Assembly: GCF_044704955.1 (NCBI RefSeq)
Contig: NC_091989.1
Location: forward strand, 21,824,001 to 21,888,000
Direction: 5' to 3'
Origin: Pristiophorus japonicus
Lineage: Eukaryota
Length of the DNA stretch: 64,000 nucleotides
The notes beneath the pieces are model-generated. The model saw only the letters and a program-made list of their open reading frames with translations. It was not told where the DNA came from and searched no databases. Both the position numbers and the translations under genes were made by a program. Below are positions 1 to 64,000 of this stretch, piece after piece (position 1 is the first letter of the stretch; each line of letters begins with the position of its first letter).

Positions 1-1080
1 AGGATTGGCTAACTAACAGAAAACAGGGAGTTGGGATAAATGGGTCATTTTCAGGTTGGCAAACTGTAACTAGCGGGGTGCCACAGGGATCAGTGCTGGG
101 GCCTCAACTATTTACAATCTATATTAATGATTTGTATGAAGGGACCGAGTATAATGTAGCCAAATTTGCTGATGGTACAAAGGTAGGCGGGAAAGCAAGT
201 TGTGAAGAGGACACAAAGAATCTGCAAGGTATATAGATAGGTTAAGTGAGTGGGCAAATATGTGGCAAATGGAGTATAATGTGGGAAAATGTGAGGTTAT
301 CCACTTTGATATGAAGAATAAAATAGCAAATTATTATTTAAATGGAGAGAGAGACTACAAAATGCTGCAGTACAGAGAGATCTGGGGGATCTTGTGCATG
401 AAACACAAAAAGTTAGTATGCAGGTACAGCAAGTAATTAGGAAGGCAAATGGAATGTTGGCCTTTATTGCAAGGGGGATAGAATATAAAAGCAGGGAAGT
501 CTTTGTACAACTGTACAGGGCATTGGTGAGACCACACCTGGAGTAGTGCGTAGAGTTTTGGTCTCTTTATTTAAGGAGGGATATATTTGTATTGGAGGCA
601 GTTCAGAGAAGGTTGACTAGGTTGATTCCTGAGATGAAGAGGTTGTCTTACGAACAAAGGTTGAGCAGGTTGGGCCTATACTCATTGGAGTTTAGTAGAA
701 TGAGAGGTGATCTTATTGAAAAATATCCGATTCTGAGAGGGTTTGACAGGGTAGATGCAGAGTGGATGTTTCCCCTCGTGGGGGAATCTAGAACTAGGGG
801 GCATAGTTTCAGAATATGTGGTCGCACATTTAAAACAGAGATTTCTTCTCTGAGGGTCATGAATATTTGGAATTCTCCACCTCAGTCAGCTGTGGAAGCT
901 GGGTCATTGAATATATTTAAGGTGGAGATAGACAGATTTTTGAACGATAAGGGAGTCAAGGGTTATGGGGTACGGGCAGGAAAGTGGAGTTAAGGCCAAG
1001 TTCAGATTAGCAATGATCTCATTGAATGGCAGAGCAGACCAAATGGCCTACTCCTGCTCCTATTTCTTATGTTCTTATGT
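1..1080 (+). mobile_element. CR1-clade LINE, 5'-truncated and degenerate ORF2 (RT C-terminal half) with 3' tail
   Basis: Disrupted [19 protein letters not shown] motifs; ORF 592..993 (EAVQRRLTRLIP...RTRGH...VKGYG) is typical CR1 ORF2 C-terminus; ends in (TTCTTATG)n-type tail. Confidence 0.9.
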
Positions 1081-1084
1081 CGGA

Positions 1085-2680
1085 ATAAAGAGGTAATTTT
1101 TGGGATGGCAGGGTGTAACTAGTGGAGTGTTGCAAAGATCAGTGCTTGGGCTTCAGCTATTTACAATCTATATCAATGACTTAAATGAGGGGACCGAATG
1201 TAATGTATCTAAATTTGCTGATGATACAAAGCTAGGTGGGAAGGTAAGCAGTGAGGAGGACATAAAGAGGCTGGGCAAGAAGGTGGCAAATGGAGTACAA
1301 TGTGGGGAAGTGAGAGATTATCCACTTTGATAGGAAGAATGGAAAAGCAGAATATTTTTTTTTTTAGAGACTAGTAAATGTTGGCATTCAGAGGGTGTCC
1401 TTGTACACAAATCACAGAAAGTTAACATGCAGGTACAGCAAACAATTAGGAAGGCAAATGGTATGTTAGCCTTTATTGCAAGGGGATTGGAGAATAAGTA
1501 TATAATGGGTGTAATTTTTGTGAAAGGGTGAAAACAGGCACTGAATGGGGGCTGTGCTAATAAGACTAGCCTGTGTGAAAGCCTAATTTTAGTAAAACTT
1601 TGGTCCTCATTGCTAATTACCATAATTTGAACTTGCCTGGAGGTACTAAAATAGATACCTGCAGGTTTAACAATCAAGCGCTGGTTAAATGTAATTTTTG
1701 TGGAGCAGTATATGTGGATACCATGTACCCACTTCCACTGATGGTGTTGAGTGGGTTGGCTGACAAATAGTGACAGGTTTCAGGATGGCTCAGGGACCGA
1801 GTGAGAGGGCGCACAGGTTCTCGGACGCGGCACTGGAGGTCCTGATGGAGGTTTAGAGGAGGAGGGATGTCCTGTATCTGCAGGGGGGAAGGGGTCCACC
1901 TCGCCCTCCTGTCCATCTCTCCTGCAGCAGCTGCTGCTGCTCTGCCTGGCCTCATTTCCTTCTCCCATTCCTCCTGTCGACCAAGGGGGACCCCTAGCAA
2001 GATGCCCATGACCAAGCGCTCCTTTTCTCCTGGTGACTCCTATAAGGTGTCCAATAAGATAGAATAGCACGGCACTCACTCTTTTAGGTGAAGTCCTCGG
2101 AGAATTTCCAGAATAAATGTTGCTAAAGTGTTGGTGAAGTCGTGACAAAGTTAACCAGAAAGTCTCCCAATGTGTTTCAAAAGTCCTTTTCAACCCTCCA
2201 GTGGCAAGTGAACAATAAATGGTGATGTACCTTTAAGTAGCGTTCAAAATCCTCAGCAACGACTAGTTTACTCCCAATCAGCTGGTCATTGTTAGGAGAG
2301 GACGTTGGATCAAGCGCCATCCACAAATATGCCGTGCAGCCTCATTAATGAGCGCTAGCAAGTAATTTAAGTGGCAATCAGCCCCATAACAATCCTCCGG
2401 GCGGCCATTCCGAGCGCAAGATTTAACTCTTTTACCAAGATGGATTCTCGTGCAAAAAGTGGCCTAAACCAGCGTTTCAGCTTGAGACCCAATCTTGGCC
2501 ACCCAGGAGGCTCTTTAGCACACGAAGGAGCTGGCAACAATTCCCACCAGGAAGTCTTGCTGCAGTTATGTAGGGTTTTGGTGAGACCACACCTGGAGCT
2601 CTGTACAGTTTTGGTCTCCTTACCTATGGAAGGATAAAGTTGCCTTAGAAGAGGTACATCGAATGTTCACTAGGTTTATA
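1085..2680 (+). mobile_element. CR1 fragment interrupted at about 1500-2548 by an unrelated ~1 kb insert (probably Harbinger-derived)
   Basis: ORF 1100..1330 carries SKFADDTKLGG; CR1 sequence stops at ...ggattggagaataag and resumes at aggaagtcttgctgcag (about 2549). Confidence 0.7.
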
Positions 2681-2899
2681 GAGCATCTTCTATAGAGAGA
2701 TAGAGAGACAGAGGTGTCTAGTGAGGAAATTCTAGAGCTTGGGCCCTAGGCAGCTGAAGACGCAGCCACCAATGCACAGGCAATGAGAATCAAGAATGCA
2801 CAAGTGGCCTTAATTGGAGTGAGAGAATGTATATACAATGGGGGTGCTGGGAGTGTGTATATAATGGGGCTGCTGGAAACTTGAAATGTTCTTTAATTA

Positions 2900-3089
2900 A
2901 AACAAAAAATACTGGAAATACTCAGCAGGTCAGGCAGCATCTATGGAAAGAAACACAGAGTTAATGTTTCATGTTAATGACCTTGCATCACAACTGATAA
3001 AAGGTCATCGACCTGAAACGTTAACTCTGTTTCTCTCCGCACAGATGCTGCTTGACCTGCTGAGTATTTCCAGTATTTTTTGTTTTTAT
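2900..3089. repeat. ~190-bp palindrome, Penelope-like terminal structure with a hammerhead-like core at 2994-3023
   Basis: aaaatactggaaatactcagcaggtcaggcagcatct pairs with agatgctgcttgacctgctgagtatttccagtatttt; centre reads CTGATAA-AGGTC-atc-GACCT-GAAACGTTA. Confidence 0.7.
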
Positions 3090-3560
3090 TTCAGATTTCC
3101 AGCATCCGCAGTATTTTGGCATTTTTCTTGAAAGGGTACTGCACTTCCTATTCTCGCCATTGGTGTGGGCTTATTCTGGTGGCTCTTGAACTGCAGACTG
3201 AACTGCAGATACCCATTAGACTGTACACGCTTTCTAAAAGGAGTAAACCTGATACGCTAAATGGCTTTTTAATATGTTACCAATATACACAGTTTAAACT
3301 TGACCGGCACATGTCTATATTTTATATCTCCTTTAGCTCATGGAGTCCATTTCCCAAATTTCTTAATAATTTGAATATTATTCTTTGCCTGGCTAAATTG
3401 CAAAAGCGAACAAGTCATCACAGTCCTCTGAAGAATAGATGGGGTTATTTGTACAGCTGGGTTCAAATAATTAACAAGGAAGCCATTTTTATTATTTAGG
3501 TGAAGATGGCTACATGGCCTGCAGTCCAATAAAAACACAAAACAGAGCTCAGTTCATTAC

Positions 3561-3590
3561 CTTCTACAGAGTTTCCCAGCAAAGGTGCCT
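3561..3590 (-). CDS. Gene B juxtamembrane mini-exon (30 nt, (K)APLLGNSVE, phase 1-1)
   Basis: tttgtttcag acceptor and GTAATGA donor; same position and similar sequence as the 33-nt exon of gene A (KTPFLAADAIQ, donor GTAATGA). Confidence 0.75.
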
Positions 3591-4539
3591 CTGAAACAAA
3601 CAGAATAAGCTTGAGTTAGTGTCTGCTTCTTAACAGGTCACTTGCCATAGGTGGAACCTGTAGGATTCACAAACATGCTAACTATCGAAAAATTAATCCC
3701 GCACAGAACACTTGTTGAGATTAAATTACAACAAATCTGTCCAGATTCTCCACAAGTCACATTCAGATTACAATGACAAGGAATGCATGGAACATTGTTA
3801 TGTGGACTTTATTGTGCAACAGTTTGCTGCTTGGTGAGTCTGACGCACAGGTTGAGGTTCCATTTACACTACACCCTTAGCACCGGTGTCAAATAGCTCC
3901 ACTTCTCACTGATACTAAGCTGTCGTGTAATTCTGGAGTCAGGAGCTGACCCGAGCCCACAGCAAAAATTCCCCCTGGAGAAGGGGCTCTCAATCCTCAG
4001 TCAAGTCAACTCCGGATCCTCAACTTACCCTATGGAGGTGACTTTAAAATTCTGCAGTCCCAGTGCAGAGCGTCACATGTAGGAGTGGGAATTTGGAAAA
4101 TCTAGCCTCACAACCTATTAATTTTGGCACGGAGTAAAACCACTTCACAATCAGGCTATGTTTGTAATGTAAATGCAGCCTATGTCGCTCAACACTAAAC
4201 ATGGTATCCTTAGTATAAGTTAACAATTATATCACACAGCTATATAACTCAATCATATCACACGTCATGCACCTATAACATTAACCATTTTATATCTATA
4301 AAGCTCAGTCTGTGTGGCAAACATTAACATTGTTTTTAAGACATAGCCAGCTCAGAAGTGGGATACAATGTGGTAAATTCACATCAAATGTAAAGAAATC
4401 ATAACCATAAATAATCAAGAAAATTTACACTGAATTTTAAGTCAATTGTTGTAGAAGATTATTTCAAAGTACTAAACTCATATTTATATTTATGCAGGTG
4501 GCTTGGTGAGTGCCCAGTTTTCCTAAACATTTTACTCAC

Positions 4540-4692
4540 TCTCATCAGAATCTTGTTGCTTCTTTTTCAGTTCCCAAATTCCAACTCTAACTCCAGTTCC
4601 AACTCCGATTAAAACCAGAATTACAGCTGTAATTCCCAGCCCTTTTTTCCAAACTGGATCTTTGGCATCAGTTCCAGTATCCTGTGGTGTAC
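4540..4692 (-). CDS. Gene B transmembrane exon (153 nt, phase 1-1)
   Basis: tatcctag acceptor and GTGAGT donor; encodes GTPQDTGTDAKDPVWKK-GLGITAVILVLIGVGTGVRVGIW-ELKKKQQDSDE, a hydrophobic helix followed by a basic stop-transfer. Confidence 0.85.
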
Positions 4693-4820
4693 CTAGGATA
4701 TTTAGCAGAAGTATGACCAAATGGTTAAAACTTTCTATTAGGAATTGAGATGAAACAAGATCACCAAATCTTCCTGTGAAATGGAGATATAGTTTTTTAA
4801 TAGTCTCGTAATAAATCTAA

Positions 4821-5027
4821 TGATATTAGTATAAGATCTGTATACTGGATCTAGTGATAATAGTGTAAAATCTGCAGACTAGATAGTGATATTAGTGTAA
4901 GATCTGTATACTAGATCTAGTGAGAGTGTACGATCTGTATACTGGATTTAGTGTAAGATCTATATATTAAATCTACTGAGATTGTAAGATACCCTAGTTG
5001 TGTGTTTTATATATATATATATATATA
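4821..5027. repeat. Degenerate ~33-bp minisatellite followed by (TA)n
   Basis: About 5-6 imperfect copies of agtgtaagatctgtatactggatctagtga(tatt); (ta)n at about 5008-5027. Confidence 0.75.
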
Positions 5028-5487
5028 TGTGTAGGTTTAGGATTTGGTTTAATCTCATTTGATTAAGGTTTCTTGCTTTCTTTTTACTTAACTGGCTTGT
5101 GAATTTGTACTGTGGCTAGAAATAATGAAATGGTTAAAGTTGTTTATTTCCAGAATGCTTCAGAGTTTGATGTGTCATGTTACAATTTAGCTGGCTTCTG
5201 TTGAAAGTGCAGGATGTGTGATTCGCGCCTGTTGACTCATTTTTATGGTCACATTGTGAAACGAGATGGCAGTCTTGAGATAGGAAGTGGGGCAATGGAG
5301 CTCAGGATGATTAGTTACATCCTAAATGGTAAATAACTTGGCATTTGATGATTTTGAAGGAAATACCTAATTTGCTTGGGGTTTTGTTCACAATAACACT
5401 TGTCATGCCATAATGAATCAGCAATGACAATGTTCATGAGAAGTGGCCTATAAAGATCGTGAGCTTTCCTTAACAATTTGTAGTGAG

Positions 5488-6012
5488 ACAACAACAACTT
5501 GTATTTATATAGCACCTTTAACATAGTAAAACATCCCAAGGCGCTTTACAGGAGTATTATGAGACAGAAACAATTTACACTGAGCCACATAAGGAGAAAT
5601 TAAGGTAGGTGACCAAAAGCTTGGTCAAAGAGGTTGGTTTTAAGGAGCGTCTTGAAGGAGGAAAGAGAGGTAGAGAGGCGGAGGGGTTTAGGCAGGGAAT
5701 TCAAGTGCTTAGGGCCTCGACAACAGAAGGCACGGCCACCAATGGTTAAGCGATTACAATCAGGGATGCTCAAGAAGCCAGAATTAGAGGAGCGAAGACA
5801 CCTCGGGGGAGCGGGGGGTTGTGGAGCTGGAGGAGATTACAGAGTTAGGGAGGGCCGAGGCCATGGAGGGATTTGAAATCAAGGATGAGAATTTTGAAAT
5901 CGAGGCGTTGCTTATCCGAGTGCCAATATAGTTCAGCGAGCTTAGGGGTGATGGGTGAGTGGGACTGGGTGCAAGTTAGGACACGGACAGCCGAGTTTTG
6001 GATCACCTCAAG
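5488..6012 (-). mobile_element. L2-clade LINE 3' fragment
   Basis: Same sequence recurs at 14.4, 26.4, 37.7 and 52.0 kb, where three of those copies run on into L2-type RT; (TTG)n tail. Confidence 0.8.
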
Positions 6013-7133
6013 TTGTACTGATTTGAATTAAGTGAATCTTATCATAACTGTTGATCTATGTTCACTTGCTTTGTGAAACAAAGCAGCTGAATGATATACA
6101 TCTGCCCTCATTTTACCAAGTGTTCTCTGTCAGTCAGTAGAAAATGTCAGGGAGTCGGGAAGGAAAGTATGAGGTTTGATTTTCCTCTCCCATGCAGTGT
6201 GGGGATGCTCAGTTCCCAGACACGAAGAAAAGAAAAAAAGGCCGAGGAGATTCCAATGCTGGGTCTCCATCCACTTTACACTGCTTGGGATTTGCAGGGT
6301 TTCCCCGGAGAGGGGCGGGGCTGTTACACCTGGAGACATGCTAACAAGGCGAGCGAACATGTAACCAACAATCCCATCCCATCCTCCTCCACCACCAACA
6401 CCAGGCGGGTGAGGGGGATGCCCAATTGAAGTAGGTCTCACGCCCTGCGCCCAGCCTCTGACTGGAGAGCAGCAGGCAGCAGTGCCCTGCAGACAGGAGC
6501 AACCTTTTCCTCGCCAGGGATGGCAGCAGAGGGATCAGAGGTGGAGTTCTTCCGAGCTGATTAGGACAGCAACCAGAAGACCTTGAATCCGACAGCCCTA
6601 CTATAGGCCTCTTAGGTCTGCAGCAGTGGCAGGTTTCTGTTTTCATTAGATACTCAGTGTCAGGCTTGTGCCTGGGGTGCATTGGAAGCTCGTTACTTAC
6701 ATGAATCTGCAAATACAGGCAGCTTCAGGTCAAAGTTAAGTGGAATGCAGTTAAAATCTAAATACCAGATTAAAGGGGTAAATGTTATTCTTCTCAGACT
6801 GAAGAAAGATGGTGGGCTGAGTCAAATGATTCAAATGGAGAAAGTAATTGACAAGTGGATATTTTTACTCAAACTGGAGTAATATTCATCCTCTGTGCGG
6901 CATACAAGTGGCCCAACATGTGAACGATCCCTACTACACTACGCAATCTAACAAGCTCCATTCTCATGAACCTCCTCCAAATATGATCGCTTTAAAATAC
7001 ATCAAAGCTTTGCAGCAGTTCTGAGATTATGGGGGGAAATGTCAGATTTATTTGACTCCCTACCCTAGCACGATTCACTCAACAAAACTTGAGCCTATTT
7101 TCTTTTACTGCTGGGAGATGTCCACGTGCTCAC

Positions 7134-7481
7134 CAAGCAATTCCAGCTCCACCGTGTTCTCAATGTACCCCTTCCCGTCCTCTTGAACCACATAGCAGGT
7201 GTAGTTCCCCCTGTCTGATGCAGTCGCTCCTTTCAGTTTAAGAGCCGCATTCCCTTTCGGGAATTCCGAGGAAAACAGCTCGGTCCGTCCCCTGAAGGCT
7301 AGGTCCTGATACTCTGGATGGTCCACCTCACTGTAGAAGCTGTGAACCACTTTGTGACTGTCCGTCCGTTGCCAATTAACGACAAGATCCTGCAGATTGA
7401 ACCTGGCTGCAGCAGGGAAGGTGCAGGGCAGCAACACGTCTTCACCCAGGACTCCGTAGGCCCAAGAGAAAAATCCTTCAC
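7134..7481 (-). CDS. Gene B Ig V-set domain exon, B7/CD276/butyrophilin-like (348 nt, phase 1-1)
   Basis: ctttattag acceptor and GTGAGC donor; VLLPC..NWQRTD..VVHSFY..YQDLAFRGRTELF..GNAALKL..SDRGNYTCYV has both Ig cysteines, the C-strand Trp and DxGxYxC. Confidence 0.93.
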
Positions 7482-7784
7482 CTAATAAAGATATAGGACA
7501 TACAATATATATAATTTTGCAGACAAACATGGAGTCATTGGAATCATATATAGAAGAAACAAGAACACAGGAAGCATGAAAGAAGAGCCATTTGGCCAAT
7601 TGAGTGTGTCCATTCCATATACAATCGGTTGTGGGGCTTTCCACCCAACCTACTCAATCTCCCTAAGGGTGGACAAACTGCAAGAGAAAGCTGTAAAAGC
7701 TCTCTCTCCACTACAGGAAACAAGACAGGCGTGAAAAACATTAATCCAATTTACCAACCTGCACTTACAACCCAGCCTAGCTGT

Positions 7785-8818
7785 AACATAAGAACATAAG
7801 AAATGAGAGCAGGAGTAGACCATAAGGCCCCTTAAACCTACTCCGCCATTTAATACGATCATGGCTGATCCAATCATGGACTCAGGTCCACTTCCCTGCC
7901 TGCTCCCCATAACCCCTTATCGGTTAAGAAACTGTCCATCTCGATCTTAAATTTATTCAATGCCCCAGCTTCCACAGCTCTCTGAGGCAGCGAATTCCAC
8001 AGATTTACAACCCTCAGAGAAGAAATTCCTCCTCATCTCAGTTTTAAATGGGCAGCCCCTTATTCTAAGATCATGCCCTCTAATTCTAGTCTTCCCTATC
8101 AGTGGAAACATCCTCTCTGCATCCATCTTGTCAAGCCCCCTCATAATCTTATACATTTCGATAAGATCACCTCTCATTCTTCTGCATTTCAATGAGTAGA
8201 GGCACAACCTACTTAACCTTTCCTCATAAGTCAACCTTCCCCATCTCCGGAATCAACCGAGTGAACCTTCTCTGAACTGCCTCCAAAAGCAAGGATATCC
8301 TTTCTTAAATATGATAACCAAAACTGTACGCAGTATTCCAGGTGTGGCCTCACCAATACCTTGTATAACTGTAGCAAGACTTCCCTGTTTTTATACTCCA
8401 TCCCCTTTACAATAAAGGCCAAGATACCCATTGGCCTTCCTGATCACTTGCTGTACCTGCTTACTAACCTTTTGTGTTTCATGCACCAGGGCCCACATGT
8501 CCCGCTGTACTTTGCAATTTTTCTCCATTTAAATAATAACTTGCTCTTTGAATTTTTTTCTGCCAAAGTGCATAACCTCACATATTCCAACATTATACTC
8601 CATCTGCCAAATTTTTGCCCGCTCACTTAGCCTGTCTATGTCCTTTTGCAAGTTTTTTGTGTCCTCACACATTGCTTTTCCTCCCATCTTTGTAGCATCA
8701 GCAAACGTGGCTACGTTACACTCGGTCTCTTCATCCAAGTCGTTAATATAGATTGTAAATAGTTGGGGTCCCAGCACTGATCCCTTTGGCACCCCACTAG
8801 TTACTGATTGCCAACAAC
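7785..8818 (-). mobile_element. CR1 LINE, 5'-truncated
   Basis: ORFs 8529..8888, 8231..8431 and 7953..8234 give consecutive CR1 RT segments; 8-bp repeat tail at 7785. Confidence 0.9.
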
Positions 8819-8919
8819 CATGATGACTCAACCATGATCCCACCAGTATGCGGATCATTGAGTATTTGATCATTATGGATAGGTACACTCGCTACTTCAG
8901 GATTTCAATGTATAATATC

Positions 8920-9270
8920 GACTGACACTCCAGTGAAGCTCTGAGGGAGATGCTATCCTTCAGATGTTAAAATGAGGCCCTATCTACTTAATCTGGCAGT
9001 TCAAGTGGATGTAAAAGATTCTGTGAATCTGAAGAAACACAGGAAGTTTGTCTGCTGTCTTGACCAATTTCCCTCCTTCAACCATCACCATGAAATAAAA
9101 ACATTAACTAGTCATTCATGTTATGTGCTGCTTGTGGGATTTTGCTATGCACAAATTGGCTGCCACATTTGTCCACATAAAAACAGTGATTGCACTTTAA
9201 AACTCTTCAGATATGAAACATTTGAGATGTCCAGAAAGATGTGATATGGTGCTTTTTAAGTGCAAGTTCT
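8920..9270 (+). mobile_element. Deu-domain SINE (SacSINE1/AmnSINE1-like), degenerate
   Basis: actgacactccagtg...ctgagggagatgc...cagatgttaaaatgaggccc resembles the Deu core; related copies near 12.2, 19.5 and 40.6 kb. Confidence 0.55.
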
Positions 9271-9486
9271 TTCCATAGTTGTGTTTAACCGTTTAACCTC
9301 CAGCCCCATTCTTCAACAGGTATTTATCCTGCGTTCTTTTAAAAGGAAGGAATCAAAAAAGCAGTAACTTTTTTGGGAGACTATGCCACAACTCCGTACT
9401 AAACAAGAATTTCTGCTGACCTCAATCTCCCTCCAGACTCACTGATTTTGTATCCATCTCCTCAAGCCACCATTCACAATCTATGT

Positions 9487-10608
9487 TAGAATCATAGAAT
9501 GTTTACAGCACAGAAGGAGGCCATTCGGCCCATCGAGGCCCATGCCAGATCTCCACAAGAGCACTTCAGCAAGTCCCACTTACCCACCTTTTTCTCGTAG
9601 CCCTGCAATTTTTTTTCCTTAAGGAACTTATCCAACTCCCTTGTGAAAGCCACGATTGAGTCTGCCTCCGCCACCCCTTCAGGCAGTGCATTCCAGATCC
9701 TAACCACTCGCCGCGTAAAAAAGTTTTTCCTCATATCGCCTTTGATTCTTTTGCCCATCACCTTAAATCTGTGCCCTCTGGTTCTCCACCCTTCTAATGA
9801 GAACAGTTTCTCTCTAACTACTCTGTCTAAACCCCTCATGATTTTGAATACCTTCTATCAAATCTCCTCTCAACCTTTTGTGCTCTCAGGAGAACAACCC
9901 CAGCTTCTCAAGTCTATCCACGTAACTGAAGACCCTCATCCTTGGAATCATTCTCAGAAACCTTTTCTGCACCCTAAGGCCTTTATATCCTTCCTAAAGT
10001 GCAGTGTCCAGAATTGGACACAATTCTCCAGTTGAGGCCAAACCAATGTTTTATAAAGGTTCATCATAACTTCATTGTTTTTGTACTCTATGCCTCTATT
10101 TATGAAGCCCAGTATCTCGTATGTTTTTTTAACCGCGCTCTCAACCTGCCCTGCCACTTTCAATGATTTGTGCACATATACCTCCAGGTCACTCTGTTCA
10201 TGCACCCCCTTTTACATTGTACCCTTTAGTTTATATTGCCACTCCTTGTCCTTCCTACCAAAATGTATCACTTTGCATTTTTCTGCATTAAATTTCATCT
10301 GCCACATGTCCGCCCATTTCACCTGCAAATTTTGATATTCAAGTTATTAATATAAATCAAGAAAAGCAGTGGTCCTTGTACTGACCCCTGGGAACACCAC
10401 TGTACACCTTCCTCCAGTCTGAAAAAGAACCATTCACCACTACTCTCTGTTTTTTGTCCCTTAGCCAATTTCGTATCCACGCTGCCACTGTCCCTTTTAT
10501 TCCATGGGCTTCAACTTTGCTGGCAAGCCTATTATGTAGCACGTTATCAAACGCCTTTTGGAAGTCCATATACACCACGTCAACCGCATTGCCCTCATCA
10601 ACCCTCTC
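9487..10608 (-). mobile_element. CR1 LINE fragment
   Basis: ORFs 10357..10578 (VYMDFQKAFD), 9954..10205 and 9492..9839. Confidence 0.9.
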
Positions 10609-10819
10609 AATGTATCTATTTTTAATGTTGATATAATAAAAAATAGAAAAAAGAAACAGAAGGAATGTTAGAATTGCTCTGATTAGTTAGAAATAAAGTA
10701 AAAGTAGCTAAAGTAATAAAACAGGAGAGAAGAATAAACAAGGACAGAATGGATAAGTAGAGAGGTCAGTATTCATCATTGTACTGTTGTACAGAGACTG
10801 TAATTCCCATATTGGCCTC

Positions 10820-10896
10820 TTCAGTCACCTGAGAACTCACTTTTAGAGTAGAAGCAAGTCTTCCTCGATTTCGAGGGACTGCCTATGATGATGATG
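10820..10896 (+). mobile_element. RTE LINE extreme 3' end with (ATG)n tail
   Basis: Matches the 3' end of the RTE copy at 15318-16176 (agcaagtcttcctcgatt..gagggactgcctatgatgatg). Confidence 0.75.
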
Positions 10897-11060
10897 TTGA
10901 GCAATGGGTTTACTGCTAAAGGAACACATGTGAAGTGATCAATGAATAACCAATGACGAAAGATGAACTGACTTAAGGGCAGCTTCATATCCTGTGACAA
11001 CCAACTAGAAAGCAGATTATGTACTGACACAAACCTCCTGTATAAAGAGAAAGCACATAC

Positions 11061-11100
11061 CTAACAGGGGCTTCTGGAGAAGCAAAAGTGACAACAGCAT
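11061..11100 (-). CDS. Gene B signal-peptide exon (MLLSLLLLQKPLL-G; exon acceptor at 11124)
   Basis: ttttcag acceptor, caccATG Kozak context, hydrophobic 13 aa, GTATGT donor in phase 1 matching the IgV exon; ending resembles gene A (IFQYPML). Confidence 0.75.
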
Positions 11101-12295
11101 GGTGTTCCGAAGATTATCCGTTGTCTGAAAACTTAAAACACAGAAAAATTGAATGAATTAGAAGAATGCATTTCCGGGCATCTCTTGCAAGGTTTTTGGC
11201 AAACGTGTATCCAGGGTGAGAGATAATAAACAGAATAGACCCTAGGTACTTCACATCATCAAGTTTCACTGGTGCCATAAGTGAAAGGAATTAGATAGGG
11301 GTGACCAGAAAATTAATGCAGAAATCATGTAGTCCATTCAAATATCCCCAATAAGATGGATCAAAACTGGACAGTATAAGACTCAAATTAAAAAAAATAT
11401 ATATTTGCAACTTTTTATTCTCTCTCACATAATCACTGTGGTTCATCATCACTGCATGTGGATTAATAATTAATATATTTGATGGATGCTCGTGTATCTT
11501 TGATCCTACAGTAGTCCTTCGTTGACAGTCTTGGACAGCAGGATATTGGTCTGTGGCTCCTCAGGATGGTTACATCTATAAACTGCTGGCGGTTTAAACC
11601 AGCTGAGAGTAGCCAGTGGAAAGCCTATTCTCCAAGTATCTGAAGGGTTGAGTGCAGCAGAAAAAGGCTTTCAAAGTTGCAGTAGTCCTCTACCTTGAAA
11701 CATCTATGGCTCTAGGAGAGCAGGGAAGTGAGATCAGTTTTGGATTGCTCTAGCAAAGAACTGGCACAGAAACCATGCTTGGTCAGGTGGTTTTTAAAGG
11801 AGGTCCTTCAAACAGGAGAGGAAGGTGGAGAGAGAAGGTTTTGGATGAGTTTACGGAGGATACAAACTTTGGTGGGACATAATACAGACGGTAGTGGATC
11901 CAAAATGGGCTGTATTACAGATGGCCGATCTTCTACCACCAGTTTCACCACCACCGCTCCCCCCGTTACTCATTTCATTGGACAGAGGATGGCTGTTGAT
12001 GAGTGATCGGAGCCTTTTTGAAGTGTAATCACTGTTCTTATGTAGGAAACAAAACAATTTGTGCACAGCAAAGACTCACAAACAGCAATGAGATAAATGT
12101 TTTAATGATGTTTGTTGAGAGATAATTATCAGCCAGGATACCAGGGAGAACTCACCTGCTCATCGAAAGTGTGTCACGGGATTATTTACATCCACCCAAG
12201 AGGTTGGTTTAATGCCTCATCTGAAAAATGGCATCTCCGACAGTGCAGCAGTTCCTCGGTACTGCATTGCATTGTCGGCCTACATTGAGCTTCAG

Positions 12296-12980
12296 GGGCC
12301 GAAATTGAGCCCCGCTCCAAACAGGCGCACCTAGTGGATTTGAAAGTTTTGGACTGGTGCGGAGATACCGGAGAAATTCAGGACTCTGAATTTGTTGCCT
12401 GGGTGTGGTGTTCCAGTTGGGTGCGGGGTGAAAGTGCTCTTGCAGCGGGTCCGTCACCCCGGCCAGTCATCAGCGGCACACCCCTTCAGTTAAAAGGGAG
12501 AACTGCTGTGAGCACTGCATACTTTTAAGTTCGGTCCATGGGACCACCAGGGAGGTTTTGGTCAGGCTAGCGGCATGGCACCCAAGAGGGAGTGCCAGGC
12601 TGCCCAGTACGAACCCGGGGGCATAATTGTCGGGCTGTCATGTTAAAAAATTAACATGACAGCAGTGCGCCCTCCCCTTTAAGGGCGGCCGGGCATCCAC
12701 GGAACAGAGTGTGTACCAGCATCAAAAGCTGTCGGGGGCCCCTGACCTGCGACGTGGCCATTCCCACGGGCAATTTTGTGATGGGGTCCCTGCCAGTTGG
12801 AAAGGGGCTGGCGCATCATGCACGCCATGGCAGGAATATAGGCGGAGCGGCCCCTGACACTGCTGCGCTCCTGAGGTAGGGCGAGTTACAAAATGGCAGC
12901 CCCTCCGCGGAGAGTTGGCGGCCATTCCGCGCTGCCTCGTGGCCGCCACTTTCAAGTGGCCAGGGGCAATTTCGGGTCCC
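12296..12980. mobile_element. Harbinger-type MITE inserted in a Deu-SINE
   Basis: Imperfect TIRs gggccgaaattg / caatttcgggtccc; 3-bp CAG target duplication. Confidence 0.7.
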
Positions 12981-13449
12981 CAGTCACTGGAATGTGACTT
13001 TCTGACTCAGATGAGAGTGTGACAACTGAGCCATGGCGAGCACCTAATCACAATGGCATTCACACGGGCAGTGATGTAGTCAACGCCCTGCGATGCCCAT
13101 CGGTCGCGGAAAGCCTCAATCGTATTGGGTGATCACACTCCAGGGTGCGCACACAGGGATCCACGGCCAGTGCAATATGCCCATTGGTACTTGAAAATTC
13201 AATTGGGAAGTGGATCCTTTTACCGTCTATTCGAATCAAAATGACGGCTGGCGCAACAAAGGCAGGAACGCGGCGATACATTGCCCAATCTGATTCTTGT
13301 GCGCTACCTGCCCCACCACACCAGAAGAATTGGAAAACGGACCTCAACATTGGAGCTAAACGCAAACAATCGGGCGCAGAGAGTCAGGAGGATGGGTCCC
13401 TGGGCCTGTTTGGGCGCAGGGTTCTGGCCGATTGTTAGTGTTTAAATTG

Positions 13450-13910
13450 CAAAAGTGAAACTAAGTTGTGAAACTCCAAGAACAATATTCAACTTTAATT
13501 TTCGATGGGAAAAAAAAACACACCACACACGCAAATCCTTGCTGAATGTTATACATCCTCTCCCTTTCCTGATTTTATTGGGACAATTTTATGCCCTGAA
13601 CCTACCGGTTCCAACTGTTCCACTTCTCTTTATACAAGCTGCGCCATTGACGTTTCGCTTCGGTTTGTTTACGAAACCTAACCAACAGTTAAGGGGAGGG
13701 AATTTCCGGAACAAAATGGACCTCAGGCTGTCAAACTGGCGTCTGCGCTGTACACTGCTGCATATGCAAAAATACCAAGAACTCAATTAAAGTAACATAC
13801 AATGTGCTATTGAAACTAATAGCCGCCCTTGAAGCTTTTCCTCACCCTGCAGAATTCCCGGGCGCGGGTTTAAGCCGATCGCAGAAACTGCTTTAGTTTG
13901 GTTCGGTAAT
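13450..13910 (-). promoter_or_regulatory. Putative CpG-rich promoter/exon-1 region of gene B with IRF-E/ISRE and NF-kB motifs
   Basis: AAAAGTGAAACT at 13451-13462; GGGAATTTCC at 13698-13707; candidate donor gcagg|GTGAGG at 13846/13845; locally CpG-rich. Confidence 0.5.
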
Positions 13911-14003
13911 TCCAGTCGGCAATTGATCCAATATTCAGACAAGCAGCCAGTGCTAAATATTCAGTCACTGATCAAAGTATCCTATCGTTAGCCACTAGCC
14001 ACA

Positions 14004-14383
14004 ACTCTTTCGGAGTTAACAATAAACATTAAATCATAAACATTAAATCGTGCCCCCCCCCCCCCCGGATCTGGGGGACACTCCAAACATTTCCCAAGGC
14101 CCTTTTTTTTTGTATTTTGGTAGATTTTTCTTTTGTGTTTTTTTTTGGGCTCTAAAACCATAATTTACAAGTGCCCCCTATAAAACGGGAGGGGGAACAC
14201 TAAAACCGGCATTTAAAACAAATTAAACTTTGAAACGTATAAAATCAAATTAAAAGTTGGTTGCTGGGGGTTATAATGCACTCCAGTCCCTCCGGCGCCC
14301 ACCTCTCGCGGAAGGCCGCGAGCGTACCGGTGGACACCGCGTGCTCCATCTCCAGGGACACCCTGGCCCGGATGTAAGCACGG
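14004..14383 (-). mobile_element. Tx1-clade non-LTR retrotransposon 3' fragment with 14-bp TSD
   Basis: Minus strand encodes YIRARVSLEMEHAVSTGTLAAFRERWAPEGLECIITP (Tx1-type ORF2 end); TSD agccactagccaca (13990-14003) / agccattagccaca (14384-14397). Confidence 0.75.
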
Positions 14384-14444
14384 AGCCATTAGCCACATTT
14401 GGGCTCCAGATGTGACTAATTGCATTTCTGATTAGCAAATAATA

Positions 14445-17400
14445 ATAACGACAACTTGTATTTATATAGCGCCTCCAATGTAGTGAAACATCCCAAGGCG
14501 CTTCACAGGAGTATTATAAGACAAAAGTTTAACCCTGGCTACATAAGAAGAAACTACGGCAGAGGAGCAAAAGTTTGGTCCAAGAGGTAGGTTATAAGGA
14601 GCGTCTTAAAGAAAGAAATACTTGGATTTATATAGCGCCTTTCGCAACCACTGGATGACTCAAAGCGCTTTACAGCCAATGGTATACTTTTGGAGTGTAG
14701 TCACCGTTGTAATGTAGGAAACGCGGCATCCAATTTGCGCACAGCAAGCTCCCACAAACAGCGATGTGATAATGACCAGAGAGGAGCAAAGAGGTAGAGA
14801 GGCAGGAAGGTTTAGGAAGGGAATTCCAGAGCTTAGGGCCTAGGCACGGCCGGGGTTGTGAGGCTGAAGGAGATTACAGAGATAGGGAAGGACGAGGCCA
14901 TGGAGGGACTTGTAAACAAGGATGAGAATTTTGAAATTGAGGCGTTGCATAACCGGGAGCCAATGTAGGTCAGCAAGTACAGGGGTGATGGGTGAGTGGG
15001 ACTTGGTGCGAGTTTGGACACGGCAGTTGAGTTAGGACATGACAGCTGCGTTTTGGATGACCTCAAGTTTACGTAGGGTAGAAACCCAGCCAGGAGTGCA
15101 TTGGAAATAATCGAGTGTTGAGGTAACAAAGACATGGATGAGGGTTTCAGCAGCAGATGAGCTGAGGCAGGGATGGAGATGGGCAACGTTATGGAGGTGG
15201 AAATAGGTTGTTTTAGTTATGCCGCAGATATGTGGTCAGAAGCACATTTCAGGGTCAAATATGACACCAAGGTTGTGAACAGTCTGGTTCAGCCTCAGAC
15301 AGTTGTTAGGGAGAGATCCATCATCAGAGGCATTCCCTCGGAATCGAGGAAGATTTGCTTCCACTCTTAAAATGAGTCCTTAGGTGGCTGAACATATGAG
15401 AGCCACAGTCCCTGTCACAGGTGGGACAGATAGTCGTTGAGGGAAGGGGTGGGTGGGACTGGTTTGCTGCACGCTCTTTCCGCTGCCTGTGCTTGATTTC
15501 TGTATGCTCTCGACGATGAGACTCGAGGTGCTCAGTGCCCTTCCGGATGCACTTCCTTCACTCAGGGCGATCTTTGGCCAGAGACTTCCAGGTGTCAGTG
15601 GGGATGTTGCACTTTTCTGGGAGGCTTTGAGGGTATCCCTGTAACGTTTCCTCTGCCCACCTTTGGCTCGTTTGCTGTGAAGGAGTTCCGAGTAGAGCTC
15701 TTGCTTTGGGAGTCTCGTGTCTGGCATGTGAACGATGTGGCCTGCCCTGCGGAGCTGATCAAGTGTGGTCAGTATTTCAATGCTGGGGAGTTAGCCTGGT
15801 TGAAGATGCTAATGTTGGTGCGTCTGTCCTTCCAGGAGGCATCTTTGGTGGTATTTCTCCAGAGATTTGAGGTGTCTACTGTACATGGTCAATGTCTCTG
15901 AGCCATATAGGAGGGCGGGTATTACTACAGCTCTGTAAACCCTGAGCTTGGTGGTAGATTTGAGGGCCTGGTCTTCAAACACTCTTTTCCTCAGGCGGCC
16001 GAAGGCGGTGTTGAATCTCGCCGTCAATGTCTGCTCTTGTTGCTGAGGCTCCCGAGGTATGGTCCACCTTGTCCAGGGCCGCGCTATGTGGCGAGGACAA
16101 GCTGGTGGAGGACTTTTGTCTTACGGATGTTTAGCGTAAGGCCCATGTTTTCGTACGCCTCAGTAATTACGTCGACTAGGGAGAGATATAGAGTCGATGG
16201 CTAGGGAATGAAGTTTGTGGCGGGGACTGAAAACAATGGCTTTTGTCTTCCCAATATTTCATTGGAGAAAATGTCTGCTCAGCCATTACTGGATGTCGGA
16301 CAAACAGTCTGACAATTTAGAGACTGTGGAGGGGTCGAGAGAAATGGTGGTGATGTGGAGCTGGGTGTCATCAGCGTACGTGTGGAAACTGATGCTGTGC
16401 TTTTGGATGATGTCGCCAAGGGGCAACATATATTTGAGAATAGGAGGAGGCAAAGGATAGATCCTTGGGGGACACCAGAGGTAACGATACGGGAGTGGGA
16501 AGTGAAGCCATTGCAGGTGATTTTCTGGCTACGATTAGATAGATAAGAATGGAACCAGGCGAGTGCAGTCCCACCCAGCTGGACGATGGTGGAGAGTCGT
16601 TGGAGGAGGATGGAGTTGTCAAACGTGTCAAAGGTTGCAGACCGGTCGAGAAGAACGAGAAGGGATAGTTTACTTTTGTCACATTCACAAAGGATGCTAT
16701 TTGTGACTTTAATGAGTGCCATTTCGGTACTGTGGCAGGGGTGGAAATCGGATTCAAGGGATTCAGACATTGAGTCGTTTCGGGAAAGATGGGCACAAAT
16801 ATGGGTGGCGACAACAAGGACTTTGGAGAGGAAAGAGAGGTTGGAGATGGGGCGGTAGCTGGCAAGCACAGTTGGGCCAAGGGTTGTTTTTTTGAGAGGG
16901 GTGGTGACGGTAGATTTGAAGGAGAGGGGAACAGTACCTGAGGAGGGAGAGAACCGTTAATAATGTCGGCTTACGTGGGAGCTAGAAAAGGAAGTTGGAT
17001 GGTTAGCAATTTATTGGAATAGGTTCAAGGGAGCAGGAAGTGGGTCTCATGGACAAGCTGAGAGTGGAGAGGTCAAGAGGGGAGATCGGAGAGAAAGTGG
17101 AGAAAGATGCGAGTTCTGGGCTAGGGTAGGGTGGAACCTTAGAGGAAGTTTGGCCTGTTGGGCTAGGGGAAGGAAGGGATGGTCTCAATCTTAGAGGCAA
17201 AGAAGTCCATGAGCTCCTTGCACTTGTTGTTGGAAGTGAGTTTTGGGGAGAGAGGTTTAAGAAGATGGTTAGCAGTAGAGAATAGTAGCCGGGGTTTATC
17301 TTTACATTCCAGAATGATCCTGGAATAGTGAGCAATTTTGGCAGACGGGAAAGAGTAGGACCTGATAATGGTTTATGTGGTCCAGCTAGATCTGGCGGTG

Positions 17401-17550
17401 AATGGCTGAACCAGTTGTCCTCATATCCGTTTAAGTCTGCATTCCTTGGACTTGAGGGAGCGAAGATGAGGGCCATACCAGGGGAAATGGCCAGGGTGAG
17501 AGAGAGTAATGGTTTTAATAGGGACTAGGGCATCAAAGGTGGTGGTGAGG
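14445..17550 (-). mobile_element. L2-clade LINE, degenerate, with nested insertions
   Basis: ORF 16279..16869 (SYRPISNLSFLSK...HSTEMALIKV...SGVPQGSIL) is L2-type RT. Confidence 0.85.
15318..16176 (-). mobile_element. RTE (BovB-like) LINE 3' fragment nested in L2
   Basis: MPDTRLPKQELYSEL..GGQRKRYRDTLK and TKLRVYRAVVIPALLYGSET motifs; 11-bp TSD tagggagagat (15307-15317 / 16177-16187). Confidence 0.9.
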
Positions 17551-17555
17551 CATTA

Positions 17556-19058
17556 GGCCCAGAATTTGCTGGAATGGGGATTTCCGTGGCCAACGCAGCG
17601 AGTTGGAATTTTCTCACCCTTCAGCTCTAATTAATTTTACGCCACAGATTGCTGGAAGTGCGAGCTGTTAACAGCGCGGCGAGGGCAACGGGGCATCTGG
17701 GACCTTCGCCAATGAAATGTAAAGATTTGAATGGTTAGTAAACTTCTGAAGTGGCAGCTTGGTCATCTGATTATTTAAACAAAGTTTATTAAAATATCAC
17801 CGAATTAGATACAGGAAAATGAGTCGTTCGCAGTTTATTTGCCGATGGAACATAACACAAACCTGCAAGGTAGCCTCCTGCCCAGTGTTCAGATGGTTTT
17901 TAAATTCAAGAACCGAGGCAGCTGCTGCCTGCTGCTAGATACTTTATTGCAATTCACAACAAATCAAATTTGATGATCTTCCTCTTTGCTGATCAGAAAC
18001 AGTTCCAGCTTTGCTCGTCAGTAACCAGCCCGTGTATTCCCATTCAGTGACATCTGGGTCCAGTGAAACACTTTCCAATCTGTGCTCTTTTTAGTTCTGT
18101 CATTTACTGGTATTCCCTGATGTGTTGGTTTGTCCTTTTATAATGTTTCCAGTTTAACTTGCATCCTGGTCGCATGCTTTATGTGGCATGTGGAGGCCCT
18201 GACCTGCGAGGGAACATCAGCGGCAGGTTGGGGCCATAAAAGGAGCGGTGAGCGGTGGTCACGGGCAGCGTGGAGGCATGCCACTACAAGGCACAGCGCG
18301 AGCTGGTGCAGGAGGGCGACGGCTGTGAAGAGTGACGTCATCAAGATCCAGGTCGGTGATTGGAGCGTGGGCAGATACAGCAGGAGCAGCGAGATCGGGG
18401 CGAAGGAGCAGCGAGAGACTGTAGCGAGATGTGATCCGGGGCCAGGGGCCCAGGGGCAGCACCTGCCAGCCCACACTGCAATACGTGCGCACACTAGGTC
18501 CGTGCAGCAGAGCTGGTCTCCCGTTGTCTTGGGTACTCCTTGCCTCTGGTCCAAGACCCAGCTCTGTCAAGCCTGTGTGGTGGCTGGTGTGCAATGGTCA
18601 CCCCATGTTAAAAACTGCACACACAGGCATCTTCCACCCTTCAGGATGTAGTTCGGGTCCTTCATTGAAACACCTGTGAACTCGTCCTTTTTTTGCCGTG
18701 GAAGCAAGTCGAGGGACTGCCTATGATGAGAACAATTATCATTAATTGCCAACTGGTTTCAAAGTGGAAGGCCATTGGAGGCATAAATTCCCTAAATAGG
18801 GTCCTTACACTGTGAAAATAGTAGCCCTGCTTTTCTGTAGTGAGGTTAATTTGTTTTTACAGTGCTAATGCAGCAATTTCTTGACGCTTGTGGGGAGGTT
18901 GATGGTGAGCTCCGGTTTTTGCCTGCAAAGTTTCAAGCAATTTGTGGCGATTCGCAACTCACGGCATATCTCTTCCTCTCCACAAGTTGCTGGGTATTTT
19001 ACGCACTAATAATGTCCACTGTGAACTCACCATTATTTTTGCAGCAAATTCTGAGCTG
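17556..19058. mobile_element. Non-autonomous DNA transposon (Harbinger-like MITE)
   Basis: Imperfect TIRs ggcccagaatttgctg / cagcaaattctgagct; TAG next to both ends. Confidence 0.55.
18192..18729 (+). mobile_element. ~530-bp non-autonomous retroposon with RTE 3' tail (copy 1)
   Basis: Collinear with 49671-50204 (minus); ends in gaagcaagtc..gagggactgcctatgatg as in RTE. Confidence 0.8.
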
Positions 19059-19945
19059 TAGGGCGTGTGATCTCAATACTCACATTCACATGGCGTCTGT
19101 GCATGAACTTTAACCTTTATCTGGGTTTGGTGGGAAAATGGCAAGATGAAAAGCAGAGCAGGTGGGTGTCTATTTTGCTCATTGAGTGCTCTACTTCCTT
19201 GGTCATTGAATGGTGGTAGATGTTTGTTGAGCAAACATGCACACGTGAAGTGCATTTCCCCTGTATTGTGCAAGTTATTTTCTACTAAAATTAATGTCTG
19301 TGGCTAAAATAGTGTCACTGTAGCCATACCTGTGGTTGTCAGCGATTTCTATTGGATAACACTGCCCTACACACATTAGTAAAATGGTCAGTTTTCCAAC
19401 AGAGCTCCGCTGTTCTTCTTTAAATAGTTATAGGATCCTTCACTGTGAGGGCAGACGGGGTTTCAGTTTGAAGTCTTATCCAAAACTCGGCACCACCGAC
19501 AGTGCAGCACCTCCTCAGTACTGCACTGGACTGTCAGCCTAGATTTTGTACCAAAGGAAGATAACAATTTAAGAGTGGGAGTGGGGGTAAATGAACAAAT
19601 TACACTCACTGACTAACTTACCTTGCATTTTGTGTTTGTTTTTTTAAATCAGGGTGCCATTGCACAATTCCTGGGAATGATCCCCAGCATATAAAATGGA
19701 TGCACTGGGTAGTATAGGTGAGATTTAGATATAGAATTAGAGCAGTGAGATATGTTATATAAGACTAGAGCTGGTAATGTGTAATATTAAGGACATGCGG
19801 CACTCAACCAAATGATTTGAAATTTCACAATGTCTCAACAGACAAAAGGCAGTAGTGACATTCCTTCAAAGAAACATCCTTGGAGATGAAGCCATGGGCA
19901 GGGCAGGCTTTCTCGGCCTTGTTTAACACTGGGAGAAAACACTTT

Positions 19946-22120
19946 GGGGTGGAAATTCAGTTGTCTACTGCCTCAGTTAGCGGCCAGGAGGGTCATTAAT
20001 GCGAGCGTAATAGTTTACCGACTGGGCACGCAGCTTGTAGCACCCCGCCCAAAAATTTAGTTGAGGTTTACCAGTAGCACAAAACGCAAGCGCCTGGCTG
20101 ACTATAAGTCAGATCATGACGTCAGTTCTGGTGCAACGACCACACTTATGCCCTGCTCACTGAATCAAGTGTGGCCGCCCCATTTAGCGACTGCCACGAA
20201 TCACGCATGAAAAAACAGTTAGCACAACCTTCCACAGTCGTTAACTGGTGGCTACTTAAAGGGATGAGAAAGCGCTTCCCTCGAAGGCACAGTCAGTGAA
20301 ACGTTCACACAGAGCCTGAGTTTGCAGCGGCAAACAGACCTAACTGTACAGCTTGATAACAAGTGATTTTGAAAACTTTAATGGATGCATTACTATGTCA
20401 CCAATGTTGCATTCTACATGCTCCAGTAAGGCGGCATCAAGAGAGAAGGGCTGTTGGCCATGTCGGGGGCTGAAGGAGGAGAGCCCCTAGACATCGGGGC
20501 AGGAGGCCTTACCCCACAACCCCCCCCCCCCCCCCGGCTTTACCGGCTGCAGGGCTCACACCTGCACCTATCCAAGGAGCAGTGTGTCAGAAGGCTGCGC
20601 TTCCAAAAGGAGGTAGTTACAGGGATATGCCATCTCCTGCAGGAAGACCTGCAGCCTCACATCGGCACCAGGACTGTGCTGCCCGTCGCAATGAAGGTCA
20701 CGGTGCCACTCACCTTCTATGCCTCTGACTCCTACCTGGCTGCATCAGGGACATATGCAGTCTCTCAATTTGCAGCATATCGCTGCATCCATGATGTCAC
20801 AGGCTCTGTACATACGCAGAATGGACTTCATTAACTTCCCGATGACCACGGAGAAACAGAATGAGCACGCATGTGGGTTTGCCAGGACAGTGGGCTTCCC
20901 GAGGATTCAAGGAGCAATTGACTGCACACACGTGGCCTTGCGAGCACCATTCGAGAATGCAGAGGTATTCAGAAACAGAAAGGGATACCACATGCAGTGC
21001 ATCCTCGCAGTCAATGCTCACTATACTGGAAGCGCACATGATGCGTTTATCCTGCGGGAGAGCACTGTGCCACGACTGTTTCAGCCACCATGGGAAGGCT
21101 GAGGCTGGCTGCTTAGGGACAAGAGATATGGCCTGGCCATCTGGCTAATGACCCCCCTCCGCAACCCCACCACAGAACTGGAGAGGAACGCTACAATGAG
21201 GACCATGCTGCTACCCGCAACATCACAGAGCAGACAACAGGGCTGGTGAAGCAGCGACTGCTCCGGAGGCAGTCTTCAATACTCCCCTCAACAGGTCTTG
21301 CTATTCATTGTGGTGTGCTGCATGCTGCACAACTTGGCTATCATGAGGGCCCAGGCCTTGCCAGTCAGGATCACAGGCCCACCTCAGGAGGAGGAGGAGG
21401 ATGAGGAACAGGAGCCTGTCGAGGCCTCGAAAGTCCAGCAAGGTGACGAGGACCAGCACTGAGGAGACAGCGTGCCAATGTTGCCGACGCGAGGGCTATT
21501 CGGCAGCGGCTCATAAGACATCAGTTTGCTTAAATAGAGGGAGCTGAGGGATGCAGCTAATAATGACCGCACATGTGCAACGATAATGCCACATCTCCGT
21601 CACAAGTCCACAGTCATACACCAGAGGCTGAAGGAGATGGTCAAAGCAACATTTTATTTATTCACATCCTTCAAACAACCCCAAAAACCTCACACCCACA
21701 AAAATTTAAAACTGGAGCTACCGCCCCTTCAAACAGCAGAATACATAATGTTTATCAACATCACATGTACACACGCCCAATGAGGACACATCTCATTAGT
21801 GCGTCTTGCGCAGGTATTTGCCACCCCTCTGCCTCACCCCCCCTCTCATGTCTTCTGCTCCTCCTCAATGTGGCCTCGGTGCCTGTAGCAAGGCTTCTTG
21901 AGCACTGCTCTGTATCTGAGGGAGACAGGACAGACAGCCTACGAGAAGGCCCAAGACCAGCTGTGGGCCTGGAAGGCCCGGCTACTGACTGCACCACCTC
22001 AGAATGGCCAGCAACAGTCTGGGATGGCTGGAGTGCAGGGCATGGCGGGTGCAAAGGCAGAATGGCCGTGGTGGGAGCCGGAATGCTATCATTGTGAAGA
22101 TTCACTGCAGACATCATAAC
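19946..22120 (+). mobile_element. Degenerate Harbinger/PIF transposon (HARBI1-type DDE transposase pseudogene at about 20400-21370)
   Basis: ORFs 20454..20834 and 20719..21102: RRLRFQKE..., GFPRIQGAIDCTH, FRNRKGYH, GSAHDAFIL; frameshifted. Confidence 0.85.
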
Positions 22121-22814
22121 ATTCCAACACAGTCGCAGCTACACCTGATCTTGCTTCCCAGACTAGCTGCATTCTGTGTCTCATCCTTACTGTTGGTTAA
22201 TATCCAACTTTCACCCACAGCCTTCCTATTCAGCTATAGCAATCCTCTTTCTCACCCCTGACTGGTTACAGCTTACTCAGACTTTTAATTATAAGCAAAA
22301 AGTTATGTCATATATAATTCAGGTTATCACTGCATGCAATTCATGATTACAGATTTCTACATTTAATTCTTGCATGCGATTATAAATCCATTACTGACAA
22401 TTATAAGATATAAAAATAAGTATTCTAAAAATCAACTAGTCCAAACAATACACAACCAAGGGACAAGGCAGCAAAACTCCTGGCAAGTCAATTGAAGTAG
22501 GAGGTATAGGCAAGGGGAGTAATGCTCACAGTCAGAAATAAGGAAGTAGCCACAGGTGATTGAGAAGTTTTGTGGATCTGGTCAATTGTTGAGAATCACC
22601 GGTGACTATTGAATACATGACAAGAGTTGTATAAAACCATTTTATACATAATAGGGTGTACCCAGTAAGGTCTGACCTATTGCGTACTTATGATATGTAC
22701 AAAGATTCTAAAATTATCCACCCCAGGTGTTTAAAAAGCACAGTATAAGGACATCCTAATTTTGATATGGCTTTATAGTAGAAGCCGCAATGCACTTGCT
22801 GAACAATCTCTCTT

Positions 22815-25585
22815 ACATAGGATATACAGCATGGCCATTCGGCCCAACCAGTCCATGCTGGTGTTTATACTCCACTCAAGCCTCCTGTCTTTTGTCATCT
22901 AACTCTATCAGCCATACCCTCTATTCCTTTCTCCGTCATATAATTATCTAGCCTCCCCTTAAATGCATCGATGTTATTTGCTTCAACCATTCCCTGTGCT
23001 AGCGAGTTCCACGTTCTCACCACTCTCTGGGTAAAGAAATTTCTTCTGAATTTCCGATTTGATTTCTTGGTGACTATCTTGTATTAATGGCCTCTAGGCT
23101 AATCTATCAAACCCTTTCATAATTTTGAAGACATCTATTAGGTCACCCCTCAGCCAAAAAACCCAGACAGTTCATCCTTTTCTGATGAGTATACCCACCC
23201 ATTTCTGGTATCATCCCTGTAATTCTTTTTTGCACCCTTTCCAGTGCCTTTATATCCTTTTTATAATATGGCAATCAGAATTGTACACAATACTCCAAGG
23301 TTCGATACAAGTTTAGCATAACTTCTCTACCTTTCAATTATATCCCTTGAGAAATAAACCCTAGTGCTTGGCGTGCTTTTTTAATGGCTTTATTAACCCG
23401 TGTCGCTACATTTAGTGATGTGTATTTGTACTCCAAGATCCCTTTGCTCCTCCACCCCATTTAGATTCGTATTTTTCAAGAAATATGTGACCTCCCTATT
23501 TTTTTACCAAAATGTAATAACTCACATTTATCTGTGTTGAAAGTCATTTGCTAATTATATGTCCATTCTGCAAGTTTATTAATGTCTTCTTGGAATATGT
23601 TGCAGTCCTCCTCGGTATTGATTTACCCCCCCAATTTGGTGCTATCCACAAATTTAGAAATTTTGATTTTGATTTCAAAATCTAAATCATTAATGTAAAT
23701 TGTGAACAACAGTGGTCCCAACAATGATCCTGGTGGAATACCACTGCCCATCACCTGCCACCCTGAATAGCTACCCTTTACCCCTACTCTCTGCTTTCTG
23801 ACTTGAAGCCAGCTAGCTATCCATTCTGCTACTTGTACCCCGACTCTGCATTCCCTGACTTTATTCATTCGTCTATTGTGTGGAACCCCATCGAAGGCCT
23901 TTTGAAAATCTGGGTAAATTACATCTACAGCACTACCCTTGTCTACTCTCTCTGTTACCTATTCAAAAATTTAAATTAGGTTGGTCAAGTAAGACTTTTC
24001 CTTTTGAAATCCATGCTGACTTATTCATTATTATATTTTTGGTTTCTAGATATTCTATTTTGTCTTTTAGTAGGGATTCCAGTATTTCTCCTACTATCGA
24101 TGTTAAGCTGACTGGTCTATAGTTTCCTGGATATGTTCTATCTCCCTTCTTAAATATAGATATCATGTTAGCTATCTGCCAGTCCTCTGGCACTGCACTT
24201 TTTTCCAACAAACTATTAAATATGTTTAGTAATACCTCTGATATCTCTTCCCTAGATTCCTTTAAAATGCACATCCAGACCAGTGATTTTATCCTCTGAG
24301 TGTGATTAGTTTATTTAATGCTTCTCCAAGTATTATTTTAAATACTGTTATCTCATTTCTAATCTCATCATTTGATGTTATGCCCACCTGTTCTGTCTCC
24401 CTGGTCAGCAAAGTAATTATTTAATATTTCTGCCATCTCTATCGTTGCCTGTGATATTATCCTGTCCATCCTTTAGTGGCCCTATTCCCATCCCAACTTT
24501 CCTTGTTTTGATGTATGTGCCTGTAAAATATTTGACTAATTTGTTTTATGTTTCTTGATAATTTGATTTCATAGTTCCTCTTTGCCTTCCTAATTGTTTA
24601 TTTGACTGCTCTCCTACATATTCTCCCTTGTCATGCTCCCCCCTGCTGTCAATGCACTTATTCCTTACCCTCAATTTTTTCCTTATGTCTTTATGCATCC
24701 ATGGTGTCTCCTTCGTGTTTAGCTTGTTCTTGCTTTTTAGCAGAATATATTTTTCCTGGACTCTATTGAACACCATTTTAAATGTTTTCCATTACTGTTC
24801 TACATCATTATTTTCCAATATTGTTGTTTATTTTATTTTCCTAAGTTCTATTCTTGTCCCTCAAAAATCGCCTTTTCTCCAATCTATTACTCTGATCTAC
24901 GTCATACTTATGTTCTTCTCAATTATTATCTTAAAGCATATTATATTATGGTCACTATTGCCTAGATGTTCCCTTACTTTTACTTCTTTTAGCTACTGTG
25001 GTTCATTCCCCATTATTAGAACCAATAGCGAATCCTCCCTTGTCGGGCTTATTACATATTGGGTTAGAAGGGAGTCCTGTACACATTATAGGAACTCTAT
25101 TCCATTATCCTCTTTACCTACCTCTTCTGGCCAATTAATATTGGGGTATTTGAAATCCCCAATGATTGTTGTTCTATGTTTTTTTACTAATTTCCCCAAT
25201 TTGTTTGCATATTTTTTCTTCAACCTCCCTTCCACTATTAGGTGGTCTGTAGACTACCCTTATTAATGTGATTGATCTTTTATTCTCTTTTATCTCTATC
25301 CACACTGATTCTATTTCTGTCTTTCTTCTATTGCCTTTATGTTATCCCGAAAAAGTACAGCTACTTCACCTCCCCTTTTTCCCTCTCTATCTTTTTGAAA
25401 TATGTTATACCAAGCAATGTTTTATTCCTGGTCGTGCTTTTTCTGTAGCCATATCTCAGTAATCCCTACTATGTCTGGTTCCTCGCAACGTATTATTGCC
25501 TCCAGTTTTCCTGTTTTATTACGGACACTGTGTGCATTGCTGTATAGACAGTTTAACTCATTTGTCATCTCTTGGCTCAACAATG
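22815..25585 (-). mobile_element. Old CR1 LINE spanning endonuclease to 3' end
   Basis: LNCLYSNAHSVRNK..PDIVGITEIW (APE endonuclease), NYRPVSLTSIVG, KFVDSTKLGG; many stops. Confidence 0.85.
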
Positions 25586-26419
25586 GATCTGAAACAAATA
25601 CACAGGGAAGAAAAACTAAAAGAAAGAACTTCTTGACCTCGGGGTGTCCCAAAGTACTTCACAGTTAATGTTGTAAGGTAAGGAAATGCAGCAGCCACTT
25701 TGCAACTACACAAAGAATGAGTATAACTATGTTCGAGTCAAACAATATTACCTTTAAAATATGTGTACACCATACTTTGTGACCTATCAACATGCCTCTT
25801 TTATGTTACAAAATTTATTTTGAATATGAGAAACTTCAGTTACTGAAATTAAAAATGGCAATTGAAATTTATTTTCAGAAACATTTTGAGTAATGCTAAA
25901 GGTTCACCTGTTTCTTTTATTGTCAGCTTTTCTTGACTGGTTTATCATAAACCATGTTAGGCAACAGCTAACATTGGATTTCTCATTATAAGCATCTACA
26001 CAGGCAATTTCAATGTTGAAGGCCGACATAAAAAAATGGGACAACCGGAAGTAAGATTCATGGCCAAGAAATGGATGCGTTTGCAAGATGTTAAATATAG
26101 TTTTCCATTTAATACAAGTTTCAAGGCTACCTTCTACCAAGTTTAAATAATGGAAAATATTTAAATTATTAATGATTATAATGTATAGAATGATATCATT
26201 AATCAGTTACCAATATAGAGACTAACTGCAGGGATCCTCCACCAGTCACAACTTCAACCCACTGTTAACTCTAAAGTTGCTGAGATTGGCTCAACTCTTG
26301 ATGAAGAATTGATCTGTGGGACTAAATTGGACGGTTCTTTTAAAGATTCGCACGGGTTGAATATACTCCTTCTGAGCTATAAGATTCTATAATAATCCTG
26401 CTGAATGTGGTGCCTTAAA

Positions 26420-28517
26420 ACAACAACAACTTGTGTTTATATTGTGACTTTTAACGTATTGAAATGTTCCAAGGTGCTTCATAGGAGCATTATGAAATTA
26501 AAAATTTGGCACCGAGCCGCATAAGTAGAATTTAGCACAGGTGACTAAAAGCTTAGTCAGAGGTATGTTTTTAAGGAGCATCTTGAAGGAGGATAGAGAG
26601 GCAGGGAGTTCCACAGCTTGGGGCTTAGGCAACAGAAGGCATGGCCACCAATGGTTGAGCGATTATAATCAGGGACGAACAAAGAGACCAGAATTAGAAG
26701 AACGCAAACATAAAGAGGTAATAGGTACTGGATTCTATTGAAGCAAATGTAGGTCCCTTGCAGTCAGAATCAGGTGAATTTATAATGGGGATCAAAGAAA
26801 TGGCAAACCAATTGAACAAATACTTTGGTTCTGTCTTCACTAAGGAAGACACAAATAGCCTTCCGGAAATACTAAGGGACCGAGGGTCTAGCGAGAAGGA
26901 GGAACTGAAGGAAATCCTTATTAGTCAGGAAATTGTGTTAGGGAAATTGATGGGATTGAAGGCCGATAAATCGCCAGGGCCTGATAGTTTGCACCCTAGA
27001 GTACTTAAGGAAGTGGCCCTAGAAATAGTGGATGCATTGGTGGTCATTTTCCAACATGCTATAGACTCTGGATCAGTTCCTACAGTTCCTATGGATTGGA
27101 GGGTAGCTAACGTAACCCCATTTTTTAAAAAAGGAGGGAGAGAGAAAACAGGGAATTATAGCCTGAAATCGGTAGTGGGGAAAATGTTGGAATCAATTAT
27201 TAAAGATGTAATAGCAGCGCATTTGGAAAGCAGTGACCGGATCGGTCCAAGTCAGCATGGATTTATGAAAGGAAAATCATGCTTGACAAATCTTCTAGAA
27301 TTTTTTGAGGATGTAACTAGTAGAGTGGATAAGGGAGAACCAGTGGATGTGGTGTATTTGGACTTTCAAAAGGCTTTTGACAAAGTCCCACGCAAAATGA
27401 AAGCACATGGTATTAGGGGTAATGTATTGATGTGGATAGAGAATTGGTTGGCAGACAGGAAGCAAAGAGTAAGAATAAACTGCTCCTTTTCAGAATGGCA
27501 GGCAGTGACTAGTGGGGTACTGCAAGATTCAGTGCTGGAACCCCAGCTATTTACAATATACATTAATGATTTAGATGAAGGAATTGAATGTAATATCTCC
27601 AAGTTTGCTGATGACACTAAGCTGGATGGCAGTGTGAGCTATGAGGAGGATGCTAAGAGGCTGCAGGGTGACTTGGACAGATTAGGTGAGTGGGCAAATG
27701 CATGGCAGATGCAATATAATGTAGATAAATGTAAGGTTATCCACTTTGGTGGCAAAAACAGGAAGACAGAATATTATCTGAATGGTGACAGATTAGGAAA
27801 AGGGAGGTGTCATGGTACATCAGTCACTGAAAATTGGCATGCAGGTACAGCAGGCGGCGAAGAAGGCAAATGGCATGTTGGCCTTCATAGCGAGAGGATT
27901 TGAGTATAAGAACAGGGAGGCCTTATTGCAGTTGGACAGGTCCTTGGTGAGGCCACACCTTGAATATTGTGTCCAGTTTTGGTCTCCTAATCTGAGGAAG
28001 GACATTCTTGCTATTGAGGGAGTACAGCGAAGGTTCACCAGACTGATTTCCGGGATGGCAGAACTGACATATGAAGACAGACTGGATTGACTAGGCTTAT
28101 ATTAAATGGAATTTACAAGAATGAGAGGGGATCTCATAGAAACATATAAAATTCTGACGGGATTGGACAGGTTCGATGCAGGAAGAATGTTTCCGATGTT
28201 GGGGAAGTCCAGAATCAGGGGTCACAGTCTTAAGGATAAGGGATACGCCATTTAGGACCGAGATGAGGAGAAACTTCTTCACTCACAGAATTGTGAACCT
28301 GTGGAATTCTCTACCACAGAAAGCTGTTGAGGCCAGTTCGTTTGATATATTCAAAAGGGAGTTAGATGTTGTCCTTGCGGCTTAAGGGATCAAGGGGTAT
28401 GGAGAGAACGCAGAAATGGGGTACTGAAGTTGCATGATCAGCCATGATCATATTGAATGGTGGTGCAGGCGCGAAGGGCCGAATGGCCTATTCTGCACCT
28501 ATTTTCTATGTTTCTAT
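26420..28517 (+). mobile_element. L2 3' fragment (26420-26705, minus) followed by CR1 LINE (about 26742-28517, plus)
   Basis: ORF 26758..27903 is CR1 RT (YLDFQKAFDKV, KFADDTKL); TTTCTATG tail. Confidence 0.9.
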
Positions 28518-28734
28518 AACCAAAGTAATTTGGTTTACTTGAATGTGCAAAAGGTTGTGAAATTTGACTCCAAAGCCCATGGTAAAGATATAGTCCTATT
28601 TCTAATAGAGGTGTGAGGCACACAGGCTCAGCTGAGCTTTATCTTTGATAGTTTATAGGTCTGGGGCTGCCTTGCCAGAAATTAGAAAGAAGAATAGACC
28701 TTTCTAACCACAACTGCACCGTGTTAACTGCACA

Positions 28735-28740
28735 TTTATT
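28735..28740 (-). promoter_or_regulatory. Candidate polyadenylation signal of gene A
   Basis: AATAAA on the minus strand about 80 nt after the stop codon at 28821. Confidence 0.4.
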
Positions 28741-28820
28741 TAATGGCATGGTGATGTCCAACAATATAATGGAAATGAAGAATTGTCTGATTGTAAACGC
28801 ACATATACCTCTAGTCACCA

Positions 28821-29151
28821 TTATGCAATGGTTAAGTAATCTTGCCAGCCCAGTTTTTTTTGCAGTTTGCGAATGTTCTCCTTTATTGTGTCTACCTTTG
28901 TCTTTGTGCTTTGGTTGACAACATGGCTCTTGCCTTCTTCAAGGTTCTTCAGTATGGTTTCCAGTAGGTTGGTAAGCCACACCCTATCATACCCTGCTGA
29001 TTGATTCATGACCTCTTCAATTTGTTCATAAACATGATCTATGAGTTCTTCATCTTCTGTAATATACGTAATGATCTTCAGACCAGGGCGGTGCTCTTTG
29101 AGGTGCTGAATATTTCTCTGACCACGCTCACCAAAGCTGTTTCCACATAAA
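28821..29151 (-). CDS. Gene A last coding exon: final LRR plus helical C-terminal tail and stop
   Basis: cattttcag acceptor, phase 2 matching the previous exon; (H)LCGNSFGERGQRNIQHL completes an LRR, then EDEELIDHVYEQIEEV...KENIRKLQKKLGWQDYLTIA*. Confidence 0.85.
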
Positions 29152-29817
29152 CTGAAAATGGCAAAAGGAATTTAGTTCTGAAAAGCCTTAAACATTGACA
29201 AGTCTTTCCCTATTGGCTCTGTGCACACTTACTGTCAACATGAAGAGGTGAAGTTACAGTGGCTCATTTAACCAAACTCAGTTGCACAGTATGTATATAG
29301 TGAAATGTTATTTATTGTATAATTCGCTGCATTACTCAGAGATAATTCCAATTTCTTTTCAATCTCAATTTTTTGAATTTTCTCTCCTTAGGACTCCTGT
29401 GTGTCATTCATGGGCATTGTCAATCCTGTCCAGTTGGTTCTCCTTAATGTGTGAATTGAGATAGTGAGGTAGGTTTTGCAAGGTTGCACTCCCAGTATTG
29501 AGCCACACTCGGGGAGTGGGGGGGTCAGAGAAAGAGTCACAACACTGTAGCCTGAATTATCTGACCTGTGGTCCTTTTGAGGGCAGCTCCACACTAGGAG
29601 TCCAAAATTGCGGAAGTTAACCTAGTGAGTGTTGGCAAGCTATTTGATCATGGGAGGCATTATAATTAACCCCAATGCTGTCCCTGGGTAATGTCTACAT
29701 GTGTATCATGGAACAACCCAGCAGGACAAGAGTTCTAAGCTGGTGAGCTTCACTTCAGGGAGAGAGACCATATCTGGGAAAATTTCCAAGTGCAGAAACC
29801 TCCCCACGTCCTGAAGG

Positions 29818-32285
29818 TAACCAAACTGGAAGCAATACGGTGGAGGAGGATTTCCTGGAGTGCATAAGGGATGGTTTTTTAGACCAATATGTCGAGGAAC
29901 CAACTAGGGGGGAGGCCATCTTAGACTGGGTGTTGTGTAATGAGAGAGGATTAATTAGCAATCTCGTTGTGCGAGGCCCCTTGGGGAAGAGTGACCATAA
30001 TATGGTGGAATTCTGCATTAGGATGGAGAATGAAACAGTTAATTCAGAGACCATGGTCCAGAACTTAAAGAAGGGTAACTTTGAAGGTATGAGGCGTGAA
30101 TTGGCTAGGATAGATTGGCGAATGATACTGAAGGGGTTGACTGTGGATGGGCAGTGGCAGACATTTAGAGACCGCATGGATGAACTACAACAATTGTACA
30201 TTCCTGTCTGGCGTAAAAATAAAAAAGGGAAGGTGGCTCAACTGTGGCTATCAAGGGAAATCAGGGATAGCATTAAAGCCAAGGAAGTGGCATACAAATT
30301 GGCCAGAAATAGCAGCGAACCCGGGGACTGGGAGAAATTTAGAACTCAGCAGAGGAGGACAAAGGGTTTGATTAGGGCAGGGAAAATGGAGTACGAGAAG
30401 AAGCTTGCAGGGAACATTAAGACGGATTGCAAAAGTTTCTATAGATATGTAAAGAGAAAAAGGTTAGTAAAGACAAACGTAGGTCCCCTGCAGTCAGAAT
30501 CAGGGGAAGTCATAACGGGGAACAAAGAAATGGCGGACCAATTGAACAAGTACTTTGGTTCGGTATTCACTGAGGAGGACACAAACAACCTTCCGGATAT
30601 AAAAGGGGTCGGAGGTCTCGTAAGGAGGAGGAATTGAGGGAAATCCTTATTAGTCGGGAAATTGTGTTGGGGAAATTGATGGGATTGAAAGCCGATAAAT
30701 CCCCAGGACCTGATGGACTGCATCCCAGAGTACTTAAGGAGGTGGCCTTGGAAATAGTGGATGCATTGACAGTCATTTTCCAACATTCCATTGACTCTGG
30801 ATCAGTTCCTATGGAGTGGAGGGTAGCCAATGTAACCCCACTTTTTAAAAAAGGAGGGAGAGAGAAAACAGGGAATTATAGACCGGTCAGCCTGACATCG
30901 GTAGTGGGTAAAATGATGGAATCAATTATTAAGGATGTCATAGCAGTGCATTTGGAAAGAGGTAATATGATAGGTCCAAGTCAGCATGGATTTGTGAAAG
31001 GGAAATCATGCTTGACAAATCTTCTGGAATTTTTTGAGGATGTTTCCAGTAGAGTGGACAAGGGAGAACCAGTTGATGTGGTATATTTGGACTTTCAGAA
31101 GGCTTTCGACAAGGTCCCACACAAGAGATTAATGTGCAAAGTTAAAGCACATGGGATTGGGGGTAGTGTGCTGACATGGATTGAGAACTGGTTGTCAGAC
31201 AGGAAGCAAAGAGTAGGAGTAAATGGGGACTTTTCAGAATGGCAGGCAGTGACTAGTGGGGTACCGCCAGGTTCTGTGCTGGGGCCCCAGCTGTTTACAC
31301 TGTACATTAATGATTTAGACGACGGGATTAAATGTAGTATCTCCAAATTTGCGGATGACACTAAGTTGGGTGGCAGTGTGAGCTGCGATGAGGATGCTAT
31401 GAGGCTGCAGAGCGACTTGGATAGGTTAGGTGAGTGGGCAAATGCATGGCAGATGAAGTATAATGTGGATAAATGTGAGGTTATCCACTTTGGTGGTAAA
31501 AACAGAGAGACAGACTATTATCTGAATGGTGACAGATTAGGAAAAGGGGAGGTGCAAAGAGACCTGGGTGTCATGGTACATCAGTCATTGAAGGTTGGCA
31601 TGCAGGTACAGCAGGCGGTTAAGAAAGCAAATGGCATGTTGGCCTTCATAGCGAGGGGATTTGAGTACAGGGGCAGGGAGGTGTTGCTACAATTGTACAG
31701 GGCCTTGGTGAGGCCACACCTGGAGTATTGTGTACAGTTTTGGTCTCCTAACCTGAGGAAGGACATTCTTGCTATTGAGGGAGTGCAGCGAAGGTTCACC
31801 AGACTGATTCCCGGGATGGCGGGACTGACCTATCAAAAAAGACTGGATCAACTGAGCTTGTATTCACTGGAGTTCAGAAGAATGAGAGGGGACCTTATAG
31901 AAACGTTTAAAATTCTGACGGGGTTAGACAGGTTAGATGCAGGAAGAATGTTCCCAATGTTGGGGAAGTCCAGAACCAGGGGACACAGTCTAAGGATAAG
32001 GGGGGAGCCATTTAGGACTGAGATGAGGAGGAATTTCTTCACCCAGAGAGTGGTGAACCTGTGGAATTCTCTACCACAGAAAGTTGTTGAGGCCAATTCA
32101 CTAAATATATTCAAAAAGGAGTTAGATGAAGTCCTTACTACTAGGGGGATCAAGGGGTATGGTGAGAAAGCAGGAATGGGGTACTGAAGTTGCATGTTCA
32201 GCCATGAACTCATTGAATGGCGGTGCAGGCTAGAAGGGCCGAATGGCCTAATCCTGCACCTATTTTCTATGTTTCTATGTTTCTA
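29818..32285 (+). mobile_element. Young 5'-truncated CR1 LINE, antisense in the last intron of gene A
   Basis: ORFs 29840..30637 and 30634..32187 (517 aa intact RT) are separated by a single frameshift; (TTTCTATG)n tail. Confidence 0.95.
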
Positions 32286-32929
32286 AACTAAAATCCCATA
32301 GCAACTTCAAGGACAATTGGACACAATGTTTATAAAGGGTGGCCGATCCACTATTACCAGACCACCACTGCAGTTGGATTTCAACCCCAGTGTCTGCCCA
32401 TTTCCGTCCTTTTAAAGGAGTGGCCAACTCAAGCTGACATTATCTAAATTAAGCAACTTTGTGTAGTCGTGAGTTAAGCTGAAATTATCAACATGAGAAT
32501 TTGTGATTTCAGTTTAATTTAATTTCCATCCCAAGTGGCATCAAGGCAATTCCGTGGGGAAAGAAATGAGCCCTGCTTCCCTTTGGAGATGGACTGACCT
32601 CGTACAACTACCGCAAAGCAAGAAAGGGGCTGGAGACTGAGAGGTAGAAAATAGAAGACATATTGAGCTGAGGGAGGGATGGACTATCAGGGAAACAGTA
32701 CAGCAGGGATGAAAAGAAAAAGGGGAAGAGAGGCTGAGGTGAAAGACAAGCAGAGGCACAAAGATGATGAGCAAGTAATGAGTCGATTTTAATTATGCAA
32801 TTCGTCATAGGGAGCAAAATCAAAAACTGGCAACCGAAGGGACAGGATGGTGCAATGGGTTGGACACTGACATTTCATCTCTAGGTGCTTGGTTTAAATC
32901 AAACATAAACAAACTGACTTCAGACTTAC

Positions 32930-33097
32930 TGCAGGATCTCAAGGGTTTCATTGTCTTCCAGACAGTGACACATCTGCTCTATGCCTTCATCAGTGATTTC
33001 ATTATCGTACAGGTAAAGGAATTTTAAACTTCTGTTTCTTTTGAGTGCTTCACACAACAGATGAGTTCCTCTGGATTTAAGGACATTTGTTCCAATT
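32930..33097 (-). CDS. Gene A LRR exon (168 nt, 2 x 28-aa RI-like LRR, phase 2-2)
   Basis: ctttttag acceptor and GTAAGT donor; IGTNVLKSRGTHLLCEALKRNRSLKFLYLYDNEITDEGIEQMCHCLEDNETLEIL. Confidence 0.93.
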
Positions 33098-33200
33098 CTA
33101 AAAAGGCACAAGAACAGTATTGTCATGGCTTGTACATTCCTCCAAAATCGATAGTCTTTTTGTTCTTTATTAACAGACGTTACACATTAGAAATACTTAC

Positions 33201-33287
33201 GATAACTTTTCAACAACACAATCTTTTTCTTTGAGAATGTCGTTGAAAACCTTGGCTGATTCCTCGGTCAGCTTGTTTGAGCTTACC
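33201..33287 (-). CDS. Gene A LRR exon (87 nt, one 29-aa LRR, phase 2-2)
   Basis: ctgttgcag acceptor and GTAAGT donor; (L)VSSNKLTEESAKVFNDILKEKDCVVEKL. Confidence 0.9.
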
Positions 33288-33439
33288 CTGCAACAGAGGT
33301 TGAAGACAATTTGAATGAGGGTTAAATTAAAATGTTGCATGCTCCAATCTAAGTTGAACAAGTTCGAGTTTCAGACATGTATGTTCTGAGGATCTGTAAC
33401 CTCACAGTATTAAAAAAAAAAAGGTGGCTCAAACAATTC

Positions 33440-34120
33440 GCTTAGCAAAGAATTTCAGAACCTTAGCGAAACAATGTCTGTATCACACAATGGAGAAACT
33501 ATCTGCAGAAACACGCAACGGAGGACACAAATCTTCTTCGATAATATTCCAAACTTTCAGGTTTGCAGGAGATGGCCAGGTATGAAAAGCCAAAGCAACA
33601 AGCAAAACCTCATGGTAACTGGCTCTATCCTCCATCGCACATTTGATCTTTTCTTCTCAACTACATGATGTCTCTGTCCAAACTCCTTGCTGGAATTGGT
33701 CTGGTGCATCAGAACTCGGGTTCTTTTCCATTGTAGTTCACCTCCTTTACTATCACCAGAAGCTTTGTTTAATATTTGGTCTTGACCACTGGAGACGCCT
33801 CTCTCACTGACGATCTTCTTTGCATTTCTGTACAACACCTAACACCTTCTCAAACTTCATCCTGCTGGTACCATCATCATTTCCTACCAGTCTGCACATC
33901 TGACTGTCCAGATCTATGAGCCTGATCGCTCTTAAAACATCAACTGCCATTCTCACTTTTCCTACTTTATACTTTCGAGAAACAAAAGGCAACTCCAGCT
34001 TGCCCATTGCCACATACCAATTTGTTCACCACCTGTTCACCTCCAGCCATCTCTGGGTCATCTTACTAATCTTTCCTTCAATTTCTTGACACAACAACCT
34101 GATGACTTCATATACCAGGA
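33440..34120 (-). mobile_element. Heavily decayed RLE-type non-LTR retrotransposon fragment (Hero/NeSL-like)
   Basis: Remnant peptides GKLELPFVSRKYKVGKVR, QQGVW and WPSPANL across broken frames; recognised by eye only. Confidence 0.4.
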
Positions 34121-34607
34121 GAATGAGCAGTTTGGAATTAGTAAGCAATTGTGAGCTAATAACACATCAGAGCATTGAGATAATATGACCATGGGACTGA
34201 AACTAGTGAGATAGGCTGGTCATAGAATCATAGAATGATACAGCACAGAAGGAGGCCATTTGGCCAATTGTGCTGTGTCAGCTCTTTAAAATAGCTATTC
34301 AATTAGTCCAACAATATTCTAGCTGGGGTCTAACCAGTGAGTTATAAAGGTTTAGCATACTTCTTTCATTCGGCATTCAATGCCTCTATTTATAAAGGCA
34401 AGGGTCCCATATGCTTTTTTAAAAAAAAACCACCTTCTCAACTAGTCCTGCCAACTTCAAAGATTTGTGTATTTAAACCTTGGTTTTGGTCTCCTTATCT
34501 GAGAAGGAACATACATGTCTTAGAGGTGGTAGATTTATCCTTGGGATGAGAGGGTTGTCCTATGAAGAGAGATTGAGTAGATTGGACCTATACTCTCTGG
34601 AGTTTAG

Positions 34608-35205
34608 GGGCCTGATATTGGTGACCTTACCGCCCACTGCCACGGAGGTTTGCCTCCGGTTTCTCCTCTCTCCCAGTTTGCATTTGGGCTGGAGCGGGTG
34701 GGAGGGGAGTACCGCCGGGAACTATCCTCTGGCGGCCAAGTAGTGCAAGTGGCCTCCCGCCCGCCGAGATGCCAGATTGGTGCGGGGGAAGGACCGCTGA
34801 GTGGAGGCAGGTCTAATCCCGACGGTAGGTATGAAGAATGGAAAAAAAGGTTAGTGAACATATTTAAAATTTTATTTTCACAGCGACTTACCTGGATGGG
34901 GTCTCCTGAAGGTGTTCTGTTGTTTTTTTTTTGTAATGCTTTTTATTTTCAGCTCTTCCGCCCTCCCTGGTCCCAACTCCATCCTTGGCGGCACTTGGGT
35001 GGCAAGTGCCTTTGCCGCCGAGATCGAGAGCTCCCACCCGCTGCCGCCCAGATTGACGGCATAAGCCGTTATTTTTCCGCCAGTAGGTACCGCCACCTCT
35101 TTCAGAGGAATCTTCCTGGCAAAGTACCGCCCGGTCGCTCGGCGGCCATCGGCAGTACTTTGAGTGGCACTTGGGTGGGCCTTGGCCTTCATCACTTTCG
35201 GGCCC
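34608..35205. mobile_element. Harbinger-type MITE inserted in a CR1 3' fragment (about 34480-35595)
   Basis: TIRs gggcctgatattggtga / tcatcactttcgggccc; TAG TSD (34605-34607 / 35206-35208); CR1 resumes after the insert. Confidence 0.8.
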
Positions 35206-35939
35206 TAGAAATCTGAGAATTGATCTCATTGAAACATAAGATTCTGAGGGGATTGACAAGGTATAATGCTGAGAGATTGTTTCCCCTGGCTGGATTATCT
35301 AGAACTAGGGGGCATAGTCTCAGGATAAGGGGTAGGCAATTTATGACTGGGGTGAGGAGGAATTTCTTCACTGAGAGGGTTGTGAATCTTTGGAATTCTC
35401 TACCCAAAGGGCTGTGGATGCTCAGTTATATAGTATATTCAAGGCTGAGATAGATAGATTTTTGTACTCTAGCGGAATCAAGGGATATGGGGATCAGGCG
35501 GGAAAGTGGAGTTGAGGTCAAAGATTAACCATGATCTTATTGAATGGCAGAGCAGGCTCAAAAGGGCCGTATGGCCTACTCCTACTTCTTATGTTCTCCA
35601 GCCCTACAACCCTTCGAAAACTTTACGTTCCTCCAACTCTGGCCTCATGTGCATCCCCGACTTTGTCCCAACGTTGGCGGCTGTGCCTTCAGCCATCTAG
35701 CCCCAAAGCTCTGCAGCCCTACCTAAACCTCTCTGCCGGTCACTTCTCTCTCCTCCTTTAAGATGCTGCTTAAAACCCACCTCTTTGACCAAGCTTTTGG
35801 TCACCTGTTTCAATGTCTCCTTCTATGATTCTGTTCAATTTTTGTCTGATTATGTTCCTGTGAAGTGCCTTGGGATGTATTACTATGTTGAAAAGGTGCT
35901 ATATAAATGAAAGTTATTACTGCTGTTGTTTTTACTCAC

Positions 35940-37674
35940 AAGATATGCTTGCTGCTCCGTAGCACCTCCTTGAGCTGTTTTATTCCGTCATCCCCTAGGG
36001 TACAGAGTCGTAAATCCAATTCTTCCACAGTGGAATGACTGAGACAGTAACATAAAGCAGAGATGTCTAGAGGACTCAGAGAAACGTTAAAAAACTCTAC
36101 ACGTTTGATACGAGGAGATACTTCTGCTGTTACAGTTGGATCATGCAGTTCAAAAAGATAACACATTAAATTCAGCAACTCTGACGACTTAATGTTTCGC
36201 TCGAGACAGTTTTTGAACCATGTTATGAGCGCTCTGGTTGTAGAATGAGTGAGAGGAGCTGTACAGTTCCACAACTTGCCGTCTCTTCCTGCTGTTAAGA
36301 AGCCCATGAGAAACCTGGTGAAATTGTACAGTTTCTCTGAGTATTCCGGCTGAAATGGTTGCAGATAAAATTGGCTATTTTGATTCCGTGGCGTTTCCCC
36401 AAAACACCAAAGATCCAGACATTTGACCAACTCTTCAGCATCATCATTCAGTGAAGTCGCACAATACAACGCTGCAAACTGCTCCTTCAGCACAACATGG
36501 TAGAACTCAAAGATATTTTGACCTTTACTCTTCTTTTCCAAGATAAAATTTGAGAAATACTCTGAAAGAATTTTTGGTTCTATTTTATAGGCATCCAGAT
36601 CATCTTTATTCATTTCAAGTTTCCCTGACAGCAGGTTGTTGAAGGACAGTGCCCCCAGTTTCAGGACAGTGTCTTGAAGCACTTTTACTTTCTGTTCAAT
36701 CTCACATTTATCAATAGCGATCACTATCTCTTCAGCTGAACTGCAGTTAAATAGATTGTAAAGGAACAGCAAGAACACTTTGCTGTGAGTCAGTGGCATT
36801 CTTGCCTTTGTCTCAGGACAGTCCCTACATCTGTCCAAAATATTGCACAGGATGTAGCTGTTGAGGGGATTAGAAGCCAGGCAGGTGATGGTCTCATTTT
36901 CTGTAAATTGCTTATACATTTTTGCTGCCGTTTCCTTTTCCTGACAGAACACTTCACAATATTTTTTCAATTGATCATTGGTAAACCCAGAGATAATAAG
37001 GATGCAATCAAAATGCTTTTTGTTAGATTCTATCTGCTTGGTATTCCATCGGGAGGTAACCAATACCTGTGCCTCTGGAAGGAGATCCCTGGAAATTATT
37101 TTGGATACAAGAACATTTACTTCAGCCTTTGTGTCCATGTTAAAATTACCATCTGGTGGATTCCATCGCAACTGATATCTGAATCCATCCAGTCCATCCA
37201 AAATGATCAACACATCATGAGGGTTTCGGAGAAGTTCAGTTAGGACTGATGACAATGGCTCGCACTGCTTCTTAAGCAGTTCCCGTAGAGTGATCTTTCC
37301 TTCAACCCCATTTAAGTCGGAAATTCTTAAAGCAATGACGCACTTAAACTGTGGCTCATTTGGATTTGATGCCCATTCTTGTTGAATCATACTCACTGCC
37401 CAGCTTTTACCCGCTGCCACATCTCCTACCAGTAAGGTTCGATTTGAGAGACGCTTTTCACTCTTGACCAAAGACAGCAGTTGTGTTGGTTGGATTTCTG
37501 TGGCTTTGTTTGATGCTGTGCTTTTGCTGATAGCGTCAATTCCATTTTCCTTTGGGTACAGAACATTTATACTTCGACTCAGGCTGCTGTAACGCCTGGG
37601 AATGCTGCCATTCAATGTTGCTATTTCTTCAGTAGGAATTTTCAAGATGTCATCTTTGTAATGTTGAATGGCAG
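35940..37674 (-). CDS. Gene A NACHT exon (1735 nt, phase 1-2): NACHT, winged helix, HD2 and first LRRs
   Basis: ttttgcttag acceptor and GTGAGT donor; Walker A LLVGDVAAGKS, Walker B VLIILDGLDG, sensor-1 VLVTSR, GFTNDQLKKYC, NPL, winged-helix FYHVVLKEQFAALY, FTRFLMG, LNLMCYLFE, LSPLDISALCYCL, LDLRLCTLGDDGIKQL. Confidence 0.96.
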
Positions 37675-37714
37675 CTAAGCAAAATAGATTTGAAAGTTTA
37701 TTTCCCACAACAAT

Positions 37715-39545
37715 AAACACTTGTATTTATATAGAGCTTTTAATGTAATAAAACATTCCAAGGCGCTTCACAGAACTGGTATAAAACAAAATTTGACATG
37801 AGCCACAGGAGGAGATATTAGGGCAGAAAGCTTGGTCAAAAGGGTAGGTTTTAAGGAGCGTCATAAAGGAGGAGAGAGATAGAGAGATGGAGAGGTTTAG
37901 GGAGGGAATTCTAGAGCTTAGGGCCTTGGCAGTTGAAGGCGCGGCCACAAATAGTGGAGCGATTAAAATAGGGGATGCTCAAAATGCCAGAATTAGAGGA
38001 GCGCAGATATCTCGGGGGTGGTGGTTGGGGGGGGGGGGCGGTGGTTGTGTGGCTGGGGGGGGGTGGTGGTGGTGGTTGTGTGGCTGGAGGAGATTACGGA
38101 GGTAATGAGGGGAGAGACCATGGAGGGATTTGAAAATAAGGATGATAATTTTAAAATCGAGGCATTGCTTAACCGGGAGCCAATGTAGGTCAGCGAGCAT
38201 AGGGGTGATGGATGAACGGGATTTGGTGCAAGTTAGGACATGGCCAGCCAAATTTTGGATGACCTCAAATTGATGTAGGGTAGAATGTGGGAGGCCAGCC
38301 AGGAGTGCATTGGAATAGTCAAAACTAGAGGTAACAAATATGGATGAGGGTTTCAGCAGCAGAAGAGCTGAGGCAGAGGTGGAGTCGGGTGGTATTACAG
38401 AGGTGGAATAGGCAATTTTTTATGTGGTCGGTAGCTCAAGATGGGCTCAAACACAAAACCAAGGTTGCGAGCACTCGAGGTTCAGCCTCAGACAGTTGGC
38501 AGAGAGAGGGATGCAGTTGGTGGCTATGGAACGGAGTTTGTGGCAGGGACCGAGGACAATAGTTTTGATCTTTCTAATATTTAGTTGGAGGAAATTTCTG
38601 CTCATCCAGTACTGGATGTCAGACACTTTAGAGAACGTGGTGGGGTCCAGAGAGCTGGTGGTGAGGTAGAGTTGGGTGTCGCCAGCATACATGTGCAAAT
38701 TTACACCATGTTTTTGGATGATGTCACCGAGGGGCAGCATGTTGATGAGAAATAGGAGGGGGCCGAGGATAGGTCCTTGCGGAATACCAGAGGTAAATGT
38801 GCTGGAGCGGGCGAAAAAGCCATTGTAGGTCATTCTCTGGCTGCGATTAGATAGATAAGAATGGAACCAGGTGAGTGCAGTCCCTCCCAGCTGGATGACA
38901 GCGGAGAAGTGTTGGAGGAGGTCAAGGAGGGATAGTTTATCTCTGTCAGTCACATAGGATTTCACTTGTGACTTTGATAAGAGCTGTGTTGGTATTGTGG
39001 CAGGGGCGGAAACCTGCTTGGAGGGATTCAAACATGGAGTTCTGGGAAAGATGGGCACAGATTTGGGAGGCAACAACACATTCAAAGAATTTGGAGAGGA
39101 AAGGGATGTTGGAGATGGGGTGGTAGTTTGCAAAGACGGAGGGATGAAGTGTTGGCTTTTTGAGAAGTAGTGTGATGACGGCAGATTTGATGGAGATTGG
39201 GACAGTACCTGAGGAGAGACAACCATTAATATCAGCTAACATGGGAGCCAGGAAGGGAAGTTGAGTGGTCAGCAGTTTAGTGGGAATAGGGTTGAGGAAG
39301 CAGGAGGTGAGTCTCATGGACAAGATGAGCATGAGGGCAGATAGGAGAGAAACTAGAGAATGACACGAGTTCAAGGCTAGGGCAGGGGAAGTTTGGCCTG
39401 GTGAGCTAGGGGAAGGAAGAGACGTGTTAGACACAGCTGATCAGATGGTCACAACCTTAGTGATAAAGAAGTCCGTGATCTCTCTGCACTTGTTGTTGGA
39501 GATGAATGTGAAAGAGACCGGGGACAGGGGGTTAAGACAGAAACC
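37715..39545 (-). mobile_element. L2-clade LINE fragment
   Basis: ORFs 38946..39434 and 38447..39226 (GIPQGPILGPLLFLI..HMYAGDTQLYL). Confidence 0.9.
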
Positions 39546-39907
39546 AGTTCTCTGGATGTCTGATGGTGACCTGTGTGACCCCAATACTGTGCTCTGTGTC
39601 CTGGACAGTTGGCTCGGTGGCCCCATTGTTGGATTTATAAATCTTTATATAATGTACATTTACTACATTTTCCAGATGATATTGATTGAATCTTCGTTGA
39701 ACTGCCCAAGCAACCACTCACTGGAGTTTCTGGTGGGGACTGAGCATTCCCTGCCCGATAGGGAGCCAAGTCTGTCAATCAGACTGGCTTCTGGCCAGGG
39801 AACCTACTGGGGAAAAACACAGCACAGCGTGTGGGGAAAACCAGACTTCCCCGTGACCAAAATTTCTCCCCCCGCTCACCAAACCCGCCCCAGTAAATAT
39901 TGGGGCC

Positions 39908-40495
39908 TTAGAATGCAAAAGCAAGGAAGTTATATTAAACCTTTATAATTCATTGGTTAGGCCCCAGCTGGAATATTATGTCCAATTCTGGGAACCAACT
40001 TTAGGAAGGCCTTGGAGAGGGTGCATTGGAGATTTACTAGAGTGGTACCAGGAATAAGGGTCTTCAGTTACGTGGAGAGTCTAGAGAGGCTGGGATTGTT
40101 CTTCTTAGAGCAGTGAAGGTTAAGGGGAGATTTAAGAGGTGTTCAAAATCATTAAGGGTTTTGATAGAGTAAATAAGGAGAGTCTGTTCTACTGACAGAA
40201 GGGTCAATAACCAGGGGACACAGATTTAAAGTAATTGACAAAAGAGCCAGAGGTAAGATGAGAATTTTTTTTTTTACGCAGTGAGTTGTGATCTGGAATG
40301 CACTGCCTGAAAGGGTGGTGGAAGCAGATTCAATATTAACTTTCAAAAGGGAATTGGAACACGATAGGGTGAAAATTGCAGGGAATATGGGGAAAGAGCA
40401 AGGGAGTGGGACTAATTGGATAGCTCTTTCACAGGCGCGACAGACCAAATGGCCGCCTTCTGTGCTGTAAGATTCTATGATTCTACGATTCTATT
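39908..40495 (+). mobile_element. CR1 3' fragment
   Basis: IWNALPERVVEADSILTFKREL; attctatg-type tail. Confidence 0.8.
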
Positions 40496-40602
40496 CTTTC
40501 ACATTGAACAGGATGTCCAAAAATGCTTTGTGACCAATTAATTACTTTTAAAGTATTATCGTATGCATCAGCCTGTTTATGGTAGGAAAATGTACTTTGT
40601 CA

Positions 40603-40737
40603 AGGGTATCACCTTTGGCTCAGTTGGTAGCACTTTCGCTTCTGAGTCAGAAGGTCATGAGGTCAAGTCTTACTCCAGACACTTGAGCACAAATCTAGGC
40701 TGAGACTCCAGTACAGTACTGAGGGAATGCTGCACTA
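40603..40737 (+). mobile_element. tRNA-derived SINE head plus start of Deu domain
   Basis: A-box tggctcagttgg, degenerate B-box ggtcaagtc, then ggctgagactccagtacagtactgaggg. Confidence 0.6.
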
Positions 40738-41325
40738 AATCACTTGATCTCAATTTTAGTGTCTCATCCAACAGAATGCACCTTCATGCTTCGTTGGTAC
40801 ACCCAACTGTGTCTGATTTTGCTCTTGGTAGTTAGTTTTCTGATAGACTTTACAAGACTTCAAAAGACAGCAAAGAACAAAGAGTTTGATTCTGAGCAAA
40901 ATCTAATATACAATAAATGGGGAGAAAATCACTTGACCAAAATAGTGATACACAGGTATGAATTTCTTCAAAGGGGCAGTCTCCCTTCGTGATTATTTTT
41001 TCTCCATAGATGCTGGCAAATGTTAACCATATTTAGTAGCTGAATTTCTTTCAAAGAATGAAGACCATGTGCCAGAAATGACTTGCTAATGTTAGATGAT
41101 AACACTCAACATATTCACGTAACATTCCTTTTTCTGTTTTAGTGGAGACAATAGCCCATTTAAAATAAATGTAACACCTGTGTTGAAATGGTGAAATGGG
41201 CGAATGTGTTAAGTATTGTCCACTGAAACCATCACCAGTCCTTTTTAAGGCCCATGCCTATGGTTGGTAATATAGTGTCTATCCCACAAGCAGATTCACC
41301 TTGGTTGGACAGCAATAAGCCTTTG

Positions 41326-41826
41326 TAGAATCATAAACTATAGTACAGCACAGAAGGAGCTATTCGGGCCATCGAGTCTGCGCCGGCTCTTTTAAAGAGC
41401 AATCCGTTATTCCCACTCAACCACTCTTTCCCATATTCCTGCAATATTTTCTCCTTCAAGTATTTATCCAATTCCCTTTTGAAGGCTACTATTGAATCTA
41501 TTTCTACTTCCCTATTGGGCAGTGCATTCCAAATCCTAACCATATGTTGTGCAAAAATGTTTTCCATTATGTCGCCTCTGGTTCCTTTGTAAATCTGTGT
41601 CCTCTGGTTACTCTCCAGCCATTAGAAACCGTTTCTCTTTATTTACTCTATCTAAACCCTTTATGATTTTAAACACCTCTATCAAATCTCCTCTTAGACG
41701 TCTTGTGGCTCTAAAGAGAACAACCCCAACTTTTCCAGTCTATTGACGTTACTGTAATCTCTTATCCCAGGAACTATTCTAGCAAATCTCTTCTGTACCC
41801 TCTCGAAAGACTTTATGTCCTTCCTT
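41326..41826 (-). mobile_element. CR1 3' fragment
   Basis: ORF 41331..41567 RIWNALPNREVEIDSIVAFKRELDKYL. Confidence 0.8.
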
Positions 41827-41879
41827 ACTTACAAAAGCAGAAAGATTTAGCTCTCAAATAAAAGAGTTGAACTCATTAC

Positions 41880-41912
41880 CTTGTATAGCATCAGCTGCCA
41901 GGAATGGTGTTT
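41880..41912 (-). CDS. Gene A juxtamembrane mini-exon (33 nt, (K)TPFLAADAIQ, phase 1-1)
   Basis: Strong polypyrimidine acceptor ttttatttttctctctag and GTAATG donor; paralogous to 3561-3590; phase joins the NACHT exon in frame. Confidence 0.8.
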
Positions 41913-42796
41913 CTAGAGAGAAAAATAAAACCAATTAGTGGCTGTTAAGAGTTATAGGATAAATAAAGACAGTTATTGGACCTCATGTCAATTGATGGGC
42001 TTTATTCACAAATAATTAAGTTCCAAACATTAGCCCAAAACGGAACACTTATATCCTACTAAAGAGCAACAAACCTGAAAGGATAGCCACCATCTTTAAT
42101 GAAAAATAATCAAATGCTATTATTATACTCTCGTACTTAGGATTGCAGCCCATTATCCTCATCTACAAGCTTCTCTATGACCTCAGACCTCTCTGTCTTT
42201 CCAACCTCCCCAAGCCTTACGAGGGTGAAATTGTTCTCGGGCAATATCGCAGAATGGACGATAGCGAATCGTAAGCCCATTTTATATCCCATTGAATTTC
42301 TTTTCCATAAACCAGAGACCAATTTCATCCGGGCATCATTGTTTGTATCCTCCACTAATCCAACTCTGGTCGATTGTATGTTCCCCCTCCCTCCGTTCCA
42401 ACCATAAGTGTCAGGGCCTTCAGCCATCTCACCCCAAACTCTCAAACTCCCCATAAACCCCTCTGCCTTCCTTCATCTTTTCCCACCTTCAAAAGCCTCC
42501 AGAAAATCCCAGCTCTTTCACCACCTGTTCAGTCACTTCTCCTCATTCTCCTACTCCAACTTGGACCTGATGACCAACTGTGTAGTGCCTTAGACTAACA
42601 GGAATAGTAGTTGTGAAAATTCAACAACCACATTACCTATTAATAAAAGATCTGATGATAAATCTATTCTAGCATAATTGACAGTTTTCACACATAATGT
42701 CGACACTGGTAATGTTTCATTGTAAAGAGAATCATTATGTTCAAGATATGTTTCTGTTGATGAAAACAAGCAGCTATTCTTAAATACTTGACTTAC

Positions 42797-42958
42797 TTTC
42801 AGTGCTAAGGTTTTGTCGTTTGTTGCTTTTGATTTTCCAAGTTCCAATTCCAATTGCAGTTGCAACAGTTCCAGCTAGGAGTGCACACATGATCAGTACT
42901 ATGATTCTGCTGCTTCCTTTTTCGGTTGGATCTTTTGGGTCATGTCCAATGGGTGTAT
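42797..42958 (-). CDS. Gene A transmembrane exon (162 nt, phase 1-1)
   Basis: tacttcag acceptor and GTAAGT donor; DTPIGHDPKDPTEKGSSR-IIVLIMCALLAGTVATAIGIGTW-KIKSNKRQNLSTE. Confidence 0.88.
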
Positions 42959-43908
42959 CTGAAGTATCAGGACAAGTATAACGTGACATTTGAGAAAGGC
43001 TCTTCAGGGAATGGAGACAGCAGAGGATCAGAGGAGCAGACGACTGTTGTGAAGTGCTCGCATCACTAAACAATTTCCAGCTGTCCCCTACCGAACTCGA
43101 GATACTTGACTTTTTCAATCATTTTACACTAAACTAACAGATGGAAGCTACTGATCAATGAGATTGATTAAAATTCAGGCAGATTTTTTTAAATTCACGA
43201 TTGGATTAAAATTATTCTTCACAAAACATAAACCACAAACATAACAAAAGAATATTATACATTTTATTTTATTATACATTATAAATATAAATTTATTATT
43301 TACAAATAAATAATACAATAAAGGCACTGCTTTTAGTTTGTATATTTTTGCCATTTACGAATGCAGCCTATTAACTCCCACAACTCATTGCTCACACTCC
43401 TTATTTTCCTTCAAAACATCAGTCCTCTACATTAAAGAGTTTCCAAATGCTGTCGTTGTTATTCAGAAGACTTGAATATGGCTATTGTCCGGAAACAGGA
43501 TTGGAAATACAAAATCCTAAGCCTGAAACGTGGACAATGGGTAGGATTCAGGAGAGAGGATTGAGCACCATTGCTGACAATTCAGGGGTGGAGGAAATAA
43601 CACTGGTCTTTAAATCAGAGTTTTCAAGGAGCACAAGTTTATTGAGGGTGCAAAGTGGGAGGCCTGCCATGAGAGAACTGGAACAGTCGATTCTGAACCT
43701 AACAAAAGCATGGATGGAGGCAGTAGATGGGCTGAGGCAGGGGTGGAGACGGGCGATATTACCGAAGTGGAAGTAGCTGGTCTTTGTGATGTTGGTATGT
43801 TAATATCATACAGCAAAATGTTAATGCCGCTGAGTATAAGTTGACCAGTATAAGTCGGCATGGGCTTGATGGGCCAAATGGTCTTCTTCCGTGCTGTAAC
43901 CATTCTAT

Positions 43909-45170
43909 GGGCCCAAGTTTCGACTGTCCCACAGAACAGTGCACCTCCGAGAGGCACGCCTATTTTCTGGAACATAAAGTGCACCTATTACTAACCTCGG
44001 TATTTTCTGATATTTTTCGGGCCCTTTCCAGGTCGGCGCGGCGCTGCTGGGGATGGGGCCAAGGCATTGCGACGAAGAACTGCCGGCAGGGGAGTGGGGC
44101 TAGGGCCCAACGTCAATTTTAGTGCCGGCAGCCTTGCGCATGCGCGCTAGAGTGTGCGCGCATGTGCAGTAGCTCCGCGGAGCCTGAATCTCTGCGATGC
44201 TGTGTGGGAGGGGCCTGAAGCACGCCGCCCCTAGTCCTGGCCGAATGGGCTCCCCGGGCATTGAAGATGTGCTTAAATAGTTATCGGGACATCCACACCG
44301 ATTATCGTTGGGATGATGATCAGTAACAGGGCAGAAAACTCGCACACAGCCCCATTTAACAAGACTATGTTCTGGCTGTGAGAAAACACTCCAGGTAAGT
44401 GGCTGATATGGACTCGTGACTGAAAAGCTCAGATGTGGGACCTGCCCGATATTGACGACTGTGAGCTGGACTCGGGATCCATGTCTTTGAACATTCTCTG
44501 ACAACCACAGATTTCGGCAAAGTAAGGAGATGACACTTCAAGACTGCATCCGCAGGGAGCGTGCCTACACTGGGGGAGAAACATCCTGCTTTTATTCCGG
44601 ACTGGTTGGAATTCTCAAAGTGGAATCTTGCAATCTGGAAGCACCAAATTCATAAACACTTAAATTAATAATTGTCTAGGTACAAAATACGCCAATTCCG
44701 GTGCGTGCTCCAGTCGGCAAGGTAGGACTTCTAATTTTTGTTACTTGATTTAATGTTCATTTATTATTTAAAAATTATGATGGTTTCTATGCATCTTTAT
44801 GGTTAAAAGTGAAGTGTTTAATGCTTTGTAAAATCCCCTAACTTCCCTCTAACTTCCGTTCCACCCCTATCTCTCGTTGCCTGTGCCTAATTTATAAAGT
44901 GTAGGCAAGGTTTTTCTGAGCATACAAAAATCTACACTTACTCCATTCTAAGTTAGTTTGGAGTAAGTTTTTGCTGCCTAAACTTGCAAGACAAGCGTAA
45001 GTGGCTGGTAATGCCCCCTTTTGGAAAAAAAAAACTGTTCTAAAATGAAACTATTCTAACTAACTAGAATTGGAGCAAACTAAATGCCGAGAATTGCAAT
45101 TTCTAAGATACTCCATACTAAACTAGTTGCTCCAAAAAATTAGGAGCAACTCGAGCCGAAACTTGAGCCC
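43909..45170. mobile_element. Non-autonomous DNA transposon (Harbinger-like MITE), copy 1
   Basis: TIRs gggcccaagtttcg / cgaaacttgagccc; both arms homologous to 45454-46893. Confidence 0.8.
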
Positions 45171-45453
45171 TCTGATTCTAAGTTACTGCTATGGATTAAT
45201 GGGCTGCACCCAGAATATTATAACCAGGTCTAGGTTCTATCTATTAAATACTTGCAGAAGGCAACAGCTGCTCTGGAAATGAATAACATGGATCACTCCC
45301 AAGGTCAGAATAGTTAGGCTAATTGAAGGAACTCATTATTGGAGTGGTAGCAAGTATGTTTGTGCCGGATGTGGGTCACAACATACAATGTGAGAGTAGA
45401 ATTTTCTCCCTTTTTTTCTAAGAAATTTAGAATGAAACTGTTAACATGATATT

Positions 45454-46893
45454 GGGCTCAAGTTACGAGCCGCGCCTAGAACGGCGCAGTCCCGTCCTGG
45501 ACGCCCGTTTTTCGCGCCACAAAGTGCGCCTAAAAAAATCTTCCAGATTCTCCAGCTCCCTGCAGGTCGTTTGCAGCTCGGCACAGCGCAGCACGAGCTG
45601 TAGGGGGCGGAGCCAGGTCCCTGCGCTGAAAACAGTGCCGGGACCTCTGCACATGCGCGCTACAGTGGGCGCGCATGTGCAGTAGCTCCAGGCGCCAAAA
45701 ACTGTGTGGGAGGGGCCGAAGCACGCAGCCCCTAGCCCTGGCCGAATGGCCTCACTGGGGCTGCATGAATAAGGCTCCTCCCACGGCCAGCTCCTGCTTC
45801 CTCCCGACCCGACTCGACTCCCGCTTCCCGGACCCGACACCGACTCCCGCTCCCCCCCCGCCCCTGGACCGGACCTGACCCTGACCCCCCGGACTGGACC
45901 CGACCCGACTCCCGCTTCCCCCCGCCCCCCGCCTCCGGACCAGACCCGACACCAACACCGACCCGACTCCCGCTTCCCCACCCCCCCCTGCCGACTGGAC
46001 CCGACCTGACCTCCCTCCCCCAGACCTGACCTCCCTCTCCCTCCCTCCCCCCAACCCGAACCGAACCGACCTCCCTCCCACCACCCCCCCGACCCCGACC
46101 CGACCCAACGCCACCTACCTGTAAATCTGATGCTGGGGACGGGCCCTGCCCAAAGTCTCGGGCCCGGCCCGTTCAGCCTCCCTCCCCCTTCTCCTTTCCC
46201 CCCCCCTCCTTTCCCCCTTCTCCTTTTGCCCTTCCCCCCTCTCCTCCTCCCCCCCCCCTCCCCCTTCCCCTCGCTGTCAGAAACACAGACACTGACAGAC
46301 AGAGAATGAGAGACACACACAGACAGACAGAGAGATAGAGACACTGACAGAGTCACACTGGGGGGCATCCCAGCACGCTGTTGGAAGGCTCCCGGTGCTG
46401 CAGTCGGTAAGTAGGAAATGTTTTATTTATTGATTTAAAAATTTTTTATTTCTTATTAATTTTTTTTGATTGATTTATTGGTTGATTTATTGATGTTTTT
46501 ATTAGTTATTATTGATGATGGCTCTTTATTTGTAAAACTGAAGTGTTTAATGTTTGTAAACTTCCCTTTAAACCCCCCCCCCCCCATTCCCTACGCCTGA
46601 TTTGTAACCTATGCCTGATTTTCTAAAGTGTAGACAAGGTTTTTTCAAAAATCTTCACTTACTACATTCTAAGTTAGTTTGGAGTAAGTTTTCACTGACG
46701 AAACTTTGAAAACAGGCATAAGTGGCCGGACACGCCCCCTTTTGGGAAAAAAAAATTCTGTTCCAAAGTGAAATTGTTCTAACTGACTAGAACTGGAGCA
46801 AACTAAATGGCGAGAATTCCGATTTCTAAGATACTCCGTTCTACACCAGTTGCTCCTAAAAATCAGAAGCAAATCATGTGGAAACTTGGGGCC
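45454..46893. mobile_element. Same MITE family, copy 2, with internal (CCCGA)n, C/T-rich and (CA/GA) simple repeats
   Basis: TIRs gggctcaagtta / gaaacttggggcc; shared blocks gcatgtgcagtagctcc and ctaagttagtttggagtaagtttt. Confidence 0.8.
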
Positions 46894-47316
46894 TATATGT
46901 CAGCAGGCAGAATGCTGAAAAACAAAAAGGTTCCACTACTCTGAGAGCGCTAAAATTAGGGACAGATTTATAGAATGTTCTCTTGACGAGCAGTTTCTTG
47001 TGCCTCTAGTCCAATCATATTACCTCAAAATATCTCACTCAAGAATTTTGATCAGAATGATCACTAAATACATCTAATGAAAACTAAACCATGCGTGTGC
47101 CAATATTTATTTCAGCAGCAACCCTATTTTTGGTGTAATTACTCATAAGTTTCCAGTTAATTATACCAGCATTGATACGCAACTGCATTAAGTCAACTGA
47201 ACCTACTGTTAAGGAGCACATCTTACTAAAATATAATTTCCATAACTGCAGGATTTTTAAGACCTTTCACCAATTTGTACAAACTAGCTACATTGACATT
47301 TATAAACCTTGCTCAC

Positions 47317-47664
47317 CAAGCACATTCAGTTGCACCACGTTCCTGATGTACCCCTTCCCATCCGCTTGAATCACATAGCACGTGTAGTTTCCCGTATCTG
47401 ATGGAGTGACTCCTTTTAGTTTAAGAGTCGCATTCCCTTTGGGGAATTCCTGGGAAAACAGCTCGGTTCGTCCCCTGAAAGCTTTGTCCTGATGCTCTGG
47501 ATGGTCCACCTCACTGTAGAAGCTGTGAACCACTTTGTGACTGTCCGTCCACTGCCAGTTAATGACAAGATTCTGCAGATTGAACCTGGCTGCAGGATGG
47601 AAGGTGGAGAGCAACAACACTTCTTCACCCGGGACTTGATATACTTGAGAGAAAGCTGCTGTTT
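47317..47664 (-). CDS. Gene A Ig V-set domain exon, B7/CD276/butyrophilin-like (348 nt, phase 1-1)
   Basis: ctcttcttcag acceptor and GTGAGC donor; NWQWTDSHKVVHSFY..QDKAFRGRTELF..GNATLKLKGVTPSDTGNYTCYV; 86/116 aa identical to the gene B IgV; two NxT sequons. Confidence 0.93.
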
Positions 47665-48127
47665 CTGAAGAAGAGGAGACATATTGTGAAGCAGTTACTT
47701 CTTTTCGACATCTTACCTAGTTGTAATGGGAAACCAAGTGTCACTAGTTTCGATCTGTTGACCTGACTACCCAGCCCGATACATCAACGCGTGCTGGAGA
47801 TTTGATGGATGATGTAGTTTGAGGAAGAGAGCAGCTTTTAACATCTTCCAGAACTACTGCTGAGGAGCCATAACAGTAACAGAAGAGTTGCTGGATTCCC
47901 AATCAGAGTTTGAATTACAAGCTGAAGACAGCCAGAGGTTGATTCACGGGTGGTAGGACAGACCACTAGTTCCAGTACGTCACAGGGGGAAGGGAGAGGG
48001 ACACTATCGAGGTCAGCTAAACCCTGTCTGGCCCATCGACAAAATCAACTGACTTGAGGACTTAAAGAACCAGAGATCAGACTCTGCACAGACATAAAAC
48101 TCCTGAGTAAAAAAAGATTACACTTAC

Positions 48128-48194
48128 CAAGCATAGGATATTGGAATATTAGGATAGCAAATCGTATTGAGTATTTAAGAGACACCATCTTCAT
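48128..48194 (-). CDS. Gene A signal-peptide exon (MKMVSLKYSIRFAILIFQYPML; exon acceptor at 48202)
   Basis: ttgatttgcag acceptor, gagATG start, basic-then-hydrophobic 22 aa, GTAAGT donor in phase 1. Confidence 0.8.
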
Positions 48195-49189
48195 CTCCCA
48201 GCCTGCAAATCAAATAAAATGGCAATAGTTACCCCACATTGTTTTTTGTGCATCCTTGGCAGGGATCATGAAAGATAAGCCTGAGAGTGTTTTACAAGCA
48301 AGAGGGGAAGAAAGAAGTGCCAGAGAATGTGCAGGAGAGAAAAGGGAATACATCAATGGTTAGGGAGAGCTAAAATGATGGTTAATGGGAAGCGTTTTAG
48401 TGAGACAACTAAAAGCAGAGAGAGAGGTAGGGGGATTTAGAGAGGAAGTTCCACAAGACAGGGATATGCATAGTGGCTGAAACAGCCACTGCCAATGATG
48501 GGTGGAGAACCAGGAGTAGCTGGTGTTGGAGGAGCGGAGGATACATGTCAGGATGTACATTTAGGATTGACAGAGGTAGGATATGACAAGGCCATTGACG
48601 GATTTGAAAGCAATGATAACCATCTTATCATCCACTGGAGTACGGGAAGCTAATGGAGCTAGACAAGGAGGGGAAATAATATAAGAGTTGGACTTTGTAC
48701 AGGAAAGGACATGGGCCATAGTATTTTGGAACTGTTGTAGTAGCCCATGAATTCAGCCACGCAGTGCCTGTTTTTTTGGGTACAAAGCACCTACTAAGCC
48801 CCCAATATGGCAACAGGGGAGCATGTCAGCAACATTCAAAGTTAAGAATAATTGATGTAAATTACCATCCTGCAGATCCTACAGGAACTGCATTCAGTTT
48901 TCCATTGCCCCAATGCTTCACTTGGCATGTGCTGACCTCATATAGCACATGGTGCTAATCGGCAGGAAGGCTGCCTCATCAATGCTATTTAAAGGGATGA
49001 TTTATTTACAAGATAGTTGCTGGTTTATCGTTTCTGACTGCTGCTTGACTTCTGGACGTTTTTTGCTGTGTTATAACAAGTTGAAAAGTTTACTTTGCCG
49101 AGAGAGAGATTTTGCTGCTCTTGCACTGTTGTTGCTCTTTGCCTCACAAGTAGCTTGGTTGCAGACATGGGCCCATGTATTTGTAGTGC

Positions 49190-50760
49190 TGCCTTTGCAG
49201 CTGGAGGACGAACGGGAGCAACAATGAAGACACAACAGAGCAGGAGAAGCTGCCAGAAGAGGGAAGAGGAGGATCTGGGCACTGAACAGGAGACCATATC
49301 AGAGGGTCTTCAAGGAGCACCTCTCCTATCTCAACTTGACTAAGGAGCAATGAATGAGGATTCTTCGCTTTGCAAAGGAGGCTCTCACCGAGCTATGTCA
49401 CCTACTGCATCCACAATGTGAGCCTCAAACCAGAGCATGGACTGCACTGCCAGTGGCTGTCAAGGTCATTGGCATCCCCAACTTTTATGCCACTGTTATG
49501 GCTGCAACAGCTGACATCAGCAACATCTCAGTTTGCAGTACACCGCTTTATCAGGGAGGTCACCGAGGCTCTCTACACCAGGGAAAACACCTACATCTCC
49601 CTCCCTATTGATAAGAGAAACAGGATGCAAGAGCACTAGGTTTCACACACATGGTAGGCTTCCCCAGGGAGTCAGTCAGTCATAGGCGGTCCCTCGAAAG
49701 GAGGATAACTTGCCTACACGCCATAAAAAGGATGAGTTCACAGGTGTTTCAATGAAGGACCCGAACTACATTCTCAAGGGTGGAAGATGCCGTGGATTTT
49801 TTTAACGTGTGGTGGCCGTTGCACACCAGCCACCACACGGGCTTGACAATCCAGTGGCAAGGATTACCCAAGACGACTGGAGACCAGCTCTGCTGCACAG
49901 ACCTAGTGCGCACACATATCGCAATGTGGGCTGGCCCGTGCTGCCCCTGGGCCCGAACTTACGCCTCCCCTGGGCCCTGATCACGTCCCTCTACAGTCTC
50001 TCGCCGCTCCTGCTGTATCTGCCCATGCTCTAATCACCGACCTGGACCTTGATGGCGTCACTCTTCGCTGCCGTCGCCCTCCTGCACCAGCTCGCACTTC
50101 TCCCTGGAGTAGTATGCCTCCACGCTGCTCCCGAGGCCACCGCACCTCCGCTCCTTTTATGGCCCCGACCTGCTGCTGGTGTTCTCACGCAGGTCGGGGC
50201 CTCCATGCTGCAGGGTAGCATTGGTAGCGTTGACTGCACACACATTGCCTTGCATGTTCCCTATCACCAATCTGGCATCTTTCTTAATCGAAAGGGTTTC
50301 CACTTCCTCAACGAATAGCTTGTTTGCGACCACAGACAGTGTACCATGGAGGTCTTTGCCCACTAGCCCTGAAGCAGTCATGAGAGATTCATACTACACC
50401 ATCCCTCTGTGGTGCCTTTATTCCAACCAGTCCACCAAGTTATGGGCGACAAGGGATAACGTCTCTGGATCATGACCCCTGTCAGGAATCTGCGCACAAC
50501 TGAATAGGATGATGACCGAGGGTCGGCGGCACGTTGTCGGTCGGCGCGAACACGATGAGCCGAAATGGCCTCCTTCTGCTGCTCTGTAAATTTCTATGCC
50601 TAAAATGAGAGCCATGCTGGCACAAGCAACATTTTTGAGCAAACAATCCCGTTCTCAATCAACGCTTCGGTTACCTGGAACGTTCCAGGGGAGCTTTTCA
50701 AGCATGTAGCCAATGCGCAGTGTTGCCTGCATTGCCCACAACTGGCATGGCAGTGTGTAC
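49190..50760 (+). mobile_element. Harbinger transposase pseudogene, interrupted by a retroposon
   Basis: RILRFAKEALTELCHLL..ALPVAVKV; the GFP / QGSIGSVDCTH motif is split by the 49671-50204 insert; FLNRKGFH. Confidence 0.8.
49671..50204 (-). mobile_element. ~530-bp non-autonomous retroposon with RTE 3' tail (copy 2)
   Basis: Collinear with 18192-18729; same 5' start GGAGGCCC. Confidence 0.8.
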
Positions 50761-51168
50761 CATGCCCATTATTGGGTGCAATCGGATTTTTAGGCCAGTG
50801 CCTCACCCATGGGTAGGAGAAGCCAAGCCTTGAGGTGATGAAAGAGTCCTCTCGCTCTCTCTTTTTTCAAGTATCTCGTCAAAACCTGCCTTTGCGACCA
50901 TGTCATCAAGTCCTTACCCAACTCTTGTGTTACTGCCTGTTGCCTGTTTTGCCTCTGTGAAGTGTCTTAGGATGTTTTATGATGTTACATGTGCTATATA
51001 AATACAAGTTACTTTTGTTGTTTGATTAGGATTTAGACAGTGGTAGGGATGAGTCAAGGGTGGAGGCAGACAATGGCTCAGAGATGGAAGAATGTGGTGT
51101 TGGTAACAGGAATGGAACTTGCAGTTGGCGCGCTGCTTGACAGACTGAAGTCTGAATGGCTGCCCGGT

Positions 51169-51710
51169 TAAGGTTGCCAACACTCGCTGGAAGCATTCAT
51201 GAAGGTCTCTCCTGCCAACTTCTAGTCCCTTTCTCTTTCCCCAGTTCCCTTCCCTTTCTCCTTTGCTCCCTGAGACCCCAATCCCCAGTCTCCATCTATT
51301 CCTGCTCCAAATTTCAATGCTCCCTGATTTCAGAGACCCCCCAAATGCTGACACCCCCCCTAATTTCACAGCCCCCTGAATGGTGAACCCTCCCCCCCGC
51401 CCCCCCCCCCACCTCCTGCTCCGATTTCACACCCTCTCCTGAATGAGAAGGCCCACAATTGCCAACTCTCCAGCCCGCTGCCGAATGCACTCCACACAGT
51501 TGTGCATCTCTGCGGTGGCCGGGAGCCATCACGGAGCCTTGTGTGGGGGGGGGGGGTGGGGGGGGTTGGTGGTGCACACTGCGGCCTGACATTTAATGCG
51601 ATGATCAGCACATAAATAACCTCCATAAAAAATACAATGATCTCTCCAGCTGGAGGACCATGCCCCATTTCGGGAGAGTACCAGTCATTCCAGGAAGGTT
51701 GGAAATCCGA
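51169..51710. mobile_element. hAT-type MITE
   Basis: TIR taaggttgccaac / gttggaaatccga; 8-bp TSD tgcccggt / tgcccagt. Confidence 0.65.
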
Positions 51711-52023
51711 TGCCCAGTGCAGTTCCTAGCTTTGGTGGAATGGGGAGTTCTTTACACAGCATCCATAGCCGCAGAGAAACCACGCTCTCCCTGGGATGGA
51801 GCCATGCAAGCATAGAATCCCAGAGAAAGAACGGCTTTCTGCCGCTGTGGATGCTGGGTAAAGGGATCCCCTTTCCACAAAAGTGTTTTGTTTTCACCCA
51901 TTGCCACCTTGTGCGTACCTGCGTGTCCTGCGCTTTATGCTGCAAACAGACTTGGTGCATTGGAGGCTGTCCGTACTTCGTAATGTGCACGTGTCCGTGT
52001 TTTCAAGGCGCAGCTTGTATCTA

Positions 52024-53032
52024 CAACGACAACAACTTGTATTTATATAGCACCTTTAATGTAGTAAAATGTTCCAAGGCACTTCACAGGAGTGTTACAA
52101 ATCAAAATTTGATACCAAGCCACATAAGGAGAAATTAGGACAGATGACCAAAAAGCTTCCTCAAAGAGGTGGGTTTTAAGGAGTGTCTTAAAGGAGGAAA
52201 GGGAGGTAGAGAGATGAAGAGGTTTAGGGAGGGAATTCCAGAGACGGGGCTTAGTCAGCACAGCCACCAATGACCAATGGTTGAGCTATTAAAATCAGGG
52301 ATGCTCAAGAAGCCAGAATTAGAGGAGAGCAGATATCTTGGGGGGGACGGCGGGGGGGTTGTGGGGCTGGAGGAGATTGCAGAGATAAGGAGCAGCAAGG
52401 CCACGGAAGGATTTGAAAACAAGGATGAGAATTTTAAAATTGAGACGATGCTTAAATGGGAGCCAATGTAGGTCAGCGAGCACAGGGATGATGCGTGAAT
52501 TGGACTTGGTGTGAGTTAGGACACGGGCAATTGAGTTTTGGATGATCTCCGGTTTATGCAGGGGAGAAAGTGGGAGGCCAGCCAAGAATGCATTGGAATA
52601 GTCAAGTCTAGACGTTACAAAAGTATGGATGAGGGTTTCAGCAGCAGATGAGCTGAAGCAAGACGGAGATGGGCGATGTTACGGAGGTGGAAATAGGTGT
52701 TTTTAGTTATGCTGCGGATATGTGGTCGAACGCTCATTTCAGGGTCAAATATGACACCAAGGTTCTGAACAGTCTGCTTCAGCCTCTGACAAAGGGTTGG
52801 GAGAGTGATGGAGTTGTGGGTCTAGGGGAACGGAGATGTGGCGAGGACCGAAGACAATGGCTTTGATCTTGCCAATATTTTGGTGAAAGAAATTTCTGCT
52901 CATCCAGGACTCTATGTCGGACAAGCAGCGTGATAATTTAGAGACAATGGAGGGGTTGAGAGAAGTCGTGGTGAGGTAGAGCTGGGTGTCATCAGCGTAC
53001 ATGTGGAAACTGATGTGTTTTCCGAGGGGCAT
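52024..53032 (-). mobile_element. L2-clade LINE 3' fragment
   Basis: ORF 52745..53032 FHMYADDTQLYL. Confidence 0.88.
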
Positions 53033-53168
53033 GTAAGTTATTTGGGATGGCCAATAAATTGCAGGTGTCCATTTTTTTTTGGGGGGGTGGGGGGGTCCAC
53101 TTGTACAGATGTCATTGCATCTGAAAAAACCACCTATAATCCAATATAACTGGCACTACATTATGTAC

Positions 53169-53280
53169 CTTAAGTTTTCCTTATTGTTGGTAGAATGTTG
53201 TCAGCTGAACGTAGTTTTGCCAATCTTTGATCGGGTCCATTCATTCGTAGCAAAGTGAAACTGCACAGCCACGTCATCAC
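53169..53280 (-). other. Candidate 5'-UTR exon 2 of gene A (112 nt)
   Basis: Strong acceptor ttctgtttttttctttacag and AAG|GTACAT donor, in unique sequence between repeats; stops in all three frames. Confidence 0.5.
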
Positions 53281-56200
53281 CTGTAAAGAAAAAAACAGAA
53301 TTATTTGAGTGCCATGAGGCCTATTAATGTTCACTATCTAAGCCTTTCCTGTTTTGCATTTCACATGAAAAACTGAAGCTACAGCGAAACTCCCATTTTC
53401 TGACACACAAGAATGCAGGGTCGATGGGAGGGAGGGGCACCAAATTCAGCATCGGGCCTCATTTGAATGGAAGTGGCAAGCTACAAATGGGACTCCCAAT
53501 TCAGCTTGCCAGTCAGTACCTGATAAATTCCACCTGGCTCCTATTGCGATCCGGACCACAGGTAGATCCTCGGTAGTGTGGGGAGAGGCAAAGCGGAGGT
53601 GATGGATGATCCCAGGCCAGCAGCGACCCGCAGTATTTCAGTCGAGCTAGGAAAAGCACTCATCTCCTTCGGATGCCACAACAACATAACTTTGAAAACA
53701 TTTTGTGGCTGTTTTTTGAGTGGCCTCCAACAGACCGTTTTGAGGACCGCTGGTTCAGCCGGTCAAGAACTGGTGCAACTGGGTGGAGCTTGTACGATGC
53801 AAACTCCTGTTTCAGGTGGGCGGCTGCTTGCCCATTTACAGGTCCTCCTGAATATGGCATCGGGCATCAATATGGCGACTGGGGTACCACACTCCCTCCC
53901 CCGCCACCAGATTTTCAATTTACCTGTTTTCAGGCACAAAACGGACAGTCTCAAACTTAGACAGTGATTTATCTACTTTACGCAGAGGGTGGTGAATATA
54001 TAGAATGGGTTGCTCAACTGAGGCACTGAGTGCTGTTTGGACTAGCAAATTCAAGGGAGTTGGATAAGTACCTGGACAAAATAGATAGCAGGTGTGAGAG
54101 GTGTGGTAGAATCTGATGTCACACTGGTATCACACAGTCTTTTTCAGTCCTGTAAATTCCTACACTGTGGATAGTGGAAAGTTAACCACATATATGGATA
54201 ATGGTAGCCTAGTGGTTATGGTACTGGACTGGCAATACAGAGGTTGTGAGTTCAAATCCTAGCATGACAAGTTGGTAAATTTAATTCAGTAAAAGGTGGC
54301 AATTTGTGGGCTGGCACCAGATAAAATGACCATTAAAGTTGCTGAATTGTCAACTAATGTGCTTCAGAGAAGGGTACCTACCTCAGCTGATCTATGTGAA
54401 TCTGCAATCCCACACTATATTGTTGACTCTTAATGCCCTCAGGGCAACTAGAGATAGGCAATAAATGTTCACATGCATAACCCATGTAATTGAGGATTGA
54501 GATCACATGTCTAACAATGGTGTCTAGTCTCGCTTTTTATTTACTAATCAGAAATGCAATTTTCCACATCTGGATTCCAAATGTGCTACATGTGGCTGGT
54601 GGTTAATGTATTAGACAACACCGCGCCAAGGGTGCAGACCACTCTGTCAGCACAAGGTACGAATGGGTGGTCCCCGCCCCAGCACTAACCCTTTCCTTCA
54701 CCCCTACCAATCCCAGAAACGCTGGCACACCCATCCCATATCACCAGCACATTCTGCTAGAGAGAAAATGGGAGCTGTGGTAAGGGTTCAAAGTTGTTAA
54801 AATCGATATGAAGGCCAGAAAACTGCAAAGTGTCCAGTAGAAAGATGAGGTACTGTTCCTCGAGCTTCCTTTGAGCTTAATTGAAACAGTGTAGCTGGCC
54901 AAAGGCAGAGGTCAGAGCAGAAATGGTCTGGAGAACTGAAATGACTGGGAGCTTGGGATCACACTTGCAGACAAAACGGAGATGATCGGCAAAGCGTGCA
55001 CCTAATCTGTATTTGCTCTTGCCTATTCTGGTCACTTATTTTTCAGACACAAAACAGATGGTCTCAAACTTAGACCGTGAGAAATGCAGTTTAGTTTTAT
55101 CTACTTTATGCAAAGGTTGGTGAATATATAGAATGGATTACTTAGCTGAGGCATATGCTGCTGTTTGGACCAGCAAATTCAAGAGAGAGTTGGCTAAGTA
55201 CCTGGACAAAAATCAGATGTGGGGGTGAGAGGTGTGGTGGAATCTGATGTTTCCTGGACACTGGCACCACACAAGTTTTTCCAGTCCTGCAAATTCCTAG
55301 ATTTGTGGATAGTGGAAAGTTAACTGTATATATGGGTAGGCTAGTGGTTATGGTACTGGACTGGCAACGCAGAGGTTGTGAGTTCAAATCACAGCATGAC
55401 AAGTTGATACATTTACTTAAATAAAAGGTGGCAATTTGGGAGCTGGCACCAGATAAAATGACCAAGTAAGTTGCTGACTTGTCAATCAATGTGCTTCTGG
55501 GAAGGGCACCTACCTCGTCTGGTCTATATATGACTGTACTTAGTCCTACATTGTTGATTCTTAATGCACTCAAGGCAACTAGAGATAGGCAATAAATGTG
55601 GCCTCGCCCACACCTCCAGAGCAAATATATAAAAAGGATTGTGGATAATTGGGAGCAGGAACAAAGCACAATGTTAAATTGAATCTTTCTTGGATTGTGA
55701 GATTGATTTATGACTGTTATTACTGGTTGTGCAACAAGGCGGTTGTAAAATGCAGTTCCTGTAACTCTTGCGACAATAACACAATCAAGAACCCCATCAA
55801 GTCAGAAAGGTGAGATATAAAAGGAACTGAACTCCTTGCACTGAAACATATATGTTGCAATCTTGCTGCTGCATGTGTAACATCATAAAACTACTTTACT
55901 TGCCTTTCAATAAGATTATTAATCTACAAAATTGTGGCACAGTGTTAATTCTTATCATTCATTTATACAGCAACTACTCTTTTGCTTGGCCAAGTTTTCA
56001 ACTGTGTTCTGCCCCCTCCCTGATTCCACCGTAAATTGCTGGAAATTGAAATATATTTTCACAGTGATATTATTTGCCTTATATTCAGATTGTGGACATA
56101 AAGGGTTAGGGTACTGATAAGATAACTAAGTACAGCAGGCAACAACCAGGAGTGATGTGTTAGGAAATAAAAAGTAAAAGTGTAGCTACTGGAAATTAGA

Positions 56201-56607
56201 ATCAGAATCAGAAATAGGAAATACTGGAAACATTCATTCACCATGTGTGTGGAGAGGACAAGATGTTTCAGGTATGGACCCTTCATCAGAACCGAACAAT
56301 ATTACAGGAAAAAGGAACAGAACAAGGGGAAGACGGGAAACTCCACAATCCCACACTGAGGAATATAAATAGAATGAGGTGTAAAGTGCAGAAGTGGAGA
56401 ACAAGTGATGGGTAAATTGCAGAAGTGCTATTTGGAGACAATAGGAGATACAATGAGAGAAATACAAGATAAGGGGCACAGAGGGTGTGGATAGCTAAAG
56501 GGTTGGGGGATGGGCAGGTGGAAAGGGAAGCCTGAAAAACTGGCAAAGTGGAGCAGGTCCAGTGGACCAGGAGCCTGGTAGAAGGCAAAAGCTGGCGGAC
56601 CCCAAGG

Positions 56608-57294
56608 CAGTGTTGTCCAATAGAACTCATTGACTAACCACAAGTGAGGCTACGGGTGACTCTTTTAGCTACATTTCCTGATTTTAGTAAAAAAATACAG
56701 GTAATTGCATTTCATGTGTACCAAACATCTATCACCATTCAGTGACCAAGGAAGTAAAGCACTCAATGATCAAAAAACACAATGCTTTTCACCAGATCTT
56801 TTTAGCAACGTATTCACAAAAAAAAGATTAAAATTCACATGCATACCTATGCCAATGAGGATTTTGTCCAACAATTAGTGTCTAGACTTGATTCTTATTT
56901 ACTAATCAGAAATGCAATTTGCCACATCTGAATTCCCAATGTGCTACTGGTGGTTGGCGCCGGAGGGACTGGAGTGCATCGTTACCCCGGCAACCAAATT
57001 TTAATTTGATGTTATATGTTTTAAAGTTTCATTTGCTTTAATTGCCGGATTTTTAGTGTCCCCCTCCCCTTTTATAGGGGCCACTTGTAAAATATATGGT
57101 TTTAATGCCCCCCCCCAAAAAAAGCACAAAAAACCCCAGAAATAAACAAAAAAAAAACAAAAAAAACATTTATTAAAAAAAGGGGCAGTTAAGTGTCTGG
57201 AGTGTCCCCCAGATCGGGGGGCACTTGATCTAACATTTATTTTGTTCCCCCCCAAAAGAGTTGTGGCTGGTGGTTAATGTATTGGACAACACCG
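56608..57294. mobile_element. hAT-Charlie (MER3/MER33-like) MITE
   Basis: TIRs cagtgttgtccaata / tattggacaacaccg; 8-bp TSD ccccaagg / caccaagg; subterminal tgtggctggtggttaa. Confidence 0.8.
56956..57261 (+). mobile_element. Tx1-clade 3' fragment (copy 2) nested in the Charlie MITE
   Basis: APEGLECIVTP and a 3'UTR homologous to 14004-14383; absent from the duplicated site at 54591. Confidence 0.8.
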
Positions 57295-57645
57295 CACCAA
57301 GGGTGAAGACCACTCTGCCAGCACAATGTACTAATGGGTGGTTCCTGCCCCGACACTAACCCCTTCCTTTACGCCTACCAATCCCAGAAATGCTGGCACA
57401 CCCATCCCATATCACCAGCACATCCTGCTAGTGGGAAAATGGTAAAATGGTAAAGGTTTAAAGTTGTAAAAATCAAAATGAAGGTCACAAAGCTGCAAAG
57501 TGTCCAGTAGAAAGATGAGGTACTGTTCCTCGATGCTGGTTTGACCGTCATTGAAACAGTGTAGAAGGTCAAATGCAGAGGTCAGAGTGAGTTGAAGAAC
57601 TGAAGGGGCAAGCGGCAGGCAGCTTAGAATCACACTTGCGGACTG

Positions 57646-57875
57646 TGTTGTTCTTAGATACTCTAGTACTGATTCCATGAGGCAATGTATTGTACTTGAA
57701 CTGTAGTGACCTTAGTCCTTTATTTGATAACTCCAGAGGATCACACCTGGTGGCCTGCCTATTATACTAGGCCAGGCACACCTGTACAGGTAACCGACAA
57801 GTCTCCCAATGCTGTGCCCTCTGGTGTCACAACTTGTGATAGTACCAACAGTAGCCATGTAGGATACATGATACA
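57646..57875. mobile_element. Solo LTR (Gypsy-type)
   Basis: TGT...ACA ends; 5-bp TSD gactg / gacag; absent from the duplicate copy near 54970. Confidence 0.75.
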
Positions 57876-58628
57876 GACAGAACAGAGATGTTCAGCAAAA
57901 GTGTTCACCTAATCTGTGTTTGCTTTCCCCGATGTAGACAGTGAGCAGCGATTACTGTACACTAGGTTAGAGTAACTACAGGTAAATCGCTGTCTCTCCC
58001 AGAAGGAGCCCTGGACAGTAAGTGTGACAGGAGGTGAAAGGGCAGAGGTTGGAGAACAGTGGGTGACCACTCACTGTGGGGAAGGGTCCATAATTGAAGC
58101 TGAGGTGGGAGAGAGGTCGGCGGGGAAGAGGTCAGCAGGGGATAGGTCAACGGGGGAGTGGTCGGTGGGGGGATGAAGGGGTGAAGAGGCCATGCAAGCG
58201 AGCTGTTCGAAGCAGGAAGTAAAAACAAAACTGGGAAAGAAACAAAACCAAAGTCCCCCCAAAAAAACACAATTCTAGACAGCTGGGAACACACAGATCA
58301 GCGAGTGTGAGAGAAGACAGTTGGAGATTAGGATCTGTCCCAGCTCAAACTTCCAACTGAAACTGTGTCCCCAGAGTGCCGAATTACTGAGGCCAACCCC
58401 TGTCCCCAAATCATCGCTTTACATCGGAAACAGTCACAATCCGCATTTGTCAATCTAAAACTCTCAGGTTTATTCTATCAACATATAACGAGCCCATCAA
58501 ACCTTTTTCAGAAACACCGAATACATCAGCGGCCAGGCCCACCCTTCCGTTCGACTTTGATCATAAATAGCAAAGGTTAAACAAACCCACTCGCTTATAA
58601 CGATGAACAATTTGAACTGTCCCATTAC

Positions 58629-58760
58629 CGTCTGTACCGCTCCGGCGCCGCGACAAACCATCCAGTACCGGGAATGTCAGTGAATCTTAATCTGTAAAGC
58701 GTCGTGTCTTAACCGGAACCCAGCCGTTTAGTTTCAAATATCACTTTCGTTTCACATTAT
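58629..58760 (-). promoter_or_regulatory. Putative promoter and non-coding exon 1 of gene A with ISRE
   Basis: CpG-rich unique island; donor agacg|GTAATG at 58629/58628; cACTTTCGTTTCac at 58742-58755 and GTTTAGTTTCA just downstream on the transcribed strand. Confidence 0.55.
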
Positions 58761-58811
58761 TACTTCTGGACTTGACTATTCCAACACGCCCCCTGCTGGC
58801 CTCCAACTTAC

Positions 58812-60676
58812 ACAAGAACATAAGAAATAGACTTAGGAGTGGGCCATACGGCCCCTCGAGCCTGCTCCGCCATTTAATACGATCATGGCTGATCCGATGA
58901 TGGACTCGGGTCCACTTCCCTGCCCGCTCCCCATAACCCCTTATCCCCTGTCTATTTCTGTCTTAAATGTATTCAATGTCCCAGCTTACACAGCTCTCTG
59001 AGGCAGCGAATTCCACAGATTTACAACCCTCGATGAGAAGACATTTTTCCTCATCTCAGTTTTAAATGGGCGGCCTCTTATTCTAAGATCATGCCCTCTA
59101 GTTCTAGTCTCCCCTATCAATGGAAACATCCTCTCTGCATCCACCTTGTCAAGCCCCCTCATAATCTTATACGTTTTGATAAGATCTCTTCTCATTCTTC
59201 TGAATTCCAATGAGTAAAGGCCCAACCTACTCAACCTTTCCTCATAAGTCAACCCTTTCATCTCTGAAATCAACCTAGTGAACCTTCTCTGAACTGCCTC
59301 CAAAGCAAGTATATCCTTTCGTAAATATGGAAACCAAAACTGCACGCAGTATTCCAGGTGTGGCCTCAACAATACCTTGAATAACTGTAGTAAGACTTCC
59401 CTGCTTTTATACTCCATCCCCTTTGCAATAAAGGCCAAGATTCCATTGGCCTTCCTGATCATTTGCTGTACCTACATACTATCCTTTTGGGTTTCATGCA
59501 CAAGTACCCCCAGATCCCACTGTACTGCAGCACTTTGCAATCTTTCTCCATTTAAATAATAACTTGCTCTTTGATTTTTTTCTGCCAAAGTGCATGACCT
59601 CACACTTTACAACATTATACTCCATCTGCCAAATTTTTGCCACCCACTTAGCCTGTCTATGTCCTTTTGCAGATTTTTGTGTCCTCCTCACACATTGCTT
59701 TTCCTCCCATCTTTGTATCATCAGCAAACTTGGCTAGGTTACACTCAGTCCCTTCTTCCAAGTCGTTAATATAGTCATTCTACCCGAGTAAACTAGAGGT
59801 GATCCAAAACTCGACTGCCCATGTCCTAACTCGTACCAAGTCCGCTGACTCAACACCCCTGAGCTCGCTGACTTACATTGGCTTCTGGTTAAGCAATGCC
59901 TCGATTTCAAAATTCTCATCCTTATTTTCAAATCCCTCCATGGCCTCAACCCCCCCCCTCCCCAACCCAATCTCCTCCAGCTCCACAACCTCCCCCTCCC
60001 CTCCAGATGTCTGCACTCCTCTAATTCTGCTTTCCTGAGCATCCCTAATTGTAATCGCTCAACCATTGGTGGTCGTGTCTTCTGTTGCCTAGGCACCAAG
60101 TTCTGGAACTCCCTGCCTGGATAAAGGGGAACCAGTGGATGTGGTGTATTTGGACTTCCAGAAGGCATTTGACAAGGTGCCACATAAAAGGTTACAGCAC
60201 AAGATAAAAGTTCACGGGGTTGGGGGTAATATATTAGCATGGATAGAGGATTGAGGATAGAGGATTGGCTAATGAACAGAAAACAGAGAGTTGGGATAAA
60301 TAGTTCAGTCTTGGGTTGGCAATCAGTAACTAGTGGGGTGCTGCAGGGATCAGTGCTGGGACCCCAACTATTTACAATCTATATTAACAACTTGGAAAAA
60401 GGGACCGAGTGTAACGTAGCCAAGTTTGCTGGTGATACAAAGATGGAAGGAAAAGCAATGTGTGAGGAGGACACAAAAAATATGTAAAAGGACATAGACA
60501 GGTTAAGTGACTGAGCAAAAATTTGGCAGATGGAGTATAATGTTGTAAAGTGTGAGGTCATGCACTTTGGCAGAAAAAAAATCAAAAAGCAAGTTATTAC
60601 TTAAATGGAGAAAGATTGCAAAGTACTGCAGTACAGTGGGACCTGGGGGTACCTGCGCACGAAACACAAAGGTTAG
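58812..60676. mobile_element. Two oppositely oriented CR1 fragments (58812-59773 minus; 60120-60676 plus) separated by an L2 fragment
   Basis: ORFs 58986..59462 (-) and 60239..60487 (+) are CR1 RT; 59790-60118 matches the L2 3' region. Confidence 0.85.
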
Positions 60677-63600
60677 TGTTATGTATGTAACCCTTGGCAA
60701 TCTGTATGATACCACTACCAGAGTGCCTACTTTTTGGAGTCCCAAGGGATCCCAGCATCCCTTGGGAGCACGGTATATAAGCATGCCTCCCATGCTGTAC
60801 CAGCACTCTGGAGTTTAATTAAAGGAGCTAAGGTCACACTTACTCAATGCATACAGTACTCAGTTGCATCACTTTATTATGAGCGTAATAATTGGCGCCG
60901 AGATAACGAACAACCACGCGAAAATGCAAAGAACTGTTGGTATCCTGGAGAAATTCTCAGCAGGGATGATTGGGAAGCCTTCGTTGACTCGACCAATACT
61001 TCGTGGCCAATGAGCTGGAAGGGGACGAGAATGCTGCCAAATGAAGGGCGATCCTCCTTACCGTCTGTGAGGCAACAACCTATGGCCTCATGAAGAATCT
61101 TCTAGCTCCGGTGAAACCAACAACCAAATCCTATGAAGAACTGTGTACGCTGGTCCGGGAGCACCTAAATCTGAAGGAAAGCGTTTTGATGGCAAGGTAT
61201 CGGTTCTACATGTGTCAACGGTCTGAAGGTCAGGAAGTGGTGAGCTATGTCGCCGAACTCGGGCACCTTTCAGGACATTGCGAATTCGATGGATTCCTTG
61301 AGCAAATGCTAAAGAGACTTTTTTGTGCTTGACATTGGCCATGAGGTTATCCTTCGCAAACTATTGACTGTTGAAACACTGAGCAAAGCCATAACGATAG
61401 CCCACGCATTTATGTCTACCAGTGATAACACCAAACAAATTTCACAACATAAAGAAGTTTTGACTAGTACTGTACACAAAGTAACATTATTTTCAGGCAG
61501 GAATGCATATGGCAGAACGTACACGCCGGCAGCTGCACGACCTCAGATGACCCAGAGTCCGCCATCAATCGTTATTGCGCAGCAGTTAACACCTTGTTGG
61601 CGCTGTGGAGGTGATCATCGAGCCCATCAATGCCTCTTCAAACACTATGCGTGCAAAGGCTGTGGAACAATGGGACACCTCCAGCAAATGTGCAGACAAG
61701 ATGCAAACCCTGCAAACCACCATGTTGCAGAGGAAGATTGATCCATGGTGGATCAGGCTGAACGAGAGACTCGAACCGAGGAGGCAGAAGTGTACGGGGT
61801 ACACACCTTCACCACGAAATGTCCACCGATCATGTTAAAAGTTGAACTGGACGGAATTCCAGTATCCATGGAACTGGACACAGGTGCGAGTCAGTCTGTC
61901 ACGAGCAAAAAGGCCTTCGACAGGCTGTGGTGCAACAAGGCACACAGGCCCCAGCTTAGCCCCATTCACACCAAGCTAAGAACTTACACCAAAGAGCTTA
62001 TCCCTGTGATTGGCAGCGCAGACGTAAAAGTCTCCTATGATGGAGCAGTGCACGAACTCCCACTATGGATTGTGCCAGGAGATGGCCCCACACTGTTCGG
62101 CAGAAGCTGGCTGGGAAAAATCCGCTGGAACTGGGACGACATTCGAGCGCTTTCGTCCGTCGATGACGCCTCATGTGCCCAGATTCTGAGCAGGTTCCCA
62201 TCATTGTTTGAGCCAGGCATTGGAAGTTTCTCGGGGGCGAAGGTGCAGATCCACTTGGTTCCCAGTACACGGCCCATCCACCACAAGGCACGGGCGGTGC
62301 CATATATGATGCGAGAGAAAGTGGAAATTGAGCTGGACAGGCTGCAGCGAGAAGGCATCATCGCACCGGTGGAGTTCAATGAGTGGGCCAGTCTAACTGT
62401 TCTGGTTCTCGAAGGCGACGTCATGGTCAGAATTTGTAGGGAGTATAAAGTAACGATTAGTCATTTTTCGCTACAGGACCAGTACCCGCTACCCAAGGCA
62501 GACGACCTATTTGCGACCCTGGCTGGAAGAAAGACGTTCACCAAGTTGGACCTGACCTCGGCCTACATGACGCAGGAGCTGGAGGAACCTTCGAAAGGCC
62601 TCACCTGCATCAACACGCACAAATGTCTGTTCATCTACAATAGATGCCCGTTTGGGATTCGATCAGCCACGGCAATTTTCCAATGGAAATGGAGAGCCTG
62701 CTAAAGTAGGTTCCGCACACCATGGTTTTCCAGGACGACATACTGGTCACAGGTTGGGACACCATCGAACACTTGCAGAACCTGGAAGAGGTTCTAAGTC
62801 GGCTACATTGTGTGGGACTCAGATTGAAACGCTCAAAGTGTGTTTTCCTGGCACCAGAGGTCGAGTTCTTAGGAAGAAGAATCGTGGCAGACAGCATCAG
62901 ACCCACCGACCCCAAGACGGAGGCCATCAAGAACGCGTCGAGACCACAGAACATGATGGAACTGCGGTCGTTCCTGGGACTCCTCAACTATTTTGGTCAT
63001 TTCCTACCTGGGTTAAGCACCTTGGTAGAACCCCGACATGTGCTACTGCGCAAGGGAGACGACTGGGTATGGGGGAAACCACAAGAGGCTGCTTTTGAGA
63101 AAGCCAGAAATCTGTTATGTTCCAACAAACTGCTTGTTCTGTATAACCCATGTAAACGATTAGTGCTTGCTTGCGATGCGTCGTCATACGGGGTTGGGTG
63201 TGTGTTACAACAGGCTAACGAATCGGGAACATTGCAACCGGTCGTTACCGGTCACCAGGAGTTTGTCCAAGGCCGAAAGGGCATGTTTGAAAAAGAAGCT
63301 CTGACGTGCGTTTACGGGGTGAAACAAAAGCACCAGTATTTGTTTGGTCTCAAGTTTGAGCTAGAAACTGACCATAAGCCGCTCATATTGCTATTCTCAG
63401 AGAGCAAAGGGATTAACACCAATCCTCTGCCCGCATCCAAAGATGGACGCTCACGCTGTCTGCATACAACTATGTAATCCGCCACAGACCAGACACAGAG
63501 AACTGCGTTGATGTTCTCAGTCGGCTACCATTGCCCACCACCGGGGTGGAAATAGCACAGCCTGCAGACTTGCTCTTGGTAATGGATGCATTCAAAAATG

Positions 63601-64000
63601 CAAAGTCACTCATGACGGCCTGCCAGATCAGGTCCTGAACCAGTCAGGATCCTTTACTGTCCCTGCTAAAAAAATTGTATCCTCCATGGGAGCTGGTCAA
63701 GCGTCCCAGCGGAGATGCATGAAGAGATCAAGCCGTTCCAGCGGCGCAAAGACAAAATGTCCATACAGGCGGACTGTCTTTTGTGGGGTAATCCCGTGGT
63801 TTTGCCTAAGAAAGGCAGGGAAACGTTCATAGGCGACTTATACAGTACCCACCCAGGCATAGTAATGATGAAGGCTATAGCCAGATCCCATGTGTGGTGG
63901 GCCGGCATCGACTCAGACTTAGTCATGCGTGCGCCAATGCAACACTTGTTCTCAACTGAGCAATGCACCCAGAGAGGCACTGCTATGTTTGTGGTCATGG
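60677..64000 (+). mobile_element. Ty3/Gypsy LTR retrotransposon (Mag-like), frameshifted, running off the window
   Basis: 5' LTR TGTT.. at 60677 to about 60890; PBS-like tggcgccgag; gag with paired zinc knuckles CWRCGGDHRAHQC..CKGCGTMGHLQQMC; protease MELDTGAS; RT FQDDILV; RNase H LACDASSYGVG; start of integrase HPGIV. Confidence 0.95.

Follow-up and report, generated by a model that had tools for sequence, protein, structure and literature searches.

An IgV-TM-NACHT-LRR gene of Pristiophorus japonicus, a derived member of an apparently undescribed jawed-vertebrate family

Analysis of a 64,000-nt stretch of Pristiophorus japonicus DNA (the window) led to a minus-strand gene, gene A, whose product, from one transcript, combines a signal peptide, a B7/butyrophilin-type IgV domain, a predicted transmembrane (TM) helix, a linker, a NACHT module, LRRs and a C-terminal tail. 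This order, originally read from the letters alone, is borne out by the exon translations, the Pfam matches, the public protein P0032 and spliced transcript contigs. Sequence comparison places gene A by descent in an ancient jawed-vertebrate family of IgV-TM-NACHT-LRR proteins, which is apparently undescribed. We assign a probability of about 0.6 to our explanation as a whole, i.e., the architecture, the family, a type I topology, cycling between cell surface and endosomes, coupling through the NACHT and a modulator role for gene A.

Gene A extends from 48194 to 28821 and comprises eight exons, which sum to 2931 nt and encode 976 aa. A public isoform uses an additional extension of exon 3:

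48128..48194, minus strand: exon 1, start codon and signal peptide MKMVSLKYSIRFAILIFQYPML, with a phase-1 donor; 100% identical to residues 1-22 of P0032
47317..47664, minus strand: exon 2, IgV of the B7-H3/B7-H4 type with a GNAT glycan sequon and the B-strand Cys changed to Ser (V-set, 9e-11; CD276, 2e-27)
42797..42958, minus strand: exon 3, stalk, predicted single TM helix IVLIMCALLAGTVATAIGI (Kyte-Doolittle 2.48) and a basic stop-transfer stretch
42959..43001, minus strand: 5' extension of exon 3 in public isoform X2 (P0001, 855 aa), which is without signal peptide and IgV
41880..41912, minus strand: exon 4, 33-nt mini exon KTPFLAADAIQ; the position of the family [DE]xxxL[LI] motif reads EKTPFL here
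35940..37674, minus strand: exon 5, linker, NACHT (Walker A GDVAAGKS, Walker B LIILDGLDGF), winged helix, HD2 and LRR no. 1
33201..33287, minus strand: exon 6, a single RI-type LRR of 28-29 aa
32930..33097, minus strand: exon 7, two LRRs, with an LRR_6 match
28821..29151, minus strand: exon 8, final LRR, "A type" three-helix C-terminal tail and stop codon TAA

Every exon is open in the phase first proposed, with AG...GT ends throughout and a polypyrimidine tract before the acceptor, and the window contains no N. The public 976-aa protein P0032 of P. japonicus ("NOD1-like isoform X1") agrees with this model in length and junction residues; the model is not a new one and was already public, under a misleading name. 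Tblastn of P0032 against the window gave 100% identity over the eight exons (the 98% displayed for exon 8 is solely due to the alignment overrunning the acceptor), and P0032 served as the joined gene A sequence in our searches. The NACHT exon has no plausible start of its own, as its first in-frame Met sits behind the P-loop. The absence of a CARD/PYD exon from the 4.2-kb intron above it also stands, with a reverse-transcriptase fragment and no death-fold ORF found there.

Transcript evidence had been called for at the junctions 42797>41912 and 41880>37674, and both are joined exactly in spliced contigs from three runs of one study, providing both flanks of mini exon 4; the same contigs cover exon 3 at 42797-42959. 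Unique intron sequence of gene A has zero depth and the spliced contigs therefore derive from RNA, with a depth of 66 and 126 for the gene A contigs. Gene A is real, expressed and correctly spliced. The contigs extend 207 letters upstream of exon 3 without matching 42960-43200, and these letters presumably belong to the IgV exon, which the public model joins to the stalk/TM exon (47317>42958). The extension of isoform X2 was not seen in the spliced contigs, whose pieces end at 42959, and depth is zero at 43013-43200.

Mis-merging of two neighboring genes by the prediction, one a small IgV-TM gene resembling B7 and the other an NLR gene, or an assembly chimera, is very improbable. A skate-like species does yield a 214-aa IgV-TM-only product in Logan contigs (P0129), and translation across an unspliced exon 3 donor would terminate after a few codons. 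However, TM exon, mini exon and NACHT exon are joined at the predicted sites in three runs, and the NACHT exon is without a usable start. A skate-like species also has a 982-aa V-set+NACHT ORF on one 3341-nt Logan contig and therefore an intron-free transcript. From chimaera to frogs, over 30 species have the order and the phases in common, and the IgV and NACHT trees of the family are congruent, each tracking the species tree. This leaves the mis-merge close to refutation.

Pfam assigned a V-set domain to exon 2, NACHT (1.7e-19), NOD2_WH and NLRC4_HD2 to exon 5 and LRR_6 to exons 5-7. The IgV had been described as B7/butyrophilin-type, and its best solved relatives agree (CD276/B7-H3, 2e-27; VTCN1/B7-H4, 4e-16; then MOG and BTN3A; also PD-L1). 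For the NACHT, the best solved sequence relatives are NLRP9 (3e-17), NLRP6 and NLRP3, and the best fold matches are NOD2, NLRP3, NLRP9 and NLRP1. The nucleotide-sensing His of the winged helix is H596, invariant in the elasmobranch alignment, and exons 5-8 encode five LRRs of 28-29 aa with a beta-alpha repeat pattern and high pLDDT. No CARD, PYD or BIR was detected in the gene A protein (Pfam) or in its introns, and the protein harbors no TIR or other recognizable cytosolic effector domain and no Pfam match to a second Ig (IgC) or a B30.2 (SPRY/PRY) domain. These features predict a protein integral to the membrane and not a cytosolic one, and we infer a type I topology in which the glycosylated IgV would lie outside or in the lumen and the NACHT-LRR in the cytosol.

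Gene A could be regarded as a shark oddity, a view that does not hold, as collinear IgV-TM-NACHT-LRR proteins were found in sharks, rays, a chimaera (Callorhinchus), gars, lungfish, a caecilian, salamanders and frogs, with members in all three amphibian orders. Profile matches run as a single stretch from about 5-18 to about 950-965 in Pleurodeles, Discoglossus, Lepisosteus and Hyperolius. None of the matches that were traced to their source proved to be a family member from a mammal, a bird or a teleost. The literature search returned nothing on such a protein in vertebrates, and members carry at least six mutually contradictory public names (NOD1-, NLRC3-, NLRC5-, NLRP1/3/5/6-like and NLRP1-homolog). 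A hydrophobic 19-mer follows the IgV in 30 of 31 members (Kyte-Doolittle at least 1.7, and above 2.0 in 28 of 31), with basic residues after it, and the GNA[ST] N-glycan sequon of the IgV is conserved across the family. The short motif [DE]xxxL[LI] occurs 8-15 residues past the TM in 23 of 31 members and is missing in the other eight; among the chondrichthyan sequences, gene A is the only one without it. Identity between elasmobranchs and bony vertebrates reaches 39% in the IgV and 36% in the NBD, compared to 16-17% in the TM and linker. The switch motifs (GKS, DGLDE, TSR and the His of the winged helix) show little or no variation. The nearest relative outside the family, P0054 of Spea, has a CARD in place of the IgV-TM.

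A tandem paralogue of canonical type, gene B (public protein P0002, 996 aa), follows downstream of gene A; its NACHT exon falls beyond the window start:

7120..7488, minus strand: gene B IgV exon, with canonical LLPCTF
4541..4705, minus strand: gene B stalk/TM exon

The original prediction missed this tandem pair, in which the copy that it flagged is the derived member. Lost from gene A are the B-strand Cys of the Ig domain (LLLSTF vs. LLPCTF in the others), one Gly of the P-loop, the Walker B Glu after the second Asp (Gly here; Glu is retained in 12 of 13 other elasmobranch sequences) and the dileucine (EKTPFL vs. E..PLL and similar). Its branches in the family trees are about three times longer and its IgV has a dN/dS of 0.61. 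Judged from these residues, gene A is a derived, atypical paralogue, lacking the canonical disulfide pair and the juxtamembrane [DE]xxxL[LI]. Its A-type LRR-tail shares 68-70% identity with Mustelus and forms a separate old clade, and the A lineage is therefore older than the split of the two shark superorders and has been retained since. Most likely, the gene A protein would hydrolyze poorly, stay at the surface and partner or modulate that of gene B. The alternative, a decaying duplicate heading to a pseudogene with gene B alone functional, is unlikely. The four lost residues, the long branches and the dN/dS would suit it, and early decay could fit the changes equally well, while the intact 976-codon frame with all eight splice sites, the properly spliced expression and the retention of the A-type lineage speak against it.

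In the mechanism that we infer for the family, the protein would shuttle between cell surface and endosomes via its juxtamembrane acidic dileucine motif, the conserved IgV would bind a conserved, probably host-encoded partner, and the nucleotide switch of the NACHT, by oligomerization, would couple events across the membrane. By analogy to Ig-TM-TIR receptors, we tentatively and slightly favor coupling from outside to inside, in which engagement and clustering of the IgV would lead to NACHT oligomerization at the membrane and the LRR-tail would serve as the cytosolic output surface. This direction is weakened by the lack of a recognizable cytosolic effector (no CARD, PYD, TIR or B30.2). The opposite direction, possible but doubtful, is butyrophilin-like: the LRR-tail/NACHT would sense an intracellular cue, oligomerize and cluster or reorient the surface IgV, to be read by a receptor on lymphocytes or NK cells. 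In STAND ATPases, NLRs included, the output is N-terminal and the C-terminal repeats are the sensor, a logic that favors this direction, and the CARD of Spea P0054 occupies the place of the IgV-TM. Consistent with it are also the absence of a cytosolic effector domain from gene A and an IgV of the B7 ligand type, which is conserved like the ATPase, as expected of a host counter-receptor. On the other hand, five highly conserved LRRs offer only a small sensing surface, the conserved endocytic motif better suits a ligand-internalizing receptor and no counter-receptor is known. If true, it would constitute an NLR-based "stress display" to lymphocytes, parallel to and older than butyrophilin signaling.

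NOD1 and NOD2 are placed on membranes by palmitoylation, and the TM of the family could likewise be a tether only, which together with the dileucine would put a cytosolic sensor on endosomes or phagosomes in order to detect escaping material; the IgV would act in sorting or cis-assembly, with no signal to bind. We consider this improbable. The motif is close to the TM in most members, public isoform X2 retains the TM without signal peptide and IgV, and an echinoderm analogue, AjNLRC4, is reported to be internalized with bacteria that reach lysosomes (PMC8699970). However, X2 was not seen in the spliced contigs, and an IgV conserved as strongly as the NBD over about 450 My, with its sequon kept, is hard to explain if passive.

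One may speculate that ancestral jawed vertebrates had single-pass membrane NLRs with a B7-H3/B7-H4-like IgV and a STAND switch in one polypeptide, wiring NACHT oligomerization to a surface Ig ligand or receptor, that tandem A/B genes could form sensor/helper pairs and that the system was lost in amniotes, a scenario that we regard as doubtful. Such a loss, if true, would set ancestral innate immunity truly apart from the mammalian textbook picture. With this family, the N-terminal modules of vertebrate NLRs come to four kinds. It bridges B7/butyrophilin and NLR, both large immune gene families, and offers a concrete, testable case for transmembrane signaling by a STAND ATPase. Comparative NLR censuses would be corrected once the family is named and described, and its function can be tested in gar, axolotl and Pleurodeles, genetically tractable animals in which members occur.

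Textbook accounts treat vertebrate NLRs as cytosolic sensors equipped with death-fold effectors. In common with NLRP9, NLRP6, NLRP3 and NOD2, the family has RI-type LRRs behind a NACHT module that carries both Walker motifs, the sensor-1 Arg, the His of the winged helix and an HD2. It differs in its signal peptide, IgV and TM helix, in contrast to the PYD, CARD or BIR N-terminus of NLRP/NOD proteins, and in having five LRRs only, followed by a conserved three-helix tail; the NACHT of gene A is nearest to NLRP9/6/3, but the N-terminal pyrin domain of the NLRP subfamily is missing. With CD276, VTCN1, MOG and BTN3A1 it shares the B7 IgV signature (…GRT.LF…GNAS/T L.L…D.G.Y.C.V), and it resembles butyrophilins in its predicted type I layout and in having a sensor-type module on the cytoplasmic side. 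Unlike them, gene A has a single IgV and no IgC, and the NACHT-LRR replaces the B30.2 or short tail. The IL-1R family (Ig-TM-TIR) and the TLRs likewise combine an extracellular recognition domain, one TM and cytosolic signaling by induced oligomerization, but they have no sequence relation to the family and use a TIR, whereas the family has a self-autoinhibited STAND ATPase switch. Anthozoan and sponge NACHT proteins are predicted to be membrane-bound, with 3-5 N-terminal TM helices and no Ig ectodomain, on prediction only (PMC5094078, PMC12909245). The statement that no receptor of this architecture had been characterized proved too strong, since AjNLRC4 of the sea cucumber Apostichopus japonicus is a characterized membrane receptor with Ig outside and NACHT inside (PMC8699970, PMC13133943; see also AjNLR-new, PMC13133943), the layout predicted for gene A. 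In the literature searched, the family architecture is undescribed for vertebrates, with AjNLRC4 as an echinoderm precedent. AjNLRC4 has two TM segments, no LRRs and an Ig of another type, and is taken up together with its bacterial ligand (PMC8699970), whereas gene A has a signal peptide, one predicted TM and LRRs. AjNLRC4 most likely arose by independent domain shuffling.

The eight-exon minus-strand gene at 48194-28821 of the window (gene A), predicted to encode a 976 aa signal-IgV-TM-NACHT-LRR-tail protein, held up in every structural detail. No stop codon interrupts any exon translation in the claimed phases, each exon is bounded by AG and GT with a polypyrimidine tract present, and the recounted exon length sums to the same 2931 nt. 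The window contains no N. The NACHT exon shows 100% identity to P0001 of Pristiophorus japonicus, a public 855 aa protein (isoform X2), whose cluster mate P0032 ("NOD1-like isoform X1", 976 aa) has exactly the sequence of the predicted model, junction residues included, and maps to all eight exons at 100%. Exons were searched one by one, while the public proteins P0032 and P0002 (the latter from gene B, the tandem paralogue) served as joined forms. Since P0032 is identical to the model and to all eight exons, the gene A model is right; it is already in the automatic annotation, where it is misleadingly named. Isoform X2 begins at 42959-43001 (minus strand), where the TM exon is extended, and lacks the signal peptide and the IgV; it would be an NLR anchored by its TM helix, exposing a stub of roughly 35 aa outside. 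This extension was not seen in the contigs of the three sequencing runs aligned to 37300-43200.

The junctions that matter most are those joining the TM exon to a mini exon (42797>41912) and the mini exon to the NACHT exon (41880>37674). Three runs of one 2024 study containing the NACHT exon were aligned to 37300-43200, and each yielded one minus-strand contig (815, 815 and 574 nt). Both junctions, proposed from sequence, are joined exactly by the contigs of all three runs, with skipped ends CT..AC, which is GT..AG on the gene A strand. The library type of these runs is not on record and RNA origin was judged from depth. Unique intron bins (40846-41239, 42028-42618 and 43013-43200) had zero depth in the three runs and exon bins were covered in all of them (depth 66, 126 and 7), therefore the contigs derive from RNA; by the same measure a DNA origin, such as a processed copy, is unlikely. 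Each contig also carries 207 extra letters upstream of the TM exon. As these are absent from 42960-43200, they do not represent the isoform X2 extension and their source lies further upstream, where the IgV exon is the expected one. Independent support for IgV and NACHT in one transcript is provided by P0008, a 982 aa V-set+NACHT protein of a skate-like species, because its 3341 nt Logan contig is too short for introns of this size. In two of the three runs, the transcript contigs show a plus-strand T>G difference from the window at position 42902. It falls on the first base of an Ile codon and makes it a Leu codon; the residue is number 19 in the translation of exon 3 and lies close to where the TM helix begins. 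The difference is probably an allele.

The NACHT exon was said to have no usable start of its own, and its first in-frame Met indeed falls behind the P-loop. Likewise, no CARD/PYD exon was found in the 4.2 kb intron, where ORFs were either a reverse-transcriptase fragment or without a Pfam match. A hidden exon of this type can be set aside, as no death-fold ORF is present and the transcript splices directly across. The reading of the locus as two genes or an assembly chimera was rejected on account of the spliced contigs, the collinearity conserved in other species and the start-less NACHT exon. LINE-type fragments occupy introns 4 and 7 of gene A and its downstream region, and very high contig depth over them indicates that these repeats are abundant or transcribed.

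LINE-type fragments with reverse-transcriptase ORFs in and beside gene A (window positions)
26758-28090, plus strand: LINE-type fragment, recognized by eye
29840-32187, plus strand: LINE-type fragment, recognized by eye
38447-39434, minus strand: LINE-type fragment, supported by Pfam for 38447-39226

Concerning the protein, exon 2 encodes a V-set domain, whose closest solved relatives are CD276/B7-H3 (E-value = 2e-27) and VTCN1/B7-H4 (4e-16), followed by MOG, BTN3A and PD-L1, and it bears the B7-type GNA[ST]L sequon. Exon 3 contains a hydrophobic stretch of 19 residues (Kyte-Doolittle 2.48) followed by a net charge of +4. The NACHT, NOD2_WH and NLRC4_HD2 domains are all located in exon 5, with NLRP9, NLRP6 and NLRP3 as the nearest solved sequences, while the C-terminal part comprises five RI-type LRRs and then three long helices. 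The AlphaFold model (mean pLDDT 65) has its confident regions in the IgV, LRRs and tail; it predicts residues 155-179 as helical and 180-263 as a disordered linker, and it resembles the structures of NOD2, NLRP3, NLRP9 and NLRP1. The precomputed annotation of related proteins also includes PF27087, which is found in RanGAP-like LRR proteins and was hence taken for an LRR-type model.

A search for this architecture elsewhere, suggested with the original prediction, returned collinear members in elasmobranchs, a chimaera, gars, lungfish and amphibians. V-set+NACHT proteins with 57-76% identity over the NACHT exon are present in Heterodontus, Mustelus, Scyliorhinus, Chiloscyllium, Stegostoma, Pristis, Mobula, Narcine, Hypanus and Hemitrygon, a collinear relative exists in Rhinoraja, and further members belong to Heptranchias, S. 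torazame and the chimaera Callorhinchus milii. Searching 1.84 billion representatives with a profile built from 14 elasmobranch proteins gave unbroken matches, from the IgV through the tail, in Pleurodeles, Discoglossus (two proteins), Hyperolius and Lepisosteus, with cluster mates adding Atractosteus, Rhinatrema, Protopterus, Pyxicephalus and Ambystoma; V-set+NACHT was also verified in Pelodytes, Pelobates, Mantella and Ranitomeya. Coelacanth models are partial, and one of them (P0046, Latimeria chalumnae) shows HD2 ahead of a V-set, as would result if the predictor had merged tandem family genes. The alligator relative P0016 (Alligator sinensis) has neither the IgV nor the GKS of the P-loop and looks like a relic. 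No mammal, bird or teleost member was found among the looked-up sources of the best 150 representatives or in word-based searches, which is weak evidence of absence from these groups, as sources were looked up for a minority of the 150. The nearest relatives outside the family, P0054 of Spea bombifrons with a CARD and P0058 of Alosa sapidissima with an unassigned N-terminus of 240 aa, align with the profile between the NACHT region and the C-terminal tail; differing N-terminally, they indicate that the N-terminal module was swapped within this NLR clade. Two variant products were noted. P0129 and its cluster mates, found in skate-like species on Logan contigs of 1.1-1.7 kb, encode 214 aa consisting of signal, IgV, TM, dileucine exon and a short unrelated end, and represent a short isoform with IgV and TM or else a precursor left unspliced. 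The predicted isoform X2 of Stegostoma tigrinum (P0007) skips the stalk/TM exon, so that the IgV is joined directly to the cytoplasmic part; it may be an artefact of the prediction or a form that is not membrane-bound.

Trees built from the IgV alone and from the NACHT-helical region alone each recover gars, tetrapods and elasmobranchs, the last with sharks separated from rays, and this agreement implies that both halves have been together since the jawed-vertebrate ancestor. A hydrophobic TM segment follows the IgV in 30 of 31 members (Kyte-Doolittle of at least 1.7, and above 2.0 in 28). Between 8 and 15 residues after it, 23 of the 31 show the motif [DE]xxxL[LI], among them all chondrichthyan members but gene A, the two gars, the caecilian, one salamander copy and several frogs. 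Acidic dileucine signals of this form are read by AP-1, AP-2 and AP-3, and we interpret the family motif as a putative sorting signal of that type. The elasmobranch alignment shows little or no variation at the Walker A GKS, the Walker B DGLDE, the TSR sensor or the winged-helix His. Identity between elasmobranchs and bony vertebrates is 39% for the IgV, 36% for the NBD and 44% for the LRRs, compared with 16-17% for the TM and linker; the IgV being conserved like the NBD and LRRs, the ectodomain is under a constraint of its own.

Gene A departs from the family alignment at four conserved positions. It has LLLSTF instead of LLPCTF, losing the B-strand Cys and thereby leaving the F-strand Cys unpaired; its P-loop is GDVAAGKS (family GDxGVGKS), its Walker B DGLDGF (family DGLDEF) and its sorting-motif position EKTPFL (family E..PLL). 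In trees its branch is about three times as long as that of gene B (P0002, 996 aa, named "NLRP6-like"), which lies head-to-tail downstream of it and keeps the canonical Cys, the Walker B Glu and an EKAPLL motif. The NACHT exon of gene B is beyond the window start.

Exons of gene B placed by mapping of P0002 (window positions)
7120-7488, minus strand: IgV exon
4541-4705, minus strand: TM exon

The IgV exons of the pair show a dN/dS of 0.61 at a dS of 0.26. Identity between the two genes is 74-83% from IgV through HD2 and 42% in the tail, and in the LRR-tail tree the corresponding part of gene A (28821-33287) groups with Mustelus asterias P0004 (SH-aLRT 99), this "A type" tail being sister to all remaining elasmobranch tails, those of rays among them. 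Such a pattern points to a mosaic history of the pair, suggesting either gene conversion that homogenised the 5' halves or retention of an old A-type 3' cassette. On both readings the A lineage has been kept intact and is expressed, and we therefore favour, with modest confidence, a specialised partner role for gene A over that of a copy in decay.

By prediction, the family protein has a type I membrane layout. Its STAND switch is intact, its B7-type ectodomain is constrained, an endocytic signal is likely present, and no classical effector domain was found in it with Pfam. Three mechanisms may be considered, in a tentative order, as nothing computed separates them. Outside-in coupling across the membrane is placed slightly ahead; it follows the logic of Ig-TM-TIR receptors, has a precedent in the sea cucumber receptor AjNLRC4 and is consistent both with LRRs that are short and invariant and with the motif for internalisation. 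Second is inside-out display, in line with the STAND logic of an N-terminal effector, the analogy with butyrophilins, the CARD-bearing sister group and the finding of no cytosolic effector. A pure endosomal tether ranks third.

Reviews and censuses take vertebrate NLRs as cytosolic (e.g., PMC12436146; PMC11258412). The gene A protein is an NLR by its core, yet it stands outside that group in lacking an N-terminal effector and in its predicted membrane location. For the whale shark, the genome paper describes a novel NLR family near the NLRPs that has no name and no link to Ig or TM (PMC8455134); it may be distinct from the present one. Full-text searches, which covered few subscription journals, found no account of a vertebrate Ig-TM-NACHT protein. 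The vertebrate-wide IgV-TM-NACHT-LRR family thus appears undescribed, though present in databases, and an earlier description may exist. The original prediction knew of no characterised receptor with this architecture, which is too strong in view of AjNLRC4. TM-bearing NLRs of anthozoans and sponges are predicted (PMC5094078; PMC12909245), and AjNLRC4 is a characterised membrane receptor with Ig outside and NACHT inside the cell (PMC8699970; PMC13133943). Unlike the vertebrate family, AjNLRC4 has two TMs and no LRR (PMC8699970).
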